The notes beneath the pieces are model-generated. The model was not told the origin of the DNA. It did no database searches and was given only the letters and a program-made list of their open reading frames with translations. This document shows positions 1 to 64,000 of a stretch of 64,000 nucleotides of DNA, one piece after another. Source of the stretch: Thermoplasmata archaeon (GTDB taxonomy: Archaea; Thermoplasmatota; Thermoplasmata; Lutacidiplasmatales; UBA184). The translations under genes were made by a program, and so were the position numbers. The stretch spans positions 1 through 64,000 of the forward strand of contig JAGWLG010000012.1 in assembly GCA_028864975.1 (NCBI GenBank). The letters run 5' to 3'. Position 1 is the stretch's first letter; every line of letters starts with the position of its first letter.

Positions 1-734
1 GCGGTCGTTGAGAGCGGGAAGAGCGGATCGATTCCGATGAGCCGCCATCGAAGCACCGTGGCGGTGACGGAGGAGACCCCCACCGGGAGAAGGCTCCTTG
101 GTCTCCACTCGAAGAGCAGAAGTTCGACGGCAACGAGGACCGCGGCCACGGGGGAATTGAAGGTGGCGGCCATCCCACCAGCCGCCCCAGCTACCAGGAG
201 CGTCTTGCGCTCGGCAGCCGAAAGATGGAGCGCCTGCCCGAACACCGATCCAAGAGACCCCCCGGTCATGATGATCGGGCCTTCCGCGCCGAAGGGCCCC
301 CCCGACCCGATCGCGATTGCAGCCGAGAGGGGTTTCAGGAGTGTCATCCTCGGTTCGATGCGGCTCTTGCGAACGAGGATGGATTCGAGGGCTTCTGGGA
401 TACCATGGCCCCGAATCTTATCGGAACCAAAGCGGGCCATGAGACCCACGATCAGGCCACCAATCACGGGGACCCCGACTGCGAGGAAGCCCAGGGAACT
501 TCCGGACGGGGAGACAAATCGGAAAGAAATCCTCTGGTAGTAGAACAGGTTCGTGAAGAACCCGATGAGGTCGAGTAAGACCAAGGCGGCGATCGCGGCC
601 AGCAGCCCTGTGACCACCGCGAGGAGCGAGAGGTAGACGGTCCGACGATCTACCGTGGTGAAATCCCCGAGATCGCGAAAGCGACGGACCTGACCCGTGA
701 CCGAAAGCGGTCCCGAGCTACGGCCCTGTCGCAT
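1..734 (-). CDS. ClC-family chloride channel/antiporter (3' end runs off the window)
   Basis: Manual translation from ATG at 734 (MRQGRSS...) gives hydrophobic helices with GHGIPEA, IGSGGPFGAEGP and GMAATFNSP, which match the ClC GSGIP/GREGP/FNAP motifs. It is absent from the ORF track because there is no stop in the window. Confidence 0.9.
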   Translation of the reverse strand, partial: MRQGRSSGPLSVTGQVRRFRDLGDFTTVDRRTVYLSLLAVVTGLLAAIAALVLLDLIGFFTNLFYYQRISFRFVSPSGSSLGFLAVGVPVIGGLIVGLMARFGSDKIRGHGIPEALESILVRKSRIEPRMTLLKPLSAAIAIGSGGPFGAEGPIIMTGGSLGSVFGQALHLSAAERKTLLVAGAAGGMAATFNSPVAAVLVAVELLLFEWRPRSLLPVGVSSVTATVLRWRLIGIDPLFPLSTT

Positions 735-777
735 GGTGGATCCGTCTCCGGAACCTCACCCCGTTTTCTGCTGGACC

Positions 778-789
778 CGAAACGTCTAG
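778..789. repeat. 12-bp motif CGAAACGTCTAG, reverse-complement copy at 1169-1180
   Basis: Exact 12-bp match in opposite orientation in the two intergenic gaps flanking the CDGSH gene. Confidence 0.5.
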
Positions 790-889
790 ATGGAACGTCG
801 TTCTATGAGGGCGCTCGGAGTTGGTAGGGTCCGAGCGGCAAGGCGGGGCGGCGCTGACCGGCACCGTTAGAGCCGCCCCAACCGAGGGA

Positions 890-1123
890 CTACTTGGGGT
901 GGAGCTTTTCCTTCGGGGTGGGGAACATGTCTTCGATGGAGACTCGGTTGCGGTTCTCATCGTAGACGTAGAGCTTCCCTGCCTCCTCGCCCTTCGTCTT
1001 CGAGTGGCTCCCGTCGCAGAACGGCTTGTTCCGGCTCAAGCCGCACTGACAGACCGCGACGGTTTGCCCTCCGATCTCGATCAGCGCAGGTCCCGTTGCA
1101 TCGTGGCGAATGAGGCGCGACAT
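890..1123 (-). CDS. CDGSH iron-sulfur domain protein (2Fe-2S)
   Basis: [16 protein letters not shown] matches the C-x-C-x2-S-x3-P-x-CDGSH signature. Confidence 0.92.
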
Positions 1124-1210
1124 GGTTCACCGAGGAGAGCCATCTGCCCGAATCCCATCTCGGTAGCGCTAGACGTTTCGAGCACTCGTGCTTCGGGGCT
1201 CGACCGCACC

Positions 1211-1237
1211 GGTCTCCCCGCTCCCGCGAGGGAGACC
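1211..1237 (+). promoter_or_regulatory. SD-sequestering hairpin, copy 1
   Basis: GGTCTCCC (1211-1218) pairs perfectly with GGGAGACC (1230-1237), which contains the GGAG site and ends one base before ATG 1238. Confidence 0.6.
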
Positions 1238-1299
1238 ATGCGCTCCAAGAGCCGCCTGAAACCCAGCGCCAACCGCCCCGCGCCGAACGAACACCCCCA
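1222..1299 (+). repeat. Dispersed degenerate direct repeat, copy 1 (copy 2 at 3671-3731)
   Basis: Shared blocks CCGCGAGG, ATGCGCTCCAAG, ACCGCCCCGCG and ACGAACACCCCCA occur in the same order in both copies. Confidence 0.8.
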
Positions 1300-1552
1300 A
1301 GACGACTCGTGGGTCGACCAAGTGGCCGACGAGATCCAGGCCCTGCTCGCCGAGCATGGCCTCGAGCTCGAGCTGGTCGTCTTCTACGACAACCAGACCG
1401 AGATCTTGCACGCGACGGGTCTTGACGGAAGTCCCGCCAGATACTTCCGGTCGCTCGAGTCGGAGGGAGGGACAGGTTCCTCGGGGGCGACCAAGGGAGC
1501 AGAACCGGTCGATCTCCCTCCCAGGCGAGGCTCGTTCACGCCGTCCGCGTAA
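1238..1552 (+). CDS. Hypothetical protein (104 aa, starts MRSK)
   Basis: ATG preceded by GGGAG. The core WVDQVADEIQALLAEHGLELELVVFY looks like a genuine alpha/beta segment. Start trimmed from ORF 821..1552. Confidence 0.5.
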   Translation: MRSKSRLKPSANRPAPNEHPQDDSWVDQVADEIQALLAEHGLELELVVFYDNQTEILHATGLDGSPARYFRSLESEGGTGSSGATKGAEPVDLPPRRGSFTPSA

Positions 1553-1600
1553 GCCTGCGGACAGTCTCCTCCGGCCCGCGTATTCTCTTGGGAGGTGCGC

Positions 1601-1840
1601 ATGGCAAAGCCGCGGGCCGGCGAGTTCCGAAATGATCCAGGGGGAAAGGGTTGGTTCGCGGTCCCCCGGGCGGTGGACGAGTTCCTGTCACCGAGCGGCC
1701 GTGCCTGCGTCCCTGTTCACTTCGTGTTCGTGGGGACCCGCGTGTTCCTGCTCATGGGCCTCCTACGATGGTGCCTAAGTACCACGCATGCTCCGAGGGC
1801 CGAGAGCGCTCCCTCCAGCCCGGAGACAGTTCTTCCATGA
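1601..1840 (+). CDS. Hypothetical protein (79 aa)
   Basis: GGAGGT 5 nt upstream of ATG 1601. The stop overlaps the cupin start (ATGA). Confidence 0.4.
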   Translation: MAKPRAGEFRNDPGGKGWFAVPRAVDEFLSPSGRACVPVHFVFVGTRVFLLMGLLRWCLSTTHAPRAESAPSSPETVLP

Positions 1841-2211
1841 AGCGACCCGCCGGTCTGACCCCCGACCTAATCGCCCTTTATGCCGACAGCCCGGACGAGG
1901 GGGTCTGCTGGAGCGAGAAGACGGCCGACCTCAATGTGAACCTCGTGGCTTGGTCCCCCTCCCATGGTGTCGATCCCCACGTCAACGAGGCGTGCGACGT
2001 CCTATTGGTGGGGCTGCATGGTCGGGGCCGAGTGGAAATCGATGCCAATCCACATCCCGTGCTGACTGGCTCCGTTATACTGATACCGCGGGGCTCGACC
2101 CGGGCGATCATCGCTGAGACAAGAATGCTCTACCTGACGTCTCACGTCCGCCAGCCCGAGACGTTCGACGTCGACCTCCCTGGAGTCAAGACCCGAGGCT
2201 CACTTCGGTGA
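1837..2211 (+). CDS. Cupin domain protein
   Basis: PHVNEACDVLLVGLHGRGRVEI...GSVILIPRGSTRAI resembles cupin motifs 1 and 2. ATG 1837 is coupled to the upstream stop. Confidence 0.8.
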   Translation: MKRPAGLTPDLIALYADSPDEGVCWSEKTADLNVNLVAWSPSHGVDPHVNEACDVLLVGLHGRGRVEIDANPHPVLTGSVILIPRGSTRAIIAETRMLYLTSHVRQPETFDVDLPGVKTRGSLR

Positions 2212-2223
2212 CCTTGCCTAGGT

Positions 2224-3495
2224 CTACTTCCTTCCGCTCCAGCGGCCCTGAGCTTCTCGGATCTTCTCAAGACGGACCCCGGGGAGCGGGTTCAAGCTCG
2301 GATACAGCACTGGAAGAGTCCCGATGCACCACGAGACAGAGGTTCCCAGGAGCAGGATCCCCCCGATGAGAAGGGCGATCGAGGAGATCCTACCTAGGTC
2401 GACCCACCCCGCGGCCAGGCAGGCAACCGAGGCCACCCACGCCACCGACATGGTCCACAGCATCTTTCGGGTCCACTCGTGGGACACCCTCTGGAAGGGA
2501 GCGATCATCCCGAACCACATGATCAGAATCGTCAAGCCGAGGAAGCCGAGGACGTTCAATGCGGCATGGGTCTGGTAGGGCATGTAGTTGGAGGTCGAGA
2601 CCATCCACAAGCCGATCCCACCCCCCACGAGGAGGATGACGACACCGGTCAGGTGAAGCCCGAGCTGCGGACGCGGGGTCTTCGCCCTCACACCGAGAAT
2701 GACCAAGCTCAAGGCTAGCAACGCGGCGAAAAGCCCCTCGGGGGCCGCCAGGATGGGTAGGGTCAGCATCCCGAGCCACCCGGGTGCCAGCATCCCTAGG
2801 GGGACGAGAATACTGCCGACCGCTCCGGAAGCAGCGATCGCTCCCACGAGGAAACGAGGGGGATCCGCCGCCACGGAGCGCGGGACCATCCGAAGGCTCA
2901 CGGCGGCCACGAGCAGGGTGGCATGGCCCAGGACGAAGAGGTGGACCCCGGCGATCCACCAACCGAAGCCCGGACCGTTCGAGCATGCCGATAGGAAGAA
3001 GAGCGCGGACGCCGCCAGAGGAGACGCCCACGCCAGCAGGAAGAGCGGTAGCGAGACCACGTCGCCTGGTCGATGGCTCGGTCCTGAGGTTTGAAGCACG
3101 GGCCGGCGGAGGGCCACGACAAATCGAGCGAGTTCGATCCCGACAGCCGCTCCGAGGAGGACAGACGCGACGGCGAAGCTCGTGCTGAAGGGCACACCGA
3201 GCCCGGGTTCGGCGAGAGAAAATGTCCCCAAACCGATGCAACCGGTGAGGAGGGCCGGAGGAAGCGGGTCCAGAATGCGGCCGGGTAGCACTCGGCGCGA
3301 GATCGAAGGGAAGAGGTGGAGGGAGAATCCCAGGGTCGTCGCCTGGACGAACCCGATCAGGAGGAGCCAGAGCAGTGGGTCCCACGTGTTGGGGGGGCCG
3401 CGGCCGACGGCACTCAACGTGAGAAGGACCCCAGCAAAGGAGAGGGATGTGAGCCCCACCGTAAGGAAGGTACGCGATGAACCGGTAAGAGGCAC
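2224..3495 (-). CDS. Polytopic membrane protein with intramembrane histidines (NnrS/heme-copper-oxidase-subunit-I-like, tentative)
   Basis: About 12 hydrophobic segments, with His in SLHLFP, GVHLFVLGH, GLHLTG and THAALNVLGF. The family call is by resemblance only. Confidence 0.65.
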   Translation of the reverse strand: MPLTGSSRTFLTVGLTSLSFAGVLLTLSAVGRGPPNTWDPLLWLLLIGFVQATTLGFSLHLFPSISRRVLPGRILDPLPPALLTGCIGLGTFSLAEPGLGVPFSTSFAVASVLLGAAVGIELARFVVALRRPVLQTSGPSHRPGDVVSLPLFLLAWASPLAASALFFLSACSNGPGFGWWIAGVHLFVLGHATLLVAAVSLRMVPRSVAADPPRFLVGAIAASGAVGSILVPLGMLAPGWLGMLTLPILAAPEGLFAALLALSLVILGVRAKTPRPQLGLHLTGVVILLVGGGIGLWMVSTSNYMPYQTHAALNVLGFLGLTILIMWFGMIAPFQRVSHEWTRKMLWTMSVAWVASVACLAAGWVDLGRISSIALLIGGILLLGTSVSWCIGTLPVLYPSLNPLPGVRLEKIREAQGRWSGRK

Positions 3496-3617
3496 GTAGG
3501 GCGATCAGGAACGGGCGTGGAAGAGCGTTGCCCTCCCTCTCGTGTCGGACGCTGCCGATCCGACAGGTTACCCTGTGTGAGCGTCGACGACTGTAGTCTG
3601 GCTTCCCTCGACTCTGC

Positions 3618-3624
3618 TTTATTT
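3618..3624 (+). promoter_or_regulatory. Candidate TATA box (TTTATTT) for the 3686/3742 unit
   Basis: AT-rich heptamer in GC-rich DNA, about 30 nt upstream of the hairpin at 3657. Confidence 0.4.
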
Positions 3625-3656
3625 GACCCGAGTAACGCTCCCGCTGGTATCGCGCC

Positions 3657-3685
3657 CTTCTCACCTCTCTCCGCGAGGTGAGAAG
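3657..3685 (+). promoter_or_regulatory. SD-sequestering hairpin, copy 2
   Basis: CTTCTCACCT (3657-3666) pairs perfectly with AGGTGAGAAG (3676-3685), covering most of GAGGTGA and ending one base before ATG 3686. Confidence 0.65.
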
Positions 3686-3745
3686 ATGCGCTCCAAGCGT
3701 ACCCCAGACCGCCCCGCGACGAACACCCCCACGGAGGCTCAGTGA
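3686..3745 (+). CDS. 19-aa upstream ORF MRSKRTPDRPATNTPTEAQ
   Basis: Strong SD (GAGGTGA) and ATG. Its TGA overlaps the GTG of the next gene (GTGA). Not in the ORF track because it is too short. Confidence 0.45.
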   Translation: MRSKRTPDRPATNTPTEAQ

Positions 3746-4053
3746 AGCTCCGGACCGTGACCGGGAACCGCTACCCGGTGAAGTGCGCCTGCGCCGCCAA
3801 CTGCGGGACCACCATCCCCGCCGGGGAGGCTGTCCGTGTCGTGATCGACATGGACACATACCGCCCTCGGAAGAGCTACATCCCGGACCACAGCCCCGAC
3901 GCGGGGAAGTGGAAGGGCAACGGCTCGGCCGCCAACCCCGCCCCCTCCAACGGGGGCAACGGTCACGCGGCGGGGTTCACCCCAGCGAGCGCCCTTCCGG
4001 TACCCCCGCCAAAGGCACCCGAGCCTCCGACGCTGCCTTTCGGACCCGGGTGA
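3742..4053 (+). CDS. Hypothetical Cys-rich protein (CxCxxxC...H), possible Zn binder, Pro-rich C-terminus
   Basis: GGAGG SD upstream of GTG. KCACAANCG and a distal PDH. Confidence 0.55.
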   Translation: MKLRTVTGNRYPVKCACAANCGTTIPAGEAVRVVIDMDTYRPRKSYIPDHSPDAGKWKGNGSAANPAPSNGGNGHAAGFTPASALPVPPPKAPEPPTLPFGPG

Positions 4054-4126
4054 AGGGAGTTTGAAGCCTGGGGTTAGCGGATTCCTCGAGGAACTTCGTC
4101 GGCGAGGGGTTTCGCTCGACTATCGA

Positions 4127-4157
4127 CGCTCATCAACGAGCAGGTAGTTGATGAGCG
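4127..4157. other. Perfect 11-bp stem-loop between convergent transcription units
   Basis: CGCTCATCAAC / 9-nt loop / GTTGATGAGCG. There is no U-tract, so a terminator role is not established. Confidence 0.5.
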
Positions 4158-4196
4158 AGCAATACGAATAACGGCCAGCGTTTACGATAATCGTAA

Positions 4197-4305
4197 TGGG
4201 GCTGCCCGAATTTGAATCGGGGTCGCGTGGTCCCAAACCACGCAGGATGGACCATTGTAGCGTCACCAGGGGGAAGACCCCTGGACGAAACTACCCCACA
4301 GCCCC
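4197..4305 (-). tRNA. tRNA-Pro (UGG), intron-containing, CCA not encoded
   Basis: Acceptor GGGGCTG/CAGCCCC plus discriminator A. Anticodon arm CGTGG-TTTGGGA-CCACG. T arm CCCGA-TTCAAAT-TCGGG. Mature length is 75 nt after removing a 34-nt D-loop insert. Confidence 0.95.
4255..4288 (-). other. 34-nt tRNA intron in the D-loop (about position 17/17a)
   Basis: GTAG/CTAC 4-bp central helix, TTT and AAT bulges, intronic helices CGTC/GACG and CCAGGGG/CCCCTGG. Cutting after the second bulge nucleotide restores AGTTTGGTCCA. Confidence 0.85.
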
Positions 4306-4445
4306 ATGCCCATGCGGGCACCGCCGTCCGCCCTTGAACCTTCCCTGGACCTTGGCCCGCACCGACGTTGAGGGTGCTTCCCGAGCCCGGGCTTTCCACA
4401 CAAGCAGAACGCTTCTCTAGGACCCGATCATACCGAGAGACCAAC

Positions 4446-4703
4446 ATGGGTTCAGAAGAGCGGACGTCGCGAGACGAAGGGGACGGGCGCGGCGCGTTAG
4501 GTCGCCCAGAGGTCCTGGGTTCGTTCGAACACGCGGGGACCGGCACCGTCCACATCGTCATGACCGATCGTCGCACGCTGTGCGGCGCGCGGACGGGAGC
4601 GATGGACCTTCGGGGGAACGACGACTGGTACGTCCGAGAAGAAGATGCCCCGGTGAGTTGCCTTCGATGTCAGGGCCTTGCCCTCAAGAGCCCCCGGATC
4701 TGA
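4446..4703 (+). CDS. Small putative zinc-binding protein (H-x9-C...CxxC)
   Basis: TVHIV...TLCG...VSCLRC. ATG 4446 trimmed from ORF 4368..4703. Confidence 0.6.
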   Translation: MGSEERTSRDEGDGRGALGRPEVLGSFEHAGTGTVHIVMTDRRTLCGARTGAMDLRGNDDWYVREEDAPVSCLRCQGLALKSPRI

Positions 4704-4801
4704 GCGTCCAGTACTCCTCCATCCACCGATAGTGGGACCCGTCCGATCTGACCGCGCTTCCGCGCACGCTCTCCTCGAATGGGGGGGGCTGGCCGTCGGG
4801 T

Positions 4802-5212
4802 CTATGAGATCTCAAACTCGTTGCCGTCGGGGTCCCGGAAGACCGCCATCTTCCCCCAGCCGGTGTCCGTCAGCTCTTGGACGAGCTCCACGCCCCGCGC
4901 CTTGAGTTCACGATAGGCATGTTCCACATCTCTTGGCGTGCTTGCGGGGAGGAAGACCCCTGGTGCAATCTCGGTCCTCCGGGTCTCTCCACACCGGAAC
5001 CAAATCCCCGTCCTCCCCCCGGGGCTGTCCCCCTGCCAGTCGTCGCCCTCTCCACAGAGGTGGATCAGGGGAAGCGAGGACCCCGGGGGACGCAGGAACA
5101 CCAAGTGACGCTCCCTCGCGACCACTTCGAAACCCAACTTCTCGCAGTACCAGTCGGCAGCCTTTCTTGCGTCTCGAACGAGGACCGCGACCGAGCCCAC
5201 TCCAGACAGCAT
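4802..5212 (-). CDS. VOC/glyoxalase family protein
   Basis: VAVLVRDARKAADWYCEKLGF at the N-terminus and WGKMAVFRDPDGNEFEI at the C-terminus. Confidence 0.88.
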   Translation of the reverse strand: MLSGVGSVAVLVRDARKAADWYCEKLGFEVVARERHLVFLRPPGSSLPLIHLCGEGDDWQGDSPGGRTGIWFRCGETRRTEIAPGVFLPASTPRDVEHAYRELKARGVELVQELTDTGWGKMAVFRDPDGNEFEIS

Positions 5213-5348
5213 GAGCAGAACGAGTCGACCACCCTCTAAGAACCCTGCGAACACCACCGGTCACCCATTGGAAGTGCCCTTCGGGTCATGGTCAGGTTCG
5301 TGAGAGTTTCCGACAGTTGGCGTTCCACTCGAGTCGAGCGCGTCCGTG

Positions 5349-5777
5349 TCAGACCGCCTCGACGCGCTTGAGATTGCGGCCGATGAGACAGGTCGCCTTG
5401 GCGGGGTCGACCCGAAGGATCCTGAACTTGCTCTTCGCGGAGAGCGATGGTCCCGCGCACGCGTCCCAGTTCGGACAGTCCAGGCGCGCACACTCGAAGC
5501 GGCCGGACTCCACGGTCGAGCCCTCGATCGCCGCCCCCGCCTCGACCAGGAGCGCACGGGGGGCCGGAGCGACGTCCACGACGCTCGCTTCGACCTCCTG
5601 CAGGGCACAGGGGTGAGCGACCGGACGGACGCTCTGGACCTGGTACCGGTGACCGGGTTCGAGGGTGAGGCACGCGTTCCGATAGGGGCACGGACGGCAG
5701 GGGGGAGCCCCTCCCTGATAGAAGAACGTGAACCCTGGGCGGGCCTGGCCGCGGGCGATCATGGTGATCTCGGGCAT
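5349..5777 (-). CDS. UPF0179 family protein
   Basis: Cys pattern CRPCPYRNAC...HPC...C...C..C...C. Coupled (TGATG) downstream of egsA, a typical archaeal context. Confidence 0.85.
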   Translation of the reverse strand: MPEITMIARGQARPGFTFFYQGGAPPCRPCPYRNACLTLEPGHRYQVQSVRPVAHPCALQEVEASVVDVAPAPRALLVEAGAAIEGSTVESGRFECARLDCPNWDACAGPSLSAKSKFRILRVDPAKATCLIGRNLKRVEAV

Positions 5778-6895
5778 CAGATCACTTCCGTCTGGCTCGC
5801 GAGCCGCTCCGCCGCCTCCCGTGAGAGGCCGTTGTCCCCGAGGATGGTGTAACGCTCGGGGCGGAGCGTGTGGGCGTTCACGAGGGCGGTCAGCACCTCG
5901 TCGCGTTCGACGTTCGCCTCGTGCGCGGTCGTGGGCGCCCCGATCTCTTTGAGGGAGACCCGGAGGCTCTTCCAGTCGGCGTTGTGAAGGTAGGCCATCA
6001 TGATGGTCCCCAGGCCGACGACCTCACCGTGCAGCGCACGGCCGGGGGCGATGCGCTCGAGAGCGTGGGCGAACAGATGCTCCGAGCCCGATGAAGGCCG
6101 GGAAGAGCCTGCCATGCTCATCGCGATCCCGCTCATGATGATCGGACGGATCGCGATCCAGACGCTCTCCTCTTTGCCGGGGCGGATGTCGCGGGCATGG
6201 TCGAGGATCCCGTGGGCAGCGTACTCTGCCAGGGCGGCCGAGCTCGAAGCGAAGTCCTCGTTGCGCAGACGGTGCGCAAGCTGCCAGTCGAGGACCGCGG
6301 TCACGTTCGAGATCACGTCCGCGCATCCGGCCGCAAGGTAGCGGTAGGGTGCCCGTACGAGTACCGAGGTGTCGGCGACGATGGCCTCGGGGACCGCGGC
6401 TTCGATGGAGAAGGCCTCACGCGACCCCTTGAGCGATGCGCGCGGAGAGGAGATCCCATCGTGGGCCGCCGAAGTGGGAACCGAGATGAACGGGATCCGC
6501 TGACGAGCAGCAACGGTCTTCGCGAGGTCGATCTTGCTACCTCCACCGACCCCCACCAAGAACCGTATCCCCTGCTGTTCGACCTCGGAAGCGATCCGAG
6601 CGACCTCGTCCAGGGTGGCGTCCCCTGCGGGGATGATCCGGACCTTGAGCCCGGAGCTCTCCAAGAGGTGCCCTACGCGGTCGCCCGCGATGGCCTGCGT
6701 CGTCGGGCCTGTGATGACGGCCCCAGGACCCACGAACCCTAGTGTCTGGCAAATCTTGGGAAGTTCTTCGAGCACCCCGTGACCCGCGAGGACGGTGCGG
6801 GGGAAGTTCATCGTCCGGACCTTGTGGAAGTCCTCCAGAGGACCGCCTGCGGCGGTCGCCGCGGCCCGGAGCGGACTTGCTCCGCCAGTAACCAT
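5777..6895 (-). CDS. egsA: NAD(P)-dependent sn-glycerol-1-phosphate dehydrogenase
   Basis: GVGGGSKIDLAK, VPTSAAHDGISS, SSRPSSGSEHLFAHAL, ALHGEVVG, RPERYTIL. Confidence 0.95.
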   Translation of the reverse strand: MVTGGASPLRAAATAAGGPLEDFHKVRTMNFPRTVLAGHGVLEELPKICQTLGFVGPGAVITGPTTQAIAGDRVGHLLESSGLKVRIIPAGDATLDEVARIASEVEQQGIRFLVGVGGGSKIDLAKTVAARQRIPFISVPTSAAHDGISSPRASLKGSREAFSIEAAVPEAIVADTSVLVRAPYRYLAAGCADVISNVTAVLDWQLAHRLRNEDFASSSAALAEYAAHGILDHARDIRPGKEESVWIAIRPIIMSGIAMSMAGSSRPSSGSEHLFAHALERIAPGRALHGEVVGLGTIMMAYLHNADWKSLRVSLKEIGAPTTAHEANVERDEVLTALVNAHTLRPERYTILGDNGLSREAAERLASQTEVI

Positions 6896-7009
6896 TAGAC
6901 TCGAGGCAGGACGGCCCTCTAAAGAAGGTGACGGGGGCTGCCCGTGAAATGCGGGCTGCTCCGAAGGGGTCCCCGCGCTCTGTGCAGGGAAGCCGACCGG
7001 AGATAGTGG

Positions 7010-10000
7010 TTACCTTCTACCACCGAACGGGTCAGGAGCCCGCTCGTCCTGCCCCGGACCCATAGGCTGGAGCGGGGCGACCGGGGCGGGAGCTGGACCG
7101 GGTGGTCCTGCCATCGGAGCGGGCTCGTAGGTCATCGCGGGGCCCGGCGTTGAAGCGGCCGCGTCCTCCTCATGGTGGTGGCGCGGCCCACGCTTGACCG
7201 CGAGCGCGATCAACAGAGCGGCCACCAGTACCACGACGATGAGGAGCAGGAAGGTGTCGGTCCACGAAAGCCCGAAGGGTCCCACATTGGGAGAGGGGGG
7301 CGGGGGAGGCGCACCGGTGACGGTGATCGTGATGCCCGCGGAGGCGGTGTGCCCCGGGCTCGCGCTGTCCGTTGCGGTCACGGTCACCGTGAAGCTCCCG
7401 GCAGACTGATACGTGTGGGAGACCGCGAGGCCGGACCCCGCCGCCGAGCCGTCCCCAAAGTTCCAGGAGTAGGTGTAGGGGGCGGTGCCTCCTGAGGCCG
7501 CCGCGGCAAAGTTGACCGACAACGGCGCGGCTCCAGACTGCGGCGCTGAGGTGATGGCCACCGACATCCCCGCGGAGGTCTGAGGGCTCACGTCGACCCC
7601 GAACTGCTTGCTGTAGTGCCCGCTCGCGGAGTCGTTCACGAATAGGGTGATCGTGTACTGTCCCAGAGCGGAGTAGATGTGCGACGGAGGGTTTCCCCCC
7701 GAAGTCGAGGCAGAGCCATCGCCCCACGTCCAAGCGATCGCGTAGGGGGAGGTCCCACCCGTCCCGGCACCTTGGCAAGCGACGTTCAGTGGGAGGTAGC
7801 CCGTCAGGGGGGTGCACGACCCTTGCCCTGAGAGCGGAGTGCCCGTCGTCCCTGTGACGTTGATCCCATGTCCCCTGATCAAGAGTGTGTGCTGGGGGGA
7901 GGCGCTGTCGGTAACATACAACGTTGGGAAGTATGGGCCCCCGGCGGTCGAGTAGGTGTAGGTGAAGCTCGGGTTCGCCCCGGACGTCGTCTGAGAAGCG
8001 CTGCCGTCCCCGAAGTTCCACACGTCGGTGTAGGGGCCGGTCCCGCCATTAACCGAGCCCGTGAACGACACTGAGAGGGGTGATGCCCCTGAGTTTGCTG
8101 ACTGAACGAAGGACGCCTGCAGCGGGACTGGTCCTGTGGTGACGCTGATAGCCGCGGTCTTGGTCTGGACCGTCGCCGGCCCGTTGGTCACCGTGACCGT
8201 CAGGGTCTCCGCTCCGGCCGCTGTCCCCCCGGTGAACCACGTGTCGGTGCTGTAGCCTGAGGCTGAGGTCACGTTGACCGACCCTTCCGTGCTCGAAGAG
8301 AGGGACCAAGTGTAATGGGTGTTGGTATAGAGCGGATTGCCGTACTGGTCGAGCCCCGTCGCGATGAAGGGCGAGGTGTCCAGGGTCCCCGTCGCAACGG
8401 TCGCCGTGGGAGGCGTCAGGGTCGCGCTTGTGAGGACCGGTGGCGGGAGCGAGCCCTTAACCACCTGCAGCCACGTGCACGAGGTGACCGTGTTCGGGGT
8501 GGGGCTCCCGTAGGTTACATTGAGGCAAACCGTAACGTTCCCTGGCTGCGGCCCGTTCGAATAAGCGACCGCAGTTCCCGAGGTCTTGTTCAGATTCCCC
8601 ACCAGGTTGAGAGCGTTCCATGCGAACGTGGCGGACGGTGGCCAGACCAAGCTCCCAGTGGAGGAGGTCGCCGTCGCGTTGAAGTAGACCACTTTGTTCA
8701 CGAGGGCTGTCGCCGTGGGGCTGGGTGTAACCGAGACGGTCGAGAGGGTGACCGTCGAGGTCACGGTGATGGCCGCGCAGGCCAGTAAGGTCACAGAGTT
8801 GTAGGTCGCGTTCTCACAGATGTGGCCGCCCCCAGCTGAGGACGGGGCGGTGTAAGTGACGCTCGAGCCGGTGCTCGGCGAGACGGAGCCAATAGAAGGG
8901 TTGGACCAGGCCCACGTGGCTCCCGTGATCGGGTTGCCGGAGGCATCGAGGGCGTTCGCCGTCAGGGAAACGGTACCACTAGTTTGGGAGGTGATCGGAC
9001 TGGGCGAGATCGCGGTCGACGTGAGCGTTTGTGCGCCCGTTCCCGTGTTGCACGGGACGCGGGGGTCATGGCACCGCCAGACCGGCTCCAAGGGGTTCCC
9101 CTCGGCCAGCTGGTCGTTCTGCTGCATCGGGAAGGTGGTGATCGCACCGATCGAGCTGCTGAAGCTCGTCGGGTTGACGTTCATTTCGACACGTTCCATG
9201 ACCGCCAAAACGTTGGAGGTGTTGAACGTCTGATGGACGATGTTCCCGCAGGTCCCGCTCGTGAGCCCACAGGAGGAGGGGTTGGGGTTGCCCGTCTTCA
9301 TCACGCTCGGGTCGGCGATCAGGACGAAGGGGAACCGGCGCCCGTTGTTGATGTGGTCGCCGCCGTTCTGACCGTTCTGCGTGTCATCCTGCGCCACGGC
9401 AATGACCGTGCTCTTCGCCCAGGCCGAGTTGTTCTCGATCGCGTTCACGACCAAGTTCATCGATTGGTCGTTCCACTGGATGCACTGGGCATCCGTGAAC
9501 GCGGAGCCGCAGGACGAACCGGGGTGGTCATCGAATAGCTCGACGAAGGAGTAGGTGGGGAGCCCGTAGTCGCTTAGGAAGCTGATGTACGAGTAGGCGG
9601 ACCACTGGTCCAAGAGAGGGGACTGAGCGTTGCAGGTATACTGACAGTCCCAGAGCATCTCGGGGATGCCAGTAGCAGGGTTGGTGGTGGGGGGGATGGC
9701 GCTCACGGACGAACCGTTGGTCCAGAATCCGTTCGAACCTGTACAGGAGGTGTATTCCACGGCCTTGCTGTTGCCGGGGAGGCTGCCCGGGATGCCGCCC
9801 GTCCGAGCGACGGAGCAAGAGGCCCCGCTCAACATCCACATCCAGTCCTCCTCCGAGAGGAAGGGGATCGGTCCGCCAGACTGCTTCACATTAGCACCAG
9901 TGAATCGGTCGAAGATGGTCCCGTCGGGCGGGTAGGTCTGGGACCCACTGTTAGGGGAGAACGAGCACGATCCTTTGACGACGTTCGAGGAGTTGTAGAC

Positions 10001-10519
10001 CCCCCACTCTGTCCCGGACCCGGTCCCTTGGACACTGCTCGCGCAGCTGTCGCTGCCTCCGTTCACATCTGCGGAAATGAGGTAGGCGTGGGCCTGGGTG
10101 GAGTAGGGATCAATGGAGGAATACATGTTGTCGAAGACCGTCCCCTTTTGCCCCCAAGAGTGGAGGAACGGGGTGTCAGTTACGTGGGACCCGCTGGCCC
10201 CTCCGTTGTACCCTCCGGCGGTGTAGTCCGCGCCATAGTTGCAGGTTTTGTTGATCGTGGAGTGACAGTCGCCGAGGTAATCGTCGAAGACGTGGTTCTC
10301 GCGCACGATGTAGACGAAGTGGGTGAGGTTGCTCGGGAAGAGCGGGAGCCCGCTGACCAGGGGTGTCAGGTCGGCGGGTGCGGTTCCCCTTCCGGGTGCA
10401 GCGGCCAATGCGACGTCAGGAGCAGAAGTCCCCTGGGCCGACCCCGCGAACGCGGAGGTCAGCATCACGAAGGCGACGATTACCGCAAGGCCAGCCCAGA
10501 GTCGCAGGGGAATCCTCAT
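7010..10519 (-). CDS. Membrane-anchored secreted phosphoesterase (AcpA/PLC-like) with Ig-like and 3 PKD domains
   Basis: Signal peptide; IVRENHVFDDYLG; DDHPG; QDDTQNGQNGGDH; three WNFGDG/WTWGDG PKD motifs; C-terminal TM and Pro-rich tail. Confidence 0.85.
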   Translation of the reverse strand: MRIPLRLWAGLAVIVAFVMLTSAFAGSAQGTSAPDVALAAAPGRGTAPADLTPLVSGLPLFPSNLTHFVYIVRENHVFDDYLGDCHSTINKTCNYGADYTAGGYNGGASGSHVTDTPFLHSWGQKGTVFDNMYSSIDPYSTQAHAYLISADVNGGSDSCASSVQGTGSGTEWGVYNSSNVVKGSCSFSPNSGSQTYPPDGTIFDRFTGANVKQSGGPIPFLSEEDWMWMLSGASCSVARTGGIPGSLPGNSKAVEYTSCTGSNGFWTNGSSVSAIPPTTNPATGIPEMLWDCQYTCNAQSPLLDQWSAYSYISFLSDYGLPTYSFVELFDDHPGSSCGSAFTDAQCIQWNDQSMNLVVNAIENNSAWAKSTVIAVAQDDTQNGQNGGDHINNGRRFPFVLIADPSVMKTGNPNPSSCGLTSGTCGNIVHQTFNTSNVLAVMERVEMNVNPTSFSSSIGAITTFPMQQNDQLAEGNPLEPVWRCHDPRVPCNTGTGAQTLTSTAISPSPITSQTSGTVSLTANALDASGNPITGATWAWSNPSIGSVSPSTGSSVTYTAPSSAGGGHICENATYNSVTLLACAAITVTSTVTLSTVSVTPSPTATALVNKVVYFNATATSSTGSLVWPPSATFAWNALNLVGNLNKTSGTAVAYSNGPQPGNVTVCLNVTYGSPTPNTVTSCTWLQVVKGSLPPPVLTSATLTPPTATVATGTLDTSPFIATGLDQYGNPLYTNTHYTWSLSSSTEGSVNVTSASGYSTDTWFTGGTAAGAETLTVTVTNGPATVQTKTAAISVTTGPVPLQASFVQSANSGASPLSVSFTGSVNGGTGPYTDVWNFGDGSASQTTSGANPSFTYTYSTAGGPYFPTLYVTDSASPQHTLLIRGHGINVTGTTGTPLSGQGSCTPLTGYLPLNVACQGAGTGGTSPYAIAWTWGDGSASTSGGNPPSHIYSALGQYTITLFVNDSASGHYSKQFGVDVSPQTSAGMSVAITSAPQSGAAPLSVNFAAAASGGTAPYTYSWNFGDGSAAGSGLAVSHTYQSAGSFTVTVTATDSASPGHTASAGITITVTGAPPPPPSPNVGPFGLSWTDTFLLLIVVVLVAALLIALAVKRGPRHHHEEDAAASTPGPAMTYEPAPMAGPPGPAPAPVAPLQPMGPGQDERAPDPFGGRR

Positions 10520-10557
10520 GAAGGACCTCACCAGACAGTGCGCCGATTTTTCCCGTC

Positions 10558-10565
10558 ATATATAA
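10558..10565 (-). promoter_or_regulatory. TATA box (TTATATAT) of the phosphoesterase gene
   Basis: Canonical archaeal TATA about 40 nt upstream of ATG 10519. Confidence 0.6.
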
Positions 10566-10709
10566 CTGAGGTCTGAGGCGAGACAACACCGGTGCCGGTT
10601 TATGATAGGCCCGGGCGATTTTCGGTCCGAAGACCGTCAGGAGGACCCGGGGAATCAAGGCAAGGGCGGGTCCCGGGCGGTGGTTCGCTCCCTGAAAGCC
10701 CTCTTAGGA

Positions 10710-12071
10710 TCATCTCGCGTTAACGAACCGCTTTCGCGAACGATAGCGCCCGCGTCCTTTCATCGCGCGATGCTCGCGATGCTCCGGCTCGGTCCGTTCC
10801 CCGTCAGGCTTTCGGCGGCGGGGGGACAGCAGGACGAAGAAGGCCGACGCGGCCAAGAGCCCCGCGACGGCCGAGAGCGCGATCACGCTCACCAGCGCCC
10901 AGTTCGTCCCCGTGGCGCCACAGAGGCCCTGACCGTCGACCCCCGGAACGTCCGCGGACGACAGGCCCGCGTCGGTGGTGTACCACATGACCCCATCGCC
11001 CGACGCCACTCCCCAGGTGGTGTTGTAGAAGGAGAACGAGTAGATCTCTGGTATCTGGGGGACACCTTCCTCCACCCAACAGCTGCCCGCATCCGAAGTG
11101 TAGAACAGGTTGGCGTCCTCCGCTCCGACCCAGCCGTATCTTCCCTGCTCGACGAACAGAGCATGCGACCGCTGACCCGAGGTCAGTTGGGTGCCCGACC
11201 AGTTCGTCCCGTCGGAGCTCTCGAACAGCATGTCCTTCACCCCGAGCATCCAAGCGCTCGTGGGCCCGAGGGCGGCGATCGCGCTCGAGACGGTCCCCTG
11301 GCCTCCAGTGACGCCCGCCTCCCACGTCGCGCCCCCGTCCGAGGTGTAATACACCTGCCCGGGCGAAGGTCCGCCCTCGATCCACCCATGATCGGGGTCG
11401 AAGAACGCCACGCTCCGGAGCTGGTCCCCCACCGGCGACGCGACCCCGGACCAGGTGTTGCCGCGATCTCGGCTGGTGAAGAGACCCTGAGAGGTCCCCG
11501 CGTAGGCGAACCATGAATCGGCGAGATCCGGGAAGGCAAGTGTGGTGATGTTGCCGCTGAGTCCGGCCACTTGGAGGATCGACCATGAGAGTCCCTGGTC
11601 GAGGGAGCGCAGCACCACGCCCGAGTTGCCGGCCGCCCAGAGGGTTCCCGAGGGGTCTCGGGCGAGGGTCAGGAGGCTGGTGGAAGCGACAGGGTCGGGG
11701 ACCGACCCCCAGCTACGTCCTCCGTCGGTCGACCGGAGGATCGTGGCCTGGTAACCCACCGCCACAAGGACCTTTGCAGAGACATAGGTCACGGAAGAGA
11801 GTACGGTCTGCGCAGAGCTGACGTTCGTCGGGACCTGCGCGAAGGTCCAACCACAGCTCGAGCTGTTGCAGAAAGGCACGGCCGCATCGGCGGTGGCGGG
11901 AGCCGGCGAAAGAACGAAGATCACCGCGAGGAGCATCGCGAGGGCCAGGGACCTCCGGGCTCCCCTCGGCTCCGCGGGCCGAGAGCTGGCAGGGCGCCAC
12001 AGGTGCGGGGACCCATGGACCCGACAGGAAGGAAGAGGTAGGATCGGCTGATCCCTTGTCTTCCCCACCAT
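10710..12071 (-). CDS. Membrane-anchored BNR/YCF48-like beta-propeller protein
   Basis: Repeated S-x-D-x-G-x-[ST]-W Asp boxes (STDGGRSW, SLDQGLSW, SRDRGNTW, TSDGGATW), a signal-like hydrophobic segment and a C-terminal TM. Start trimmed to ATG 12071 with GGAG upstream. Confidence 0.8.
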   Translation of the reverse strand: MVGKTRDQPILPLPSCRVHGSPHLWRPASSRPAEPRGARRSLALAMLLAVIFVLSPAPATADAAVPFCNSSSCGWTFAQVPTNVSSAQTVLSSVTYVSAKVLVAVGYQATILRSTDGGRSWGSVPDPVASTSLLTLARDPSGTLWAAGNSGVVLRSLDQGLSWSILQVAGLSGNITTLAFPDLADSWFAYAGTSQGLFTSRDRGNTWSGVASPVGDQLRSVAFFDPDHGWIEGGPSPGQVYYTSDGGATWEAGVTGGQGTVSSAIAALGPTSAWMLGVKDMLFESSDGTNWSGTQLTSGQRSHALFVEQGRYGWVGAEDANLFYTSDAGSCWVEEGVPQIPEIYSFSFYNTTWGVASGDGVMWYTTDAGLSSADVPGVDGQGLCGATGTNWALVSVIALSAVAGLLAASAFFVLLSPRRRKPDGERTEPEHREHRAMKGRGRYRSRKRFVNAR

Positions 12072-12079
12072 ATTGACTC

Positions 12080-12709
12080 CTATCGGCCGGGGACGTCTCC
12101 CCAGAGCACCTTGTGTGTCTGGAGCATGAGCCTCACCTTCAAGCGGTCCTGGAGGACCCAGTCCGCGATTGCTCCGGCCGGCGATCCCCAGACGGGCTGA
12201 ATGACGGCCTGGGCCTTGCTCTGGTGCCGCTGCAGCACCGCCTTCGCATAGTCGTAGTCCGCCCGGTCGGCTACGACGAACTTCAGCACATCTCGGCGGC
12301 GAAGACGAGGGAGGTTCTCCCAGTGCATGCGTCGTTCCATTTTCGAGGATGGGCACTTCACATCGACACTGAGATGGGTCCGGGGGAACGGCAGGTAGGG
12401 GCCAACGTCGAGCGAACCTCCTGTCTCGATCGTTGTATCGTACCCTCGCCGGGCGAGCTCCCGCACCAACTTCACGCTCTCTCGCTGGAGGAGGGGCTCG
12501 CCGCCGGTGAGACATGCGTGGCGGGTGCCATGGCCCTCGACCTCCTCGAGGATCGAGGAGAGCGTCCGCTCCTCTCCTGGACCGAAAGAGTACGGCGTGT
12601 CGCACCACGTGCAACGAAGATTGCACCGTGCCGTCCGGATGAAGCTCGTGCGGACCCCGGTCAGGGGGCCCTCCCCCTGAAGCGAGTGGAAGATCTCGAT
12701 GATGCGCAT
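12080..12709 (-). CDS. queE: 7-carboxy-7-deazaguanine synthase (radical SAM)
   Basis: EIFHSLQGEG, CNLRCTWCDT (CxxxCxxC), LTGGEPLLQ, IETGG, QTHKVLWG. Confidence 0.9.
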   Translation of the reverse strand: MRIIEIFHSLQGEGPLTGVRTSFIRTARCNLRCTWCDTPYSFGPGEERTLSSILEEVEGHGTRHACLTGGEPLLQRESVKLVRELARRGYDTTIETGGSLDVGPYLPFPRTHLSVDVKCPSSKMERRMHWENLPRLRRRDVLKFVVADRADYDYAKAVLQRHQSKAQAVIQPVWGSPAGAIADWVLQDRLKVRLMLQTHKVLWGDVPGR

Positions 12710-12762
12710 GGTGGAGCGAGCGGGAAGCCGGGGGCTTTCCCCTCGAATCCATCGGGAGCAAC

Positions 12763-12768
12763 TTATAG
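12763..12768. promoter_or_regulatory. Candidate TATA element between divergent queE and leuS
   Basis: TTATAG about 30 nt before leuS ATG 12797, the spacing expected for a leaderless transcript. Confidence 0.45.
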
Positions 12769-12796
12769 TCGCGGGGTCCCCGGAGCCCCGCCGACC

Positions 12797-15733
12797 ATGA
12801 CGGGGGAGATCGAATCCCGAGAGCGGGCGTGGCAGGCCCGATGGAAGGAGGTCGGTCTCGGGAAGGCCCGAGCGCAGCCCGGTCACCCGAAGTTCTCCCT
12901 GGTCTTCGCCTACCCCGGTACCTCCGGGTTCATGCACGTCGGGCACATGCGCGGCTACACCTTCGCCGACATGATCGCCCGGTTCCACCGGATGAAGGGC
13001 GAGGAGGTCTTCTTCCCCGCCGGGATCCACGCGAGCGGACTGCCGGCCGTCATTTTTGCGGGGAAGGTGGCGCGACGCGACCCCGACACGATCGAAGGTC
13101 TCAAGCACTGGGGGGCGCGCGACGAAGACCTTCCGGGGCTCGAGGACCCCGCAACCGCCTCCCGCTTCCTCGCTCGCACCTACTGGAAGGTCTGGGAGCG
13201 CTTCGGACTGATCCTGGACGAGAGCGCCAACGTCTCCACGATCGACTCGGACTACCAGCAGTTCATCCGATGGCAGTTCCTGCGGCTGGAGCGGCTCGGG
13301 CGCCTCGTTCAGAAGCCCTACTTCGCGGCCTTCTGTCCGCGCTCGGGCCCGGTGAGCGTCGACCCCTCCGAGACCGACCTCGAGCGGGGCGGGAACGCGG
13401 AGATCGTGGCGTATACGGCCCTTCCCTTCCGACTTCCTGACGGACGGTTCCTCCTGTGCGCCACGTTGCGACCCGAGACGGTGTACGGGGCCACCAACGT
13501 CTGGGTCCCGACGGAAGGCTCGCTCTTCGAATGGAGTCACGACGGTCGCACGTACCTTGTCAGCGAGACCGGGCGAGAGAAGCTCCTCGAACAGGTGGGA
13601 GGGGAACGGGGCGCGGACGTCGCCGTGGACGCTCTCATCACTCAGGAAGTGGAGGCACCGCTCACCGGAGAGAAGATGCGCTTGCTGAAGAGCCCGCTCG
13701 TGGACCCCCACGTCGGGTCGGGGGCGGTGATGTCGGTCCCCGCCCACGCCCCCGCGGACTGGGTCGCGGTGCAGGAGCTTGAGGAACCGACGCGAAGTCT
13801 CCTGGCCTCCCACGCCAAGGTGCTGCTGACACTCCCCGAAGAGAGTCTCGCCCCCTCCGAACGAGAGCTCTTTCGAGGCGACGGGCCCCCCGCAGCCCAG
13901 GCGGTGCGCTCTCTCGGGGTCAAGGGGCTCTCCGACACCGAGAGGCTCCAGGAGGCCACGGAGCGGGTGTATCGCGCCGAGCACGCCCACGGCGTCATGA
14001 CCGTCCTCGGCCATGAAGGGGAGAGCGTGCAGCGTGCCCGCGAACGGGTCGCGGAGGCGGCGCTCGCTCGCGTCGGGGCGGTGGAGATCCGGGAGTTCTC
14101 CGAACCGGTCGTCTGCCGATGCGGAGAGACCGTGATCATCCGAAAGGTTCCGGACCAATGGTTCCTCGCCTATGGCAACGGCGGGTGGAAGGACCAGGTC
14201 CGAGCCCACCTGCGAGGGATGTCGGTCTACCCGGCAGAGTACCGGGACGAGCTTCCCCGCATCCTGGACTGGTTCGAGGACCGCCCCGCGGTCCGTCGAG
14301 GGAAGTGGTTGGGCACCCCCTTCCCCAAGGACCCGCGCTGGATCATCGAACCGATCGCCGACTCGACCTTCTACCCCGCGTACTACGTGGTCCGACGCTT
14401 CGTCTCCGCCGGGAAGCTCAAGGTAGAGGAGCTTACCCCCGAGTTCTTCGACTACGTCTTCCGAGGCGAGGGGGATGGAGGGGGCCACGTAGGCTCGGAC
14501 CTTCTGGAGGAGGTACGCCGGGAGTTCCTGTACTTCTACCCCCTGGACCTCAACCTCGGCGGCAAGGAACACAAGCGGGTCCACTTCCCTCCTTTCCTCT
14601 ACAACCACGTGGCCCTCCTCCCCCCCGAGCTCTGTCCCCGCGGGATCTTTGTGAACTGGTGGATCACCCGCGACCAGGCCAAGGTCTCGAAGAAGGACAT
14701 CAAGGGCGGGGCGCTCCCGACGGTGGACCGGGCCCTTTCCGACCTTGGGGCCGACGGGCTCCGCCTCTACTACGCGATCGCTTCCACGTCCTCCCAGGAC
14801 ATCGAGTGGGACCTTCCTTCGGCGGAACGGTACGCCGAGCGCGCCCAGGAGGCGCTCAGGTCCGTTCGGCCCCTCCTGGAAGGGCTGAGCTCGTGGACCC
14901 TCCCTTCGCTCGAGCTCTCGACCCACGTGGACCGATGGTTCTCGAGCGCCCTCGCGGGGGCCACGCGGCGCGCACGGGAAGCGTTCGAGGAGAACGACCT
15001 GCGTAGCGCGGCGGAAGTGGTCTACGTCGAGATCCCAGGCCTGATACGGAGGTACCGCGCCAAGGGCGGCAAGGAGGCGACGTTGCTGCGGGGGGCGGGG
15101 AGCCTCTGGGTCCGACTCCTCTCCCCCATCACCCCCCATCTGGCCGAGGAGGCGGCGAGCAGCTCGGGGCTGGGCCTCGTGGCGACAGCCCCCTTCCCCG
15201 GACCTGACGTCCTCCCGATCTTCCCGGAAGCGATGGCCCGGGAGGCGATGGTCGACCTGCTGGAGGACGATGTGCAGTCCTTGCTCAAGGCCTGGAAGAG
15301 CCCGGTGGCCGAGCTACGGGTCTTTGTGGCCTCGGGATGGAAGACCGAGGCGGAACGCGCCTTGTTGGACGCTTTCCGAGGGGGGACGGCGCACGACCTT
15401 GGGAGCGTGATGAAGGTCCTGCGGACGCATGAGACCCTGAAGTCCCACCTTCCTGACCTGCCTGCGTGGCTCAAGCTCTACGACCTTCGTGAGCTCGCCG
15501 TGGCATCGTCGAAGCGTGGCCCTCCTCTTGCTCCCGCGGAGGAACAGGCCCTGTGGAACGAGTCTGTGCCTTACCTTCGAGAGCGCTTCGGTCTGGCGAC
15601 GGTCTCGGTCCTGAAAGAGGAGGACGCTGCTTCGGCGGATCCTAAGGGGCGACGGCTAAGGGCTCGCCCAGGTCGTCCGGCGCTCTTCTTGGTCGAGCCT
15701 GCGACCAAAGGGCTGCTCCCGGGCCCCCGGTGA
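12797..15733 (+). CDS. leuS: Leucine--tRNA ligase, archaeal type
   Basis: HVGH (HIGH), CP1 editing motifs TLRPETVYG and GSGAVMSVPAHAPAD, EFLYFYPLD, KVSKK in place of KMSKS, C-terminal ARPGRPALF. Confidence 0.95.
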   Translation: MTGEIESRERAWQARWKEVGLGKARAQPGHPKFSLVFAYPGTSGFMHVGHMRGYTFADMIARFHRMKGEEVFFPAGIHASGLPAVIFAGKVARRDPDTIEGLKHWGARDEDLPGLEDPATASRFLARTYWKVWERFGLILDESANVSTIDSDYQQFIRWQFLRLERLGRLVQKPYFAAFCPRSGPVSVDPSETDLERGGNAEIVAYTALPFRLPDGRFLLCATLRPETVYGATNVWVPTEGSLFEWSHDGRTYLVSETGREKLLEQVGGERGADVAVDALITQEVEAPLTGEKMRLLKSPLVDPHVGSGAVMSVPAHAPADWVAVQELEEPTRSLLASHAKVLLTLPEESLAPSERELFRGDGPPAAQAVRSLGVKGLSDTERLQEATERVYRAEHAHGVMTVLGHEGESVQRARERVAEAALARVGAVEIREFSEPVVCRCGETVIIRKVPDQWFLAYGNGGWKDQVRAHLRGMSVYPAEYRDELPRILDWFEDRPAVRRGKWLGTPFPKDPRWIIEPIADSTFYPAYYVVRRFVSAGKLKVEELTPEFFDYVFRGEGDGGGHVGSDLLEEVRREFLYFYPLDLNLGGKEHKRVHFPPFLYNHVALLPPELCPRGIFVNWWITRDQAKVSKKDIKGGALPTVDRALSDLGADGLRLYYAIASTSSQDIEWDLPSAERYAERAQEALRSVRPLLEGLSSWTLPSLELSTHVDRWFSSALAGATRRAREAFEENDLRSAAEVVYVEIPGLIRRYRAKGGKEATLLRGAGSLWVRLLSPITPHLAEEAASSSGLGLVATAPFPGPDVLPIFPEAMAREAMVDLLEDDVQSLLKAWKSPVAELRVFVASGWKTEAERALLDAFRGGTAHDLGSVMKVLRTHETLKSHLPDLPAWLKLYDLRELAVASSKRGPPLAPAEEQALWNESVPYLRERFGLATVSVLKEEDAASADPKGRRLRARPGRPALFLVEPATKGLLPGPR

Positions 15734-15743
15734 GCGCCCGACC

Positions 15744-16121
15744 CTAGCTTCCCTCAGATCCCTTCGCAGCCGAGGCCGTTCCGGACCCGCCCTGGCTCAC
15801 GCAGGGCGGGGGTTGGTGCGGGGGGCATGTGGGCCTGTAGCCATTCCCCGTTGGCGGTGAGCCGGTGCCGTTAGGTCCGGGGGGTGGGGGAGGCGGGGGA
15901 CAGAAAGGGGGAGAAAGTCCTGTACCGTTGCCATGGATGGATTGTGCCGATGTGCCGTTCCCCTCAGGGGGTGGCAAGGGAGGTGGACGGCATGGCGGCG
16001 GACTCGGCGACACGTTTTGCGGGCCGCTCGTCCCATTGGAGGGTGGCGGGGGGGGCGGAGGACAACAAGGAGGAGGAGGAGGCTGGACGGCATCAGGCTC
16101 GCAACCCGGGCAGATGCTCGG
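15744..16121 (-). other. Open Pro/Cys-rich repeat reading frame lacking an upstream start codon
   Basis: 125 sense codons between TAG (16124-16122) and TAG (15744). Four C-x-Pn-x-NGT-like units. The first start-type codon is GTG 16013, inside the repeats. Confidence 0.45.
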
Positions 16122-16623
16122 CTACGACTTGCTCGAGCCTTCCCTTGCGGTGCAGAACGAGGACGATCGCCAGGACATAGACCCCAAGGACCCCCGCAGC
16201 GATCGCGGCGTACAGCCAGTGCGCCGTGAGGAGTAGGGCGGCCGCGTCCGCATACGCGAGCCCGAGCAGGGTCCCGCTAGCCACTCGAACGGAGTTCCGC
16301 GACTCGTAGTTGCCCAGGGACTGCCGAGTCCAGTCCCCTGCCGCCCACAGCGGAGCCAAGGCCGCGAAGACCTGGACCCGCGGTGCGAGGGATGGAAAGC
16401 CCTGGGAGGACGCGAGGAACCACAGCCCCGCGAACAACAGCAGGCCTAGGGCCGCGCCGAAGCATCGTGCGCAGAGACGTACCGAACACGAGGTCCCTGG
16501 TACGCAGAGGGTCCGCGGGTATCGTTCAGGGCGGTGATGGGAGAGGATGAAGCCGATCCCCGCAGGGCGTGGGGCAAGGTCGTTCGCGGTGGAGGGGGAG
16601 GACCTGCGAGCGCCCACGATCAT
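16093..16623 (-). CDS. DUF2085-like membrane protein
   Basis: HHRPER...LCARCFG...DWTRQ...ESRNSVRVASGTLLG with 4-5 TM segments. Confidence 0.8.
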   Translation of the reverse strand: MIVGARRSSPSTANDLAPRPAGIGFILSHHRPERYPRTLCVPGTSCSVRLCARCFGAALGLLLFAGLWFLASSQGFPSLAPRVQVFAALAPLWAAGDWTRQSLGNYESRNSVRVASGTLLGLAYADAAALLLTAHWLYAAIAAGVLGVYVLAIVLVLHRKGRLEQVVAEHLPGLRA

Positions 16624-16686
16624 GCGTACCCCGCGGGGAAGACCGAGCTGCGCCCTTGAAATAGGCCTTCGGGGCTACGCGACCCC

Positions 16687-17613
16687 GTGGGCTACGGTGC
16701 GCCGCCATCCCCTCCACCGACGGTGGCCGCGCTCCCGGTCGTCCCTGTCGAGTACAAACGGAAGTACTCGCTCGCGCTCTTGATCATCCTCATCATCCTC
16801 TGCTTGCCTGTCGCCCTCATCTACTACTTCACTCGGGAGAAGGTACCGGTCCAAACCCTCGGCGCCGCGCCCGTCGCGGTCTACGTGGGGCCCCCGCAGG
16901 CAGCTCCGCCCCCGGCCTATGGCGCCCCCCTAGTCCCTCCTCCGACGGCCCCCACTCCCCTACCCCCCACAACGCCACCCGCGACGACGCTCCCACCGGC
17001 ACCTCCGCCGCCCGTCCCGCCTCCTCCAGGATCGCCCTTGCCCTCCTCTCCTCCTCCCCCTCCTCCGGGACCTGCACCGGGGTTTGGTTCACGGCCGAAT
17101 GTCGCGGCGACCGCGCGACCCGTGCCCCCGTCAGGGACCTCAGGGCTGCCTCCGTGGCCGCTGACTCCCCTCACCACCGTGGAGACCTCGGACCCCTCCA
17201 AGGTGTACGCCATGGCGAGCTCGTCGGGACTCGAGCGCGAACGGATGCTGGTCATCGCCCCCGACGCCGGCGGCGCGCTCGCGGGGACCTACGCGCTCGT
17301 CGGCGCGACGATGTGGCGCCTCACCCGGAGCGAGGGGGAGAGCTACATCTCTCCCGCGGACCCGGATCGATTGGGCGACCTCATGGTCCGCCACCTCGAG
17401 AAGACGAGCGGCCGCGCGGTCGTCCTGGTGGGGCTCGAGAAGGTCGTGGACGCCTGCGGACTGAAGGTCGCCATGCGGCTCCTCGAGGTCGCCCGCGAGA
17501 CCGCCGAGACGAACAAGGGGACGGTACTGGTCGCCCTCAACACCGGGATCCTGAAGGAGGGCGATGTCCGTCAGCTCGAAGAGTTCTCTACCGTGGTGAA
17601 GGTCAAGGGGTAG
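16687..17613 (+). CDS. Membrane-anchored DUF835 domain protein with Pro-rich linker
   Basis: N-terminal TM, long Pro-rich segment, then WRLTRSEGESYISPADP...VVLVGLEKVV...GTVLVALN, typical of DUF835. Confidence 0.78.
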   Translation: MGYGAPPSPPPTVAALPVVPVEYKRKYSLALLIILIILCLPVALIYYFTREKVPVQTLGAAPVAVYVGPPQAAPPPAYGAPLVPPPTAPTPLPPTTPPATTLPPAPPPPVPPPPGSPLPSSPPPPPPGPAPGFGSRPNVAATARPVPPSGTSGLPPWPLTPLTTVETSDPSKVYAMASSSGLERERMLVIAPDAGGALAGTYALVGATMWRLTRSEGESYISPADPDRLGDLMVRHLEKTSGRAVVLVGLEKVVDACGLKVAMRLLEVARETAETNKGTVLVALNTGILKEGDVRQLEEFSTVVKVKG

Positions 17614-17639
17614 TCGGCGCGTCCCCTTGGACTCGTCCT

Positions 17640-18809
17640 TCAGAACTTTCGTCCTAGTTCGGTCCCGAGCACGTTGAGGAGCTTCTCCCCGTGCTCCGGC
17701 TTCCACGATGAGCGATAGACCGGCGGAAGCTCTCCCCAACTTCTGGGGGGTTCGTCGCCCGTCGTCCTCTCGAACTCTTCTTGCCAGGGGATGGGCGTCG
17801 CTTCGGCGGGGTTGGTCCCGACCTTGCGGCCGGAGAGGATGCCGGCGGCACGGGCGAGGGTTCGTGAGACGCTCGAAGCGAGATACCCCCCACCTCCCGT
17901 CTCCAAGAGCCGACCCTGGCAAAGCTCGTGGGCGAGCTCGTGCAGAGTGCCCACCGCGTGGTCGTACGTGCGCGGAGTATACTGCAGATGGGCGAGCGGG
18001 TCGCCCGCATGGGCATCCACCCCGGTCTGGAGGACGACGAGCTCGGGCTTGAAGTCGCGGAGGAGCGGAGGGACGATCTTGTCGAAGATCGGCAGTACCG
18101 CGTCGTCGCCGGCGGTGGGGGGGAGCGGAACGTTGACCTTGAGCCCCTTGCCGTCCCCCTTCCCGGTCTCGTTCGTGAACCCCGTGCCGGGGAAGAGCGT
18201 GCGGCCGTCCTGATGGAAGTCGATGTCGAGGACCCTACCATCCTCGTAGAACCCGTACATCACGCCATCGCCGTGGTGCGCGTCGATGTCCACGTACGCC
18301 ACGCGTCGGAGAGGATGTGGACCCTCCAAGGCCGTGGCGATCGCGAGGGCCACATCATCGTAGATGCAGAACCCGCTGGCGCGGCCGGGACGTGCGTGGT
18401 GGAGCCCGCCCGCCGGGTTCAGCGCGTGGCTCCCCGGATGTGCGAGGACATCTTCCAGTCCGACCAGGGTACCCCGAGCGATCCGGGCCGCGGCCTCGTG
18501 GCAACCCGGGAAGCCTGGAGTGTCGCCCGCGTCCAGGGCGGAGGGATGCCGGCTGCGTCCGACGTTCCGCACGAGCTCCAAGTACGAAGGTTCGTGAAAG
18601 CGGAGCAGCTCGGGGTCGCTCGCCACTTGGACCTTCTCCACCCGCCCTGGAGTGAGGGGAGGTGGAGAGCGGAAGAATCCACTCTCCTCCAACAACCGGA
18701 CGCTGAGGTAGCGGCTCTTCTCCGTGAACGGGTGGGAGGGTCCAAAGTCGTACTCCAGGAACCGAGGGTCCCAGATGACGGAGAGCGGACATCGGTCGGG
18801 GAGCGGCAT
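17640..18809 (-). CDS. Histone deacetylase/AcuC family deacetylase
   Basis: HPFTEKSR, GDTP, GGLHHA, SGFCIYDD, DIDAHHGDG, FPGTG, GVDAHAGDPL, GGGGY. Start trimmed to ATG 18809. Confidence 0.92.
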   Translation of the reverse strand: MPLPDRCPLSVIWDPRFLEYDFGPSHPFTEKSRYLSVRLLEESGFFRSPPPLTPGRVEKVQVASDPELLRFHEPSYLELVRNVGRSRHPSALDAGDTPGFPGCHEAAARIARGTLVGLEDVLAHPGSHALNPAGGLHHARPGRASGFCIYDDVALAIATALEGPHPLRRVAYVDIDAHHGDGVMYGFYEDGRVLDIDFHQDGRTLFPGTGFTNETGKGDGKGLKVNVPLPPTAGDDAVLPIFDKIVPPLLRDFKPELVVLQTGVDAHAGDPLAHLQYTPRTYDHAVGTLHELAHELCQGRLLETGGGGYLASSVSRTLARAAGILSGRKVGTNPAEATPIPWQEEFERTTGDEPPRSWGELPPVYRSSWKPEHGEKLLNVLGTELGRKF

Positions 18810-18865
18810 CCGAACGGAAAGCCCAAGGGGCGAGTTGAGGCTTTGCTGGAGGGCCTCGAGGAAGT

Positions 18866-19414
18866 CTATCGGCCCCTCTTGCGGAAGTTGAGGTACATCC
18901 TCGACGGCACGGGGCGGTTCGAGATCTTCCGGTACTTCGCGCTCTTCTTGCGTGCGTAGTCCACGTCGACCTTGCCGCTGACCTCGAAGTAGATGAGCTG
19001 GCCGATGGGCATCCCGGAGTAGATCCGCACCGGGACCTTGGCGGAGATCTCCAGCGTCCAATAGTTGCAGTAGCCGACGTCGCCCTTGCCCGCCGTGGAA
19101 TGGATATCGATCCCCAGCCTCCCGACGCTCGACTTCCCTTCCAGGAAGGGCACGTGACGATGGGTCTCCGTGTACTCCCGTGTGACCGCGAGGTAGAGCT
19201 GGTTCGGCATGAGAACGAACCCGGTCTTAGGGATGCGGAAGGTGTGGATGGGCGTCGGTTTCTTGACGTCGAGCTCGGGACGACTGTACGTCGCAAGCCA
19301 CGGTCCGAGATGGACGTCGTACGAGTTCGTCCCCAGGCAATCTTCTCGGTAGGGGCGGATGACGATCGACCCCTTGCGCATCTCCTCGCGGATCTGCGCG
19401 TCGGTCAGGATCAC
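18866..19414 (-). CDS. dcd: dCTP deaminase
   Basis: NSYDVHLG, EGKSSVGRLG, AGKGDVGY, TLEI, IGQLIYF. Confidence 0.93.
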   Translation of the reverse strand: MILTDAQIREEMRKGSIVIRPYREDCLGTNSYDVHLGPWLATYSRPELDVKKPTPIHTFRIPKTGFVLMPNQLYLAVTREYTETHRHVPFLEGKSSVGRLGIDIHSTAGKGDVGYCNYWTLEISAKVPVRIYSGMPIGQLIYFEVSGKVDVDYARKKSAKYRKISNRPVPSRMYLNFRKRGR

Positions 19415-20007
19415 GGTGCGTCCTCGCGCGCGCGCACAGAGGCGTGGTATTTAGGTTCCTTTGTTCGCGCGGACCGGGCCGACCGCACAGGTCCGTGGAG
19501 GAGCGCCATGATGCGAGCCGGGGGGAGCGCGGCGTCAAGGACGGTGAACCCCGCCCTCCGCGCTTGGAGCTCCCAGGGGCGCAGGGTGCGGAACACCTGC
19601 CGGCGTTGAGGCTCGCTCTTCCCGAAGTCGTTGCCCTTTCGAGCATTCAGGCGGCGCCGGATCAAGGAGGGGCTCGCTCTCAGGTAGTAGCACCTGGCGA
19701 AGAGCGGAAGGAAGGAGTACATGTTGTCCGCGTGGCCAAAGAGGTAGACCCCCTCTTTCCCCGAGAGCAGCTTGCGCAGACGGGGAGCGTCCCACACCCA
19801 CTGCAACCCCTCCCATCGGTGCCATTCGTCCTTGGTGAGGGTCCGCCGCCGACCAGAGAGGTCCACGACGTGCGAGAGGTCGGGGACATCGTCGGCGTCG
19901 AAGGCGTTGAGCCCGCATTCTCGAAAGTACCGGGCGAGGTGACTCTTCCCCGCCCCGGCAGGACCGGAGATGAGGACAGAAGCCCCGCGGCCCGGACCTC
20001 GGCGCAT
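19411..20007 (-). CDS. P-loop NMP/shikimate-kinase-like protein
   Basis: Walker A GPAGAGKS, AFDAD, lid-like RRRLNARKGNDFGK. The stop overlaps the dcd start (GTGA). Confidence 0.8.
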   Translation of the reverse strand: MRRGPGRGASVLISGPAGAGKSHLARYFRECGLNAFDADDVPDLSHVVDLSGRRRTLTKDEWHRWEGLQWVWDAPRLRKLLSGKEGVYLFGHADNMYSFLPLFARCYYLRASPSLIRRRLNARKGNDFGKSEPQRRQVFRTLRPWELQARRAGFTVLDAALPPARIMALLHGPVRSARSARTKEPKYHASVRAREDAP

Positions 20008-20081
20008 CGAAGGGCCGAGGGGCCGCGCGGCATTACCTTAAAGAGCCCTGCGACGCTCCGCCATGCGAAGGGCTCTCTTAG

Positions 20082-21278
20082 ATGCAGGGCGCGGCCGGTC
20101 CAGGTGGTGGGCCCTCCGGCGACAAGCCTCAGCTCTTCAAGCCTGAGCATAAGGAAGAGATCGAGGAGAAGGAAGGGCCCTACGTCCATCTCCCGCGGCA
20201 CGGTGCCGCGTGGATGCTCGTGATCGGGGCGCTCATGATGTTCATCTCCCTGGTCGCCCCCTGGTGGTCGTGGAGCATGAGCTCCACCTCGCAGAGCTCA
20301 GGGCTGTACCTGTTCGTCTGGGGGGTCGCCTGCTTCGGCTATTCCTGCGCCGGGTACTCCTCGACTCCCCTCAACGCCCCCACCAACCCCACGATGCAGG
20401 CGGGGAACTTCCTGCCAAACCTCGGGGTCCTCTACGGTACCGTGGCGACGATGGCCATCATTGCTGCCATCTTCGCCCTGGTCGCCGCGGCAATGATCTT
20501 CCGTGTCGCGCGCGGCTACTCCACCTACCCGAAGGCGATCGACCGTGCGGTCCTGCTCTCCTATCTGGCCGTCGCGATCTCGCTATCCACCCCCGTGATG
20601 CTCGCGGTCGCGCAAACCTCCTCGTTCCACGCCGATTACTCGTTCCCCAACGCCATGAACCCGAACCCGGGGAACTCGTTCTACGGAAGCTCAGGACCTG
20701 CGACCTACGGCGGCATCCAGTACACGACGATGCAGTGGGGTCCCTCCTGGGGCTGGTTCCTCTCGATCTTCGGCGGGGTCTTCTTCTTCTCAGGAGGGTT
20801 CGTTCCTCACCTGACGCGGCACGAGGCCGTGACCCGGGTGGACCTCATCCGGCAAGGGCTTCTCAAGATCCGCGCGCCGCTCCGCCGCGTCCTCCCTCCC
20901 CCCATGCGGACCCCCGGTCTCCCCGCCCCGATGGCCGTCGGGGCCCCTGGCCGTGTCCTGCCGCCCCCGATGCGTCCAGGCATGCCTTCGGGCTACGGGT
21001 ACCCGGGCTACCAGTCCCTCTCTCCAGGGGTCGGCTGGGCCCGCGCCCCTCCACCGGCGATGGCCCCGGGGTATCGCCCGGCCGCGCTTCCCCCTCCCGC
21101 ACGGCCCGTCCCTCCTCCTGCCCCCGTCTCGACCGCGAACGCTCCGGGCTTTGTAGGGCGAGCTGCGGTCGCTCCTCGCGTCGCGCCCAGCTCAGGTCCT
21201 GCGCGGGTCTGCCCCAAATGCTTGATCCAGGTGCCCCCTCCCGCAGCTCGCTGCACCAAGTGCGGGTCGTGGCTCTGA
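20082..21278 (+). CDS. Four-TM membrane protein (claudin/PMP22-like topology) with Pro-rich tail and C-terminal zinc ribbon
   Basis: Four hydrophobic helices. The first loop has PWW...VWGVACFGYSC. WGPSWGWFL precedes TM4. C-terminal CPKC-x9-CTKC. Confidence 0.75.
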   Translation: MQGAAGPGGGPSGDKPQLFKPEHKEEIEEKEGPYVHLPRHGAAWMLVIGALMMFISLVAPWWSWSMSSTSQSSGLYLFVWGVACFGYSCAGYSSTPLNAPTNPTMQAGNFLPNLGVLYGTVATMAIIAAIFALVAAAMIFRVARGYSTYPKAIDRAVLLSYLAVAISLSTPVMLAVAQTSSFHADYSFPNAMNPNPGNSFYGSSGPATYGGIQYTTMQWGPSWGWFLSIFGGVFFFSGGFVPHLTRHEAVTRVDLIRQGLLKIRAPLRRVLPPPMRTPGLPAPMAVGAPGRVLPPPMRPGMPSGYGYPGYQSLSPGVGWARAPPPAMAPGYRPAALPPPARPVPPPAPVSTANAPGFVGRAAVAPRVAPSSGPARVCPKCLIQVPPPAARCTKCGSWL

Positions 21279-21303
21279 ACAGCGCCTCCGAGGGCCGGCG
21301 CGT

Positions 21304-22200
21304 TCAGCCGGACCGTGAGATCGCGATCGAAGCGTACCCGACGACCTGGTCCATCGGCTCCGCGTCCCCGCTGTGCCCTTTCGCCAGAAGCTCGGCCTTG
21401 GCATGGGACCCCTGCAAGGCACAGAGAAGCGCGGTGGTCGGAGCGATCCCGCACATCGAGATGTCCTCCTGCACGACGCGATCATAGAGTGCCCTAGGGT
21501 CCATCCGCAGGATCGGCTCGAGAGCCCGGTCGTCCTGTCGGCGACAGACCTCGGGGGAGACGTAGTGAGAAAAGTCGGTCGACGCGAGCCACAGGACGTC
21601 CCGGTCGCCCACGACCTTCCGCAGGTGCGCGCCCAGCTCGGCGAGGAGGTCGAAGTGGGTGAACGTAACCTGCAAGGCGATCATTCGGAAACCTCCCGTG
21701 GGATAGACCGTCTGCAGGAACGGCAGTTCCACCTCGATCGAGTGCTCTCGCAGGTGGGCATCGGCGTCGAGATCCACGGGACCGCGGCCGATGGCCCCTG
21801 CGAGGTCCCGGTCCGTCGGGACCACACCCAGAGGAGTGCTCCACTCCTCGTCCGAGACCGAGAAGAGCGAGCCCCTCCCATGGTGGTTCACGCCCAAGAG
21901 GAGGACCGTGCTCGGGACCGGCTCCTTGGCGAGCCGAGAGAAGAGATGCGCGGCGATGGGCCCAGAATAGATGTAGCCGGCATGAGGCACGATGCCCGCG
22001 AGGGTACGACGAGGGCCCGTGCTCCCCGGAGCGGGGACAGGGAGCCGACCGGGACCTCGCTTCCCCGAGAAGCACTCCTCCAATGACGCGCGGAGCGAGC
22101 GTGCGTCGCGCGGGTAGAATCCTCCGGCCACCGCAGGGACACGGACCCGTGAGGGGCGCGTGGGTCGGACGTCGGCGGCGGCGTCCTTGAGGTCGCTCAT
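21304..22200 (-). CDS. amrB: AmmeMemoRadiSam system protein B (MEMO1 family)
   Basis: PAVAGGFYP, IVPHAGYIYSG, GVNH, EHSIEVELPFLQ, ASTDFSHY, SMCG, VVGYA. Confidence 0.92.
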   Translation of the reverse strand: MSDLKDAAADVRPTRPSRVRVPAVAGGFYPRDARSLRASLEECFSGKRGPGRLPVPAPGSTGPRRTLAGIVPHAGYIYSGPIAAHLFSRLAKEPVPSTVLLLGVNHHGRGSLFSVSDEEWSTPLGVVPTDRDLAGAIGRGPVDLDADAHLREHSIEVELPFLQTVYPTGGFRMIALQVTFTHFDLLAELGAHLRKVVGDRDVLWLASTDFSHYVSPEVCRRQDDRALEPILRMDPRALYDRVVQEDISMCGIAPTTALLCALQGSHAKAELLAKGHSGDAEPMDQVVGYASIAISRSG

Positions 22201-22212
22201 GTCCCCTAGCTC

Positions 22213-22632
22213 CTACGCTCGAGAGAGCAACCCATGGACCTCTTTCCCTTCCTCGTCCGAAATGCCCCGCCGCTGTCGGGGGAAGGTCGGCTGGTCCTCG
22301 TACCGTGGGATCACATGGAAGTGCAGATGGAAGACGATCTGTCCGGCGAGGGCCCCCTGGTTGACGCCAACATTGTAGTGACGGCTCAGCCGCTCGACCC
22401 GACGGCAGACCTCGGAGAGGGTGCTCAAGAGAGGCGTATACTGCTCGCGCGGGAGCTCCGTCAAGCGGTCGACGTGGCCTTTGGGGACGACGAGGGTATG
22501 CCCCCGGCTCAGCGGGAACTTGTCGAGGAAGGCGATCGTGCCCTCATCCTCGTAAACGATCCGTGCCGGGGCCTCGTGACGTGCGATGGAACAGAAGATG
22601 CAGGGTCCTGCCGGGGAGGCTTCCGGAGGCAT
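22213..22632 (-). CDS. HIT family hydrolase
   Basis: CIFC, AFLD..P...GHTLVVPK, AGQIVFHLHFHVIPR. Start trimmed to ATG 22632. Confidence 0.92.
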   Translation of the reverse strand: MPPEASPAGPCIFCSIARHEAPARIVYEDEGTIAFLDKFPLSRGHTLVVPKGHVDRLTELPREQYTPLLSTLSEVCRRVERLSRHYNVGVNQGALAGQIVFHLHFHVIPRYEDQPTFPRQRRGISDEEGKEVHGLLSRA

Positions 22633-22753
22633 CGGAAGCTCTGGACGCGGCTTTCCTGAAAGAGCCTTCCCTTCTGGCGAGAGGTCGCGGGTCCAAAGCT
22701 CGCCCACGCAAGGGGACGGACACAGCCTTATCTTCGATAGGACGGATGATACG

Positions 22754-25291
22754 ATGAGTTCCATGCTCAACGCACGCGTTCGCTCGGGACTGCGGATCGG
22801 CCTGGTCTTCGCTCTGGCCCTGGTGATGGTCCTCCCGACCGGGGTCCTCCGTGGGGTCCACCTGCCAGGGGCCGGCCCGGTCAGCGGCACGGGAGCCTCC
22901 GTGAGCTCTCCCACGACGCGCTTCGACGCTTCGGCGTCGCCCTCCGACGCCTCCCAGATCGCTGCGCTCTCCTCTGGTCAACCGCTCGTCTTCGTCATTG
23001 GCATGGCCTATCCGGACCCTGGGGCCGTCGAGAGGTTCCTCGCCGATGTCGAGAACCCCTCGTCACCGAACTACCATCACTTCCTGACGTCGGAGCAGTT
23101 CATCCAGCGCTTCTCGCCCCCCTCCACGACCGTGGACGAGGTTCGGGGGTACTTCCTTTCCCGGGGGGCGACCTCGCTCACCGTCACTCCCGATCGCCTC
23201 AGCATGAACTTCGTGCTGCCGGCGGGCAAGGTCGCGACCACTTTCGGGACCTCTCTGGCATGGTTCCGAGCACCTTCGGGGACGGAGTTCTACGCCCCCA
23301 TGGCTCCCCCGCATCTTCCCGCTCCCATCGCTCGCGCGGTCTCGCAGGTCGACGGACTGACGAGCGGTGAGAACACAGGAGTTCACACGTTCCTTCACTC
23401 CATGGGAAGCTTCTCCGTCGCTCCCAATGGGGGGAAGCTCTCATCCCCCGCCCTCTTCGATACCACGACGGACGGGTCCCAGGTCTTCTGGGGAACGGAC
23501 TACCCCGCGGCGTACGGCGCGCAGGGGCTCATCAACAGCGGGATCACTGGAACCGGCTGGGCTGTGGACACGCTGCTTTGGTCGGGCTTCAACAACAGCG
23601 CCCAGAGCAACATGCCTCCCTACGACCCGGGGGCGATCTCCCAGTACCTCTCCGCAACGTTCCCGAGCGGGGCCATCCTACCGACGATCACCCCTGAGGC
23701 GGTCGCGGTTGGCGGGGCCACCCCGCCGCCGCCTGGGACCTACTCCCTGAACGACGATTCCGGGGCTATCATGGAGAACTCGCTCGACCTCGAGATGGTG
23801 GCGAGCACGGCCCCGGGGGCCCACGTGTACAACTGGTACATCCCCGGGAGCGCCCTGACGGGCCAGTCCGAGGCCCCCTTCTATGGAAGGTTCGACTTGG
23901 GCCTGAGCGCCGCGCTCGACTTCAACTACACGGTGAACGGCTCACCGCACGGCCTCGCCGCCATCTCGAACTCCTACGGGCTCACCGATGCGAACGACAG
24001 CCTCTGGGACCAGCTGGAGGCGAAGGCCGCCGGTCAGGGGGTGACCCTCCTGGTCTCTTCCGGGGACTCCGGGGATGCCCCCGATCTCGCGACGGGCCGG
24101 TCGCAGGGGGAGTGGCCCACCTGGCCGGCCACCGCCACGTTCGACACCTATGGTGCGATCGCGGTCGGGGGAACGACCATCACCGTGGGCGGGGCGCCTT
24201 ACCGTGCGGGCTACAACCCGGCCTCGGGCTACCTTCCGCCGATGGGCTACGATGCGAATCAGATCACCGGGCTCACGAGCCAGGTCGTGTGGTACCTGAA
24301 CCAGACGGACCTCACGACGGGAGGGCGGGCCACCGCGGGTAGCGAGGGGGGCATCAGCTCGGTGTACAACGAGCCGCTCTGGCAGGCGCAGTCGGCCGCC
24401 CAGAGCGCCATCAAGTACGCCGCGCCGCGAGAGAGCGTCTCTTACGCGCGAGGCGTCCCGGACATCTCCTCCATCGCGAACGAGACCGTGATCTACACCG
24501 ACACGACCCCCTCGCTCTCTGGGACGTTCGTCGAAGGGACCTCCATCGCCTGCCCGGTCTTTGCGGGCTTTGTGGTCCTCCTCGACCAGATGGACAGCAC
24601 GAACGGGAAGGGGTTGGGCTTCCTCGACCCCCAGCTCTACGCCATCGGCGGCTACTTCGAGAGCCAGGCCCCGGGGAGCCTCGCGGACCCCTTCGGCGGA
24701 CTGGACGACGTGACCTCCGGGCAGAACTGGGTGTTCAATGCCTCCGTGGGTTGGGATCCCACGACCGGCTGGGGGACGCCCAATGTCGCTCGGCTCGCTT
24801 CGGCCCTCCTGAATCCCACCTACACGGGTTTCGTCTACAACCCCAATGCCGTGCCGGGCCAGGCGGGGTCGAACTCGAACCCCGCGCCGGGTCCCGGGTA
24901 CGGCGGGCTGCTCTTCCTTCTCGTGGTCATCGTGGCGGTCGTGGTGGTCATCGCGGTCGTGGCGGTCGTCGTCTCCCGGCGCCGACACCACCCGGCCCCT
25001 GCCGCCGGGCCGCAGGTCGTGTATCATGCGGCCGCACCAGCACCTTACATGGCGGCCCCCCACCCCGCGTACGCCCCCTACCCCACCGCGCCCTCGTACG
25101 CCGCCCCTGCCCCCTACGCCTATGGTCCGCCCACCTACGGTTACCCCATGCCCGCGCCCGTCCCTCCTCCCGCCCCGCCCCCGCCGATGCCGCCCCCACC
25201 GACGGCGGGTCCGGTCTTCTATTGCGGCTACTGCGGGAACCCGAGGCCCTACACCCGGTCGAATTGCCCCACCTGCGGCTCGCCCCTCTAG
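22754..25291 (+). CDS. Membrane-anchored S53 (sedolisin/kumamolisin) peptidase with pro-domain, P/Y-rich tail and zinc ribbon
   Basis: Signal peptide; pro-domain (NYHHFLTSEQFIQRFSP); catalytic ENSLD, SSGDSG, GTSIACP; WDPTTGWGTP; TM; CGYC...CPTC. Confidence 0.92.
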   Translation: MSSMLNARVRSGLRIGLVFALALVMVLPTGVLRGVHLPGAGPVSGTGASVSSPTTRFDASASPSDASQIAALSSGQPLVFVIGMAYPDPGAVERFLADVENPSSPNYHHFLTSEQFIQRFSPPSTTVDEVRGYFLSRGATSLTVTPDRLSMNFVLPAGKVATTFGTSLAWFRAPSGTEFYAPMAPPHLPAPIARAVSQVDGLTSGENTGVHTFLHSMGSFSVAPNGGKLSSPALFDTTTDGSQVFWGTDYPAAYGAQGLINSGITGTGWAVDTLLWSGFNNSAQSNMPPYDPGAISQYLSATFPSGAILPTITPEAVAVGGATPPPPGTYSLNDDSGAIMENSLDLEMVASTAPGAHVYNWYIPGSALTGQSEAPFYGRFDLGLSAALDFNYTVNGSPHGLAAISNSYGLTDANDSLWDQLEAKAAGQGVTLLVSSGDSGDAPDLATGRSQGEWPTWPATATFDTYGAIAVGGTTITVGGAPYRAGYNPASGYLPPMGYDANQITGLTSQVVWYLNQTDLTTGGRATAGSEGGISSVYNEPLWQAQSAAQSAIKYAAPRESVSYARGVPDISSIANETVIYTDTTPSLSGTFVEGTSIACPVFAGFVVLLDQMDSTNGKGLGFLDPQLYAIGGYFESQAPGSLADPFGGLDDVTSGQNWVFNASVGWDPTTGWGTPNVARLASALLNPTYTGFVYNPNAVPGQAGSNSNPAPGPGYGGLLFLLVVIVAVVVVIAVVAVVVSRRRHHPAPAAGPQVVYHAAAPAPYMAAPHPAYAPYPTAPSYAAPAPYAYGPPTYGYPMPAPVPPPAPPPPMPPPPTAGPVFYCGYCGNPRPYTRSNCPTCGSPL

Positions 25292-25763
25292 CGCTCCCGT
25301 GAAATCGGGTGCCGGTTCCAGTCTTGCCAATATCCGCGCACAGGGCGCAAGACGCCCGAGGAAGAGCCCACCTTTCCTGGTCCCACCGTCGGGGAGAAGG
25401 CACGACGCAATTGCCCCCTTGGCTTGTGTAGCAGTTGAGGAGAACGCCCCCCCTACGACACGCATCATCGACGTATCGACGCGAACACCCCCCTGGAACT
25501 CGTGGGAGCCCGGGCGCTACGCGTCCGGTACGTGGGGCTTTTTCGTGTCCCACGGGATGGTCCCGACTACCATCCTGGCGGCTGCTTCCCCGGGGGAGGG
25601 AGGGGAGGAGGAAGGAGTGCGGAGAATGGTCGGGAAGAAGGCCTGCCCTTCGGGGGGGCCGGGACCTGGTCGAGGGTCTCTGCTTCGGAAGGCGCCGAAC
25701 CGACTCCCGGGAGGTCGATGGGCTCTCCACTAGACTTGAATAGACGGACCGAAATGGGTTCGC

Positions 25764-28700
25764 ATGTCAAAGACCCCGACACGGCAGTCTGACCTAGCGA
25801 ACCCCGTCGTCCACCTAGTCAAGGTTCGAGGAACGAGCTCGCTGTCGCGACGATCGGGTAGCATCGGGGATCGTGCCGGACTCATCGGGATATTGCTTCT
25901 ATTGGGGCTGCTGGTCGCACCGACTACGGCGTTCACGACCACGGGGGCCTTGCTGGCGAAGCTGCCCTCCGCGGAGGCGCCCCCTCCGGGGACGGTCCAG
26001 GGCGTGGCAAGCCTCTCGCTCTCGGCTCTTGGTAACTTCCCGGCCCCGCCCCTTGGCTCCGGGCCTTCGGCCCGGCTCCCCGGCGTGATTGACGGCCCCG
26101 GGGGCGATCTGGGCGCGCCCCTCGGCCTTCCGCCTTCCGCGTCGGTCTCTGCCGGGACTCCCCCAACCACGGCATCCCGGGCCCCCTCGTCGGGAGCCTC
26201 CACTCTGCCTCCGCCCCCCTCTTCCTCAGTCTCTTCCCCCTCCACCTTCTCCTCATCCTCCGCGGCGGGCGCCGCGGAGCTTGCGCAGGCGAGCGCCTCC
26301 CTCGGTCAAGGCGGAGGACCGGCGCAGGGCCATGCCATGTCGTGTGCGGCGTCGGCAGCGGGGTCCTTCGAGTGCGATGCGAAGGCTGACGCATCTCCGG
26401 ATCTAGGATTGGGGACCCAGAGCACCACGTGGACCGAAATGGGTACGCCGGGAATGAGGGACGCTGCCTCCATGGTCTATGACCCGGCGGACGGCACGGT
26501 GGTCCTCTTCGGGGGGTACTTCAGCGGTCTCACCCAGGCGGACACCTGGGAGTACCACGGCGGCGTTTGGTATCCGGTGGACTCTCCAATCTCTCCGCCG
26601 GCCCGCTACGCGGCGGCGATGGTCTACGACATCCCCGCCGGCTACGTATTGCTCTTCGGGGGCCAAGGGGCTGGGACTTCAGGGTCCCTCCAGGACACAT
26701 GGGAGTTTTCCGGAGGGACCTGGGTGCAACTCACCTCGACCTCATCGCCGGGGACACGGTATGGCGCCACGATGACGTACGACGCGGCGGACGGATACGT
26801 AGTGCTGTTCGGGGGGTTTGGGTGCTCCACGGGCTCGGGCTGCGTGGCGAGCCTCCTCCAAGACACGTGGCAGTTCTCGGGGGGGGCCTGGACCCAGCTC
26901 ACTCCGACCACGTCGCCGGGAACCCGGTATGACGCCTCGATGACCTACGACACTGCGGACGGGTACGTGGTGCTGTTCGGGGGGCTTGGGTGCTCCACGG
27001 GCTCGGGCTGCGCGGCGAACGAGATCCAGGACACCTGGAAGTTCACGGGAACCACCTGGACCCAGCTCTCCATCCTCGCACTTCCGGGAGCCCGGAATGG
27101 CGCCTCGATGACCTACGACGGGGCGGACGGGTACGTGGTGCTGTTTGGCGGGTATGGGTGTTTCACGGGGTCAAGCTGCGGGTTGCATTGGCTCCAGGAA
27201 ACGTGGAAGCTCATGGGGACCACCTGGACCCTGCTCACTCCCGCGGCCTCGCCGGGAATCCGGGAGGGGGCCACGATGACGTACGACGTGACGGACGGGT
27301 ACGTGGTGCTCTTCGGTGGCCACGGGCCCGGGTCCGCAGGGGGCCTCCAGGACACCTGGAAGTTCTCCGGAGGGACTTGGGCGCAACTGGCTCCGACCAC
27401 GTCGCCGGGAACCCGGACTGGCGCGACGATGACGTTCGACGTGAGGGACGGGTACGTGGTTCTCTTCGGAGGGTTTGGGTGCTCCACGGGCTCGGGCTGC
27501 ACGGTGGACTACCTCCAGGACACGTGGAAGTTCACGGGGACGACCTGGACTCAGCTCTCTCCTACCACGTCGCCCGGAACCCGGCTTGCGGCCTCGATGG
27601 TGTACGACTCGGCGGATAGGTATGTGGCGCTGTTCGGGGGGTATGGGTGCTCCACGGGCTCGGGCTGCGCGGTGGGCTACCTCCAGGACACGTGGAAGTT
27701 CACGGGGACGACTTGGACCCAGCTCACACCGACCACCTCGCCGGGGACCAGGGAATACGCCTCGATGACCTACGACGCGGCTGACGGGTATGTGGTGCTG
27801 TTCGGCGGATATGGGTGCTACACGGGCTCGAGCTGCACGGTGGACTACCTCCAGGACACGTGGCAGTTCACGGGGACGACCTGGAGTCAGTTCGCCCCGA
27901 CCACGTCGCCGGGAACCCGGTATGACGCCTCGATGACCTACGACACTGCGGACGGGTATGTGATGCTGTTCGGGGGGTTCGGGTGCTCCACGGCCTGCAA
28001 CTGGCTCCAGGATACCTGGAGCTTTGGGATTCCGCTGACGGACGCTACGCCTTCGGCGTCGCCCAGCTCCCTGGACGTCGGCCAGGCCTTGCTCCTCACG
28101 TCGTCCGCCACCGGCGGGGGCCAGGGCGCCTCTCACGAGTTCGGTTGGTGGGGGCTACCCCCAGGATGCTCGACCGCAGTGCTGACCGTGAGCGTTTCCT
28201 GCACGCCTTCCAAGGCCGGGACCTACTACGTGGGCACGGTCGTCTCGGAGTCGAACGGTATACCTCTGGCGACGGGACCGACCACCACGGTTACGGTCTA
28301 TCCGGACCCGAGCGCGACCGCGTCCGGGTCGGCCTCCTCGCGCGACGCAGGCCAGACCGTGACCCTGACCGGGCTGACCTCCGGAGGGCTCGGCCCGTTC
28401 TCAGGCATCGTCTGGAACGGCCTTCCCACGGCAAGCAGCTGCGCCGCCGCCGGGAGCCTCACCTGCGCCATCACGCTCTCGTCCTCAGGGGTGGGACAAT
28501 GGACGATCACCGTCTCCGCCACGGATGCGAACGGCTTCACGGCCACCTCGATGGGCGTGGCCCTCACGGTCGACCCAGCGTTGTGCGCCAGCCCTTGCGG
28601 GATCTCGGGCGGGACCTCGCTCGATGTGGGGCAAACCGCGACCGTCCAGGCCTCCGTGAACGGAGGGACAGGGACCTACTCGTACGCCTGGTCCGCCCTG

Positions 28701-31700
28701 TCCGGGGCGGGGTGCCCGACGACCTCGGCGTCGACGGTCGATTGCACGCCCACCGCGACGGGATCGTTCACCGTGGCGTTCGTGGCGACGGACACGAATG
28801 GGGCCACGACCGCCGCCTTAGGGGTCGTTCTGACCGTCTCGGCGGACCCCACCATCACCGCTCCAACCGCTTCGAGGGCGACCCTGGACGTGGGACAGGC
28901 CACGACGCTGACCACCACGGACGCGGGAGGGAGCGGGACCCTGGTGGTCTCGTGGTCCGGGTTGCCGACGGGGTGCCTCAGCTCGAACACGCTGTCGTTC
29001 AGCTGCTCCCCCACGGCGGTCGGGACGTTCACGGTCTACGCCAATGTCCAGGACACGCACCTGTACAACGCCACTTCGGGGCCGCTGACCGTCGTGGTGT
29101 CGCCCAGGCTCAATCCGGGGGGTTCCTTCGCGAGCCCGGCTTCGTTGGACCTTGGCCAGGCTACGACGTTCGTGACCAATGTCAATGGCGGTACCGGTAG
29201 CTACTCCTACGGTTGGATGGCGCTCCCTCCAGGGTGCGCGGCCGCCGATACCGGCACGCTCGTCTGTACGCCAACCGCGACCGGGTCCTTCCTCGTCACA
29301 GTTTCCGTCGTGGACTCGAACAACAATCTTGTGTCCCCGGCTGCCATCGCGCTCACGGTGGGCCCCGACCCTGTGGCGGGGAGCCTCGTCGCCTCCTTGC
29401 GGGGCCTTCCTCAGCTCGGGTCGGCAAGCGCTCCGCTCACCCTGGGATCGACCCCCTCTTGGGTCCTCTACGACCCCGGGAACGGTATGGTCTACGTGGG
29501 GCAAGGGAACTGCTGCGGCGCGGGGAACACGGTCTGGGTGGTGAACCCCTCGACAGGAACGCTGGTGAAGACCATCACGACGGGCAACCTCCCCATCTCC
29601 TTGGCGTACGACAGCGCTCGGGGCGAGGTCTTCGTCGCCGAGTACGGGAACGCCCAGGTGCAGGTGATCGACGACTCGACCAACGCGCTCGTGGCCACCA
29701 TCCCGATGCCGGACGAACCGCTCAGCCTCGGATACGACAGCTGGAACGGCGACGTCTACGTGGCGCTCTATGCGACGAACCGAGTGGCTGTCATCGATGG
29801 CGCCACCGATTCGATCGTCTCGCTCATCGGCGTGGGGTCGGGGCCCAACAGCGCGGCCTTCGACCCAGCGACCGGGGACGTCTGGGTCGGCGACCAGAAC
29901 GGTGCCGCCGTGACCATCATCAACGGTGCCACCAACACCGTGGCGGGGACGGTGACCCTGGCGGCCGGTTCGGTCCCGGTGTTCCTGGTCTACGACCCGG
30001 CCAACGGCGACATGTACGTGCCCACCGGGACCACGCAGTCCATCGACGTGATCGATGCGACGTCGGACGCGATCGTCGACACCGTCGCCACGACGTTCAA
30101 CCCCGAAGAGAGCGCGCTCGACACGGCGAACGGTTACCTCTACGTGGCGGACATCAGCGCGTCGGCGAACGAACTCCAGGCCCTGGACACGCGGACCAAC
30201 ACCCTCGTGGGGACCGTGGGGCTGGGGACGACGGCCTACGGGGTCGCCTACGACAGCTCCAACGGAAGATTGTACGGGAGCGGCTTCGGGAACGGGGACC
30301 TCTTCACGGTCCGCACGCTCTCCTCCGTCTCCCTCCCGAGCTCCATGAGCGCCGACGTCGGGCAGTCGGTCCTCCTCTCGGCCTCCTTGACGGGCCAGGG
30401 GAGCGGTGGGGACCGGGTGTCCCTCTCCGTCTCCCCCGCCGCGGGGTTTACCTGCATCGCCGACCCCTACGGGTACGCGAACCTTAGTGCCGGATGTCTC
30501 GCCGAGACCCCTGGCTCGTATCAGCTATACTTCCAGCTGACGGACTCGAACGGATTCACCGTCTCGACAGGGACCCTGACGCTCGTGGTCGATCCCGCGC
30601 TGGGAGGAGCCAGCGTCTCCGTCTCCCGTCTCGCCCTCGACGTGGGACAGACGACGGCCCTTTCGGCCTCCGTGAGCGGGGGCGCGGGCAGCTACGCGTA
30701 CGCTTGGTCGACCCTGCCGACCGGATGCTCGGTGGGCGACGTCGGCGCCTTCAGCTGCGTGCCCTCGGGCGCGGGGTCGTTCGCGGTGGCCCTCATCGTT
30801 ACGGATGGGAACGGGGCTTCGACCTCCGCTGGGACGACCTTGTCGGTCTCCCTCGACCCCACGATCTCGCCACCCACCGGGACCCTGACCCGTCTGGATG
30901 TGGGGTCCTCGACGGTCCTGGCTGCGACCGCTACGCCCGGTAGCGGTGGGGACGTTTACGCCTGGAGCGGGCTTCCGACCCCGTGCCTCTCTTCCAACGC
31001 GCTCTCCATCGTCTGCGCTCCCAGCGCGTCGGGCGAGGGGACGTTCGACGTGACGGTCAGCGTCGTCGATTCGAACGGCTGGAACGTCACCTCCGGCCCC
31101 CTGACCATCGAGGTCGACCCCCCACTGGGGATCTCCTCGTTCACAGAATCCCGCCCCGCCCTTGACGTGGGGCAGACCGTGGTCTTCGCCGTGAGCCCGA
31201 CCGGCGGCTCCGGGGTCTACACCTACACGTGGGGAGCCATCCCCGCTGGATGCGCGCGGGTCGACGCGGCCACGCTCACTTGTGTTCCCACCGGGAGCGG
31301 TAGCACCACGGTGTCGGTCTCCGTGGGCGACACGAACGGAGCCTCGCTCCCGTCGGCTGGGCTCGCGGTCGTGGTCAGCGCGGACCCCGCGGTCTCCTCG
31401 CCGGGGGCGAGCACGAGCTCGCTCGACATGGGCCAGTCCACGAGCCTCTCGACCGTGGTCTCGCCGGGGAGCGGCACGGATGTCCTCTCCTGGGCGGGCC
31501 TCCCTGCGGGCTGCCTGAGCTCGAACGCGAACCCGGTCTCGTGCGCGCCTTCGGCCTCCGGGACCTTCACCGTCACAGTCGCTGTCCGGGACTCGAACGG
31601 GATGAACGTGAGCTCGGGCCCCTTGACGCTCGTCGTCTCCCCCGCGCTCTCCGCGGTTGCCTTGACCGCCTCTCCGGGCGCGCTCGACGTGGGGCAGAGC

Positions 31701-34700
31701 TTGACGTTCTCGGCCTCGGTCTCCGGTGGCTCCGGGGTCTACGTCTGGTCCTGGGCGACCCTCCCGACGGGGTGCGCGGGCGCGAACGCTGCCACGCTCA
31801 CCTGCTCGCCAACGGCCGCGGGCTCTTACAGCGCCCAGGCGACGGCGACGGACTCCAATGGGGCGTCCTCGAGCCACAGCGCGGCCATCGTGGTGTCCGC
31901 GGCGGTCACGGTGGGCTCCATCTCCGCGACACGCTGGGACCTGGATGTGAGCCAGAGCTCGACGCTCACGGCCACGGTCGCGGGCGGAAGCCCCTCCTTC
32001 GCCTACGCCTGGGCGGGCCTCCCTGCCGGGTGCCTGAGCTCGAACGCGCTCTCGCTGTCCTGCTCCCCCACCGCGAGCGGGACGTTCGCCCTCACGTTCT
32101 CGGCTCGGGACTCGAACGGGATGAACGTGAGCTCGACCACGATGGCCATGGTGGTGTCCCCAGCGCTGGGGACCCCCTCGATAACGGCCTCCACCCCGAA
32201 CCTGGACGTGGGACAGACCGTTTCGTTCCTCGCCGCCGAGTCGGGAGGGACCGGCAGCTACAGCTACTCGTGGACCTATAATGGGATCCGGGCGGACCTG
32301 GTTGGTTGCACGGGGCAGGCCACCGCGAGCCTCACCTGCACGCCCACGAGCTCGGGCGTTCCCAATATCGTGGTCACCGTCTCGGACAGCAACGCGGCCC
32401 CCCCCCAGACCCGGTCGACGACCGTGACGGTCTCGGCGGACCCGACGGTCCAGCCGATCACGGGGAGCCGGACGACGCTCGACCTCGGACAGTCGACCTT
32501 GCTCTCGACCACCTCCGCCCAGGGTAGTGGTGGCCCGACCTACGCCTGGGCCGGCCTCCCCGCTGGGTGCCTGAGCTCGAACGCTCTCTCGATCACCTGC
32601 GCTCCCGCGGGGGCCGGCACGTTTAGCGTGACGGTCTCCGTGCGCGACTCCAATGGGGTGAACGTGAGCTCGATCCCCCTGACGTTGATCGTCTCTCCGG
32701 CGATGGGAAGCGCAGCCCTCGCGGCCGCGCCATCTGCCCTCGACGTAGGCGAGACGACCACGCTGTCTTCCTCGGCCTCGGGCGGGACAGGGGTCTACGT
32801 TTACGCCTACTCGGGCCTGCCCACGGGATGCTCCTCGGCGAACAGCGCGACGCTCGCCTGCTCCCCCTCGGCCGCGGGGACCTTCCCCTCGGTCGCGCTC
32901 ACGGTCACCGACGGGAACGGTGCGACGGCCACGGCCATGATTCCGATCGCCGTCTCGGCGGCTCCCGTTGCGGGGACGCCCGCGGCCTCCAAGCCCTCCC
33001 TGGACGTGGGTCAGACCACCTCGATCAGCGCCCTGGCCTCCGGAGGGAGCGGCGGCGACGTCTACTCCTGGAGCGGTCTCCCCACCGGGTGCCTGAGCCA
33101 GAACCTGCTCTCCTTGACCTGCACCCCCACGGTCGCGGGCACCTTCAGCGTGCGCCTCTCGGTGCTGGACTCGAACCGGATGAACGTCACCTCGGGAACG
33201 CTCACCCTAGCGATCTCCCCCGCTCTCGCGGGCGCCTTGCTCACCGCGAGCCGTAGCCTCCTCGACGTAGGCCAGACGACCCTCTTCGCGGCTTCGGCTT
33301 CGGGCGGTGCGGGAGGCGACACGTTCGCCTGGTCAGGGCTGCCCAGCGGTTGCTCGGGGGGCAGCTCGTCCTCTGTAACCTGTGTCCCGGCTGCCAGCGG
33401 ACCTTTCACCGTGAGCATCGTGGCGACGGACGCGAACGGGGCTACCGCCTCCGCGAACGTGGCCCTCACGGTCTCCAGCGACCCGTCGGTGAGCGTCCCC
33501 TCGTCCTCGAGGAGCTCGCTCGACGTGGGACAGAGCACGAGCCTCTCCTCCGTCGCCACGCCAGGGAGCGGCACGCCGGTGTACGCCTGGTCGGGGCTGC
33601 CCACGGGCTGCCTCAGCGCGAACGCGCTCACGCTCAGCTGCGCCCCGACGGGGGCCGGGACCTTCGTGGTACGGGTCACGGTCCAGGACTCGAACGGGAT
33701 GAACGTCAGTTCGGGGACGCTGACCCTCCTGGTCTCCACGGCGCTAGGGACCCCCTCGCTCTCGGCCTCCACCGCGACGTTGGACGTGGGGCAGAGCGTC
33801 ACCTTCACGGCGACCGAGGCGGGCGGCAGTGGGACCTACACCTTCACGTGGACGTGGGCCGGGAACCCGGCCTCGTCCGAAGGGTGCACGGGGGGGAACG
33901 CGGCCACCATCGTCTGCACCCCCACCTTCTCCCAGTCCCCGAGCGTCGTGGTCTCGGTCTCCGACAGCAACGGCATGGGCGGGCTCGTGGCCTCCACGTC
34001 GGTCGTCGTGTCGGCGGACCCCACGGTGACCTCCCCAGGCGCAACCCGCTTGGCCCTCGACATCGGCCAGTCGACGGTCCTCTCCGCGACCGCCACCACG
34101 GGGAGCGGTGGACCCACCTACGCCTGGTCGGGTCTGCCGACGGGCTGCCTGAGCGCGAACGCCCTCACGGTCACCTGCTCCCCGACGGCCGTCGGCACCT
34201 ACAGCGTGTCGATCTCGGTCCGGGACTCGAACGGGATGAACGTGAGCTCGACTACGTTGACCTTGGTGGTCTCCCCCGCACTGGGAGCCGTCGGGCTCTC
34301 CGCCTCGTCCTACAACTTGGACGTGGGGCAGTCCACGACGTTCTCGGTCTCGGTGAGCGGCGGCACGGGCAGCTACACCTACACGTGGGGATCCCTTCCC
34401 TCCGGGTGCGTGGGGTCGTCCACGCCTACGCTCCTCTGCGCTCCGTCGGGCGCCGGCAGTACCACCGTGGTCGTGTCCGTCGCGGACACGAACGGGGTGC
34501 TCTCTGGCTCGGGGCCCGTGACGGTGATAGTCCAGGCGCCCCCCAGTGTGACCTCGCTCGGTGCGACCCGACTCGACCTTGACGTAGGCCAGTCGACGAC
34601 CCTCACCGCCGCGGCCACCGCGGGCAGTGGCGGCCCCGTGTACGCGTGGTCGGGACTTCCGACCGGGTGTCTCAGTTCCAATGCGCTCTCGGTGACCTGC

Positions 34701-37700
34701 TCGCCCACCGCCCCGGGGACCTTCACGGCGGTCTTCTCGGTGCGCGACTCCAATCGCATGAACGTGAGCTCGGGCGCCCTCACCCTCGTCGTCTCCCCGG
34801 CGTTCGGGACGGCGACCCTGAGCGGAAGTCGTCTCGCCCTGGACGCGGGTCAAACGGTGCTCCTCACGACCTCGGTTTCGGGAGGATCGGGCGGCGACTC
34901 CTATGCCTGGAGCTCGCTCCCGACCGGATGTGGCGGGGCGAACTCGGCGACGCTATCCTGCGTCCCCAGCGGCGCCGGCACCCCCACCGTCTCCGTGACG
35001 GTCACGGACAGCAATGGGGCCACCGCCTCGGCCACACTCCCGCTGACCGTCTCCTCCGCCCCGACCATCTCCCTCCCGACCGCCTCGAGGACTGCGCTGG
35101 ACGTGGGCCAATCCACGACCCTCAGCGCGACCGCGACCTCGGGAAGCGGGAGCCCGGTCTACGCTTGGTCGGGCCTCCCCGCTGGCTGCTTGAGCTCGAA
35201 CGCCCTGTCGGTGGCCTGCACGCCCTCGGGGTCAGGGACCTTCAGCGTCGCGGTGTCGGTCGTGGACTCGAACGGGATGAACGTGAGTTCCGGCCCCCTG
35301 ACCCTGGCGGTCTCGCCGGCGTTGGGGTCGGCGACCCTCTCGGCGAGCCGGAGCGCGCTGGACGTCGGGCAGTTTACCGCGCTCTCGGGCGCCGTCAGCG
35401 GCGGAACGGGGAGCTACACTTACTCCTGGGGCTCCCTCCCCTCGGGTTGCTCGGGCTCGAACGCGGTCGCGATCGTGTGCTCCCCCACCGCGGCGGGGAC
35501 GTTCTCGGTGGCTCTCACGATCACGGACACCAACGGGGCCAGCGCGACCCCCGCGCCGGTGTCGCTCGCGGTCTCCGCAGCCCCCTCGGTGGGGTCGCTC
35601 GGTGCGACCCGCCTCGACCTGGACGTGGGACAGCTGACCACGCTCGCAGGGACGGCGACCGGCGGCAGCGGCGGGGACGCCTATGCCTGGGTCGGGCTCC
35701 CCACGGGGTGCTTGAGTTCCAACTCGCCCTCGGTGGCCTGTTCGCCCACCGCCGCCGGGACCTTCTCCATCGCGCTCTCGGTCATCGATTCGAACGGGAT
35801 GAACGTGAGCTCGCCGTCGCTGCTTCTCTCGGTCTCTCCCGCGCTCGCGGCCGCGGCGCTCAGCGCTGGGCGGAGCGCTCTGGACGTGGGACAGGCGACG
35901 ACCCTCTCCGCTTCCGCCTCGGGCGGGTCGGGCGGCCTCTCCTACTCCTGGTCGGGGCTGCCCACCGGCTGCAGCAGCGGGGGGCGGGCTTCCTTCGCCT
36001 GCGCTCCGACCTCCCCCGGGACGTCCTCGGTGTCCGTCGTGATCACGGACTCGAACGGAGCGAGCGTCTCGGCCTCGACGACGCTCACGGTCTCGTCCGC
36101 GCCCTGGGCCGGGTCGCCTACGGCGAGCCCGAGCGCTCTCGATGTCGGGCAGACGACCGCCCTTGCCGCCACCGCGGGGGCGGGGAGCGGTTCGCCGACC
36201 TACGCCTGGGGGGGCCTCCCCGCGGGGTGCTTGTCGGTGAGCTCGCTCATCCTCACGTGCTCCCCCATGAGTTGGGGGTCGTTCACGGTGGTGCTGAGCG
36301 TTGTGGACTCGAACGGGATGAACGTCTCCTCCGCGCCACTTCTGCTCCCCATCTCTCCGGCTCTCGCCGGGGCGACCCTCTCGGCTTCCCCCGGCGCGCT
36401 GGACGTGGGGCAGTCGACTGCCCTCTCCTTCTCCGTCTTCGGCGGCTCCGGCGGCTTGACCTACGCGTGGTCCGGTCTTCCCGCGGGCTGCGCGGGAGGG
36501 AACTCGGCCACGCTCCTCTGCTCGCCCACCGCTAGCGGCACCGGCCTTGCGACGGTCCGTGCGACCGACGCCAACGGCGCCTCGGTCTCGGCGAGCGTCT
36601 CGCTCACCGTGTCGGCGGCCCTCTCCGTGGCTGCGCCCTCCGCCTCCCCCTCGGCGGCAGACGCGCAGCAGGCCGTGACGCTCTCCGCCCTGGCTTCCGG
36701 AGGGGCGGGCACCCTGGTCTACGCATGGTGGGGCCTTCCTTCCGGATGCCTCTCCTCGAACCTGGCGACCCTCCCCTGCACGCCCGCGGCCCCGGGGAGG
36801 TTCATGGTGGGCTACAGCGTACTGGACGCGAACGGAGAGAACGTGAGCTCCCCCGCGCTCTCCTTCAGCGTGTCGGCGGCGCTCTCGACCCCTGTCCTGG
36901 CGGCCTCCTTAACGGCGCTGGACCTGGGCGAGGGCACGACGATCGCCGCGACGGTGGCGGGGGGGTCCTCCCCCCTCGCCTATGCCTGGGCCGGGCTCCC
37001 GACCGGGTGCACAGGGTCCGACACGCCCACCTTGGCCTGCGCGCCCTCCCTGACCGGGACCTTCTCGGTGTCGCTCAGGGTCTCTGACGCGAACGGGGGC
37101 ACGGCCACCTCGGCAGCTCTGACGCTCACCGTTTCGGCCGCTCCCACGGTGGGGATTCCGATGGCGACGCTGACGTCGCTGGACCTGGGGCAGACGACCT
37201 CGCTCACGGTGCCCTCGACCCCGGGGAGCGGCGGGCTCGTGCTGAACTGGTCGGGACTCCCGACGGGCTGCCCGGCCTCGGGGCTCCCCTCCTGCACGCC
37301 GACCGCGACCGGCACGTTCTCGATTTGGGTCTCGGCCAAGGACTCGAACGGGGTCACCGTCGTGGGCGCCCCTCTCGTCCTCACCGTTGACGGGGCCCTC
37401 GCGGCGGTCACGCTGACCGCGAGCTCAAAGGACGTGGACGCGGGGTCAGAGGTCACGCTGACAGCCGAAGTCTCGGGCGGGAGCGGGGGTTACGCCTACT
37501 CGTGGTCCGCGCTTCCCACGGGCTGCGCGGGGGCGGACGTCGCCACGTTGCTCTGCTCCCCCTCGGCCGCCGGGTCGTTCGCGGCCGCGGTCCAGGTCTC
37601 GGACACGAACGGGGCCACCTCCTCGGCCTCGGTCTCGATCACGGTGAACGCCCCGCTCTCTGTCGCGCTGTCGGATAGCCCCACCTCCGCCTCGAACGGG

Positions 37701-38252
37701 GCGACGCTCACCTTCACGGCGTCCGCGGCGGGCGGGAGTTCGCCGACTGTTTACGCCTGGTCGCTCAACGGGACGGCGCAGGCGGGCGCGACGGGGTCGA
37801 CCTTCACCATCGCGGGAGCTCACGCCGGGACCTACTCGGTGTCGGTCGCGGTCTCGGACGCGACCGGCTCGCGCGCGATCGCCCCCACGGTATCGGTCAC
37901 GGTGAGCCCGCCGGTCCCCCCAGCGTCTACGCCCCCGGCGCCGACACTCTCCCCCTCGTCCTTCGCGTCGGAGTCCAACCTGCTGGTGGGGCTCCTCGCA
38001 ATCCTGGTCGCGCTCGCGGTGGCGATCCTGCTGATGCAGGCCCTCGGCCGGCGCTCTCGGCCCCCGGCCTCCGGGGTCGCGGGGAAGGCCAGACCGCCGC
38101 GGCCGCGCGCCCGTCCTGCGGTGCTCGAGACTCCCCCGGCCTCCCCCGAAGGGGTTGCGACCCCCCCGCCCCCCTCCCCCGTCGCGGGCGGCGAGGCGGA
38201 GCCTGTCTCCGGGACCGGCCCCGAGACCTACTCCGAGGATGGAGAAGCCTAG
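25764..38252 (+). CDS. Giant (4,162 aa) surface protein: 10 Kelch repeats, 7-bladed YVTN-type propeller, 34 Ig/PKD-like repeats, C-terminal TM
   Basis: Uninterrupted ORF with an N-terminal hydrophobic signal, repeats counted by hand from the translation, and TM LLVGLLAILVALAVAILL near the end. Confidence 0.92.
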   Translation: MSKTPTRQSDLANPVVHLVKVRGTSSLSRRSGSIGDRAGLIGILLLLGLLVAPTTAFTTTGALLAKLPSAEAPPPGTVQGVASLSLSALGNFPAPPLGSGPSARLPGVIDGPGGDLGAPLGLPPSASVSAGTPPTTASRAPSSGASTLPPPPSSSVSSPSTFSSSSAAGAAELAQASASLGQGGGPAQGHAMSCAASAAGSFECDAKADASPDLGLGTQSTTWTEMGTPGMRDAASMVYDPADGTVVLFGGYFSGLTQADTWEYHGGVWYPVDSPISPPARYAAAMVYDIPAGYVLLFGGQGAGTSGSLQDTWEFSGGTWVQLTSTSSPGTRYGATMTYDAADGYVVLFGGFGCSTGSGCVASLLQDTWQFSGGAWTQLTPTTSPGTRYDASMTYDTADGYVVLFGGLGCSTGSGCAANEIQDTWKFTGTTWTQLSILALPGARNGASMTYDGADGYVVLFGGYGCFTGSSCGLHWLQETWKLMGTTWTLLTPAASPGIREGATMTYDVTDGYVVLFGGHGPGSAGGLQDTWKFSGGTWAQLAPTTSPGTRTGATMTFDVRDGYVVLFGGFGCSTGSGCTVDYLQDTWKFTGTTWTQLSPTTSPGTRLAASMVYDSADRYVALFGGYGCSTGSGCAVGYLQDTWKFTGTTWTQLTPTTSPGTREYASMTYDAADGYVVLFGGYGCYTGSSCTVDYLQDTWQFTGTTWSQFAPTTSPGTRYDASMTYDTADGYVMLFGGFGCSTACNWLQDTWSFGIPLTDATPSASPSSLDVGQALLLTSSATGGGQGASHEFGWWGLPPGCSTAVLTVSVSCTPSKAGTYYVGTVVSESNGIPLATGPTTTVTVYPDPSATASGSASSRDAGQTVTLTGLTSGGLGPFSGIVWNGLPTASSCAAAGSLTCAITLSSSGVGQWTITVSATDANGFTATSMGVALTVDPALCASPCGISGGTSLDVGQTATVQASVNGGTGTYSYAWSALSGAGCPTTSASTVDCTPTATGSFTVAFVATDTNGATTAALGVVLTVSADPTITAPTASRATLDVGQATTLTTTDAGGSGTLVVSWSGLPTGCLSSNTLSFSCSPTAVGTFTVYANVQDTHLYNATSGPLTVVVSPRLNPGGSFASPASLDLGQATTFVTNVNGGTGSYSYGWMALPPGCAAADTGTLVCTPTATGSFLVTVSVVDSNNNLVSPAAIALTVGPDPVAGSLVASLRGLPQLGSASAPLTLGSTPSWVLYDPGNGMVYVGQGNCCGAGNTVWVVNPSTGTLVKTITTGNLPISLAYDSARGEVFVAEYGNAQVQVIDDSTNALVATIPMPDEPLSLGYDSWNGDVYVALYATNRVAVIDGATDSIVSLIGVGSGPNSAAFDPATGDVWVGDQNGAAVTIINGATNTVAGTVTLAAGSVPVFLVYDPANGDMYVPTGTTQSIDVIDATSDAIVDTVATTFNPEESALDTANGYLYVADISASANELQALDTRTNTLVGTVGLGTTAYGVAYDSSNGRLYGSGFGNGDLFTVRTLSSVSLPSSMSADVGQSVLLSASLTGQGSGGDRVSLSVSPAAGFTCIADPYGYANLSAGCLAETPGSYQLYFQLTDSNGFTVSTGTLTLVVDPALGGASVSVSRLALDVGQTTALSASVSGGAGSYAYAWSTLPTGCSVGDVGAFSCVPSGAGSFAVALIVTDGNGASTSAGTTLSVSLDPTISPPTGTLTRLDVGSSTVLAATATPGSGGDVYAWSGLPTPCLSSNALSIVCAPSASGEGTFDVTVSVVDSNGWNVTSGPLTIEVDPPLGISSFTESRPALDVGQTVVFAVSPTGGSGVYTYTWGAIPAGCARVDAATLTCVPTGSGSTTVSVSVGDTNGASLPSAGLAVVVSADPAVSSPGASTSSLDMGQSTSLSTVVSPGSGTDVLSWAGLPAGCLSSNANPVSCAPSASGTFTVTVAVRDSNGMNVSSGPLTLVVSPALSAVALTASPGALDVGQSLTFSASVSGGSGVYVWSWATLPTGCAGANAATLTCSPTAAGSYSAQATATDSNGASSSHSAAIVVSAAVTVGSISATRWDLDVSQSSTLTATVAGGSPSFAYAWAGLPAGCLSSNALSLSCSPTASGTFALTFSARDSNGMNVSSTTMAMVVSPALGTPSITASTPNLDVGQTVSFLAAESGGTGSYSYSWTYNGIRADLVGCTGQATASLTCTPTSSGVPNIVVTVSDSNAAPPQTRSTTVTVSADPTVQPITGSRTTLDLGQSTLLSTTSAQGSGGPTYAWAGLPAGCLSSNALSITCAPAGAGTFSVTVSVRDSNGVNVSSIPLTLIVSPAMGSAALAAAPSALDVGETTTLSSSASGGTGVYVYAYSGLPTGCSSANSATLACSPSAAGTFPSVALTVTDGNGATATAMIPIAVSAAPVAGTPAASKPSLDVGQTTSISALASGGSGGDVYSWSGLPTGCLSQNLLSLTCTPTVAGTFSVRLSVLDSNRMNVTSGTLTLAISPALAGALLTASRSLLDVGQTTLFAASASGGAGGDTFAWSGLPSGCSGGSSSSVTCVPAASGPFTVSIVATDANGATASANVALTVSSDPSVSVPSSSRSSLDVGQSTSLSSVATPGSGTPVYAWSGLPTGCLSANALTLSCAPTGAGTFVVRVTVQDSNGMNVSSGTLTLLVSTALGTPSLSASTATLDVGQSVTFTATEAGGSGTYTFTWTWAGNPASSEGCTGGNAATIVCTPTFSQSPSVVVSVSDSNGMGGLVASTSVVVSADPTVTSPGATRLALDIGQSTVLSATATTGSGGPTYAWSGLPTGCLSANALTVTCSPTAVGTYSVSISVRDSNGMNVSSTTLTLVVSPALGAVGLSASSYNLDVGQSTTFSVSVSGGTGSYTYTWGSLPSGCVGSSTPTLLCAPSGAGSTTVVVSVADTNGVLSGSGPVTVIVQAPPSVTSLGATRLDLDVGQSTTLTAAATAGSGGPVYAWSGLPTGCLSSNALSVTCSPTAPGTFTAVFSVRDSNRMNVSSGALTLVVSPAFGTATLSGSRLALDAGQTVLLTTSVSGGSGGDSYAWSSLPTGCGGANSATLSCVPSGAGTPTVSVTVTDSNGATASATLPLTVSSAPTISLPTASRTALDVGQSTTLSATATSGSGSPVYAWSGLPAGCLSSNALSVACTPSGSGTFSVAVSVVDSNGMNVSSGPLTLAVSPALGSATLSASRSALDVGQFTALSGAVSGGTGSYTYSWGSLPSGCSGSNAVAIVCSPTAAGTFSVALTITDTNGASATPAPVSLAVSAAPSVGSLGATRLDLDVGQLTTLAGTATGGSGGDAYAWVGLPTGCLSSNSPSVACSPTAAGTFSIALSVIDSNGMNVSSPSLLLSVSPALAAAALSAGRSALDVGQATTLSASASGGSGGLSYSWSGLPTGCSSGGRASFACAPTSPGTSSVSVVITDSNGASVSASTTLTVSSAPWAGSPTASPSALDVGQTTALAATAGAGSGSPTYAWGGLPAGCLSVSSLILTCSPMSWGSFTVVLSVVDSNGMNVSSAPLLLPISPALAGATLSASPGALDVGQSTALSFSVFGGSGGLTYAWSGLPAGCAGGNSATLLCSPTASGTGLATVRATDANGASVSASVSLTVSAALSVAAPSASPSAADAQQAVTLSALASGGAGTLVYAWWGLPSGCLSSNLATLPCTPAAPGRFMVGYSVLDANGENVSSPALSFSVSAALSTPVLAASLTALDLGEGTTIAATVAGGSSPLAYAWAGLPTGCTGSDTPTLACAPSLTGTFSVSLRVSDANGGTATSAALTLTVSAAPTVGIPMATLTSLDLGQTTSLTVPSTPGSGGLVLNWSGLPTGCPASGLPSCTPTATGTFSIWVSAKDSNGVTVVGAPLVLTVDGALAAVTLTASSKDVDAGSEVTLTAEVSGGSGGYAYSWSALPTGCAGADVATLLCSPSAAGSFAAAVQVSDTNGATSSASVSITVNAPLSVALSDSPTSASNGATLTFTASAAGGSSPTVYAWSLNGTAQAGATGSTFTIAGAHAGTYSVSVAVSDATGSRAIAPTVSVTVSPPVPPASTPPAPTLSPSSFASESNLLVGLLAILVALAVAILLMQALGRRSRPPASGVAGKARPPRPRARPAVLETPPASPEGVATPPPPSPVAGGEAEPVSGTGPETYSEDGEA
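26447..28027 (+). repeat. Coding tandem repeat: 10 Kelch-like units (about 153-168 bp)
   Basis: GGGTGCTCCACGGGCTCGGGCTGC occurs at 26820, 26988, 27477 and 27645. An identical 62-bp segment occurs at 26904-26965 and 27897-27958. Confidence 0.9.
28028..37910 (+). repeat. Coding tandem repeat: 34 Ig/PKD-like units of about 87 aa (interrupted by a beta-propeller at about 29448-30317)
   Basis: Consensus LDVGQ...GG.G..Y.W..LP.GC-x9-C.P...G.F.V.V...D.NG recurs about every 260 bp. Confidence 0.9.
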
Positions 38253-38536
38253 AGCTACCCCGAGACTTCCAGGAAAAGGTCCTGTCGCTCCATCGCCGAG
38301 CTCCCAGACCGGCGGCAAGCAGGGCTACCTAACGACGCAGCAGTTCGCCTCCCTCTTGCTTCTGCCATCTGGGCGAACGCGAGTCCCACCCGGCCGTTAC
38401 ACCATTCCCGCGTCTCTGTGGCGGCGCGGACCTCTGGACCTCCCACAAGAAAGTGGGGGGTTGAGGATAGCTATCGCTCAGCTCTGGCTTCTCAGAGCGG
38501 TCCCATGTCGCGCCGGGCAGGGGGGTGCGAGCCCGC

Positions 38537-39580
38537 TCACTCGGCGGGCAAGGGGAGGGAAGGGTCGGGTCCCTTCGGCGCGCCCTCGGGGCTCGGAGGG
38601 GCACCCTCCGCCCCGTTCCCGTCCGAGGGGTCGGGAGGCGGTGGCGGGATCGCGCTCAAGGAGATGCCGAGGCGCTGAGCGAGCCGCTCCCGGATCCTGT
38701 CCTTGTCGGTGGTCTCGAGACCGAAGTACTCGGCAAAGTGCGAGCTCGTGGTGAGCTCGAGCGTCGAGGCTTTCGGAAGGGCGTGGATGAAGTTGAGCTC
38801 CTTCAGGACTTTCACTTCCGTGTACGCGGCCTCCCCGACCATCCTCGCGAGCACGCTTTGGCGGATGGGCTGGTGGAAAGCGATGAGCGCGAGGACCCTC
38901 AGCGAACGACTGGGGATGTCGACGGGGGTCACCTTGTGGGCGACCTCGAGGTAGTCGGGACGCACCTGGAGCGCCCACGCCTCTCCCGCACGTCGGACCT
39001 CCAGCGAGGTGTTGCGGTTCGCGTAGGCGCGCTGGAGCTTGCGGAGAGCACGCTTGACCGACACGTGGTCGACTTCCCCTCCGAGCCGTGCGGTGAGGTC
39101 ATGCACACTCACCGGCTTGCCCGCGGCGAAGAGGACCGACTCTACGCGTAGAGGAAGTTCGGGGGCCACCCCCTTTGGCCGAGGGGTACGTGCTTCGGCG
39201 AGAGCAGGTTCGCCACCGCCTTCGTCGTCCTCGTCGGTGTCCGCTTCGGTGGGGTCGGACTCGGTCTCCTCGTCAGGACTGGGCCCCGCCCCCGTCGTCT
39301 CTTCGGGCCCCGTCGGGGCCTCGGAAGTGGGGAGGGGGGCGGAGCTGGCCGTCGGGGGAGCGACGGCCTCTTGGGGTCCTGGCGAAGGGGTGGGCGGCGC
39401 GAGGGGTTGGGCGGCGGCCTCGGGCGGGGTGGGGGACGCCGGGGCTTCAGGCTCCGGCGCATGGTCGGGGGGAGCTTCTCGAGGGGGGGAGGAGCGACGA
39501 GGGTGGGGCTTCGCGCTCCCGCGCGCGGCCACCGGTCGCTTGCCCTTGGACCGTGTGGGAGATCCCTTCGCCATGGTCAC
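38537..39580 (-). CDS. scpB: SMC-Scp complex subunit ScpB with long disordered N-terminus
   Basis: RVESVLFAAGKPVS, LRVLALIAFHQPI, TTSSHFAEYFGL. Overlaps the scpA stop. The start may be ATG 39574. Confidence 0.9.
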   Translation of the reverse strand: MTMAKGSPTRSKGKRPVAARGSAKPHPRRSSPPREAPPDHAPEPEAPASPTPPEAAAQPLAPPTPSPGPQEAVAPPTASSAPLPTSEAPTGPEETTGAGPSPDEETESDPTEADTDEDDEGGGEPALAEARTPRPKGVAPELPLRVESVLFAAGKPVSVHDLTARLGGEVDHVSVKRALRKLQRAYANRNTSLEVRRAGEAWALQVRPDYLEVAHKVTPVDIPSRSLRVLALIAFHQPIRQSVLARMVGEAAYTEVKVLKELNFIHALPKASTLELTTSSHFAEYFGLETTDKDRIRERLAQRLGISLSAIPPPPPDPSDGNGAEGAPPSPEGAPKGPDPSLPLPAE

Positions 39581-40578
39581 GCTCCGGGCGAAGCGAGCGC
39601 CGCCTCTTCCGCGGGGGGAGGTGCCTCCTCGCCGTTCGGTCGACGGGAGACCGCCTCGCGCTCGATCATGAATCCGCTCGCGCTAAGGTCGACTTGGCGG
39701 AGGGAGAGCACCCGCTCTTTCGCCAAGAAGAGCAGCGTAAGGAAGAGCGAGACCACCCGCTCGCGGGAAGGGACCCCCTCGAGGAGCAGTTCGACCGAGA
39801 AGGGTTCCCCCACCGGGTGCTCCGCGACCTTCTCCCAGGTCTCGGCCAGGTCGTGTTCTGGGACGTCACCGTGCGCCAGCACTTCGGGTGCGGTCTTCTG
39901 CCAAGCCCGTAGGCGGTCGCGCTCGGCCTGAGTGACCTGGAAGAGGCGAGCCGATTCCTCCGCCTCGTGGAAGGCGTTCGCGAGCTCCATCAGGCTCACC
40001 GGCCGGGTCCCCTCGTGGCGGACCATCGGGTCGATCGGAACATCTTCGCCCCGCAGGAGCGCTTCGGTCACATCGATCTGCTCGGGGGAGGACATCTCTC
40101 CCAGGTAGCCTTGGTCGAGCGCTCCGTCGGGAAGGGCCGCCTCCATCGTCGGAGGGGCGAGCTCGTTCTCTCGCTGGGTGAGCACCTCCTGGGATTGGAG
40201 CAGGAGGATCCTCCAGGCCATGTGGATCAGCCGTCCGGCGACGGCGAAGTCGACCTCGTGGTCCTGCTTCACTCGGTCCTGGTAGACGCTGACGAACCGG
40301 GTCAGGTCGATGGACCACGGGTTGAACTGTTCGGAGAGGACGAGCTCGAAGAGCAGGGCCGTCGCCTTCTGGTAGGGGTCGTCGATGACGACGTGGACCC
40401 CCTCTTTCATCCCGCGCACGAGGTCGAGATAGTGGTCGACCGCGTTCGCGGCCTCCATCGACTCTCCGATGAGGGCCTTGTGGTAGAGCAGGTAGTCGAG
40501 CACCTGCTGGGCCGCCTCGCGTGAGACGGGCGGCGTGGTCAGGGCGAGCTCGTGGGCTTCCTGCGCACTCAGGGTCAT
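39577..40578 (-). CDS. scpA: Kleisin ScpA
   Basis: NPWSIDL, FAVAGRLIHMA, RPVSLMEL, C-terminal winged helix (VSLFLTLLFLAKE..L.LRQ). Lies between smc and scpB. Confidence 0.87.
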   Translation of the reverse strand: MTLSAQEAHELALTTPPVSREAAQQVLDYLLYHKALIGESMEAANAVDHYLDLVRGMKEGVHVVIDDPYQKATALLFELVLSEQFNPWSIDLTRFVSVYQDRVKQDHEVDFAVAGRLIHMAWRILLLQSQEVLTQRENELAPPTMEAALPDGALDQGYLGEMSSPEQIDVTEALLRGEDVPIDPMVRHEGTRPVSLMELANAFHEAEESARLFQVTQAERDRLRAWQKTAPEVLAHGDVPEHDLAETWEKVAEHPVGEPFSVELLLEGVPSRERVVSLFLTLLFLAKERVLSLRQVDLSASGFMIEREAVSRRPNGEEAPPPAEEAALASPGA

Positions 40579-40614
40579 GTTCTACCTCCTTCTCTTGACG
40601 TGACTTCGAGGACC

Positions 40615-43600
40615 TCAGGGACCCCCAGGGGGAGGGGTGGCGAGCGGCGGCGCGGCCTCGGTCGCGGGGGCGTGGTCGACCACCGGGCCTTCGGGGGAAG
40701 CGGCTTTGGTACCTCCTCGTCGACGACCCGCCGTGGCACCCGCGGTTGCGCCCTTGGAGGACGGGGCCCCCGGCGAAGGGGAGGACGCGGGGCTGGCGGC
40801 TGCGAGGCCGCCCGAGACGGACACGCGGGCCGCGGTGGCGGCCCGCAGCTCGGGCGGTCGCATCGCCGCGAGGGCGGAGGGTGAGGCGGCGATGGCCCTC
40901 AGTTCCTTCTCGTCGACGTCCTTGATGTCATCGAGCCGGATGGAGACGAGGCGCGAGCATCCGTCGCCATGCATGGTGACCCCGAGCAGGTGCTCGGCCC
41001 ACTTCAGCGTCACTTTCCTCAGCGAGATCACGATGAACTGGGCCCTCGCACTGTTGCGCCGGACCATTCGTCCGATGTTCTCCGCGTTGACCCCGTCGAG
41101 GCTCATGTCGACCTCGTCGAGGACGTAGAGGGGCGACGGGTCGTAGTGCTGCAGCGAGAAGATGAACGCCAGCGAGGCGAGCGACTTCTCCCCTCCGGAG
41201 AGCTGCTCCAGGCGCTGGACCTTCTTCCCCAGGGGCTTCGCACGGATCAAGAGCCCTCCCGCGAGCGGGTCCTCCGGGTTCTCGAGAACGACCTCGCCTT
41301 CGCCCCCGCCCGAGAGCTCGGTGTAGATCTCGGAGTACCCTTTCGCGACGACCTCCACGACCTCGTGGATCCGGGTCCGCTTCTTGTCGTTCAGGTCGTC
41401 GATGAGGTGGAGCAGGTCCTTCTTCTCCCCGTGGAGCCGGTCGACCTGCCCCTGGAAATCCTCGAGGCGCTGCTTCTCGGCGTCGTACTGTTCCAGGGCG
41501 GCTGCGTTGACCGGGCCGAGCGCGGTGAGCTTCTCCTCGACGTCCTTGAGCCGGCGCGTGAGCTCCGTGGGGGAGAGCTTCTCCACCTTTGCGGCGGCCT
41601 CGTCCGCCTCCTCCATCGGGAGGTCCGCGGAGGCCGCTTCGAGGTTCGAGAGCTCGACCTGGGCGGTGGAGAGCTTCACGTCGAGGTCGTGGGCCTGGTC
41701 GTTCTTCGAGGTGATGGTCGACGAGTTCGACCCCTGCTTGCCCACCAGCTCGGTGAGGTCGGTCTGGAGGGCGTTCCGCTTCTCGGTGAGGGCCTTCGAG
41801 GCCTTGGACTGCTTCTCCCCGACAGCCCGCAGAGCTTCCAGCTTCTGCAGTCCCTCGACGTGCGCCTTCTTCGCGACCTTGAGCTCCCTGGTCAGGACCG
41901 GGAGACGGTCTTCCAGCCCGGAGACCTCGGCCTCCTTCTCGGCCAGGGTCGCCTTGGCGCTCTTGACCGTGGAGTCGAGCGCGCTGACCTGGGACTGGAG
42001 GTCGACCAGCTTCTGGTTGTAGGCTTCCCCCGACTCGGTCAGTTCCTTGAGGCGTGCCGCGGCGTTCTGGGGGAGCGCCTGGAGGTAGACCGCCTGGGCC
42101 TTCTCCCAGTCCGCCTTCAGGGTCTCGATCTCGCCCTGTAGCTCCGTGAGGAGCGTCTGGGCCTGTTCGACCTTCTTCGCGGTCTGGGCCCTTCTCTCGC
42201 GCGAGCCCTTGAGCTTCTCCTGAGCGGCGTCGAGCGCCTCCTTCGCTTTGGCGAGGTCCTTCTCCAAGGTGGAGAGCGAGGTCTCGTGGGACTCGGCCTC
42301 GGCCGTGTGCTTCCCGAGCTCCTCGGTCAGTTCGCGCAGGTGCTGGATGACCCCGTCGAGCTCCTTGCGGACCTGTTCCTCCTCTGCCGACTTCTTGCGG
42401 AGCTCCTCTCCGCGTCGGCGGAGGTCGACCTGGAGGTTCGTGCCCTTGCCCCGTTCGGCGGCCAGGTAGCCCCCCGTGATCGCCCCGGCGGACTCGATCA
42501 GGTCGCCGTCCATGGTGACGAGACGGACCCCGCCCATCTGGGCGCGCGCCTGGTTCAGGCCGTCGAAGACGAGCGTCTCCCCGAAGACGTACCAGAAGGC
42601 CGGGGCGAGCGCGTCCTCGTACTTGACGAGGTCGATCGCGAAGCCGCGGCAACCCGGGGTCTTCTGCACGAGCAGGCTCTTCCCATGCGGGCGACCCGGG
42701 ACGATCTTGTTGAGCGGGAGGAAGGTCGCGACCCCCTTCTTCTCGTTCCGGAGGATCTGGACGCACTTCGCGGCGACCTCGTCGCTTTCCACGACCAGGG
42801 CCTGGAACCGGGTCCCGGCGGCGACGGTCAATGCCGTTGCGAACTGGTTGTCGAAGGAGGCGAGCTCCTCCACCGTCCCTCGGATCCCCTGGACCTTTCC
42901 CGTGTCGCGCAGCGAGAGCAGATGGTCCACCGCCGCCAGGCGAGAGGCTGCTCCGGTCCCGCGGTCGCGGACGAGCGCCTCGAGCGAAGCGTAAGCGCGG
43001 TGGAGCTCAACCAGTTCCTCCTGCAGAGAGGATGCGCGGGCGTGTAGGTCCTTCTCCTTCTTCTGGAAGGCCTCCAGCTCCTCGCTGAGCTCCTGGGAGG
43101 AGCGCTCCGTTCCCTTGCGGGCCCCCTGGACCCCCTTGAAACGGAACTGGAGGTCTCGAACCTCCACCTCCTTGAGCTTCGCCTCCTCCTCCGCGCCGGC
43201 CTCGTCGTGCTCGAAGGTCGTGAGCTCACCCTTCAGGGATTCGAGCTTCTGGACGGCCTCCTGCCAGTCCTCTTGCTTCGACTTCTGGCGGCGCTCGTTC
43301 TCCAGGACCGCGCGGCGGTACTGGGCGGCCTTGCCTTGGCTCGCATCGGTCGCCTTGTGGGCCTCGAGCAGGGCCTTGTGATGCACGTCGATCTCCTTCT
43401 GGAGGTCCTCGAGCCGCCCGTTGAGCTCGGCGAGCTGTTTCTCGTTCGCTTGGAGCTCCTTGCGTCGCCCGGCGAGCTCCTTTTCGAGCTCCCCCTTCCG
43501 TTCGGTGAGCTCGTTCAGGCTCTCCTCGGCCTTCTCGGCCGCGGTCTGTCGGCGGCCGACCTCCACCGAGAGCTCGTCGGTCTCTTGCTTGAGCTTCGCG

Positions 43601-44487
43601 GCCTCCGCCCCTCCCTGATGGGCGACCTCGGCATCGATCCCGTCGATCTCGGCCTGGAGACGGTCGTGCTCCTGGGTGAGTTCGTTGCCTGAGGCCGTGA
43701 GCGCGTCGACCTCTCCCTTCAGGTCGGAGAGCCGCTTCTCGAGAGAGGCCACCTCGCCCCGGGCGCGAGAGATGGTGGCTCGGGCGAGCTGAGAGGAGTA
43801 GCGCCGCTTCTGGGTGTCGAGGTCCTTGAACTTGAGCGCCCCTTCACGCTGCCCCTGGAGCTCGTCCAGGTGCCGCTGCACCTCCGTGAGGAGCGTTTGG
43901 AGCTGGCCCAGGTTCTGCTCGAGCCCTTCCCGCTTGTCGGCCGCGTGGTCGAGCTCTTCGTCGTACTGGGCGATGCCCGCGAGCTTCTCGACCTCGCCCC
44001 GGCGCTCGAGGGGGGACATCGCGACGATGCGGTTCACATCCCCTTGCTGGACGATGTTCGAACCGTCCCCGGAGAGCCGTGCGTGGGAGAGGAGCGCTTC
44101 GATCTCGGTCTGGGTGCTCCGCCGGTCGTTGACGTAGAAGTACGAGCTGTACGGGGGGTCGCCCGGTGTGAGCTTGATGTAACGGGTGATCTCGACCGAG
44201 TCGGACTCGACGGGCAGCGCACGGTCCCGGTTGTCGAAGACGAGGGAGACCTCGCATTCCGTCGCCGCCTTCTTGCTGGCTCCGCCGTTGAAGAGGAGGT
44301 CCGAGAGGCGGTCCGCTCGGAGCACCTTCGAGCTTCGCGGACCCAGGACAAAGAGGATGGCGTCGGCGACGTTAGACTTGCCCATCCCGTTGGGGCCGGC
44401 GACCCCCGTGAACCCGTTGGTGAAGGGGATCTCGACCGTTCCGGCGAAGGACTTGAAGTTCTTCATGCGGAGATGGGTGAGATGCAT
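40615..44487 (-). CDS. smc: Chromosome segregation protein SMC
   Basis: NFKSF, Walker A GPNGMGKSN, Q-loop QQGD, hinge (TFLPLNKI, RLVTMDGD..E..G.ITGG), LSGGEKS, LDEVD. Confidence 0.97.
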   Translation of the reverse strand: MHLTHLRMKNFKSFAGTVEIPFTNGFTGVAGPNGMGKSNVADAILFVLGPRSSKVLRADRLSDLLFNGGASKKAATECEVSLVFDNRDRALPVESDSVEITRYIKLTPGDPPYSSYFYVNDRRSTQTEIEALLSHARLSGDGSNIVQQGDVNRIVAMSPLERRGEVEKLAGIAQYDEELDHAADKREGLEQNLGQLQTLLTEVQRHLDELQGQREGALKFKDLDTQKRRYSSQLARATISRARGEVASLEKRLSDLKGEVDALTASGNELTQEHDRLQAEIDGIDAEVAHQGGAEAAKLKQETDELSVEVGRRQTAAEKAEESLNELTERKGELEKELAGRRKELQANEKQLAELNGRLEDLQKEIDVHHKALLEAHKATDASQGKAAQYRRAVLENERRQKSKQEDWQEAVQKLESLKGELTTFEHDEAGAEEEAKLKEVEVRDLQFRFKGVQGARKGTERSSQELSEELEAFQKKEKDLHARASSLQEELVELHRAYASLEALVRDRGTGAASRLAAVDHLLSLRDTGKVQGIRGTVEELASFDNQFATALTVAAGTRFQALVVESDEVAAKCVQILRNEKKGVATFLPLNKIVPGRPHGKSLLVQKTPGCRGFAIDLVKYEDALAPAFWYVFGETLVFDGLNQARAQMGGVRLVTMDGDLIESAGAITGGYLAAERGKGTNLQVDLRRRGEELRKKSAEEEQVRKELDGVIQHLRELTEELGKHTAEAESHETSLSTLEKDLAKAKEALDAAQEKLKGSRERRAQTAKKVEQAQTLLTELQGEIETLKADWEKAQAVYLQALPQNAAARLKELTESGEAYNQKLVDLQSQVSALDSTVKSAKATLAEKEAEVSGLEDRLPVLTRELKVAKKAHVEGLQKLEALRAVGEKQSKASKALTEKRNALQTDLTELVGKQGSNSSTITSKNDQAHDLDVKLSTAQVELSNLEAASADLPMEEADEAAAKVEKLSPTELTRRLKDVEEKLTALGPVNAAALEQYDAEKQRLEDFQGQVDRLHGEKKDLLHLIDDLNDKKRTRIHEVVEVVAKGYSEIYTELSGGGEGEVVLENPEDPLAGGLLIRAKPLGKKVQRLEQLSGGEKSLASLAFIFSLQHYDPSPLYVLDEVDMSLDGVNAENIGRMVRRNSARAQFIVISLRKVTLKWAEHLLGVTMHGDGCSRLVSIRLDDIKDVDEKELRAIAASPSALAAMRPPELRAATAARVSVSGGLAAASPASSPSPGAPSSKGATAGATAGRRRGGTKAASPEGPVVDHAPATEAAPPLATPPPGGP

Positions 44488-44589
44488 CGGGTTCCCTCGC
44501 TACCTGCCGCCTCTGTCGGGCCTCTGTCGCCGGAACGGACCCCGTTTGTCCGACGCGTGTCAGCCCAAGACACCACACCCCGGTCCATG

Positions 44590-44596
44590 TATTTAA
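44590..44596 (-). promoter_or_regulatory. Candidate TATA box (TTAAATA) of the smc-scpAB operon
   Basis: The most TATA-like element in the gap, about 100 nt upstream of the smc ATG. Confidence 0.5.
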
Positions 44597-44686
44597 GTGC
44601 ACCTGCCGCAGCGGGCTCTCCGCGATCAAAACTAGTGCCACTCCACGGGAGGGTTGATATTCGGGGGCAGGGCGACTCCTCGGACG

Positions 44687-44923
44687 CTATCTCGACCACC
44701 CCCCGGCGACGGCGGCGAGTCGCTCAGTCGCCTTCAGCGCCTGCTCCGACCAGCGGAGGAGGTCGGCTTGGCAGTTGTTCCGGGGAGCGTCGACCTGCGT
44801 CCACGACGGGTCCACGCGGCGGAGCAGATCGCTGAGCCGACCGAAGTGGTCCGAGACCCGCGCCAGGCGACGGGCAGCCGGGCGCCTCCCCTGTCGACCA
44901 TCTGCTCCACTCGAATGTCGCAC
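44687..44923 (-). CDS. Possible small helical hypothetical protein (78 aa)
   Basis: From GTG 44923, the amphipathic-looking RRLARVSDHFGRLSDLLRRVDPSW...DLLRWSEQALKATERLAAV. The start is weak. Confidence 0.3.
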   Translation of the reverse strand: MRHSSGADGRQGRRPAARRLARVSDHFGRLSDLLRRVDPSWTQVDAPRNNCQADLLRWSEQALKATERLAAVAGGWSR

Positions 44924-45037
44924 ACCCGCCTTTGGGGGGAGGGAGCAGCGTTTGATTCCGCCTGTGGACGGGTCGCGTCGGGCCAGCGGCGCCTCAGCTC
45001 GGCCAGTTCTAATACGGTGACCGCGCTCGTGACGGCG

Positions 45038-45409
45038 ATGGTCGCCGGTCTGTGCCCCGTCTGTCGCACCATGGAGGTCGCCGAGCGGGAGCGCCGAGCC
45101 GCCAGGGACGAGCTCCACGTCCGTGAGGCGGCCGAGAAGGCTTGGCTCGCCGTCGTCCAGGCCACGGACCAGTACCTCCTGGGCCGCCACGGGGTGCGGG
45201 CACCCCAGGACGAGACCGCCCACCTGTTCCGCAAGCGCACTCTCCGCGACCAAGGCGAGGAAGAGCTCAAGGAGGAGTACAACGCGTTGGAGGGCCTCCT
45301 TCACGGCGACGCGTTCTACTTCGGGGATGTGGGCGAGGTCCCCTCCCTGATGGGGCGGGCCCGCCGGTACGTCGAGCGGACGACCGGCCACAAGGTCGGC
45401 GCCCACTGA
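45038..45409 (+). CDS. PaREP1-family (HEPN-like) protein
   Basis: EAAEKAWLAVVQAT...ALEGLLHGDAFYFG resembles the PaREP1 A.EK.W.A...LH..FY pattern. TTCTAATA lies about 25-30 nt upstream. Confidence 0.68.
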   Translation: MVAGLCPVCRTMEVAERERRAARDELHVREAAEKAWLAVVQATDQYLLGRHGVRAPQDETAHLFRKRTLRDQGEEELKEEYNALEGLLHGDAFYFGDVGEVPSLMGRARRYVERTTGHKVGAH

Positions 45410-45925
45410 CGAACGGCCGGGCCGACGGGGCGAGCCGGTGATCCCCCGGCCCTCCTCGCCCAAGCTGCCGGGTCGCGGCCGCGGACGCCACGGAGCGGGT
45501 CGCCAAGCATGACTACGCCATCAGCCCGCCTTGGGTGAGGTGGGCCTGAGGGGCAGACTCCGCGGTCTTGGGACGCTGAGGCTTGGGGGCGTGTCTGACA
45601 AGTAGGGTTATTCGGGCGACTGGGGGCCCTCCCGGGCACTGGGGGAGAGCCTGCCGCAGCGGCGGTCGATACGCCTAACTCCCGGACTCGGGCAGGAGAG
45701 GAGCCTTGCGAGGTCGTCGGGTCCCCTCTCCGGGACCCCGCTGCGCGAGCCTGCGCCGCGCTTGGACACGAGGGAAGGCCCTGCCGAGCGCAGGTCAGAG
45801 CATCGGATCGCGCACCCCGGCCACGAGCAGGTCGAGGTCATCGCTTCGGGCAAAACCCCTATCTATCCCCCCTTGGTACGCTTTCGCAAGCCTCGGCCCC
45901 ACCCTGGACCGGAGACCCCCTCACG

Positions 45926-47986
45926 ATGGACTCGAACCGCGCGTGGACACTCGTCGGCGCGGTGCTGCTCGTGGCCTTGCTGTCCGCCCCTAAGGTCCCG
46001 GGCCTTCTGCCTGAGAATGTCGGACACGTGGGGATGCCCCGTGCAGGATCCTCCCTTGAGCCACGCTCCGGTGGGGTCCAGAGGCCCCCCTCCTACCCAG
46101 TTGGTCCAGCCCTCGCGGCATCGGTCGCCTCGCCCCAAGCCCCCGAGGTTCCCTCGACGTTGGTCACCGTTCGGTTCCACACCACCCCGCAGCACTGCGG
46201 TACCATCACCTACAACGGAAGCGGCTACGTCAACGGCGGGGCGATCACGACCTCGACCGGTCCCTGGCCCGTCTCCACGACGCCCTGCGCAGGATGGAAA
46301 CAGAAGTACCTGAACGGGACGCAGGGGGTCTCGATCACGGGAGGGACGGCGACGGTCACCGGGAACGGGAACATCAGTGCGACGTTCATGGGTCCCCTCT
46401 ACAACGTCCAGGTGGTGACCAACCCCGCGAACTGCGGGACGGTGACGCTGAACGGTACGCTTACGGGAGGCAACGGGGCAACGCTCCATACTCAGCCGGG
46501 GAACAACTTCCCAGTCACCGCGACCCCCTGCACCGGCTACTACACCTCCGCGCTCACGGCGTCGGGAGGCGTGAGCATTGCGGCCAAGACCGCGACCGTG
46601 ACGGGCAACGGAACGATCTCCGCGGTCTTCCAGCCCCGAAGCTTCAATCTCACCGTCGACTCCACCCCCCAGTACTGCGGAGGGGCCACGGTGGGAGGGG
46701 TGAGCATCCCCTCCGGCGGGACCAAGCTCGTCATCGCCGGGACCTACACCTACGCCGCCTGGGGCTGCGTGGGTTACAACCTGAGCGGGGTCTCGACCTC
46801 GCCGACGAGCACCGTCACGGCGCAGCCGAACCCGTTCCCGTCGACGGGGAACCTCACGGTCCTCTCGGACGGTTTCTTCAACCTCACGTTCATCGCGCAG
46901 ATCTTCACCTTGACCTTCCTCGACCTCCCGGGGAACGCGGGGACGATCCAATTCGCGGGGACGACCTACCGCAACGGCACCACGATCCAGGTCCCGTATG
47001 GGACCGTCGGCACGATCAACGCGCTCCCGGCCCCCCACTGGCGGCCCGCGGGGTCGGACCCGTTCAACCTCTCCCGCGGGATCCGCTGGCAGATCCAGGA
47101 CCAGAGCATCTTCGTGAACGCGAGCGGGGTGGTGAAGGCGTTCTTCGTCCCGATCTATTACACGGTCACGTTCACGACCCCCCAGGCTCCCTGCGCCATC
47201 ACGACGGTGCAGTTCAACACCAGCACGTTCCCTCTCATCGACTCCCACGGCGCCCGTGTGAAGTTCGGGGTCTACTTGGTCACCAACCCCAGCTGTCAAG
47301 GGTTCACCTTTGACAGCTACACCGGCGACGCGAACGTCGGGGTCTCCCAGTACTCCGGGATCGTCTGGGTCAACGGGAGCGGAACGGTCACCGTGAACTT
47401 CTCTCCGAACTGGCTCGTGGTCAGTGGGATCGTCGAGCAGTGGGGAGCGAACTCGCCCGTCAAGGGAGCAAACGTCGTGGTCTTCTATGGCGGGAACCAG
47501 GTGAACTTCAGCGGCCCTACCGGCCCAAGCGGCGCGTGGTCCGTGCTGCTCGTTTACGGACAATACACCGTCAACGCGACGGCGGCCTCGTTCACCTCGG
47601 CTCCTCTCGAGACCTTCTTCGTGAACGGCACTCCCACGGGCATCCAGGGGCTGGTCGTCTGGATCAACGCCACGTTAGGTCTGACCTCGACCCCCCAGGG
47701 GATCGGGGTCCTGGCGACCTACCCGCTGGTCTTGGTCCCCGTCGGCCTCTTCGTCGTGGCCGTCGGAGTGATCGTGGCGTGGCAGATGCAGCGGAAGTGG
47801 AGCCGTAGGGCTCCAGCTTCCGGCGGGCCCCCAACGCCCCCGGCATCACCTCCGGGGGTACCTCCCCGCCCGATGTACGGCGGAGCCCCGGTCCAACAGC
47901 TTCCTCCCGGTCCCTACGGTCGCCCTCCACCCGTCTACGGGCGCCCGGCGGCCCCACCCTACGGTCTTCCCCCGGGCCGCAGGTAG
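45926..47986 (+). CDS. Membrane-anchored surface protein with five InlB-B-like beta repeats, a carboxypeptidase-regulatory-like domain and a P/Y-rich tail
   Basis: Signal peptide, about 75-80 aa repeats ending TVTGNG.ISA.F, many NxS/T sequons, C-terminal TM. Confidence 0.82.
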   Translation: MDSNRAWTLVGAVLLVALLSAPKVPGLLPENVGHVGMPRAGSSLEPRSGGVQRPPSYPVGPALAASVASPQAPEVPSTLVTVRFHTTPQHCGTITYNGSGYVNGGAITTSTGPWPVSTTPCAGWKQKYLNGTQGVSITGGTATVTGNGNISATFMGPLYNVQVVTNPANCGTVTLNGTLTGGNGATLHTQPGNNFPVTATPCTGYYTSALTASGGVSIAAKTATVTGNGTISAVFQPRSFNLTVDSTPQYCGGATVGGVSIPSGGTKLVIAGTYTYAAWGCVGYNLSGVSTSPTSTVTAQPNPFPSTGNLTVLSDGFFNLTFIAQIFTLTFLDLPGNAGTIQFAGTTYRNGTTIQVPYGTVGTINALPAPHWRPAGSDPFNLSRGIRWQIQDQSIFVNASGVVKAFFVPIYYTVTFTTPQAPCAITTVQFNTSTFPLIDSHGARVKFGVYLVTNPSCQGFTFDSYTGDANVGVSQYSGIVWVNGSGTVTVNFSPNWLVVSGIVEQWGANSPVKGANVVVFYGGNQVNFSGPTGPSGAWSVLLVYGQYTVNATAASFTSAPLETFFVNGTPTGIQGLVVWINATLGLTSTPQGIGVLATYPLVLVPVGLFVVAVGVIVAWQMQRKWSRRAPASGGPPTPPASPPGVPPRPMYGGAPVQQLPPGPYGRPPPVYGRPAAPPYGLPPGRR

Positions 47987-48006
47987 GTGGCGTTCGCGGC
48001 CGCGAC

Positions 48007-48648
48007 CTATAGCGGGCGCCGCCAAGCGTCCCCTTGGAGATACCGGCGGTCCTCGTTCCGACCCGCTAAGATCCCTTCCCCGCGACTTCGCAGCCCCTGA
48101 CCGAATCTCAGGAGGTCCTCCGAGGCTCCGGAGTTGAGCTCGCAGAGGTCATCGAGCAGGCCGGCCACCGCGCGAGGGTCGTTACGGACCAGCGCGTCGG
48201 AAGAGAGCCGCAGGTTCGTGGACCTCTCGCCCATCTCGGAGAGGCGGGTGCGGATCCTTCGGGGCTCTTCGCCGCCCGCGGCGAAAAGCGGATGGCGGGA
48301 GAGGGACTGGAGCCGGGCCCCGAGCTCCCCCTGCCGCTCCAAGAGCGCCCGTAGGGAGGCCCGGACCGAGGTCAGCTCCTCCGAGGGGGAGCGCGCTTCG
48401 CGCGGTTGGGGGGTCGGCGCCCAGGAACGTTTCGGGCGCTGCGGGCGCCCCCGGGAGTGTTCTGGGGCACCTCCCTCTGGCTTCGGGGGCTTCTCCTGCG
48501 CGACCTGAGCGACGCGGAGACGCTCGTAGAGGTTCCGGTAGGATTGTGCGAGGAGCGAGACCTCCTCGGACAAGGCCGCGACCCGCTGTCCTAGGTCGCG
48601 GAGGTCCTCTCCGCTCTGGCGAAGGTCCTCCCGACCCACCGCGGGCAC
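48007..48648 (-). CDS. Hypothetical coiled-coil protein
   Basis: ATG with TAAAAA about 40 nt upstream. Heptad-like L/E/R-rich segments. Confidence 0.55.
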   Translation of the reverse strand: MPAVGREDLRQSGEDLRDLGQRVAALSEEVSLLAQSYRNLYERLRVAQVAQEKPPKPEGGAPEHSRGRPQRPKRSWAPTPQPREARSPSEELTSVRASLRALLERQGELGARLQSLSRHPLFAAGGEEPRRIRTRLSEMGERSTNLRLSSDALVRNDPRAVAGLLDDLCELNSGASEDLLRFGQGLRSRGEGILAGRNEDRRYLQGDAWRRPL

Positions 48649-48744
48649 TCGGCGTCCCCCCTGGTGACGAATACGTGGGATAGTTTTTAGGACATTTCGG
48701 TCCGGGCAACGCCCCCTGCCGGGCGACCTCGGGAGGGCTTCGGG

Positions 48745-49458
48745 TCATCCCGGGGTCCCGAAGAGCTCCTTCCATGCCCCGACGACCCTCGGGACGACCT
48801 CGGAGCGGGCCACGGGCCGCTTGAGCTCGCGCTCCATCGAGGTCATGATCCTCCCTTCGAACCCGCAGGGATGGAAGCGCTCGAAGAAGCGAAGGTCGGT
48901 CGAGATGTTGAGGGCGAAGCCGTGGAAGGTGACCCACTCCTCGACCGCCACCCCCACGGAGGCGATCTTCCGCTCCCCCGCGACCCAAACGCCCCGCTTT
49001 CCCGCGACGCGGGAGGCCGCGATCCCGTAAGGAAGGATGGCGCGAGCGACCATCTCCTCCAGCTCGTGAACGAACCGTCGCACGTCCCTCCCCCGAGGGG
49101 TCAGGTCGACGATGGGATAGCCGACGAGCTGGCCGGGGCCGTGGAAGGTGGACTTCCCCCCCCGTTCGATATGGTAGACCGGAAGGTCCTCGGGAAGGAC
49201 GTCCCCGTCCGACCCCTGGACCCCCACGGTGATGACCGGTTCATGCTCGACCAGCAACAGCGTGTCCCCGATGTTGCCCGCACGCCGGGATCGTCGAAGC
49301 TCCCGCATCAGGTCCCAGACCTCCTGGTAGGGTCGGTGGCCCAGGTCCCTCACTTCGGGTAGGGGGGACGGGGAGGGGAGGGAGTGGGGAACGCACCGGG
49401 AGGGTGATGGAAGGGGTCTGGGGGAGGGGGCGCTCCCCCCTTCGCTATCGGCGACCAT
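48745..49458 (-). CDS. lipB: Lipoyl(octanoyl) transferase
   Basis: LLLVEHEPVITVG, RGGKSTFHGPGQLVGYP, KIASVGV, HGFALN, PCG. Confidence 0.92.
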   Translation of the reverse strand: MVADSEGGSAPSPRPLPSPSRCVPHSLPSPSPLPEVRDLGHRPYQEVWDLMRELRRSRRAGNIGDTLLLVEHEPVITVGVQGSDGDVLPEDLPVYHIERGGKSTFHGPGQLVGYPIVDLTPRGRDVRRFVHELEEMVARAILPYGIAASRVAGKRGVWVAGERKIASVGVAVEEWVTFHGFALNISTDLRFFERFHPCGFEGRIMTSMERELKRPVARSEVVPRVVGAWKELFGTPG

Positions 49459-50881
49459 GGGCCGAGGGGGGGAGGGCGACGTGCATCGGTTCGCCCAGCC
49501 AGAGCATCGCGACCTCCTGCAAGAGCTCCGCGAAGGTGGGATGGGGATGGATGGTGCCCGCGAGGTCCCTCACGGTCGCTCCCATCTCGATGGCGAAGGC
49601 GACTTCGCTCACGAACTCCCCCGACACGTGTCCCGCCGCGTGGGCTCCGAGCACGAGCCCGGATCCCTCCTCCGCGAGCAGCTTCACGAACCCCTGGGTG
49701 GCGTGGCTCGCGTGGGCCCTGCCCAGGGCCGCGTACGGGAACTTCACCTCCCGTGCCGTGAGGCCTTGCTCCCGTGCTTGGGGGAGCGTGAGCCCGACCG
49801 TCGCCAGTTCCGGGTCCGTGTAGACGACCGACGGCACGGCCTGGTGGCTCCAACTGGAAGGGGATCCTGCGATCACTTCGGCGGCCACGCGTCCCTCTCG
49901 GTAGGCCTTGTGAGCCACCATCGGGGGGCGGGCCAGGTCCCCGACGGCATAGATCCCCGGGACGTTCGTCGCCATACGGTCGTCGACCGCGACGAAACCT
50001 CCGCGCTCAGCGAGCTTGACGCCGGCGGTCTCGAGCCCCAGGCCGCGGGTCTCGGGGCGTTTGCCCACCGTAAGGAAGAGGAGGTCGCCTTCCAAGGACG
50101 CCGGGCCTTGAGGGGTCTTGGCGTGGAGCACGATGCCGTTCTCCTTGCGCTCGAGGGACTCGGCGCGGGATTCCGTGTGGACGACCACCCCTCTTCGCTC
50201 GAGCGATCTCCGCAGCTCCTGGGAGAGGTCGGCGTCCAGACCCGGCACGAGCTGAGGCATCATCTCCACGACGACGACCTGGCTCCCCAGCCTGGCGTAG
50301 TGCTCTCCTAGTTCGACCCCGCTCACACCGCCTCCGAGGACGACCAGCCTCGACGGCACCGCTTGAAGCAGGAGAAGGTCCTTGGCGGTCAGCACGCGCT
50401 TGCCGTCCGGCTCGAACCCGGGGAGGCTCAAGTGGTAGGCCCCGGTGGCGAGGATGCAGGCCTGGAAGGTGACCTCCTCCCGGCCCCCCGGAAGCTCCTT
50501 GCCCTCGAGGAGGGCGCTGTTCGGTCCCGTGAGGCGTCCGGTCGCGCGCACCCAGCTCGCTCCGGCTGCGCGGAGGAGGGTCTCGATGCCCTTGCGCTCC
50601 TTTTCCAGGATCGACTCGCGCCAACGCTGCGTCGCGGGGAGGTCCAGCGTGGGCGCGGGGGCCGCGAGCCCCATCTCGGCCCCCGAGCGACGGACCTCGT
50701 CGTAGAGCTCGGAGGTGTGGATCAGCGCTTTCGAAGGGATGCAGCCACGGTTGAGGCACTCTCCCCCTAGCTCTTCCTTTTCCACGAGGAAGGGCTTCCG
50801 CCCGAGCTGCCCTAGTCGGAGCGCGGCGACGTAGCCCCCCGGACCGCCGCCCAAGATCAGAACGTCCACCTCGCGGGTCAC
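49445..50881 (-). CDS. lpdA: Dihydrolipoyl dehydrogenase (E3)
   Basis: GGGPGGY, GGECLNRGCIPSK (redox disulfide), GGGVSGVE, HPHPTFAE. GTG 50881 overlaps the upstream stop. Confidence 0.95.
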   Translation of the reverse strand: MTREVDVLILGGGPGGYVAALRLGQLGRKPFLVEKEELGGECLNRGCIPSKALIHTSELYDEVRRSGAEMGLAAPAPTLDLPATQRWRESILEKERKGIETLLRAAGASWVRATGRLTGPNSALLEGKELPGGREEVTFQACILATGAYHLSLPGFEPDGKRVLTAKDLLLLQAVPSRLVVLGGGVSGVELGEHYARLGSQVVVVEMMPQLVPGLDADLSQELRRSLERRGVVVHTESRAESLERKENGIVLHAKTPQGPASLEGDLLFLTVGKRPETRGLGLETAGVKLAERGGFVAVDDRMATNVPGIYAVGDLARPPMVAHKAYREGRVAAEVIAGSPSSWSHQAVPSVVYTDPELATVGLTLPQAREQGLTAREVKFPYAALGRAHASHATQGFVKLLAEEGSGLVLGAHAAGHVSGEFVSEVAFAIEMGATVRDLAGTIHPHPTFAELLQEVAMLWLGEPMHVALPPSAHGRR

Positions 50882-52029
50882 GGGAAGTTCCCTCCTTGCT
50901 CCTTGTCGAAGCTGTCCCGTTCCTCGGTCAGCGGCCAGGCGGGAACCTTCAAGGTGTCCTCGAAGAGCGAGTCGGTCCTGGGCGGAGGCATGACCTCCGC
51001 CTCCTGGATGGCCGTGCGGACCTTGGCGTCGAGGTCGGCGCGCAGGGCTTCGCGCTCCGAAGCCGGGAAGACGCCCAGCTTCTCGAGCATGGCCTCGAAA
51101 CGCCCGAGGGGATCGTAGGCCTTGGCCTTCTCCATCCATCCCTTCGGCTGGTAGCGGGAGGGGTCGTCGGACGAGGAGTGAGGGGTGAGCCGGTAGAGGA
51201 CCGATTCGATCAGCTCCGGACCCGCCCCAGAGAGCACGCGGGCCCTCGCCGCGGAAAGCGTCGTGAACACCTCGACCACGTCGGTGCCGTCGATGCGGCG
51301 GCCCGGGAACCCATACCCGTCCGCCTTGGTCGCGAAGGAGGGCGCGGCGGTCTGCTTCTCGTTCGGGACGCTGATCGCCCACTGGTTGTTCGTGCAGACG
51401 AAGAGGACCGGGAGTTTCCAGACCCCCGCGAAGTTCATCCCGGAGTGGAAGTCGTTGGCCGAGGTCGCGCCGTCGCCGAAGAAGGCCCAGGAGACGGCCG
51501 GCTCCTTCCGAAGCTGGATCCCGTACGCCGTCCCCACGGCATGGATGATCTGCGTGCCGATCGTGCTCGACATGGAAGCGTATCGGACCTCGCGCGCCGA
51601 AGGGTGGCAGGGCATCTGGCGACCGCGTGCCGTGTCGAGGTCGTTCCCGAACAGATGGTGGGCGTAGAGGGTCAGGTCGAGCCCTCGCAGGAGCGCAATG
51701 AGCTGCTCGCGCAATCCAGGGAATACCCAGTCCTGGCCGGACATGCACATCGCGGCCCCGACGCTCGTGGCCTCTTGTCCGGTCGCGGGACCGTAGAACC
51801 CCACGCGCCCCTGACGTTGCAGCCCGAGCATCCGGGTGTCCAGTACGCGGCCCAGGAGCATCCCGCGGTACATCTGGTGCAGCCGCTCTTCCCACGGAGG
51901 TCCAAGGCGGTCGCTGAGCTCCTTCTTCCCATACGGCAGAGGGACGATCTCTAGAGGAGGGACGGCGGGAACCCGCGGTGCTCCGTCAGCGGGAGACGCG
52001 GTGGGGGCGGAGGGCTCGGCCGGGGGCAT
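50878..52029 (-). CDS. pdhA: 2-oxoacid dehydrogenase E1 alpha subunit, second copy
   Basis: LQRQGRVGFY, GDGATS, NNQWAIS, YRLTPHSSSDDP. Confidence 0.92.
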   Translation of the reverse strand: MPPAEPSAPTASPADGAPRVPAVPPLEIVPLPYGKKELSDRLGPPWEERLHQMYRGMLLGRVLDTRMLGLQRQGRVGFYGPATGQEATSVGAAMCMSGQDWVFPGLREQLIALLRGLDLTLYAHHLFGNDLDTARGRQMPCHPSAREVRYASMSSTIGTQIIHAVGTAYGIQLRKEPAVSWAFFGDGATSANDFHSGMNFAGVWKLPVLFVCTNNQWAISVPNEKQTAAPSFATKADGYGFPGRRIDGTDVVEVFTTLSAARARVLSGAGPELIESVLYRLTPHSSSDDPSRYQPKGWMEKAKAYDPLGRFEAMLEKLGVFPASEREALRADLDAKVRTAIQEAEVMPPPRTDSLFEDTLKVPAWPLTEERDSFDKEQGGNFP

Positions 52030-52041
52030 CGAGCAGGACCC

Positions 52042-53409
52042 CTAGGCCATCTCCAGGAAGAGCTGGTGAGGGTCCTCCAGGTGGCTTTTCACCACCGCGA
52101 GGAACTCCGCGCCCGTGATCCCGTCCAGGACACGGTGGTCCAGCGTGACCGAGAGGTTCATCAGGTGCGCCGGGACGATGGAGCCGTCCGCGGCGTACAC
52201 CGGGCGCTTCGAGATCTTGTGGACCCCGAGGATCGCGACCTCGGGATAGTTCAGGATAGGGGTCGCGAGCACGCCCCCCAAGGCCCCCAGGCTCGTGATC
52301 GAGAACGTGCTCCCCGAGAGCTCCTCCCGCAAGAGCTTCCCGGCCTTGCCGCGCTCGGAGAGGTCCTGGATCTCCCGGGCCAGTGCCGTGATGCTCTTTC
52401 GGTCCGCATCGCGGACCACAGGAACGATGAGGCCGTCGGGGGCCGCCGCGGCGATGCCCATGTTGTAGTACTTGCAGAGGACGATCTCTTGTTTGGCGTC
52501 GTCGACGTAGGCGTTCATCGAGGGGTGCGCCTTGAGCCCCTGGACCACCGCCTTGACGATGAACGGCAGGTAGGAGAGCTGGACGCCCTTCTCCTCGAGC
52601 CGCTTCTTCGACTTCTCGCGGACGCGGACGAGCTCGCTGACGTCCACCTCCTCGACGTAGGTGAAGTTCGCGGCCCGGGCGTGCGAGATGGCCATGTGCT
52701 CGGCGATCACGCGGCGGAGCCCTCGGATCTGCACGCGGGTCTGGAGCGGACCCGGGGCGGCGGGAATGGCGACGGGGGCGGGAGCCGGAGCCGAGGGGAT
52801 CGGCACATCGACCCGGGAGGGAGGCGCGTGAGACGATGGGGAGGTCGCGGGGACCGCGACGGCGGAGGCCGAAGCCGAAGCCCCCACCGATCCGCCCTTT
52901 GCAAACGCGTCAAGGTCCGTGTCGGTGACCCTGCCTTGAGGGCCGGTCCCGCGCACCTGAGAGAGATCGATCCTCAACTGTGCCGCTCGGTGGCGGACGG
53001 CGGGGGATGCCAGGACCCGTCCGCCGGCGGAGGATACGCCCTGCGCTGGGGCCGTAGAAGGCGAGATGGGAGGCGAAGGGGAACTGGCGGCGGAGGGGGA
53101 GGCGGCGACCGCCCCACCGGCCCCGTGACCGTGGGAGGGGGCCGCCACGGGCGGCGCCGATCCTCCGCCGCCCGCCTCTTCGATGGAGACGAGAAGACCC
53201 CCCACCTTCACCACTTCACCCTCCTTAGCGTGGAGCGAGAGGACCCTCCCCGTGCGAGGAGAGGGGATCTCGACGTTCGCCTTGTCGGTGAGGACGCTGA
53301 CGAGAGGTTGGTCCTCCTTGACGGAGTCGCCCGCCTTGACGTGCCACGCGACGACCTCCCCTTCGGCGACCCCCTCACCGATGTCGGGGAGACGGAACTC
53401 GAAGACCAT
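52042..53409 (-). CDS. pdhC: Dihydrolipoamide acyltransferase (E2), single lipoyl domain
   Basis: LPDIGEGVAEGE, TDKANVEI (lipoyl-Lys), GTGPQGRV, DHRVLDG. The SD spacing favours ATG 53409. Confidence 0.94.
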   Translation of the reverse strand: MVFEFRLPDIGEGVAEGEVVAWHVKAGDSVKEDQPLVSVLTDKANVEIPSPRTGRVLSLHAKEGEVVKVGGLLVSIEEAGGGGSAPPVAAPSHGHGAGGAVAASPSAASSPSPPISPSTAPAQGVSSAGGRVLASPAVRHRAAQLRIDLSQVRGTGPQGRVTDTDLDAFAKGGSVGASASASAVAVPATSPSSHAPPSRVDVPIPSAPAPAPVAIPAAPGPLQTRVQIRGLRRVIAEHMAISHARAANFTYVEEVDVSELVRVREKSKKRLEEKGVQLSYLPFIVKAVVQGLKAHPSMNAYVDDAKQEIVLCKYYNMGIAAAAPDGLIVPVVRDADRKSITALAREIQDLSERGKAGKLLREELSGSTFSITSLGALGGVLATPILNYPEVAILGVHKISKRPVYAADGSIVPAHLMNLSVTLDHRVLDGITGAEFLAVVKSHLEDPHQLFLEMA

Positions 53410-53433
53410 CGTGGCCACCCCTCCGGACCCGTC

Positions 53434-54411
53434 CTACCCCGCCGCCACGGTGCGCTGGATCGCGCGCCCGATGCGGTCCACGCTCGGCAGGTACAGGTTC
53501 TCCAACGTGTAGGGGAACGGGGTGTCGTACCCCGTGACCCGCACGATCGGGGCCTTGAGGGAGTAGAGGGCCTTCTCGGCGAGGATCGCGGCGAGCTCCG
53601 CACCGAAACCGCAGAACTTGGGCGCTTCGTGAACGATCACGGCCCTTCCGGTCTTCTCGACGGACCGGACCACCGCGTCCACATCGAGCGGGACGAGCGT
53701 CCTAAGGTCGACGAGCTCGGCATGGATACCGGTCTTCTCGAGCACCTGACGGGCCTGGAACGCGGTCGGGACCATCGATCCGTAGGCGAAGACGCTCACG
53801 TCGCTCCCTTCGCGCACGATGCGGGCCTTGCCGAATGGCACGCGGTGGTCCCCTTCGGGGACCTCCCCGGTCGCCGTGCGGTAGATCCGTTTCGGTTCCA
53901 TGAAGAGGACCGGGTCCTCGTCGAAGATGGCGGTGAGCAGAAGCCCTTTCGCGTCCGCAGGGGTGGAAGGGACGACCACCTTGATCCCGGGCGTGCTCGC
54001 GAAGAGCTGTTCGGTGCTCTGGGAATGGTAGAGTCCCCCCCGGATCCCTCCTCCGTAGGGCGTACGGATGACCACGTGGGCAGGGAACTGTCCCCCCGAC
54101 CGGTAGCGGAACTTGGTGAGCTCGCTCACGATCTGATCGAAGGCGGGGTAGATGAAGTCCAGGAACTGGATCTCGGCCACGGGCTTGAGCCCGTAGAGGG
54201 CCATCCCGACGGCCATCCCCACGATGCCGCTCTCGTTGAGCGGAGTGTCGAGGACGCGGGACTCTCCGAACTCCTTTTGAAGGCCCTCCGTGGCACGGAA
54301 GACCCCGCCGTTCACCCCGATGTCCTCGCCCAGGCACAGGACGTCCGGGTCGACCTTCATCGCATGGTGCAGCGCCTTGTTCACGGCTTGGATCAACGTG
54401 GCTTCGGTCAT
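53434..54411 (-). CDS. pdhB: 2-oxoacid dehydrogenase E1 beta subunit
   Basis: GEDIGVNGGVFRAT, DTPLNESGI, EIQFLDF, LYHSQS, SVEKTGR. Start trimmed to ATG 54411 (ATGA overlap). Confidence 0.94.
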   Translation of the reverse strand: MTEATLIQAVNKALHHAMKVDPDVLCLGEDIGVNGGVFRATEGLQKEFGESRVLDTPLNESGIVGMAVGMALYGLKPVAEIQFLDFIYPAFDQIVSELTKFRYRSGGQFPAHVVIRTPYGGGIRGGLYHSQSTEQLFASTPGIKVVVPSTPADAKGLLLTAIFDEDPVLFMEPKRIYRTATGEVPEGDHRVPFGKARIVREGSDVSVFAYGSMVPTAFQARQVLEKTGIHAELVDLRTLVPLDVDAVVRSVEKTGRAVIVHEAPKFCGFGAELAAILAEKALYSLKAPIVRVTGYDTPFPYTLENLYLPSVDRIGRAIQRTVAAG

Positions 54412-55481
54412 GGTCGGATCACGCCCTCCCGGAGAAGTTCCTCGAACTCCTTGCGTTCTTCCTCGAGGTTCGGGGAAAGGCTTGCCCAGACATCGTCGAA
54501 GAGGGAGGTCGCCGCGGGGGGCCCCATCTTCTCCACCTCCTGGACCTCCTTCTGGACCATCGAACGGAGCTCTTCCTGGAGCGATTCGAACTGGGCCTCG
54601 CTGAAGACCCCGCGGGCCAGGAGCTCGGACTTGAGCCGCTCGATCGGGTCCCGGGCCTTCCACGTGGCCAGCTCCTGAGGAGTTCGGTAGCGTCGGGGAT
54701 CGTCGGAAGTGGAGTGCGGGCCCATGCGGTAGGTGACCGCTTCGATGAGCGTGGGCCCTTCTCCCGCCACGGCCCGAGCTCGGGCCTCTTTGACTGCGCG
54801 GTAGACGGCGTGGAAGTCGTTCCCGTCGACCTGCACGCCCGGGAACCCGTAGGCGTTCGCCTTGATCGCCAGCGTCGAGCTGTGGGTCTGCTTCTCCCGA
54901 GGGAGGGAGATGGCCCACTGGTTGTTCTGGCAGAAGAAGACCACGGGGGCCTTGTAGACCCCGGCGAAGTTCATCCCTGAATGGAAGTCGTTCGACGAGG
55001 TCGCCCCATCGCCGAAGAAGGGGACCGCAACGACCTTCTCGCCCTTGTATCGGGAAGCATACGCAAGCCCGACGGCATGAATGATCTGGGTGCCGATCGG
55101 GCTCGAGGCGCTGAGGAACCGGTGCTGTCGAAACCCGTAGTGGTTCGGCATCTGGCGTCCCTTCGAGAGGTCTGCGCTGTTCCCATAGAGCTGGTTCAAG
55201 ATGTCGCGCAGCGGGACGCCCCGGGTGAGCGCGACCGCGAGCTCGCGGTAGGCCGGGCAGACCCAGTCCCCAGGTTGCAGGGCCCAAGCACACCCGACCT
55301 GAGCAGCTTCCTGCCCTTCGAGAGGCACGTAGAAGCCGAGCCGGCCTTGGCGCTGCAGGTTCATGCATCGCTCGTCGACCGCACGGGCGAGGGCCATGGT
55401 GCGAAGGACCTTCAGGAGGTCCGGGTCCGGCAGCGAGGGTTCCGGTAGGTCGGTCGTGGTTCGGGAAGCCGCCGCGCTCAC
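54408..55481 (-). CDS. pdhA: 2-oxoacid dehydrogenase E1 alpha subunit, first copy
   Basis: LQRQGRLGFY, GRQMPNHY, GDGATS, NNQWAIS, YRMGPHSTSDDP. Confidence 0.93.
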   Translation of the reverse strand: MSAAASRTTTDLPEPSLPDPDLLKVLRTMALARAVDERCMNLQRQGRLGFYVPLEGQEAAQVGCAWALQPGDWVCPAYRELAVALTRGVPLRDILNQLYGNSADLSKGRQMPNHYGFRQHRFLSASSPIGTQIIHAVGLAYASRYKGEKVVAVPFFGDGATSSNDFHSGMNFAGVYKAPVVFFCQNNQWAISLPREKQTHSSTLAIKANAYGFPGVQVDGNDFHAVYRAVKEARARAVAGEGPTLIEAVTYRMGPHSTSDDPRRYRTPQELATWKARDPIERLKSELLARGVFSEAQFESLQEELRSMVQKEVQEVEKMGPPAATSLFDDVWASLSPNLEEERKEFEELLREGVIRP

Positions 55482-55647
55482 GTGGGTCGTGCCTCTTCCT
55501 TCGGACAGGGGTGCCGTTAAAATGGGTTGCGCGCGGCCGGCGGACTTTGTGTCGGAACAGGGTCGCTTCGGGGGGACAGGGGCCCCTTCTCGTCGCGAGG
55601 GGGCACATCGCGAGGTTCATCCACCCCCGGAACTTGCCGCCGGGAGC

Positions 55648-55833
55648 ATGGAGTCGGTCCCGGCCCATCGGCACTGCAAGGTCTGCGGCACGCCGACCCC
55701 CCCCGAGGATCCCTTCTGCTCTCCCGCCTGCACCGAGAAGCGGGCTTCCCAGGTCCGTCAGCAGCGCCTCTACACGCTGCTCTTCGCCGCTCTGACCATC
55801 TTCATCGTCCTCGCCCTGTTCGCGAGAGTGTAG
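55648..55833 (+). CDS. DUF2116-like zinc-ribbon membrane protein
   Basis: HRHCKVCG...FCSPAC followed by a C-terminal TM. GGGAG SD upstream. Confidence 0.85.
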   Translation: MESVPAHRHCKVCGTPTPPEDPFCSPACTEKRASQVRQQRLYTLLFAALTIFIVLALFARV

Positions 55834-55858
55834 ACCGGAACGGAGGAGGAGCGCGTCG

Positions 55859-56902
55859 GTGGGTCTACTCTCTCGGGCCGTTCTCGGCGGCACGTTCGAC
55901 CGCCTGCATGTGGGCCATGAGGCCCTCCTCGCGGCGGCCTTCGACCACGCCAAAGAGGTCGGCATCGGCATCACGACCGAGGAGTTCTTCCGCGCCCCCG
56001 GCCGGCAAGCGAAATCGGGCGGGGTCCGCCCCTTCGACGAACGACGGAAGGAGCTCGAAACGTTCCTCGAACAACGCTTCCCCGGTCGCACTTGGTACCT
56101 CATCCCCTTGGTCGAGCGCTGGGGGGCCGCGCTCGAGCCCCAGACCAAGGCGCTGGTCGTGAGCGACGAGACCCTGCCCGTCGGGGAGCTCGCGAACCGG
56201 CTAAGGAAGCGCCACCGGGTCCCTGCCTTGACGCTGATCGTTCGTCACGCAGTCCTGGGAGAGGACCTGCTCCGAGTCTCCTCCACCCGCGTTCGGGTAG
56301 GAAGGATCGACCGCACCGGAAGAAGGCTCCTCCCGATCCGGGTCGGCGTGGGCTCGACCAACTCGGTCAAGAAGGCGGGGGTCGAGGCGGCCTTCCGTGC
56401 GCTCTTCGAGCGGACCCCCGTGACCGTGGAAGGCGTCAGCCCTGGAGGCACCAATCCCCAGCCCTGGGGGCTCGAGGAGGGGTTCCAGGGCGCCCTACGT
56501 CGCGCCACGCTCGCCGTGAAAGGAGGACACGACTGGGGCGTGGGGGTCGAGGCGACGATCTTCCAACGTCGCAAGGGCGGACCGATGTTCGATCTGCACT
56601 GTATCTGCGTTCTCGGCGCCGACGGAGCTCACCTGCAGAGCGCCTCGGCCGCGTACCCCATTCCCTCCAGCGTGGCGCGCGAGATGCAGGGAAGGAGGAC
56701 GCTCGAGGAGGCGGTCCGCAGGACCGGGGGGCCCCCGAAGGTCGGGCATACGACCGGAGGGGCATTGGCGTTCCTGACCGGGAACGGGATATCGCGCGAG
56801 GAGGTCATCGCGAACGCGGTCCGTCTTGCGTTCGTGCCGCTGCTCGCTCGACGCGCCGAGCGGCTCCCCGACGTGGACGTGCTACGCCCGCCGAGGGGCT
56901 GA
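55859..56902 (+). CDS. coaD: Phosphopantetheine adenylyltransferase fused to inosine/xanthosine triphosphatase (YjjX-like)
   Basis: GGTFDRLHVGH and VSSTRVR at the N-terminus; VGSTNSVK, QPWG...GALRRA, GVGVEA and GALAFLT at the C-terminus. Confidence 0.9.
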   Translation: MGLLSRAVLGGTFDRLHVGHEALLAAAFDHAKEVGIGITTEEFFRAPGRQAKSGGVRPFDERRKELETFLEQRFPGRTWYLIPLVERWGAALEPQTKALVVSDETLPVGELANRLRKRHRVPALTLIVRHAVLGEDLLRVSSTRVRVGRIDRTGRRLLPIRVGVGSTNSVKKAGVEAAFRALFERTPVTVEGVSPGGTNPQPWGLEEGFQGALRRATLAVKGGHDWGVGVEATIFQRRKGGPMFDLHCICVLGADGAHLQSASAAYPIPSSVAREMQGRRTLEEAVRRTGGPPKVGHTTGGALAFLTGNGISREEVIANAVRLAFVPLLARRAERLPDVDVLRPPRG

Positions 56903-57130
56903 GCGGTCGTAGGCCCACGCGGACCTCGAAAGCCACAGATCGTAGACCGCGACCGCGCTGAGCAGGGCGCCCACCAACAGAAGGACCGCGCTCCCTCCGG
57001 CGGAGATGACCACCGTGCCATCCAGGAGGTCCACGATGGAGGCGAGGATCAGGATCAGGCCCACGAACAGGACCCACATCGCGGTCTCGCTCATCCGAAC
57101 CAGACGCGGGACGACCTCCGTCGCGGTCAT
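56882..57130 (-). CDS. Small two-TM membrane protein
   Basis: Two hydrophobic helices. ATG 57130 trimmed from ORF 56882..57193. Confidence 0.6.
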   Translation of the reverse strand: MTATEVVPRLVRMSETAMWVLFVGLILILASIVDLLDGTVVISAGGSAVLLLVGALLSAVAVYDLWLSRSAWAYDRSAPRRA

Positions 57131-57220
57131 GTTCTGGCCCCCACTTGTTGGAGGGAGCCGGCTGCAATGACGCCGGGGTCGACCTCCTTTCACGAGGCGT
57201 CCCCCGGTTCGGGGGCAAGG

Positions 57221-57226
57221 TATAAA
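57221..57226 (+). promoter_or_regulatory. TATA box (TATAAA)
   Basis: Canonical hexamer upstream of GAGGAG and GTG 57263. Confidence 0.6.
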
Positions 57227-57262
57227 CTACGACCGGGGGTGGGGGGCGTAGAGGAGCCTTCC

Positions 57263-57484
57263 GTGGAGAGCTACCTGCGCGTCGCCTTCTCCAGCGAGGG
57301 GTCCAAGCCGTCCGAGATCGCCGACAAGCTGCACGCGCTGGGGTTCCGCCCGACCCAGGGGAACTACGACTTCATCTATGACTGGAAGGCCGGGGTGAAG
57401 CTCGAAGAAGCGATGGACCTCGCCGACGAGGTCAGCCGCACGCTGCGCGGGTTCAAGGTCCTCTTCGAAATGGAGACCGTCTGA
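57263..57484 (+). CDS. Small conserved-looking alpha/beta protein (73 aa)
   Basis: TATA and SD upstream. YLRVAFSSEG.KPSEI...LGF.P..G.YDF.YDW. Confidence 0.75.
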   Translation: MESYLRVAFSSEGSKPSEIADKLHALGFRPTQGNYDFIYDWKAGVKLEEAMDLADEVSRTLRGFKVLFEMETV

Positions 57485-57567
57485 CCGGGCCCCGGCTCCC
57501 GGTCGACCCGAGGCGACGGGGTCTCTGAGCTCACGGGTGCACGCGGCGAAGGGGGGAGATCGATTCC

Positions 57568-58416
57568 GTGAAGGTGGTCATCCCCGCCGCAGGTCAGGGG
57601 ACGCGGTTCCTCCCCGCGACCAAGAGCATGCCCAAGGAGATGCTCCCGGTCATCGACCGACCGGTGATCCAGTACGTGGTCGAGGAGGCCATCGCCTCGG
57701 GCGCGGACGACATCACGATCATCACCGGTCGGGGGAAGAGGGCGCTCGAGGACCATTTCGACCACAACCCGGAGCTGGGGAAGTTCAACGATCTCCCTTC
57801 GATGCGGAGCCTGGAGGAGCTCGCCGACCGGGCCACGATCCACTTCGTACGCCAGAGGACCCCCCGCGGGCTGGCCGACGCGGTCGCCTGCTCGGCCCGG
57901 CACGTGGGGCGGGAGGCCTTCGGGATCCTTCTGGGAGATACGATCAACCTCTGCCGACCCCCCTTGCTCCGCCAGCTCTGGAACCGCTACGAAGAACTCG
58001 GCTCCCGTTCCTCCGTGATTGCCGTCGAGCCCGTGCCCGATGCCAAGGTGTCGGACTACGGCATCGTCGCGGGTCCGGAGGTCCGCCCGGGAGTGTTCGA
58101 GGTCCAGAGGATGGTGGAGAAACCCCCGCTCTCGAAGGCGCCGAGCCGCCTGGGCATCACCGGGGCCTACGTCCTCACCCCCGCCATCTTTGACGCGATC
58201 CGTTCGACCCCTCCCGGGAGAAATCAGGAGGTCCAACTGACCGACGCGCTCGACCGGCTCCGCCAACGGGAGAAGGTCTACGCCGTGACCTTCCAGGGGA
58301 CCCGATACGATATTGGCGACCGCTTCTTGTGGCTGCGGACCAACCTGGAGTTCGCTATGCGGGACCCCGAGCTACGGGACCGATTGCGACCGTACCTCAA
58401 GGAGCTCCTGAAATGA
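57568..58416 (+). CDS. galU: UTP--glucose-1-phosphate uridylyltransferase
   Basis: VIPAAGQGTRFLPATKSMPKEMLPV, GLADAV, MVEKP, EVQLTDA, YDIGD. Confidence 0.95.
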   Translation: MKVVIPAAGQGTRFLPATKSMPKEMLPVIDRPVIQYVVEEAIASGADDITIITGRGKRALEDHFDHNPELGKFNDLPSMRSLEELADRATIHFVRQRTPRGLADAVACSARHVGREAFGILLGDTINLCRPPLLRQLWNRYEELGSRSSVIAVEPVPDAKVSDYGIVAGPEVRPGVFEVQRMVEKPPLSKAPSRLGITGAYVLTPAIFDAIRSTPPGRNQEVQLTDALDRLRQREKVYAVTFQGTRYDIGDRFLWLRTNLEFAMRDPELRDRLRPYLKELLK

Positions 58417-59405
58417 CCGAGAGGACGGCCCTCGTCGCCGGAGCCGCAGGGTTCCTGGGTTCGCATCTCACGGAGAACCTGCTCCGAGATGGGTGGACCG
58501 TCATTGGGATCGACAATCTCTCGACCGGTAGGACCGAGAACCTGAAGACCTTCCGGAAACACCCGAGCTTCCGGTTCCTCCGCCGCGACCTCTCGCGCCG
58601 GGTCAAGCTCCCGCCCGCGGAGGCGGTCTTCCACCTCGCGTCCCCCGCGTCTCCTCCCCACTATCAGCGGGACCCCATCGCCTGCCTGGCCGTGAACGCC
58701 TTCGGCACCGCCCAGCTGGCCGAGCACGCGCATCGCTCGGGGGCGCGTTTCTTCCTGGCCTCCACCTCCGAGGTCTATGGGGACCCCGAGGTCCATCCGC
58801 AGCCCGAGAGCTACTTCGGTCATGTCAACCCCTACGGGCCGCGGTCGTGCTACGACGAAGGGAAGCGCTTCGCCGAAGCGATGACCCTCGCGTGGGAACA
58901 GAGCAAGGGACTGGACGCGCGGATCGCCCGCATCTTCAACACCTACGGCCCGCGCATGGCCCTGGACGACGGGCGGGTGGTGACCCAGTTCCTCGTGGAG
59001 GGCTGGAGAGGCGAACCGATCACGGTCCACGGGGAGGGGAAGCAGACCCGGTCGTTCTGCTACGTCTCCGACCTTATCGAAGGCTTCCGCAAGCTCTTCG
59101 ACTCCTCCGTGAAGGGACCCGTCAACCTGGGCAATCCCGAGACCGAAATGTCCGTCGGGGAGCTCGCCGAGAGGGTTCGGGCCCTCACCGGTGGGCGGTC
59201 GACCATCGTCCACACGGAGCGAGGACGGGACGACCCAGAGCGCCGTCGCCCAGATATCTCACGGGCCAAGGAGCTCCTGGGCTGGGCGCCGAAGGTCCCC
59301 CTCACCGAGGGGCTGGAGAAGACCTCCCTGGATGTTCAGGAACGTCTGCGGCGCGCTTCCCGCGCGGCGGCCCGCGTCCGACGTGTAAAGGAGGGCTCCC
59401 CCTGA
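58413..59405 (+). CDS. UDP-glucuronate decarboxylase (UXS-like SDR)
   Basis: GAAGFLGS, HLASPASPPHYQ, ASTSEVYGDP, GPRSCYDEGKR, RIFNTYGPRM, QTRSFCYVSD. Confidence 0.9.
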   Translation: MTERTALVAGAAGFLGSHLTENLLRDGWTVIGIDNLSTGRTENLKTFRKHPSFRFLRRDLSRRVKLPPAEAVFHLASPASPPHYQRDPIACLAVNAFGTAQLAEHAHRSGARFFLASTSEVYGDPEVHPQPESYFGHVNPYGPRSCYDEGKRFAEAMTLAWEQSKGLDARIARIFNTYGPRMALDDGRVVTQFLVEGWRGEPITVHGEGKQTRSFCYVSDLIEGFRKLFDSSVKGPVNLGNPETEMSVGELAERVRALTGGRSTIVHTERGRDDPERRRPDISRAKELLGWAPKVPLTEGLEKTSLDVQERLRRASRAAARVRRVKEGSP

Positions 59406-60865
59406 TGACGGCCCGCAATCGCTCTCGTGGCCCTCGTACTCGGAAGGCTCGACGCGGGCCGCGCGCGGACCCACCTGAGAAGGCGAGGGGGCAGCTCGAC
59501 GTCGCCCGGGCTGAGGAAGGGCCGCTCACCCTCGGAGTCTCCGGCATGGGGTTCGTCGGGGTCGCGATGGCGGTCGCCTTCGCGCACTACGGGCACGACG
59601 TGGTCGGATGGGACGTCGTCGACCGCCGACGCGAGGACATTGCCAAGGGGCGTGCTCCCTTCTTCGACCCGGGACTCCAGGAAACGCTCTCGAGCGCGGT
59701 CCGCACCGGCAGGCTCAAAGTCGCCTCAGACCGCGAGAGCTTCTTTCGTCGTGCGGATGTGATCTTCCTCTGCCTCCCCACGCCAAGCCGTCCCGATGGA
59801 AGCGTTGAGACCTCCTTCCTCGAAGAGGAAGCGCTGCGGCTGGGTAAGCTCCTCCGGAAGGGAAGGTCGTGGAAGCTCTTCGTCGTGAAGAGCACCTCGC
59901 CTCCGGGAACCGCTCGCAAGGTCGAGCGCATCCTGGCGGGGGAGAGCGGCAAGCACCCCGCTCAGGACTTCGCCGTCGCCTGCAACCCCGAGTTCCTTGC
60001 CGAGGGCTCGCTCGTGAAGGACGCGCTCGAGCCTTCCCGCATCGTGCTCGGGACGACGGACGCCCGAGCCGAGCGTGCCCTTCGCCAGGCCTATCAGGGG
60101 TTCCCAGGGAAGGTCGTGGTCCTGCCCCCCCCGGCCGCCGAGCTCGTCAAGTACTCTTCGAATGCCCTGCTCGCGGTCAAGGTCTCCTTCGCCAACGAGG
60201 TCGCGCGTCTTTCCGAGAAAGTGGGGACGGACGTCTATCCCGTGCTCGAGGCCGTGGGCATGGACCCGCGCCTCGGCCCCCACTTCCTTCGCGCGGGGCC
60301 CGGCTTTGGAGGTAGCTGCTTTCCGAAGGACCTTCGAGGACTCGTCGCCTTCGCGAGGCAGATGGGTGTCGCGATGCCGGTGACCGAGGGGGCGCTCTCG
60401 GTCAACGAGACCCAGGCGCGCCACGTGGTCGACCTGGCCGAAGAAGCCTCGGGCGGGTTGCTCGCGGGCCGGGAGGTCGCGCTGCTCGGGCTCGCCTTCA
60501 AGAGCGGCACCGACGACGTGCGTGAATCCCGGGCCTACCCCATCCTGGGCGAACTGCTCAAGCGAGGCGCGATGGTTCGGCTCCATGACCCCCGCTCCCT
60601 CGAGAACTTCCGAAAGGGTCTCCCCCAGCTCCTTTCGGCGGACCCCGGACCTCGCGTCAGGTTCTGCGAACGGGCGGAGGAAGCGCTCACGGGTGCGAAC
60701 CTCGCGCTGCTCCAGTGCGACTGGCCAGAATACCGGGAGATCCCGCTTCCCCTTTGGAAGCAGCTCAAGGACCGACTGGTCGTCGACGCCCGCCGAAGCA
60801 TCGAGGGGAAGGAACTACGGAAGGTCGGGCTACGCTACGTCGCGATCGGACGGGGAGAACCCTGA
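59405..60865 (+). CDS. ugd: UDP-glucose 6-dehydrogenase
   Basis: GMGFVG, CLPTP, VKSTSPPGT, NPEFLAEG, GFGGSCFPKD, GLAFKSGTDDVRES. TGATG coupling with the upstream gene. Confidence 0.93.
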   Translation: MTARNRSRGPRTRKARRGPRADPPEKARGQLDVARAEEGPLTLGVSGMGFVGVAMAVAFAHYGHDVVGWDVVDRRREDIAKGRAPFFDPGLQETLSSAVRTGRLKVASDRESFFRRADVIFLCLPTPSRPDGSVETSFLEEEALRLGKLLRKGRSWKLFVVKSTSPPGTARKVERILAGESGKHPAQDFAVACNPEFLAEGSLVKDALEPSRIVLGTTDARAERALRQAYQGFPGKVVVLPPPAAELVKYSSNALLAVKVSFANEVARLSEKVGTDVYPVLEAVGMDPRLGPHFLRAGPGFGGSCFPKDLRGLVAFARQMGVAMPVTEGALSVNETQARHVVDLAEEASGGLLAGREVALLGLAFKSGTDDVRESRAYPILGELLKRGAMVRLHDPRSLENFRKGLPQLLSADPGPRVRFCERAEEALTGANLALLQCDWPEYREIPLPLWKQLKDRLVVDARRSIEGKELRKVGLRYVAIGRGEP

Positions 60866-60930
60866 ACCCCCTGAGTCGTCCTTGACCCGGACCCGATGAG
60901 CTTTCAAGCCGGGTCCGCTGGAACCCCACC

Positions 60931-62271
60931 TTGAGCGCCTTGGTGCGGAGCGGAGCTTTGGCGACGGGAGCTGCTTCGAGGGCTCCCTCCCGTCCCGAGA
61001 TCCTCCCTCGAGCGTCATCGGTGGACGCCTTCGTTGGGACCTTCAAGGACAACAAGTCAGCGCCCATCCATCGGTGGTTCCAGTACCCCGCGGGATTCAG
61101 CTATCGAGCGGTGGAACACGCGCTCGAAACGTTCCCCGTCCCCGAAGGAGGGACCGTGTACGACCCGTTCGCCGGCACGGGTACGACCCTCGTCGTCTGC
61201 AAAGGGCGGGGGATCTCCAGCGTCGGGGTCGAGGCCCACCCCTTGGTCGCAAGGATCGCGCAGACCAAGGTGACGTGGGACCTGGACCTGGACAAGCTCG
61301 GCCGCGAAGCGGACGCGCTGCTTCGGTCGCTTCCCAGGCGAGTGAGCTCGTCCCGACTCCCACGGGACCTTCCCGCCCTCCTGCAGAAGTGCTACAGTCC
61401 CAAGAACCTCACGAAGCTCTTCGCGATCCGCGACGCTTTGGACCGGGTGGAGAAGGTCCATCGGGACCTCTTCGAGGTCGCGCTCATCGGCACGCTGCGG
61501 GCGGCCAGCGCGGCAGCCACAGGGTGGCCCTACATCGCGCCCCGGAAGAGGATCCAGGAGAAGGACGCCCTCGAGACCTTCGCGCTCCAGCTCTCCCACT
61601 GCCTGGAGGACCTGCGCGCGACCCGAGCAGAGCGGAGGACCGTCCCCGCCCGGGCCCTTGAAGCGGACGCGCGAGCCCCACCCCTAGGGAAGGGCTCGGT
61701 CGACCTGGCCTTCACCTCTCCCCCCTATCTCAACAACTACGACTACGCCGACCGGCTTCGTTTGGAAACCTACTTCCTGGGCATGGCCTCGACCTGGGGA
61801 GAGATCACCGAAAGGTTCCGGTCCAAGCTCATCGTGGCCGCCACAACCCAGGTGGACCGCCGGGAGGGTTCCGCCAGGGAACGGGTGGAAGGCGCGCTCG
61901 AGGGCCTCGACCCCCAGGTCGCCAGGGAGCTTGGGGAGAAGGTCGAGAAGCTGTCGGAGGTTCGCAAGCACCGGCGTGGGCAGAAGAGCTACGACCTGAT
62001 GGTCGCTCGCTACTTCGAGGACATGGCGCAGGCCATGACCGCCACGCGACGTCTTCTCCGGCCTGAAGGGAGGCTCGTGATGATCCTGGGCGACTCCGCC
62101 CCCTACGGGGTGCCTATCCCCACCGAGGAGTACCTCGGGAAGCTCGGGCTCGGCGTGGGGTTCTCCGACTACCGGACGACACGCCTCAGGTCCCGGGGTG
62201 GGAAGTGGCGGTCCAACCCCCAGCGCCATCACGTTCCGCTCAAGGAGTCTTGGCTCCTTCTCAGGGCCTAG
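60931..62271 (+). CDS. Amino (probably N4-cytosine) DNA methyltransferase, alpha-type motif order
   Basis: HRWFQYPAGFS, DPFAGTGT (motif I) before FTSPPYLNNYDY (motif IV SPPY). The start is uncertain (TTG). Confidence 0.88.
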   Translation: MSALVRSGALATGAASRAPSRPEILPRASSVDAFVGTFKDNKSAPIHRWFQYPAGFSYRAVEHALETFPVPEGGTVYDPFAGTGTTLVVCKGRGISSVGVEAHPLVARIAQTKVTWDLDLDKLGREADALLRSLPRRVSSSRLPRDLPALLQKCYSPKNLTKLFAIRDALDRVEKVHRDLFEVALIGTLRAASAAATGWPYIAPRKRIQEKDALETFALQLSHCLEDLRATRAERRTVPARALEADARAPPLGKGSVDLAFTSPPYLNNYDYADRLRLETYFLGMASTWGEITERFRSKLIVAATTQVDRREGSARERVEGALEGLDPQVARELGEKVEKLSEVRKHRRGQKSYDLMVARYFEDMAQAMTATRRLLRPEGRLVMILGDSAPYGVPIPTEEYLGKLGLGVGFSDYRTTRLRSRGGKWRSNPQRHHVPLKESWLLLRA

Positions 62272-62376
62272 GGGACCGGCCGTCGCCGCGGTTCGGGTTT
62301 CGCTCCACGGCGTGTCGTGGACGCCACGTGAGGCAAAGGTCAAATCCGCCCTTTCCTCAGAGAGGACCGGTCCAGG

Positions 62377-62703
62377 ATGCAGAAGTACCCGGTCAGCCCG
62401 AAGGTCGTGAAATCGCTCAGCCTCTCCACGCTGCAGTCGGTCCTCCAGGAGGTCTTCGGGAACGGGAGCACCGAGGAGCCTTTCGCGCACGCGAGCTTTG
62501 GCGCGCTCAAGGACCTGAAGGTCGGTTTCGAGGGGAAGTCCATGCTCGTCGAGACCGTCATGGACCCCACCGTGCCCTCGGAGGTCCAGCAGGAGACGAT
62601 CCGACGCTACAACAGCTTCCTCGAGCGCGCCACGGGTTACACCGCGAAAGAACGCGCGAAGAAGCTTCAGCAGGCCGCCAAGAAGGGCGGCGCCGAGGCG
62701 TAG
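62377..62703 (+). CDS. DUF5611-like protein
   Basis: MQKYPV...SFGALK...ETIRRYNSFLERATGYTAKERAK. Confidence 0.75.
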   Translation: MQKYPVSPKVVKSLSLSTLQSVLQEVFGNGSTEEPFAHASFGALKDLKVGFEGKSMLVETVMDPTVPSEVQQETIRRYNSFLERATGYTAKERAKKLQQAAKKGGAEA

Positions 62704-62704
62704 G

Positions 62705-64000
62705 GTGGCGTACGTCCTCCCCTCGACGGCCACCACCGGCGAGGCGGGCCGGCTGAAGGCCCTCGTGGCCAAGTACTTCCCGGTCTACGAGGTCCGCGTC
62801 ACCCAGAACTCGCTCATCATGGCCGTCCAGACGGACAAGGCCACGATGCCCCAGAAGTTCGACCAGCTCCGCCAGGAGCTCTGGCCGATGAACTACGTCC
62901 CGATGGTCCGGGAGCACTCGGGGGAGACGATCATCGAGGTGCTCCGGCGTCCGATGCGGACGACCTGGAAGCCCCTGACGAACGTCGTCATGCTCGTCGC
63001 GACCATCATCACCAGCCTCTTCGCCGGGGCCTTCCTCTGGGTGGCGTACGTCGGAGGCTCGAGCCTCGACGCTTCGGCCCTCCTCTGGGGGGCCCTGACC
63101 TTCGCGATCCCGCTCTTGGCGATCCTCGGGTTCCACGAGCTTGCCCACTTCGTGGTCGCGCGTCGGCACCATGTCGAGGCCTCGCTGCCGTTCTTCATCC
63201 CGATGCCCCCGCCCTTCGTCATCTTCGGGACCTTCGGGGCGTTCATCTCCCTTCGAGAGCCGATACCGGACCGGAAGGCTCTTGTCGACATCGGGGCGGC
63301 GGGGCCGATCGCGGGGTTCGCGCTCGCGGTACCCATCACGCTCGCCGGGCTCTTCCTCACCCAGCACCATCCGATCGCCCTCCCGCTCAACAACTGCGGG
63401 CCCAGCTTCCTCTCCATCCCGTACGGCAACCTGTCGTTCGGGTCCTCCGCCCTCTTCTACGCCCTGGCGCTCTTCTTCCCCAAGGCCTGGGTGGTCCAGC
63501 TCAACCCGCTCGCGATCGCGGGCTGGGTCGGCCTGCTGGTCACCGCGATCAACCTCCTCCCCGCGGGCCAATTGGATGGAGGGCACGTCTTTCGGGCCCT
63601 CTTCGGACCGAGAGCCGTCCTCGTGAGCTGGGTCTCGGTTGGGGCGCTCTTCTTCCTGGGCATCTGGTATCCGGGGTGGTGGATCTTCGGGTTCTTGATC
63701 CTCATCCTGGGGCCGCGCCATCCACCCCCTCTCAACGACATCACCCCGCTCGACTGGAAACGGCAGGGCATCGGGATCGCCGCGGCTGCCATCCTGATCA
63801 CGGGCTTCGTGGCCGTCCCGCTCTCCACGCCCACCGGAGGCTTCCACGTCACCCAGGACAACCTCGTGGCCGGTGGGAATATCCACAACTCCACCTACGC
63901 CAATCTGAGCCTTACGATCAACAACGACGACTTCGCCCCCCACGCGTTCTGGCTCTTCGTCGGTCTCGCCAAGAACAACACGACCTGGGCGCTCTGGAAC
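62705..64000 (+). CDS. Site-2 protease (peptidase M50), 3' end runs off the window
   Basis: Manual translation from GTG 62705: HELAH (HExxH), FIPMP, GTFGAFI, IGAAGPIAG, NLLPAGQLDGGH. Confidence 0.92.
   Translation, partial: MAYVLPSTATTGEAGRLKALVAKYFPVYEVRVTQNSLIMAVQTDKATMPQKFDQLRQELWPMNYVPMVREHSGETIIEVLRRPMRTTWKPLTNVVMLVATIITSLFAGAFLWVAYVGGSSLDASALLWGALTFAIPLLAILGFHELAHFVVARRHHVEASLPFFIPMPPPFVIFGTFGAFISLREPIPDRKALVDIGAAGPIAGFALAVPITLAGLFLTQHHPIALPLNNCGPSFLSIPYGNLSFGSSALFYALALFFPKAWVVQLNPLAIAGWVGLLVTAINLLPAGQLDGGHVFRALFGPRAVLVSWVSVGALFFLGIWYPGWWIFGFLILILGPRHPPPLNDITPLDWKRQGIGIAAAAILITGFVAVPLSTPTGGFHVTQDNLVAGGNIHNSTYANLSLTINNDDFAPHAFWLFVGLAKNNTTWALWN

Follow-up and report, generated by a model that had tools for sequence, protein, structure and literature searches.

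Two hairpins that abut start codons in the window (the whole 64,000-nt stretch of Thermoplasmata archaeon DNA analysed here) are copies of a structured cis element and not chance folds. This conclusion is supported by covariation across 20-29 copies, by a location that is constant relative to the start codon and by a Shine-Dalgarno (SD) core inside the hairpin, and it supports in part the original prediction of a cis-regulatory RNA. The best reading of the hairpins, to which we would give slightly less than an even chance, is a translational lock with coupling.

Two start-site hairpins with buried Shine-Dalgarno cores

Re-reading of the window bases reproduced the coordinates and sequences that had been reported for both hairpins. 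Copy 1 (positions 1206-1241, + strand), delimited by its fold, is the best match to the covariance models R1 and R2 (62.5 and 57.5 bits, respectively). Its inner helix pairs 1211-1218 with 1230-1237 around a loop of 11 nt in the simple reading, three additional pairs form between 1219-1221 and 1226-1228, and the ATG follows at 1238. Furthermore, an outer helix (1206-1208 with 1239-1241) takes up the UG of the AUG and the next base. Copy 2 (3652-3691, + strand; fold and R2 match of 48.5 bits, E = 6e-11) possesses a stem of 3657-3665 with 3677-3685, which RNAfold lengthens to 3657-3667 with 3675-3685, followed by an ATG at 3686; its outer helix (3652-3655 with 3688-3691) pairs the G of the AUG and the second codon. 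Both 3' arms stop directly before the ATG, and the two copies differ by two compensatory pairs and one inserted pair, exactly as had been noticed in the original prediction. What had been missed there is the outer helix over the start-codon region, the many further copies, and the 19-codon length of the second ORF together with its overlap with the following gene.

Copy 1 folds at -21.6 to -28 kcal/mol (z -3.7 to -5.4) and copy 2 at -18.9 to -27.3 kcal/mol (z -4.4 to -5.9). For the bare hairpins, the values are -21.8 and -18.5 kcal/mol with z of -5.4 and -5.9, respectively, and 0 of 200 shuffles equalled either of them. Perfect 8-bp hairpins (loop of 3-16 nt) end at any one genome position with a frequency of 8e-4. 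About 30 nt 5' of copy 2, an A/T-rich stretch (3617-3626, + strand) looks TATA-like by eye and would put the transcript start a few nucleotides 5' of the hairpin.

The anti-SD sequence was taken from the 16S rRNA gene, whose 3' end reads ...GATCACCTCCT. In copy 1, the complementary GAGG core (1228-1231, + strand) is located 6 nt 5' of the ATG at the junction of loop and 3' arm; in copy 2, a seven-base match to the 16S 3' end, GAGGTGA (3675-3681, + strand), lies entirely within the 3' arm. The position of the hairpin GAGG agrees with the genome-wide peak of SD-like 4-mers at -14 to -8. The proposed burial of the SD sequence thus holds structurally: the GAGG core and the spacer are in the 3' arm, and the AUG is in the outer helix or in the arm.

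A covarying hairpin family in a few Thermoplasmata

A covariance-model search of the kind suggested with the original prediction did find further homologues. There are 16 model matches in this genome, so that the family has at least 16 members by the model and about 25 by eye. Strong matches were found only in seven related genomes (a few uncultured Thermoplasmata) and on two metagenome contigs; another genome (G028) gave one match and is left out of every claim. A pattern scan of metagenome DNA revealed two good copies and two weak ones, whereas the 80 pattern-match loci examined out of 115 matches on viral contigs included no true motif copy, the single weak match at 26.5 bits being unrelated. 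In a crude genome scan, hairpins with GA|GG and a loop rich in pyrimidines were not associated with start codons (24 of 85 vs 68 of 266); generic hairpins swamp the motif in such a scan, and a covariance model is therefore needed. Rfam gave no match at E up to 0.1 in window positions 1-12000 or at the paralogous leaders, and ARAGORN found no tRNA within window positions 1-12000.

In 29 aligned copies, 97% of the cells are paired, and compensatory double changes occur at six of the eight pairs. The covariation score is 0.50-0.57, compared with 0.13 after shuffling (0 of 500 shuffles reach the observed value) and at most 0.09 with the partner slid; the alignments behind these scores comprise 20-29 copies and were fitted to the covariance model. 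RNAalifold on a MAFFT alignment of the long leaders was unusable, with the differing stem lengths out of register, and the model-fitted alignments were used instead. More than 10 distinct stem sequences are present, each ending at or within the start codon, and two metagenome copies differ from each other by a compensatory G-C to U-A change. The stems are mostly perfect, with 8-13 bp and -17 to -25 kcal/mol at 37 °C. Conservation of the loop is partial; it is rich in C and has a 7-nt core that follows a closing CCUC:GAGG segment. Wobble pairs (5 G-U vs 6 C-A) show no preference for the sense strand and are uninformative on the strand.

The gene starts used here are calls made in this analysis. 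The segment from -45 to +12 folds at -26.1 ± 4.0 kcal/mol in 25 motif genes, but at -16.5 ± 4.9 kcal/mol in 388 other genes (p = 4e-13), and the pairing probability of the AUG is 0.74 in motif genes versus 0.44 in the others. Besides the genes in the window, the motif heads Orc1/Cdc6-like genes, DUF932 genes, a W-X-Y-Z cassette and other island genes. As it marks multi-copy, patchily distributed island genes, the idea that it is the leader of a small mobile cassette gains support.

Leader ORFs and the genes behind the hairpins

Copy 1 precedes gene Y (1238-1552, + strand; 104 codons), which encodes a small orphan protein whose basic N-terminal tail is disordered and whose core is arranged as helix-strand-strand-helix (AF2 pLDDT 82-88 in the core, mean 67). 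About 11 paralogues are present in the genome, and the relatives of Y form 82 clusters among 5.8 billion proteins, all of them 'hypothetical'. Y belongs to no Pfam family, its AF2 model has no Foldseek match in the PDB at E 0.001 or better, and a metagenome protein scan for Y gave no match. Pfam, PHROGs and PADLOC provided no identity for Y, Z, W or X, besides a weak Zn_ribbon match in full-length Z. The atlas look-up returned nothing for Z and only leads for X (DUF7509, DUF4062, nucleoside-deoxyribosyltransferase/TIR-like; all below 0.9).

The two ORFs had been regarded as unrelated orphans, and this view fails. The ORF behind copy 2 (3686-3745, + strand) is a mini-ORF of 19 codons plus stop, the start of which is homologous to the N-terminal leader of the Y family. 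Its TGA overlaps the GTG of a Z-family gene (GTGA), and its annotation is corrected here from a second orphan ORF to a leader mini-ORF of the following gene. This Z-family gene (3742-4053, + strand; 103 codons) is a short form with an N-terminal zinc-ribbon-like domain and a Pro-rich tail, which lacks the C-terminal part of full-length Z (at least 355 aa); it is 57% identical to residues 1-85 of the C92 Z protein. The layout of hairpin, mini-ORF and ATGA can also be found at C17 of G000 (22 codons), in the tail of C8 (21 codons) and in G019 of genus g7 (22 codons), and is conserved in two genera. At the base level, NTGA overlaps are present at the Y-to-Z or mini-ORF-to-Z junctions of C8, C72 (twice), C17, the window and G019; 4-nt overlaps also appear in the gene calls at C92, L336 and L338. 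Overlap between the stop of a short leader ORF and the main gene's start is thus conserved among relatives.

Alignment of the two window copies confirmed that the conserved blocks downstream of the start codons are real. They are located in the leader part of Y (1272-1299, + strand), homologous to the intron insertion block of paralogues, and in the mini-ORF (3710-3724, + strand), where the copy of the intron-homing block is intron-free; exact occurrences of ATGCGCTCCAAG in the window are restricted to these two places. The last block is indeed read in different frames, and the alignment reveals the cause, an indel of one 4-nt repeat unit (CGAA). Conservation at the nucleotide rather than the protein level, which had been deduced from the frame change, is a superfluous assumption, as the frames differ through a 4-nt slip in a leader under little constraint. 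In paralogues, the conserved leader block doubles as the homing site of a group II intron.

Such an intron at C32 of G000 carries an RT/maturase ORF with RVT_1 and GIIM domains and matches RF00029 at 43.4 bits (gathering threshold 40), with sub-threshold D1-D4 matches. Its exons, once joined, are colinear with the uninterrupted paralogues, and the junction is exact, all in keeping with a group II intron. One start-site hairpin copy sits inside a group II intron. A hairpin located 5' of the Y core at C32 and C17 was considered as an additional type of Y-leader stem and dropped, being located within the group II intron.

Possible functions and comparison with known systems

What the analysis shows is the structure, its covariation and position, the SD content and the overlaps; repression and the way it is relieved are inferred. 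In a translational lock with coupling, the element would act in the sense-strand mRNA as a two-tier hairpin, the inner helix pairing the GAGG core and spacer and the outer helix the AUG and the second codon. With SD, spacer and AUG paired, free 30S subunits could therefore not start alone on motif genes. The lock would be common to lineage-restricted cassette genes of mobile elements or defence islands, i.e., Y, the mini-ORF-to-Z unit, Orc1/Cdc6-like and DUF932 genes. In operon contexts, ribosomes terminating on the upstream gene may open the stem (translational coupling by 'RNA unfolding'), and after the leader ORF (Y or a mini-ORF of 19-22 codons) the overlapping NTGA stop/start would pass the ribosome on to Z. 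An upstream co-directional gene stops 0-17 nt 5' of the hairpin in 10 of the 27 loci, and within the 3' arm in one more. The usual gap of 15-17 nt between stop and inner helix probably exceeds the reach of a terminating ribosome, judged by bacterial footprints, which would contact no more than the outer helix. Furthermore, no co-directional ORF lies upstream of about half of the copies, among them both window copies and those of the Orc1/Cdc6-like genes; ribosome traffic can therefore not open these, which counts against this reading. The window copies would then be nearly silent or dependent on another opener. The partial conservation of the loop also counts against a pure cis lock, which needs none.

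The hairpin may instead be a translational operator, bound by an RNA-binding protein that acts in trans and comes from the element or the host, with all motif genes forming one post-transcriptional regulon. We consider this unlikely, and still the alternative that survives best. Such a protein would either repress by clamping the stem, like MS2 coat protein on the replicase operator, or activate by melting it, like Mu Com on mom. In favour of an operator, the stem sequences vary freely, whereas the geometry and some of the loop stay the same (C-rich, 11 nt in the simple reading, with a GA end before GG); the motif precedes unrelated genes that have no upstream ORF, and the cassettes encode small zinc-ribbon proteins, one of them of 138 aa. 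However, no candidate for the binder emerged, GAGG (the SD) and its partner CCUC can by themselves account for the conserved loop letters, and the loops of Y-type copies differ considerably. A bolder version, which we regard as distinctly unlikely, would make the hairpin the address label of an element-wide archaeal translational regulon. One factor or signal would unlock about 25 silent genes (the replication initiator, DUF932, W-X-Y-Z), and the intron would have captured the label in its domain VI loop for translating the interrupted gene from the unspliced intron.

A role in mRNA end structure, either in protecting the 5' terminus from 5'-3' exonucleases or in the cleavage of polycistronic RNA between X and Y, appears improbable. 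The location in short intergenic spacers, the G+C-rich stable stems and, given the TATA-like stretch, a possible place at the extreme 5' end of the copy 2 transcript would suit it, but it leaves unexplained why the 3' arm of every stem type bears the SD and abuts or includes the AUG, and why an outer helix covers the AUG. It is very improbable that the element works as a DNA palindrome, be it an operator of W, the winged-helix protein of the cassette, or a site of recombination or of a cassette boundary. The element is an inverted repeat, high nucleotide similarity of paralogous loci starts at its 5' arm, and the wobble count has no strand bias; however, the arms covary rather than staying conserved, the orientation is invariably sense and locked to the start codon, no second arm copies were found within 3 kb, the surroundings of the W promoter included, and the loci have no linked recombinase.

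An RNA thermometer, a ligand riboswitch or an antisense RNA target, all of which commonly act through SD occlusion and were among the original suggestions, seem less probable again. Nearly mismatch-free stems of the stability given above would not melt in a mesophile, and a simple hairpin of two tiers that lacks a multi-helix pocket and matches no Rfam model is an unlikely riboswitch. Antisense RNAs often target mini-ORF-containing leaders of plasmid rep genes; however, inspection of the opposite strand of copy 1 by eye showed no A/T-rich promoter-like stretch. Finally, a functionless hairpin carried along by recent duplication of the leader is hardly credible: several copies are close paralogues (C66 is ~90% identical to C44:1-1828), but the pairing survives many double changes across genera and metagenomes.

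For bacteria and phages, structured RNAs that regulate translation in cis are well documented, and our literature search found no report of a comparable one in archaea. The motif is short, stereotyped and supported by covariation. It accompanies a recognisable group of genes from mobile elements and defence islands, an Orc1/Cdc6-type initiator among them, and could serve as a marker of such elements in Thermoplasmata metagenomes. It is also a convenient small system for asking how the ribosomes of archaea handle SD-led starts that are occluded and how they reinitiate at NTGA. Should there be a trans-acting opener, the motif would represent an archaeal counterpart of phage translational operators.

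Among known systems, RNA thermometers (ROSE, fourU) have the SD and AUG paired in a 5' hairpin with weak, mismatch-rich helices. SD and AUG are likewise paired here, whereas the Thermoplasmata stems are near-perfect and very stable. In the leader-peptide control of plasmid replication genes (tap-repA of IncFII, repY-repZ of IncI/IncB), a structured leader is combined with a leader ORF of ~20-30 codons that overlaps the start of the main gene. Copy 2 in the window has exactly this layout, and the mobile-element context is shared. Nevertheless, no pseudoknot was found here, the function of Z is not assigned, and Orc1/Cdc6-like initiator genes bear the hairpin directly rather than through a mini-ORF.

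Phage translational operators (MS2 coat/replicase, Mu Com/mom and T4 RegA, the last of these reviewed in PMC3014915) resemble the motif in their SD- or AUG-containing hairpin, free stem sequence, constrained geometry and loop, and association with mobile elements. They differ in having a binding protein, none being identified here, and the stem of the motif is much longer and more stable than that of the MS2 operator. The RBS-occluding coupled hairpins of phage f1 VII/IX and MS2 coat-lysis are covered in a review of the RNA-unfolding model of translational coupling with phage examples (PMC12548453). In contrast to these, the Thermoplasmata motif has an archaeal host, is a single stereotyped motif reused before many unrelated genes, and in half of its copies has no upstream gene. 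The likeness lies in the stable stem that conceals a downstream start, in the upstream gene that ends just before or inside the stem at many loci, and in the NTGA overlaps that would hand on ribosomes.

Hairpins at start codons and their covariation

Both hairpins of the window (contig C44 of a 3.6 Mb assembly in 124 contigs) were re-read and have the sequence and positions originally predicted. In copy 1 (1206-1241, plus strand), the inner stem consists of 1211-1218 and 1230-1237, the loop has 11 nt, and the ATG begins at 1238. In copy 2 (3652-3691, plus strand), 3657-3665 is paired with 3677-3685 (11 bp in RNAfold) and the ATG is at 3686. Folding with flanks adds to each a short outer helix of the start codon region and the bases just 5' (1206-1208 with 1239-1241 and 3652-3655 with 3688-3691, respectively). 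The bare hairpins fold with -21.8 kcal/mol (z -5.4) for copy 1 and -18.5 kcal/mol (z -5.9) for copy 2, and none of 200 dinucleotide shuffles gave as good a fold; in this genome (67% G+C), the frequency with which a perfect 8-bp hairpin ends at a given site is 8e-4. Alignment of the two copies showed that the conserved blocks downstream of the hairpins and the frame difference between them are both real, the latter being a 4-nt repeat-unit indel.

BLAST of copy 1 against the genome revealed more matches on contigs C66, C71, C88 and C8. The stem sequences differ among the leaders of gene family Y (named here for the small orphan gene that follows copy 1, 1238-1552), both within this genome and in related ones, and every stem has its end at the start codon or within it. 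The covariance-model search proposed with the original prediction did find further homologues with covariation. The first model (R1), made from six close copies, had many further matches across five genomes; the second (R2), made from 20 matches, had 16 matches in this genome, and among 61 relatives its strong matches (E < 1e-4) were found only in the seven Y-bearing genomes (one further match, in genome G028, is left out of all claims). In the alignments of 20 and 29 sequences, which were fitted to the model and in which many copies are kin and three rows are the same palindromes read from the opposite strand, 96.9% and 97.0% of cells are paired (78.6% in shuffles of the 20), 6 of 8 pairs have double changes in either set (26 and 48 cells), and the covariation score is 0.495 and 0.574, compared with 0.13 and 0.135 after shuffling (0/500 shuffles reached the observed score in both cases) and at most 0.09 and 0.07 with the partner slid.

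Metagenome and environmental copies are independent support from outside the assembly. The motif precedes a small membrane protein in two JGI metagenome contigs, one copy having U-A where the other has G-C (a compensatory change), and two environmental Y loci have yet another stem sequence. Ungapped re-reading showed GAGG paired with CCUC just upstream in many copies, which leaves a 7-nt C-rich loop. The hairpin is a well-supported structural motif, of which no description was found in the literature searched.

A hairpin with no start codon after it is present at L016:1633-1740 (contig C88 of this genome) and L060 (C71:15326-15369 of genome G010). Here, a leader of ~75 nt is followed by a GTG-started gene. 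As this variant is kept in two genera, decay of a copy does not by itself explain it.

Genes behind the hairpin and their genomic setting

Family Y has ~11 paralogues in the genome, with a conserved core of 55 residues, and occurs in 7 of 180 genomes of the same taxonomic family (three genera), mostly in several copies per genome. Y had no match in Pfam, PHROGs or PADLOC, and all of its 82 clusters among 5.8 billion clustered proteins are unnamed. In the AF2 model, the core folds as helix-strand-strand-helix and matched no PDB structure; the first ~20 residues are of low confidence. The usual order is W, X, hairpin, Y, Z. This W-X-Y-Z cassette recurs in at least nine copies (in this genome C8:26693-29213, C92:27992-30457, and on C71, C88, C32, C97 and C98). 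W is small (~135-145 aa) and wHTH-like, with a weak helix-turn-helix signal; for X (~190-230 aa) there are only Atlas leads (DUF7509, DUF4062, nucleoside-deoxyribosyltransferase/TIR-like folds); Z has a zinc-ribbon-like N-terminal domain, long Pro-rich linkers and a C-terminal domain. The cassette context looks like a conflict system. The Y stop overlaps the Z start as ATGA on C8 and C72, and gene calls have a 4-nt Y/Z overlap on C92 and on the environmental contigs L336 and L338.

Two Y genes (L015:599-1087 on C71 and L010:3987-4391 on C92) are partly duplicated internally, with the N-terminal leader and the first core residues present twice per ORF. Contig C66 (3362 bp) is ~90% identical to window 1-1828, copy 1 and Y included; C66 either arose by recent duplication or belongs to a second strain that was binned with the MAG. 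At the W-X junctions of C71 (~1693) and C32 (~77346), stable hairpins (-25 and -30 kcal/mol) contain the predicted GTG starts of X (our own start calls) in their 3' arm, and this arm overlaps the C-terminal codons of W.

The two ORFs of the window, first taken for unrelated orphans, are related. The ORF at copy 2 (3686-3745) has 19 codons, and its TGA overlaps the GTG of the short Z-family gene 3742-4053. Likewise, a hairpin is followed by an ORF of 21-22 codons that overlaps Z by ATGA on C17, on C8 (Y tail) and in G019, a genome of another genus. Because this layout recurs, the ORF at copy 2 is a Z leader mini-ORF rather than an unrelated orphan, which corrects the gene model there.

On C32, Y is split by a group II intron (L011:2039-4100, C32:78038-80099). 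Its RT/maturase ORF is intact, and its domains V-VI score above the Rfam threshold. The intron sits precisely behind the conserved leader block; with it removed, the exons are colinear with the intron-free paralogues. Contig ends hold two more insertions (C97 to C93, in a mini-ORF-to-Z leader, and C17), and the copy in genome G003 (L020) has the same insertion site; the same leader-ORF block is the intron site in three or four loci. Its use as the intron's insertion site explains why this block stood out for nucleotide-level conservation, but not why it is conserved. The loop of intron domain VI holds its own hairpin copy and ATG, homologous to the pre-Z leader on C8, and in each of the four cases the frame of this ATG continues without a stop through the 3' splice site and into the exon.

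Furthermore, the motif is located directly at the ATG of two Orc1/Cdc6-like genes (381-387 aa; C92:22169-23332 and C110:32-1177), which could be the replication initiators of plasmid-like or integrated elements; Cdc6_C is above the Pfam cut-off in one of them and AAA_16 below it in both. It also precedes several DUF932 genes, a 138-aa zinc-ribbon protein and other small ORFs. Neighbours of motif genes include putative HicA-like and TnpB-like proteins (N-terminal sequence read by eye), and those of environmental Y loci DNA methylase, HEPN_AbiV, BubE/ThiF and a DUF87 ATPase. Sister genomes lack a syntenic counterpart of window 1-4195, whereas 4196-4309 (not called by ARAGORN or Rfam) is 95-96% identical across the genus, and genes after 5348 are conserved too; both hairpin copies are therefore in a variable island beside 4196-4309. 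We take the motif to mark a set of mobile-element or defence-island genes (W-X-Y-Z, Orc1/Cdc6-like, DUF932) that is multi-copy and restricted to the lineage. To this extent the suggested leader of a small mobile cassette has support; the motif was not found in the viral contigs sampled.

The covered start region and possible control of translation

The 16S rRNA 3' end (...GATCACCTCCT) and a threefold peak of SD-like 4-mers at -14 to -8 (389 genes with well-defined ATG starts) imply that the organism uses SD-led initiation. The GAGG of the motif falls within this window. Since carrying the motif was what defined the motif genes, the following figures for -45..+12 describe their unusualness and are no independent test: 25 motif genes versus 388 other genes have a minimum free energy of -26.1 +/- 4.0 versus -16.5 +/- 4.9 kcal/mol (Mann-Whitney p = 4e-13, descriptive), an AUG pairing probability of 0.74 versus 0.44, and an SD-region pairing probability of 0.74 versus 0.56.

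The element is a selected hairpin with SD and AUG inside, at a fixed position, with NTGA overlaps and upstream genes at many loci. Such a hairpin would block initiation, and ribosomes of the upstream gene may unfold it and thereby relieve the block. RNA unfolding by these ribosomes is the best-documented relief model (review PMC12548453). In its favour, 10 of 27 loci have an upstream stop 0-17 nt ahead of the stem, and at one more locus the stop is inside the 3' arm; the absence of an upstream ORF at about half of the copies, both window copies included, counts against it. Distances of 15-17 nt between stop and stem probably do so as well: judging from bacterial footprints, they are probably beyond a terminating ribosome, with only the outer helix in reach.

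The main rival to ribosomal unfolding is an operator for a putative binding protein, which the kept geometry and the C-rich loop would fit. The case for a DNA palindrome is weak, as the arms covary and do not repeat elsewhere in the locus, and the element always has the sense orientation and lies at a start codon. The thermometer or ligand-responsive switch of the original prediction does not fit, the stems being too stable and the shape too simple, and the motif matches no Rfam family. The closest known systems are the RBS-occluding hairpins of coupled genes, phage translational operators, and plasmid leader-peptide control (tap-repA, repY-repZ), to which copy 2 is similar in layout.

Follow-up and report, generated by a model that had tools for sequence, protein, structure and literature searches.

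A 109-nt pre-tRNA can be read on the minus strand at positions 4197–4305 of the window, that is, of the whole 64,000-nt stretch of DNA analysed from an uncultured Thermoplasmata archaeon. It has a 7-bp acceptor stem (GGGGCUG/CAGCCCC) with discriminator A, an anticodon loop UUUGGGA with UGG at 4233–4235 and a T arm CCCGA-UUCAAAU-UCGGG. Excision of 34 nt after nt 17 yields a 75-nt sequence which ARAGORN calls tRNA-Pro(tgg). Since the program accepts many neighbouring deletions as well, this call supports the identity of the tRNA and not the exact boundary. Removal of the insertion restores a canonical cloverleaf, as is the case for archaeal protein-spliced (BHB-type) tRNA introns. Introns of this type are cleaved by EndA, leaving 2′,3′-cyclic phosphate and 5′-OH ends, and the exons are then ligated by RtcB. 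The parts of the gene, in window coordinates, are the following.

4197–4305, minus strand: tRNA-Pro(UGG) gene, 109-nt precursor, no encoded CCA (covariance model R1, 116.8 bits)
4289–4305, minus strand: 5′ exon, tRNA nt 1–17 (acceptor 5′ strand, U8 G9, D-stem 5′ strand, A14 G15 U16 U17), from alignment to intronless orthologues
4255–4288, minus strand: 34-nt intron, D-loop position 17/17a, precursor nt 18–51, absent in orthologues L021–L023, L029 and L030
4197–4254, minus strand: 3′ exon, 58 nt, precursor nt 52–109 (U17a G18 G19 to discriminator A73), nhmmer partial match to model positions 15–73
4233–4235, minus strand: anticodon UGG
4333–4342, minus strand: A/T-richer box AAGGTTCAAG at −37 to −28, with similar boxes at equal distance 5′ of ordinary tRNA genes

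Most ordinary tRNA genes of the same genome have a comparable box at the matching distance upstream. The box AAGGTTCAAG is possibly a TATA-like promoter element, which would lend weak support to transcription of tRNA-Pro(UGG). A 147-aa open reading frame with a GTG start (4133–4576, minus strand) covers the full length of the tRNA gene in the same orientation.

A sequence-only reading of this DNA had proposed a tRNA-Pro(UGG) whose D loop is interrupted after U17 by a 34-nt intron, and both the ARAGORN call on the spliced form and the intronless orthologues described below bear this out. It had also taken the host for a member of the Thermoplasmata, and the closest relatives of its splicing endonuclease are likewise encoded by Thermoplasmata archaeon MAGs.

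The expectation that standard annotation would miss the gene was confirmed. ARAGORN in default mode reported no tRNA anywhere in the window. Rfam returned nothing over the window at the gathering threshold and nothing at E values up to 10 over positions 4100–4400; the failure of its tRNA model at this gene is due to the D-loop insert. With introns allowed, ARAGORN miscalled the locus as tRNA-Thr(GGT). In this mode the genome, with its 67% G+C, gave 110 calls, most of which have supposed introns hundreds to thousands of bases long; we regard them as artefacts, including the tRNA-Thr(GGT) reading of the locus. Two further intron-mode 'Pro(tgg)' calls, on contigs C59 and C64, were dismissed for want of a T arm at the right spacing. 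As the finders miss the gene, this organism and its relatives will seem, when annotated, to be without their sole decoder of CCA proline codons, and callers may annotate the overlapping 147-aa reading frame as a hypothetical protein instead.

Splice boundaries and splice motif

The locus was compared with 60 relatives by BLAST. Of the three further genomes of the genus, two matched over all 109 nt (95% identity), as did four other family genera (77–83% identity); in genus g3 and in family f3 the match was confined to the exons. The g3 and f3 orthologues are uninterrupted 75-nt tRNAs, which ARAGORN calls tRNA-Pro(tgg), and they read GGGGUAG(U/C)U|UGGUCC at the insertion site. The junction AGTT|TGGTCC predicted beforehand is thus matched exactly in intronless orthologues of a sister genus and a sister family. 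By this comparison the predicted intron boundary is fixed at tRNA position 17/17a. Because the intron and the 3′ exon both begin with U, cuts placed one base later would give an identical product.

The register adopted here is the one that fits all 24 sequences as well as the intronless forms. Two other placements were tried in the relatives and rejected. With a register one base later, the central helix of genus g6 becomes perfect but the intron-side helix shrinks to 1 bp. If the CUAC within CUCUAC of genera g4 and g5 is used, the 3′ cut directly abuts the helix, and one G of G18–G19 would be lost.

In four studies of mine drainage and soil, the DNA contigs contained the intron-bearing form, and an intronless allele was not found among them. 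Strain variants in the intron hairpin (runs X8 and X9, window 4255–4288) were seen in the mine-drainage and soil metagenome contigs. One short metagenome contig ends in CCGCUCUAC, as is characteristic of introns in genera g4 and g5, indicating that several intron-bearing relatives share those samples.

In a canonical bulge–helix–bulge motif, the 4-bp central helix is formed by exon nt N−5 to N−2 and intron nt n−5 to n−2, each cut follows the second base of a 3-nt bulge, and the anticodon–intron pair lies at −3. The corresponding elements of the tRNA-Pro(UGG) precursor are listed here.

4291–4294, minus strand: central helix H, 5′ strand, G12 U13 A14 G15 (read from the sequence)
4257–4260, minus strand: central helix H, 3′ strand, intron CUAC, precursor nt 46–49 (read from the sequence)
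4288–4290, minus strand: 5′ splice-site bulge UUU, precursor nt 16–18, inferred cut after nt 17 (motif geometry and intronless orthologues)
4254–4256, minus strand: 3′ splice-site AAU, precursor nt 50–52, inferred cut after nt 51, without an adjacent exon helix
4261–4287, minus strand: intron-side helix h′ and a 7-bp hairpin (folds; compensatory changes in three of four h′ pairs)

Helix H consists of four perfect pairs (GUAG/CUAC: G12–C49, U13–A48, A14–U47 and G15–C46). Helix h′ pairs C19–G45, G20–C44, U21–A43 and C22–G42 and is continued by the 7-bp hairpin. The putative cuts after nt 17 and nt 51 are symmetric, each lying two bases beyond helix H. Folding of the precursor gave a z-score of −4.85. 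The minimum-energy folds favour a competing register, in which a helix of 5 bp and a 1-nt bulge take the place of the 4-bp helix and 3-nt bulge.

On the 3′ side the motif is incomplete. G11 is opposite G53 (G18) in the precursor, and the 3′ bulge A50–A51–U52 is therefore not closed as a 3-nt bulge. A strict hBHBh′ motif was rejected, as neither local nor whole-molecule folds offer an exon pairing that gives a helix h beside a 3-nt 3′ bulge. The local fold of nt 8–62 does predict an exon helix flush with H (U8–A58, G9–C57, G10–C56 and G11–U55; in tRNA numbering U8–A21, G9–C20b, G10–C20a and G11–U20), with a 5-nt bulge AAUGG. This helix is absent from the whole-precursor fold, and one relative (G019) carries A9, which disrupts one of its pairs. 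The exon letters that would form it barely vary.

The motif is accordingly of the relaxed HBh′ form, with helix H, an intact 3-nt 5′ bulge and helix h′. This form had been claimed from the sequence, and the perfect GUAG/CUAC helix, the 3-nt 5′ bulge and the covarying h′ uphold it. Of the two 3-nt bulges then described, the 5′ one (U16–U17–U18) stands and the 3′ one does not, G11 facing G53. The displaced exon helix of that description is recovered in the local fold, lengthened by one pair, and is not predicted in the fold of the whole molecule.

Conservation, age and related interrupted tRNA genes

Across 28 aligned sequences the exons are almost invariant, whereas the introns of 30–36 nt vary freely in sequence and length. 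The insertion site is shared with 24 relatives, with compensatory changes. In the structure described above 96.3% of cells are paired, compared with 32–48% in slid-partner controls, and changes on both sides were found for three of the four h′ pairs and for two pairs of the anticodon stem. Family f30 and genera g1 and g7 have a perfect central helix. In genera g4–g6 the intron strand reads CUCU, which leads to a G–U pair and a U–C mismatch; this applies to 19 of the 24 distinct sequences. An unpublished genome (G028) contributes one row each to the tRNA-Pro, EndA and tRNA-Arg comparisons and supports no claim on its own.

Within the family (f1) the intron occurs at the same site in genera g1, g4, g5, g6 and g7. 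In a tree of the EndA gene the family splits into (g2, g3, (g7, g1)) and (g5, g4, g6); this is a single-gene tree with SH-aLRT values of 88–99 at the relevant forks. The intron is present on both sides of this deepest split, and g3 is the only genus of the family groups in the tree that lacks it. In a search of 150 genomes from the class, covariance model R1 detected in family f30 a tRNA-Pro(UGG) with a 28-nt intron at the same site and the same GUAG/CUAC helix; most other families have genes of 73–75 nt. The distribution among families is patchy, with the intron in f30 but not in f2 or f3. As the intron is found in five genera spanning the deepest split, one gain and one loss explain its distribution in f1, and the simplest account of the compared sequences is probably a single gain before the family ancestor followed by one loss in g3. 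The suggestion that the intron had been gained recently is contradicted by the same-site introns in the five f1 genera and in f30. The intronless orthologues of the nested genus g3 would represent a clean case of intron loss.

The locus appears to be needed. It is the only place in the whole genome (89.6% complete) where a UGG anticodon arm is found together with a correctly spaced T arm. Neither BLAST nor model R1 found a second tRNA-Pro(UGG) in this genome at 89.6% completeness, and elsewhere only the GGG and CGG isoacceptors are encoded. An intact tRNA-Pro(UGG) elsewhere, one part of the case named at the outset as speaking against a working gene, was not encountered at this completeness. 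CCA accounts for about 5 per 1000 codons in 950 long open reading frames, and the locus is apparently the only tRNA gene of this genome for CCA proline codons.

Introns at the same D-loop site are not restricted to this tRNA. Matches of model R1 of 105–109 nt turned out to be tRNA-Arg(GCG). In the genome under study this gene (locus L195, G000:C32:210148–210253, minus strand, outside the window) is interrupted at the same place in the D loop by an intron of 32 nt, which includes a CUAC helix strand, and its exon context is GGGGUAGCU...UGG as in tRNA-Pro(UGG). Intron-bearing orthologues of tRNA-Arg(GCG) are present in genera g2, g3 and g4. The tRNA-Pro(GGG) of family f19 (L181, G136:C66:10180–10297) carries a 43-nt intron, again at the same site. 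The D-loop site thus recurs in three tRNAs, Pro(UGG), Arg(GCG) and Pro(GGG), across the class. The bodies of the Pro and Arg introns of this genome are unlike beyond their constrained ends, which makes recent copying between them unlikely.

Other tRNA genes of the genome also appear to be interrupted. An nhmmer profile built from its own ordinary tRNAs gave about eight partial matches that end at model position 58–60 and four more that begin at position 15–21, the tRNA-Pro(UGG) locus among them. Anticodons read from Rfam alignments indicate large D-loop insertions in tRNA-Lys(UUU) and tRNA-Leu(UAG) and disrupted T arms in tRNA-Asn(GUU), tRNA-Ala(GGC), tRNA-Gly(UCC) and tRNA-Lys(UUU); for tRNA-Asp(GUC) the Rfam alignments gave a partial match only. 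Together with Pro(UGG) and Arg(GCG), this brings the number of tRNA genes that appear to be interrupted elsewhere than in the anticodon loop to at least nine. The following loci of this genome (G000) were recognised with Rfam and nhmmer as putatively interrupted tRNA genes.

C38:9218–9324
C32:63730–63845
C100:10345–10402
C97:90701–90758
C50:11378–11443
C119:61616–61673

The splicing endonuclease and the ligase

A whole-genome search revealed a sole EndA gene (G000:C53:49115–50236, minus strand, outside the window) encoding a protein of 374 aa, P0001. Pfam detects two PF02778 and two PF01974 stretches in the order N-C-N-C, and from this domain order P0001 is predicted to be an alpha′2-type EndA with two tandem units in one polypeptide. 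In its C-terminal unit the alignment with solved EndAs runs through their conserved catalytic core; in our reading of the alignment the matching catalytic places of the N-terminal unit read otherwise. Neither a separate gene for a beta subunit nor a three-unit chain was found in the search of the whole genome (89.6% complete). Exactly one EndA gene of this kind is present in 59 of 61 relatives, and family f30 likewise has a two-domain EndA gene. A gene for the RtcB ligase is present in the genome.

The best solved relative of P0001 is the fused Methanopyrus kandleri beta–alpha enzyme (5X89, E = 3e-34), ahead of the Archaeoglobus fulgidus alpha′2 enzyme (E = 2e-25), and the Thermoplasma acidophilum EndA aligns over the C-terminal unit only. 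Aligned with the Aeropyrum pernix alpha subunit (3P1Z_B), P0001 shows a gap of 9–10 residues at the crenarchaeal specific loop. A specific-loop insert (CSL/L1) with its conserved lysine is therefore absent from P0001 in the A. pernix alignment; the ARMAN enzyme 4FZ2 aligns over the C-domain only. The relaxed motif had suggested an (alpha-beta)2 or epsilon2 EndA with broad specificity. This is not supported in the 89.6% complete genome, whose sole EndA gene specifies a two-unit alpha′2 enzyme without the crenarchaeal specific loop.

Some further features of P0001 were noted. The structural unit has a full-length C-domain with a conserved LPRGG...KTPS..WV stretch. This C-domain is reduced in A. 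fulgidus, as judged by alignment, and in the Thermoplasma-like genome G054. The site that reads EKGDL in A. fulgidus is K-I-G-E-R in P0001, with the basic residues K233 and R237. The clade reads G-S-K/R-I/V-G-x-R at this site, and both basic residues are kept in nearly all of 30 sequences.

Interpretation and comparison with known systems

We consider it very probable that the locus encodes a working tRNA-Pro(UGG) whose 34-nt protein-spliced intron is processed by the single alpha′2 EndA and RtcB, and that this intron is ancestral in the family and was lost in one genus. We infer the cutting and joining of the exons, and the enzymes responsible, from the sequence comparisons. In the precursor, the 4-bp central helix would arise from pairing of G12–G15 of the D arm with the intron CUAC. 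Between this helix and the stable intron hairpin, the 3-nt bulge UUU would contain the 5′ splice site. The 3′ splice site AA|U would be found beyond the opposite end of the helix, at a distance of two bases, within a bulge of 5 nt or a larger loop. Both sites would be cut by the alpha′2 EndA, presumably acting as a homodimer, and RtcB would join the exons, giving a tRNA of 75 nt with the same layout as the intronless orthologues. The intron would have been present in the family ancestor and lost in one genus.

That the gene is dead, or that the 34 nt are retained so that the mature tRNA has an extra D-loop arm, is highly improbable. In favour of it, no public RNA run containing the locus was found and standard finders reject the unspliced form. 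However, the exons are near-invariant between genera and the fast-evolving insert shows compensatory pairing, CCA codons are used and another tRNA-Pro(UGG) was not found in the 89.6% complete genome. Moreover, the splice geometry lies exactly where removal restores the orthologous intronless tRNA, and the insert sequesters G12–U13 of the D stem, which are needed in the mature tRNA. A different history, in which the intron was gained recently or repeatedly and independently by copying, for instance from tRNA-Arg(GCG) with which it shares the exon context GGGGUAGNU...UGG, seems unlikely, though less so. Copying would agree with the same-site introns of tRNA-Pro(GGG) in f19 and of tRNA-Arg(GCG) in every genus of the family that was examined, and with the patchy distribution, f30 having the intron and f2 and f3 lacking it. 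Introns have been reported to be copied between tRNA genes in Thermoproteales (PMC4090602). Against this stand the dissimilar Pro and Arg intron bodies of this genome and the five genera that span the deepest split of the family, by which a recent gain in this genome is excluded.

Such an intron does not fit the published specificity of splicing endonucleases. According to the literature, euryarchaeal alpha4 and alpha′2 EndAs cut canonical motifs only, and the introns of their hosts are single and lie at 37/38 (PMC4090602, PMC4033280). The cutting of non-canonical introns is attributed by Kaneta et al. to the (alpha-beta)2 and epsilon2 types only; in their work the A. fulgidus alpha′2 enzyme cut just the intact bulge of an HBh′ D-loop intron, and a D-loop HBh′ intron of M. 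kandleri is spliced in vivo (PMC5829648). Hirata et al. found that the wild-type A. fulgidus alpha′2 enzyme hardly cuts even a strict BHB in the D loop, and they put the specific loop in place of its EKGDL segment (PMC3241643). Here, a conserved and apparently essential HBh′ intron is kept in the D loop by a lineage with an alpha′2 enzyme only. A literature search, with many subscription papers outside its reach, yielded no paper on non-canonical tRNA introns in Thermoplasmata. The proviso that the intron position might already be catalogued as common in this class therefore holds in so far as the position is common in one Thermoplasmata family; a paper cataloguing it was not found in that search.

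As a tentative explanation, to which we give appreciable weight but less than even chances, the alpha′2 EndA of this clade may cut relaxed D-loop introns without a specific loop or a second subunit. Its breadth might derive from the basic residues K233 and R237 at the place of insertion of the crenarchaeal loop, or from the full-length structural unit. On this view, position 17/17a would be one of several long-kept intron sites, with introns perhaps copied among Pro and Arg tRNA genes. It is rather unlikely, in our view, that a strict alpha′2 EndA suffices because the refolded exon helix U8–A21/G9–C20b/G10–C20a/G11–U20 creates a near-canonical 3′ bulge. The local fold of nt 8–62, which predicts this helix flush with H, is consistent with such refolding, and so are the lack of an insert at the specific-loop site of EndA and the canonical 5′ half of the motif in the host genus. 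The bulge would have 5 nt instead of 3, however, the helix is missing in the whole-molecule fold and A9 of G019 breaks one pair. Furthermore, tRNA-Arg(GCG) has an intron at the same site with different D-loop letters that make the helix impossible, and the poor cutting of even a strict D-loop BHB by the A. fulgidus alpha′2 enzyme (PMC3241643) also argues against it. If the clade's EndA does cut relaxed introns, the published rule that relaxed D-loop introns go with (alpha-beta)2 or epsilon2 enzymes bearing a loop would be broken. The family retains relaxed introns over long evolutionary time with a plain two-unit EndA only, and thus offers a natural pair of enzyme and substrate for probing what sets the substrate range of splicing endonucleases.

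Among known introns, the D-loop intron that M. kandleri has in its pre-tRNA-Glu(UUC) at 20b/21 (Kaneta et al., 2018; PMC5829648) is likewise euryarchaeal and of the relaxed HBh′ form. Both precursors have an intact 5′ bulge, a central helix, an intron helix and a disrupted 3′ side, and the M. kandleri EndA is also without the specific loop. The two differ in position and tRNA, since the intron described here interrupts tRNA-Pro at 17/17a, whereas that of M. kandleri lies in a tRNA-Glu with a second, canonical intron. In addition, a single-chain alpha′2 enzyme is present here as opposed to a two-gene (alpha-beta)2 enzyme in M. kandleri, which has a single non-canonical intron, while the one at our locus is one among many in the genome. 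The intron of A. pernix pre-tRNA-Thr(UGU) (Hirata et al., 2011; PMC3241643) is located in the D loop too and is removed in vitro by EndA alone, but it has a strict BHB and its EndA is an (alpha-beta)2 enzyme with a crenarchaeal specific loop.

With respect to the number of interrupted genes, the genome resembles those of Thermoproteales and Candidatus Micrarchaeum (ARMAN-2), which likewise have many D-arm and T-arm interruptions per genome (PMC4090602, PMC4033280, PMC3239211), some with relaxed motifs and with the same site recurring in different tRNAs. Their EndAs are of the (alpha-beta)2 or epsilon2 type with specific loops, in contrast to the predicted alpha′2 enzyme without one found here. 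With the alpha′2 enzymes of A. fulgidus (1R0V, 1RLV, 2GJW) and T. acidophilum (2OHC), P0001 shares the layout of one polypeptide with a structural N-unit and a catalytic C-unit; it differs from that of A. fulgidus in retaining a full-length C-domain of the structural unit and in having K-I-G-E-R in place of EKGDL.

Follow-up and report, generated by a model that had tools for sequence, protein, structure and literature searches.

A 4,162-residue surface protein with Kelch, YVTN and PKD domains in an uncultured Thermoplasmata archaeon

The stretch of DNA that was analyzed, here called the window, contains 64,000 nucleotides and encodes a type-I membrane-anchored protein of 4,162 amino acids, in which a Kelch array and a YVTN propeller are combined with 34 PKD domains. 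We consider it fairly likely that this giant protein is a long-reach, probably N-glycosylated receptor or adhesin on the surface of an uncultured Thermoplasmata archaeon. The first-pass annotation treated the protein as a singular object, a view that was not borne out, as it belongs, as an extreme case, to a lineage-specific family of 122 ORFs, of a kind that has already been described in archaea.

Domain order and structure of the giant protein

The domain order proposed in the first-pass annotation, which runs from an N-terminal hydrophobic signal and an S/P-rich linker through 10 Kelch blades, 5 PKD (Ig-like) domains, a 7-blade YVTN propeller and 29 further PKD domains to a transmembrane helix and a Pro-rich tail, was matched exactly in the reanalysis with profiles, hydropathy and repeat reading (Table 1). 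The residues S, T, A, G and V, said to dominate the composition, make up 62.2% of the protein, while K and E account for 0.4% and 0.9%, respectively. The low content of K, R and E and the high content of S and T are common to all 122 family members and not peculiar to the giant protein. All 86 cysteine residues are located in local pairs, which presumably form disulfides. A C-x9-C pair had been claimed for nearly every Ig-like domain, and was found with exact spacing in 29 of the 34 domains, with a spacing of x7, x10 or x13 in 4, and not at all in the last domain. Only 2 hydrophobic segments were identified in the hydropathy scan, the first at residues 39 to 56 and the second in the transmembrane helix. 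The description as an extracellular, membrane-anchored rod was upheld by the N-terminal signal, by the single C-terminal helix with its RRSR flank (positive-inside), and by the strictly local pairing of the cysteines.

Table 1. Features of the giant gene and its flanks, with positions in the window
Feature	Residues	Position	Strand	Basis
AT-rich TATA-like box CTTGAATAGA		25735..25744	+	Read off the sequence; 20-29 nt 5' of the ATG
Whole gene, 4,162-aa type-I membrane-anchored surface protein	1-4162	25764..38252	+	ORF without internal stop
Signal region	1-56	25764..25931	+	Hydropathy scan and sequence
S/P-rich low-complexity linker	57-165	25932..26258	+	Sequence
Pre-Kelch cap, helix and hairpin with C194-x9-C204	166-225	26259..26438	+	AF2 secondary structure, pLDDT ~57-64
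Ten-blade Kelch array	226-761	26439..28046	+	Pfam Kelch_4, Kelch_3; blade list
Five PKD (Ig-like) domains	762-1205	28047..29378	+	Domain alignment
Seven-blade YVTN-type beta-propeller	1206-1521	29379..30326	+	phmmer against PDB 1L0Q; repeats read in the sequence
Stalk of 29 PKD domains	1522-4052	30327..37919	+	Pfam profiles, alignment, identity matrix, AF2
Short P/S-rich juxtamembrane linker	4053-4072	37920..37979	+	Sequence
Transmembrane helix, then RRSR	4073-4094	37980..38045	+	Hydropathy maximum 3.19
Cytoplasmic Pro-rich tail, ending E-T-Y-S-E-D-G-E-A	4095-4162	38046..38249	+	Sequence
Structured 3' flank over the stop codon		38242..38493	+	RNA fold; within the segment missing in congeners

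The signal region consists of a basic n-region of 38 amino acids, which is unusually long, and an h-region at residues 39 to 51, followed by a possible signal-peptidase site, P-T-T-A/F (P53 to A56), at which the protein may be cleaved; export of the giant protein is suggested by these features. The segment downstream, from residue 58 to 225 in the linker and cap, contained 25.6% S and T, 13.7% P and no sequons. Two other types of signal were considered and rejected. Class III (type IV pilin-like) signal peptides of the FlaFind type contain a [KRDE][GA] cleavage motif immediately before the hydrophobic stretch, and residues 36 to 41 of the giant protein, D-R-A-G-L-I, place a misfitting Gly at position +1. 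Tat signals are recognized by the placement of the RR pair and an F-L-K context, and the pair in S-R-R (residues 28 to 30) is located 8 residues ahead of the h-region and lacks this context.

The length and basic character of the n-region, together with a hydrophobic stretch that extends to about 19 residues (39 to 57), could also indicate an uncleaved signal-anchor. The protein would then form a doubly anchored loop, in which the S/P-rich linker of 110 amino acids tethers the propellers near the membrane and the PKD array arches out and back, a role as tether that would make sense of such a long disordered segment. We regard this arrangement as quite unlikely, given that an acceptable cleavage site follows the 13-residue h-core, that the N-terminal hydropathy of 2.2 is much below the 3.2 of the C-terminal helix, and that in the paralog P0011 a linker of the same kind is preceded by a short, classical signal peptide.

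In archaeosortase/PGF-CTERM anchors, a C-terminal PGF (or similar) motif is followed by a transmembrane helix and a short basic tail. The sequence ahead of the helix of the giant protein showed no PGF motif, and the tail of 68 amino acids, with 25% P across the final 56 residues, does not resemble such an anchor. The YSED ending of the tail was shared within this genome by the closest paralog only, which is encoded on contig C54, while EYSED or EYTEE endings were present in proteins from other genomes (P0005 and P0126).

The Kelch array scored above the cut-offs for Kelch_4 (94.9 bits against 21.6), Kelch_3 (78 against 22) and PF24981 Beta-prop_ATRN-LZTR1 (80.6 against 50). The blade lengths followed a repeated pattern of 51, 56, 56 and 56 residues, twice over, and then 52 residues, and 7 of the blades contained a Cys loop, which was C-x5-C in 6 cases and C-x3-C in 1. 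The array ends with a DTWSF strand, by which it could be closed onto the TWTEM strand at the N-terminus. The cap that precedes the array was also present in other Kelch-headed family members, with the motif visible in the paralogs P0003 and P0011, and several matches aligned from query positions 3 to 10. The earlier claim of a 10-blade Kelch propeller held with regard to the number of blades in the sequence, whereas AlphaFold (pLDDT 83, pTM 0.53) gave 2 lobes of 5 blades each rather than a single ring. The four-stranded blades of each half superposed on solved six-blade Kelch domains with VIA-align Z scores of 26 to 28 and an rmsd of 2.2 to 2.8 Å over 228 to 255 residues, although sequence searches with the region against solved structures yielded no match at E<=1e-3. 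The blades are thus Kelch blades, and as modeled they are assembled differently from a canonical propeller, which is closed with 6 or 7 blades. Since the array contains 10 blades, or 11 in another assembly (P0026), compared to 6 or 12 in the relatives encoded by the same genome, and since the pTM was 0.53, the Kelch head may be a non-canonical structure or one in partial decay. The ligand cannot be deduced from the fold, as sialidases, lectins and peptide-binding adaptors are all found among the structural neighbors of the lobes. An enzymatic function of the propellers, similar to galactose oxidase, sialidase or lactonase, was considered in view of structural matches to sialidases and a copper oxidase at Z scores of 15 to 16 and of weak matches to Lactonase/YncE profiles, all of which scored below their curated cut-offs.

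The YVTN region consists of 7 repeats of roughly 42 amino acids each and contains a vicinal Cys pair at residues 1250 and 1251. It is homologous to the Methanosarcina mazei surface-layer protein 1l0q_A, to which it was aligned by phmmer in 2 stretches with an E-value of 3.3e-26. The scores for TIGR02276 (23.2 against 27.85 bits), YncE (64 against 400) and PF10282 (18.6 against 21.7), as well as a match to PQQ_ABC_repeats (NCBIfam), were below the curated cut-offs, though the homology is clear. Searches with the head region against genome contigs gave only weak bacterial YVTN/PKD matches of 25% to 38% identity. The 2 different propeller heads of the first-pass annotation were thus confirmed as 2 propeller types, but only the Kelch array is located at the tip; the YVTN propeller is placed in line, 5 PKD domains below it.

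All 34 PKD units could be aligned to each other, and the profile scores exceeded the cut-offs for PF00801 (132.1 bits against 23.5), PF22352 K319L-like_PKD (87 against 27) and PF18911 PKD_4 (48.5 against 27). The stalk begins with an atypical domain, continues with domains that alternate between an A-type and a B-type, and ends with the domain that lacks cysteines. Neighboring domains were 25% to 45% identical, while domains of the same type located 2 positions apart were mostly 40% to 74% identical. Low identity between neighbors in tandem Ig arrays reportedly avoids misfolding (Wright et al. 2005), and the A/B alternation, judged by sequence, is the pattern that would be expected of such arrays.

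An AlphaFold model of a four-domain ABAB piece of the stalk was all-beta with a pLDDT of 90.4 and showed the Ig-like beta-sandwich. The best matches in the PDB were tandem Ig-like arrays, namely four-domain stretches of the extended strand of the bacterial protein GhpA, with all 4 domains superposed on 9flp at a TMq of 0.64, an rmsd of 5.6 Å and 23% identity. Sequence searches with a PKD pair against solved structures resulted in only weak matches to phage decoration proteins. An earlier estimate that the rod extends more than 100 nm appears fair as an upper bound, given the confidence of this model and its superposition on extended GhpA strands; if straight, the rod would span about 100 nm or more.

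The ectodomain was depleted of N-glycosylation sequons, with 16 observed compared to 28 +/- 4.4 in shuffled sequences. Position 70 of the B-type PKD domains accounted for 13 of these, and both propellers were free of sequons. An N-x-S/T sequon was present at this position in every B-type stalk domain, and hence in every second domain of the stalk. The genome encodes a match to STT3/AglB above the Pfam cut-off, and the giant protein is probably N-glycosylated.

Integrity of the gene and its distribution

The ORF of the first-pass annotation was confirmed as intact, with no internal stop codon and the same length in 2 other assemblies. It covers 12,489 of the 64,000 nucleotides, or 19.5% of the window, which was close to the figure of about 20% given initially. 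The frame opens at position 25740, and the ATG at 25764 is the earliest start codon within it. The TATA-like box may serve as a promoter, and its distance would fit a leaderless or near-leaderless archaeal transcript. The ORF is not a chance ORF, because GC3 in frame is 0.88; the value was down to 0.62 at positions 26101 to 26300, which contain the 3' end of the linker and the start of the cap. The 3' flank folds with a free energy of -106.8 kcal/mol (z -2.79), and 1 of 200 shuffled sequences was equally stable. It gave no match to Rfam, and neither an intrinsic-terminator-like nor a sigma-70-type site was found in a scan of the sequence.

It was also considered that the gene may be an assembly artefact with the wrong number of repeats, or a decaying gene in which the 10-blade array is a broken remnant of 12 blades. 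A contig from another assembly (P0026) contained an additional Kelch blade of 56 amino acids following residue 657, an 11th, and stopped inside the stalk repeats; moreover, ten blades are unique among relatives with 6 or 12. This explanation is extremely unlikely. The repeat is not collapsed, because the copies are only 62% to 78% identical in DNA sequence and the domains at most 74% identical in protein sequence. Proteins of the same length, with 0 to 2 substitutions and no indel, are encoded on contigs of 140 kb and 178 kb in the 2 other assemblies, and the frame is open across 12.5 kb with the high GC3 noted above. The additional blade in P0026 differs in sequence from all of the existing blades and for this reason appears to be a real variant, by which the number of Kelch blades is 10 or 11 in the population.

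The family of proteins with a head, a PKD stalk and a transmembrane anchor amounts to 12.3% of the assembly. No other member combines the 2 propeller types or has 10 Kelch blades, and the giant protein also has the most PKD domains. The closest paralog, encoded at 13519-21843 on contig C54 (P0003, 2,742 aa), has the same order of signal, S/P linker, cap, Kelch blades with Cys loops, A- and B-type PKD domains, transmembrane helix and Pro-rich tail, which ends with EEYSEDKE, and the heads of the 2 proteins are 47% to 50% identical. It differs from the giant protein in the number of Kelch blades (12) and PKD domains (20), and it lacks a YVTN propeller. Family-level matches were obtained in all 18 searched genomes of the same taxonomic family, and more sparsely across the order and class. 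In line with the assignment to Thermoplasmata, the 16S sequence gave an archaeal match, and one of the distant homologs of the S53 peptidase carries the name Thermoplasmata archaeon.

The genes adjoining the giant gene are housekeeping genes, and no glycosyltransferases, sortase-like enzymes or secretion genes were seen among the inspected neighbors. The junction between the S53-peptidase and ScpB genes is conserved in 3 congeneric genomes, in which the giant gene is missing and the 2 flanking genes abut one another. No ortholog was found elsewhere in these 3 genomes with the head as query, and a comparison of the congener intergenic DNA with the flanks, made for insertion borders and target-site duplications, gave nothing alignable. 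The giant gene is accessory; it is present in one species and represents an insertion polymorphism relative to the congeners.

This distribution bears on the alternative that the protein, together with its approximately 120 paralogs, forms a protein-glycan canopy, as a substitute for an S-layer or as a glycocalyx, in which the giant would be a spacer or the outermost layer rather than a specific binder. A core part of the envelope would be expected to be conserved, a lattice made from a single, uniquely built gene is improbable, and the sequon-free propeller heads look like binding surfaces. We therefore consider a structural role in the envelope unlikely, even though the closest solved relative of the YVTN propeller is annotated as a surface-layer protein (1L0Q), the family takes up a large share of the assembly, the sequons form a regular ladder on the stalk, and the low-charge, S/T-rich composition is found family-wide.

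Proposed function

As a receptor or adhesin, the giant protein would be exported by Sec and retained in the membrane by its C-terminal helix, with the Pro-rich tail in the cytoplasm. The 29 PKD domains, stapled by disulfides, would form the extended stalk, which would bear the in-line YVTN propeller, the 5 further PKD domains and, at the tip, the ten-blade Kelch array. Both propellers would be ligand-binding modules, while the stalk would give reach and resist force. As for the ligand, our guess would be a glycan or another cell-surface polymer of neighboring cells. The first-pass suggestions that the rod is stable to acid or oxidation, and that it binds minerals or DPANN symbionts, are speculative. 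Less easily reconciled with a receptor or adhesin are the housekeeping neighborhood without partner genes for glycosylation, sorting or secretion, the disordered linker at the free distal tip, which would be odd, and the long n-region.

A bolder version, which we rate as decidedly improbable, is that the protein serves a probably wall-less archaeon as a long-range catching filament that is hypervariable and specific to the strain, an archaeal counterpart of the bacterial grappling hook. Blades would be gained and lost by unequal recombination, the Cys-loop face of a non-canonical, open or double five-blade Kelch structure would be the variable site at which partner cells, episymbionts or viruses are bound, and the conserved acidic EYSED end of the tail would couple binding on the outside to a partner on the inside.

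Uncultured Thermoplasmata of this family devote about an eighth of the genome to surface proteins with a head, a PKD stalk and an anchor. The giant gene is the clearest extreme, with the longest stalk, both propeller types, a ladder of glycan sites and a number of blades that differs between assemblies and departs from the 6/12 rule. It should be a useful subject for studies of the contact that archaea lacking a classical wall make with other cells or particles, and of the tolerance of tandem propellers to the gain and loss of blades.

Comparison with known surface proteins

Archaeal surface proteins with PKD and YVTN domains have already been described (Jing et al. 2002, Structure 10:1453, as cited in PMC5498576 and PMC2862302). 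As represented there, the M. mazei protein 1L0Q is archaeal and secreted and has the same domain set, with a homologous seven-blade YVTN propeller followed directly by PKD, although Methanosarcina proteins of this type are far shorter. The giant protein has, in addition, the Kelch array, 34 PKD domains with Cys pairs, the transmembrane anchor and the Pro-rich cytoplasmic tail. The PKD domain of 1L0Q has been chosen as a stable model for the mechanical strength of PKD domains (PMC2862302). The likeness to archaeal S-layers would lie in the homology of domains with a protein that bears the name surface layer protein, and does not imply a role in a lattice.

Archaeal surface proteins with PKD, Kelch and YVTN domains have been read as modules for cell-cell interaction (PMC5498576), and large, strain-specific proteins with these domains, proposed to mediate cell-cell contact, have been reported in the ARMAN-related archaeon Mia14 (Golyshina et al. 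2017, PMC5498576). These proteins are similar to the giant protein in being archaeal and large, and in combining PKD with Kelch and YVTN propellers, but they contain fused CARDB-like modules and come from a DPANN episymbiont. The giant protein is instead encoded by a Thermoplasmata genome of 3.6 Mb, has a much longer stalk and contained no CARDB domain in the Pfam search.

Structurally, the stalk model was matched best by GhpA (9flp, 9flu, 9flw and others), the grappling hook protein of Aureispira, the hooks of which measure 240 nm and contain 52 Ig-like repeats, disulfides and glycans (bioRxiv 10.1101/2024.01.29.577165). GhpA comprises 5,898 amino acids; it has a signal at the N-terminus and, besides its long Ig-like stem, a binding module at the distal end. 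By analogy with the heptameric GhpA, the archaeal chains could be bundled side by side into a rigid, multi-stranded fiber that catches partner or prey cells. The matches to stem and neck fragments of GhpA, with E-values of 5e-12 to 1e-10 and TMq values of 0.45 to 0.64, and the shared features of an N-terminal, distal binding module, disulfides and glycans point in this direction, but any extended tandem Ig-like array would give such similarity, and the identities were just 18% to 23%. GhpA is, moreover, a bacterial T9SS substrate that is anchored in the outer membrane and has no propellers (identity about 20%), whereas the archaeon has no outer membrane, each archaeal chain has its own transmembrane anchor, and there was no sign of oligomerisation. 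No T9SS-type domain was seen among the Pfam or NCBIfam matches of the giant protein. We find a bundled appendage very unlikely, and retain the receptor or adhesin as the preferred explanation.

In giant bacterial repeat adhesins of the MpIBP, LapA and SiiE class, long arrays of Ig-like extender domains project distal binding modules from the cell; these proteins are T1SS substrates with Ca-binding BIg repeats and are anchored through the outer membrane. Homology to the giant protein goes no further than the Ig-like fold, and the anchor is at the opposite end. The giant protein is a new combination of well-known parts rather than a new kind of system.

Integrity and composition of the giant gene

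The giant gene was an open frame without stop codons across 4,162 codons, with an in-frame GC3 of 0.88, and it made up 19.5% of the window. A Pfam search of the protein returned Kelch_4, Kelch_3, PKD, K319L-like PKD and PKD_4, each above cut-off, while residues 1226 to 1491 showed similarity to YncE, PQQ-repeat and YVTN-type propellers in NCBIfam, with all scores below the cut-offs. The exact C-x9-C pair was present in 29 of the 34 PKD domains, 4 others had a spacing of x7, x10 or x13, and the last domain lacked the pair. All 86 cysteines were locally paired and located within the predicted extracellular part, where they would form disulfides. The residues S, T, A, G and V accounted for 62% of the protein. 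The first-pass annotation had proposed the same domain order, on which the motif-based split, the Pfam matches and the hydrophobic segments agree, as well as a composition dominated by these five residues, a C-x9-C pair in nearly every Ig domain and a share of about 20% of the window. Since the frame, domains, cysteine pairs, composition and window share all match, that description was correct in every element. The giant protein is real and striking in size.

Coordinates of the giant gene, its parts and other features (positions in the window unless residues, a contig or a locus are named; domain boundaries are cuts at conserved motifs)
Feature	Location	Strand	Description
Giant gene	25764-38252	+	
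Kelch array	residues 226-761 (26439-28046)	+	ten units, motif-based split
Distal PKD domains	residues 762-1205	+	five, motif-based split
YVTN propeller	residues 1206-1521	+	seven repeats, motif-based split
Stalk PKD domains	residues 1522-4052	+	29, motif-based split
Cytoplasmic tail	38046-38249		terminates E-T-Y-S-E-D
3' flank	38242-38493		overlaps the stop codon
S53 peptidase gene	22586-25291	+	upstream neighbour
Second family member	7010-10531	-	1,173 aa
Closest paralog	C54:13519-21843		own genome
Larger open frame	C79:23019-45050	-	7,343 aa, own genome
STT3/AglB match	C97:13419-14162 (locus L012)	-	own genome
ORF converging on ScpB	L022:1549-5982	+	1,477 aa, genome G005 of another genus

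An artefact is an improbable rival explanation for the giant gene. Collapse of short reads is unlikely because the repeats have diverged, with DNA identities of 62% to 72% between stalk-repeat copies and 62% to 78% between Kelch-repeat copies, and protein domain identities of at most 74%. The 90%-identity cluster of the giant protein contained four further entries, one of which (P0025) came from the same 79,744-bp contig. P0024, on a 140-kb contig, was identical save for the called start, and P0002, on a 178-kb contig, differed by the substitutions T657A and A3151T; the stalk repeat number was thus reproduced without indels in other assemblies. The sole difference in P0026, from a 13-kb contig broken off within the stalk, was an added 56-amino acid Kelch blade after residue 657, which matched no existing blade exactly. 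The blade number in the population is therefore 10 or 11. The T657A substitution in P0002 fell at the same spot in the Kelch array as this insertion, which may mark a recombination hot spot where the blade number changes.

Gene callers placed the start at residue 1, 47, 231 or 237. We favour residue 1, because it is the earliest start codon in frame, is preceded by an AT-rich box (CTTGAATAGA, 20 to 29 nt upstream), and is the only start that includes the signal sequence also found in the paralogs.

Protein family and genomic locus

The genome is an archaeal MAG of 3.6 Mb in 124 contigs (89.6% complete), in which HMMs built from the giant protein's own domains matched 132 ORFs of at least 150 amino acids. 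Under stricter thresholds, 122 ORFs remained, which together take up 443 kb (12.3%) of the assembly. In the typical member, a signal sequence precedes a head of either six Kelch blades or one YVTN propeller, and several PKD domains then lead to a TM helix. Runs of Kelch repeats contained 6 blades in 31 cases, 12 blades in three proteins and three sets of 6 in one protein; only the giant gene had a ten-blade run, only it combined Kelch and YVTN repeats, and its 34 PKD domains were the family maximum (runner-up, 24). Compared with the remaining proteome, the whole family is low in K, R and E and high in S and T, so the composition is uninformative about the giant gene specifically. Another member in the window combined a weak phosphoesterase-family match with C-terminal PKD domains. 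An even larger frame on contig C79 had four PKD-like domains near the C-terminus, and none of three domain models from the giant protein gave a match in the N-terminal 6,800 residues of this frame.

Among 30 related genomes, family-level matches were present in every one of the 18 that share its taxonomic family and were sparser beyond, and no ortholog was identified with the head as query. The top matches in three congeneric genomes were 38% to 40% identical over part of the query, compared with 47% for the paralog on contig C54. The Kelch head type is very frequent in metagenomes, where it matched 31,557 representatives of sequence clusters (E<=1e-3), and parts of the head region were common to 21 further giant proteins of 2,289 to 7,284 amino acids. 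The C-terminal ending of the tail was shared within the genome only with the closest paralog, and EYSED or EYTEE-like endings were found in two proteins of other genomes (P0005, P0126). Acidic E-Y-S/T-E-D/E was thus located at or near the end of Pro-rich tails in four different giant surface proteins, and may be a short linear motif that docks a cytoplasmic partner.

The genes adjoining the giant gene are housekeeping genes. The order of LeuRS, dCTP deaminase, orf398, Memo, S53 peptidase, ScpB, ScpA and SMC was conserved in all three congeneric genomes (SMC identity, 80% to 81%), where the convergent S53 and ScpB genes are separated by only 94 to 367 bp; a genome from a different genus has Memo directly next to ScpB. 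Here, the gap between the S53 gene and ScpB is 13.2 kb and holds the giant gene with its flanking DNA. The giant gene is therefore accessory, and its presence is most simply explained by a gain in this lineage. No insertion borders or duplications were recognised around it. The site converging on ScpB may be especially prone to acquiring accessory genes. The ORF in genome G005 likewise converges on ScpB, and a Pfam search of it gave no match. The S53 neighbour carries a pro-kumamolisin activation domain, which identifies it as a sedolisin-type peptidase, either membrane-bound or secreted; its counterparts in the congeners (loci L018, L019 and L020) have a zinc-ribbon-like motif, C-x2-C ... C-x2-C, at the C-terminal end. 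The 3' flank, which lies within DNA missing from the congeners, folded more stably than shuffles (z -2.79, with 1 of 200 shuffles folding equally well), with pairing of its two ends and no match in Rfam.

Predicted structure of the heads and stalk

The Kelch head model (residues 165 to 765; 25 homologues in the alignment) had a pLDDT of 83 and a pTM of only 0.53. All strong matches in an exhaustive structural search were confined to model residues 60 to 330 or 330 to 601, and each half aligned with solved six-blade Kelch domains over 228 to 255 residues (Z 26 to 28, rmsd 2.2 to 2.8 A). Because these matches cover single halves, the modelled head consists of two five-blade lobes with six-blade curvature rather than one ten-blade ring. 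The array could be closed end to end by pairing of an N-terminal TWTEM strand with a C-terminal DTWSF strand.

The stalk consists of alternating A-type and B-type PKD domains, with identities of 55% to 74% between B-types, mostly 40% to 60% between A-types and 25% to 45% between the two. Two A-type domains of greater length lay at a six-domain interval, suggestive of a higher-order unit of that size. The ectodomain contained 16 N-x-S/T sequons, compared with 28 +/- 4.4 in shuffles; 13 of the 16 were located at position 70 of B-type domains, spaced 174 residues apart, and none was found in either the Kelch or the YVTN propeller. This pattern points to a regular ladder of putative glycans along the stalk, with bare heads. 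A genome-wide Pfam search identified an STT3/AglB match above cut-off; this sole match lay within an open frame of 2,205 amino acids, a length unusual among oligosaccharyltransferases.

An AlphaFold2 model of four consecutive stalk domains, based on an alignment of 13 internal copies, had a pLDDT of 90.4. Its closest solved matches were stretches of four domains from GhpA, the grappling-hook protein of Aureispira (TMq <=0.64, rmsd 5.6 A), and the model is thus an extended rod. Ig-like domains have a rise of about 4 nm, so the 29 stalk domains would span about 115 nm and the entire ectodomain up to about 150 nm as an upper bound.

Likely function and comparison with known surface proteins

The giant protein is rather likely to be a long-reach, membrane-anchored and glycosylated receptor or adhesin with the propellers as putative ligand binders, a role proposed in the literature for surface proteins of archaea that contain PKD, YVTN and Kelch domains (PMC5498576, PMC2862302). 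The first-pass annotation had also put forward acid stability, and minerals or DPANN partners as candidate targets. Membrane-grade hydrophobicity was found at residues 39 to 56 and 4073 to 4094 only, and a loop with both ends anchored is a less likely rival to this receptor or adhesin, as does a component of the envelope or a canopy. A third rival is a bundled fibre like GhpA, a protein of 5,898 amino acids with 52 Ig-like repeats that forms heptameric 240-nm hooks with disulfides and glycans (bioRxiv 10.1101/2024.01.29.577165). The unusual features that merit further attention are the Kelch array of 10 or 11 blades, the regular spacing of the sequons along the stalk and the polymorphic presence or absence of the gene. 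The YVTN propeller is homologous (E 3.3e-26) to its counterpart in 1L0Q, a surface-layer protein from Methanosarcina mazei in which a PKD domain also comes after the propeller, and the giant protein is an extreme example of an already known kind of archaeal surface protein.
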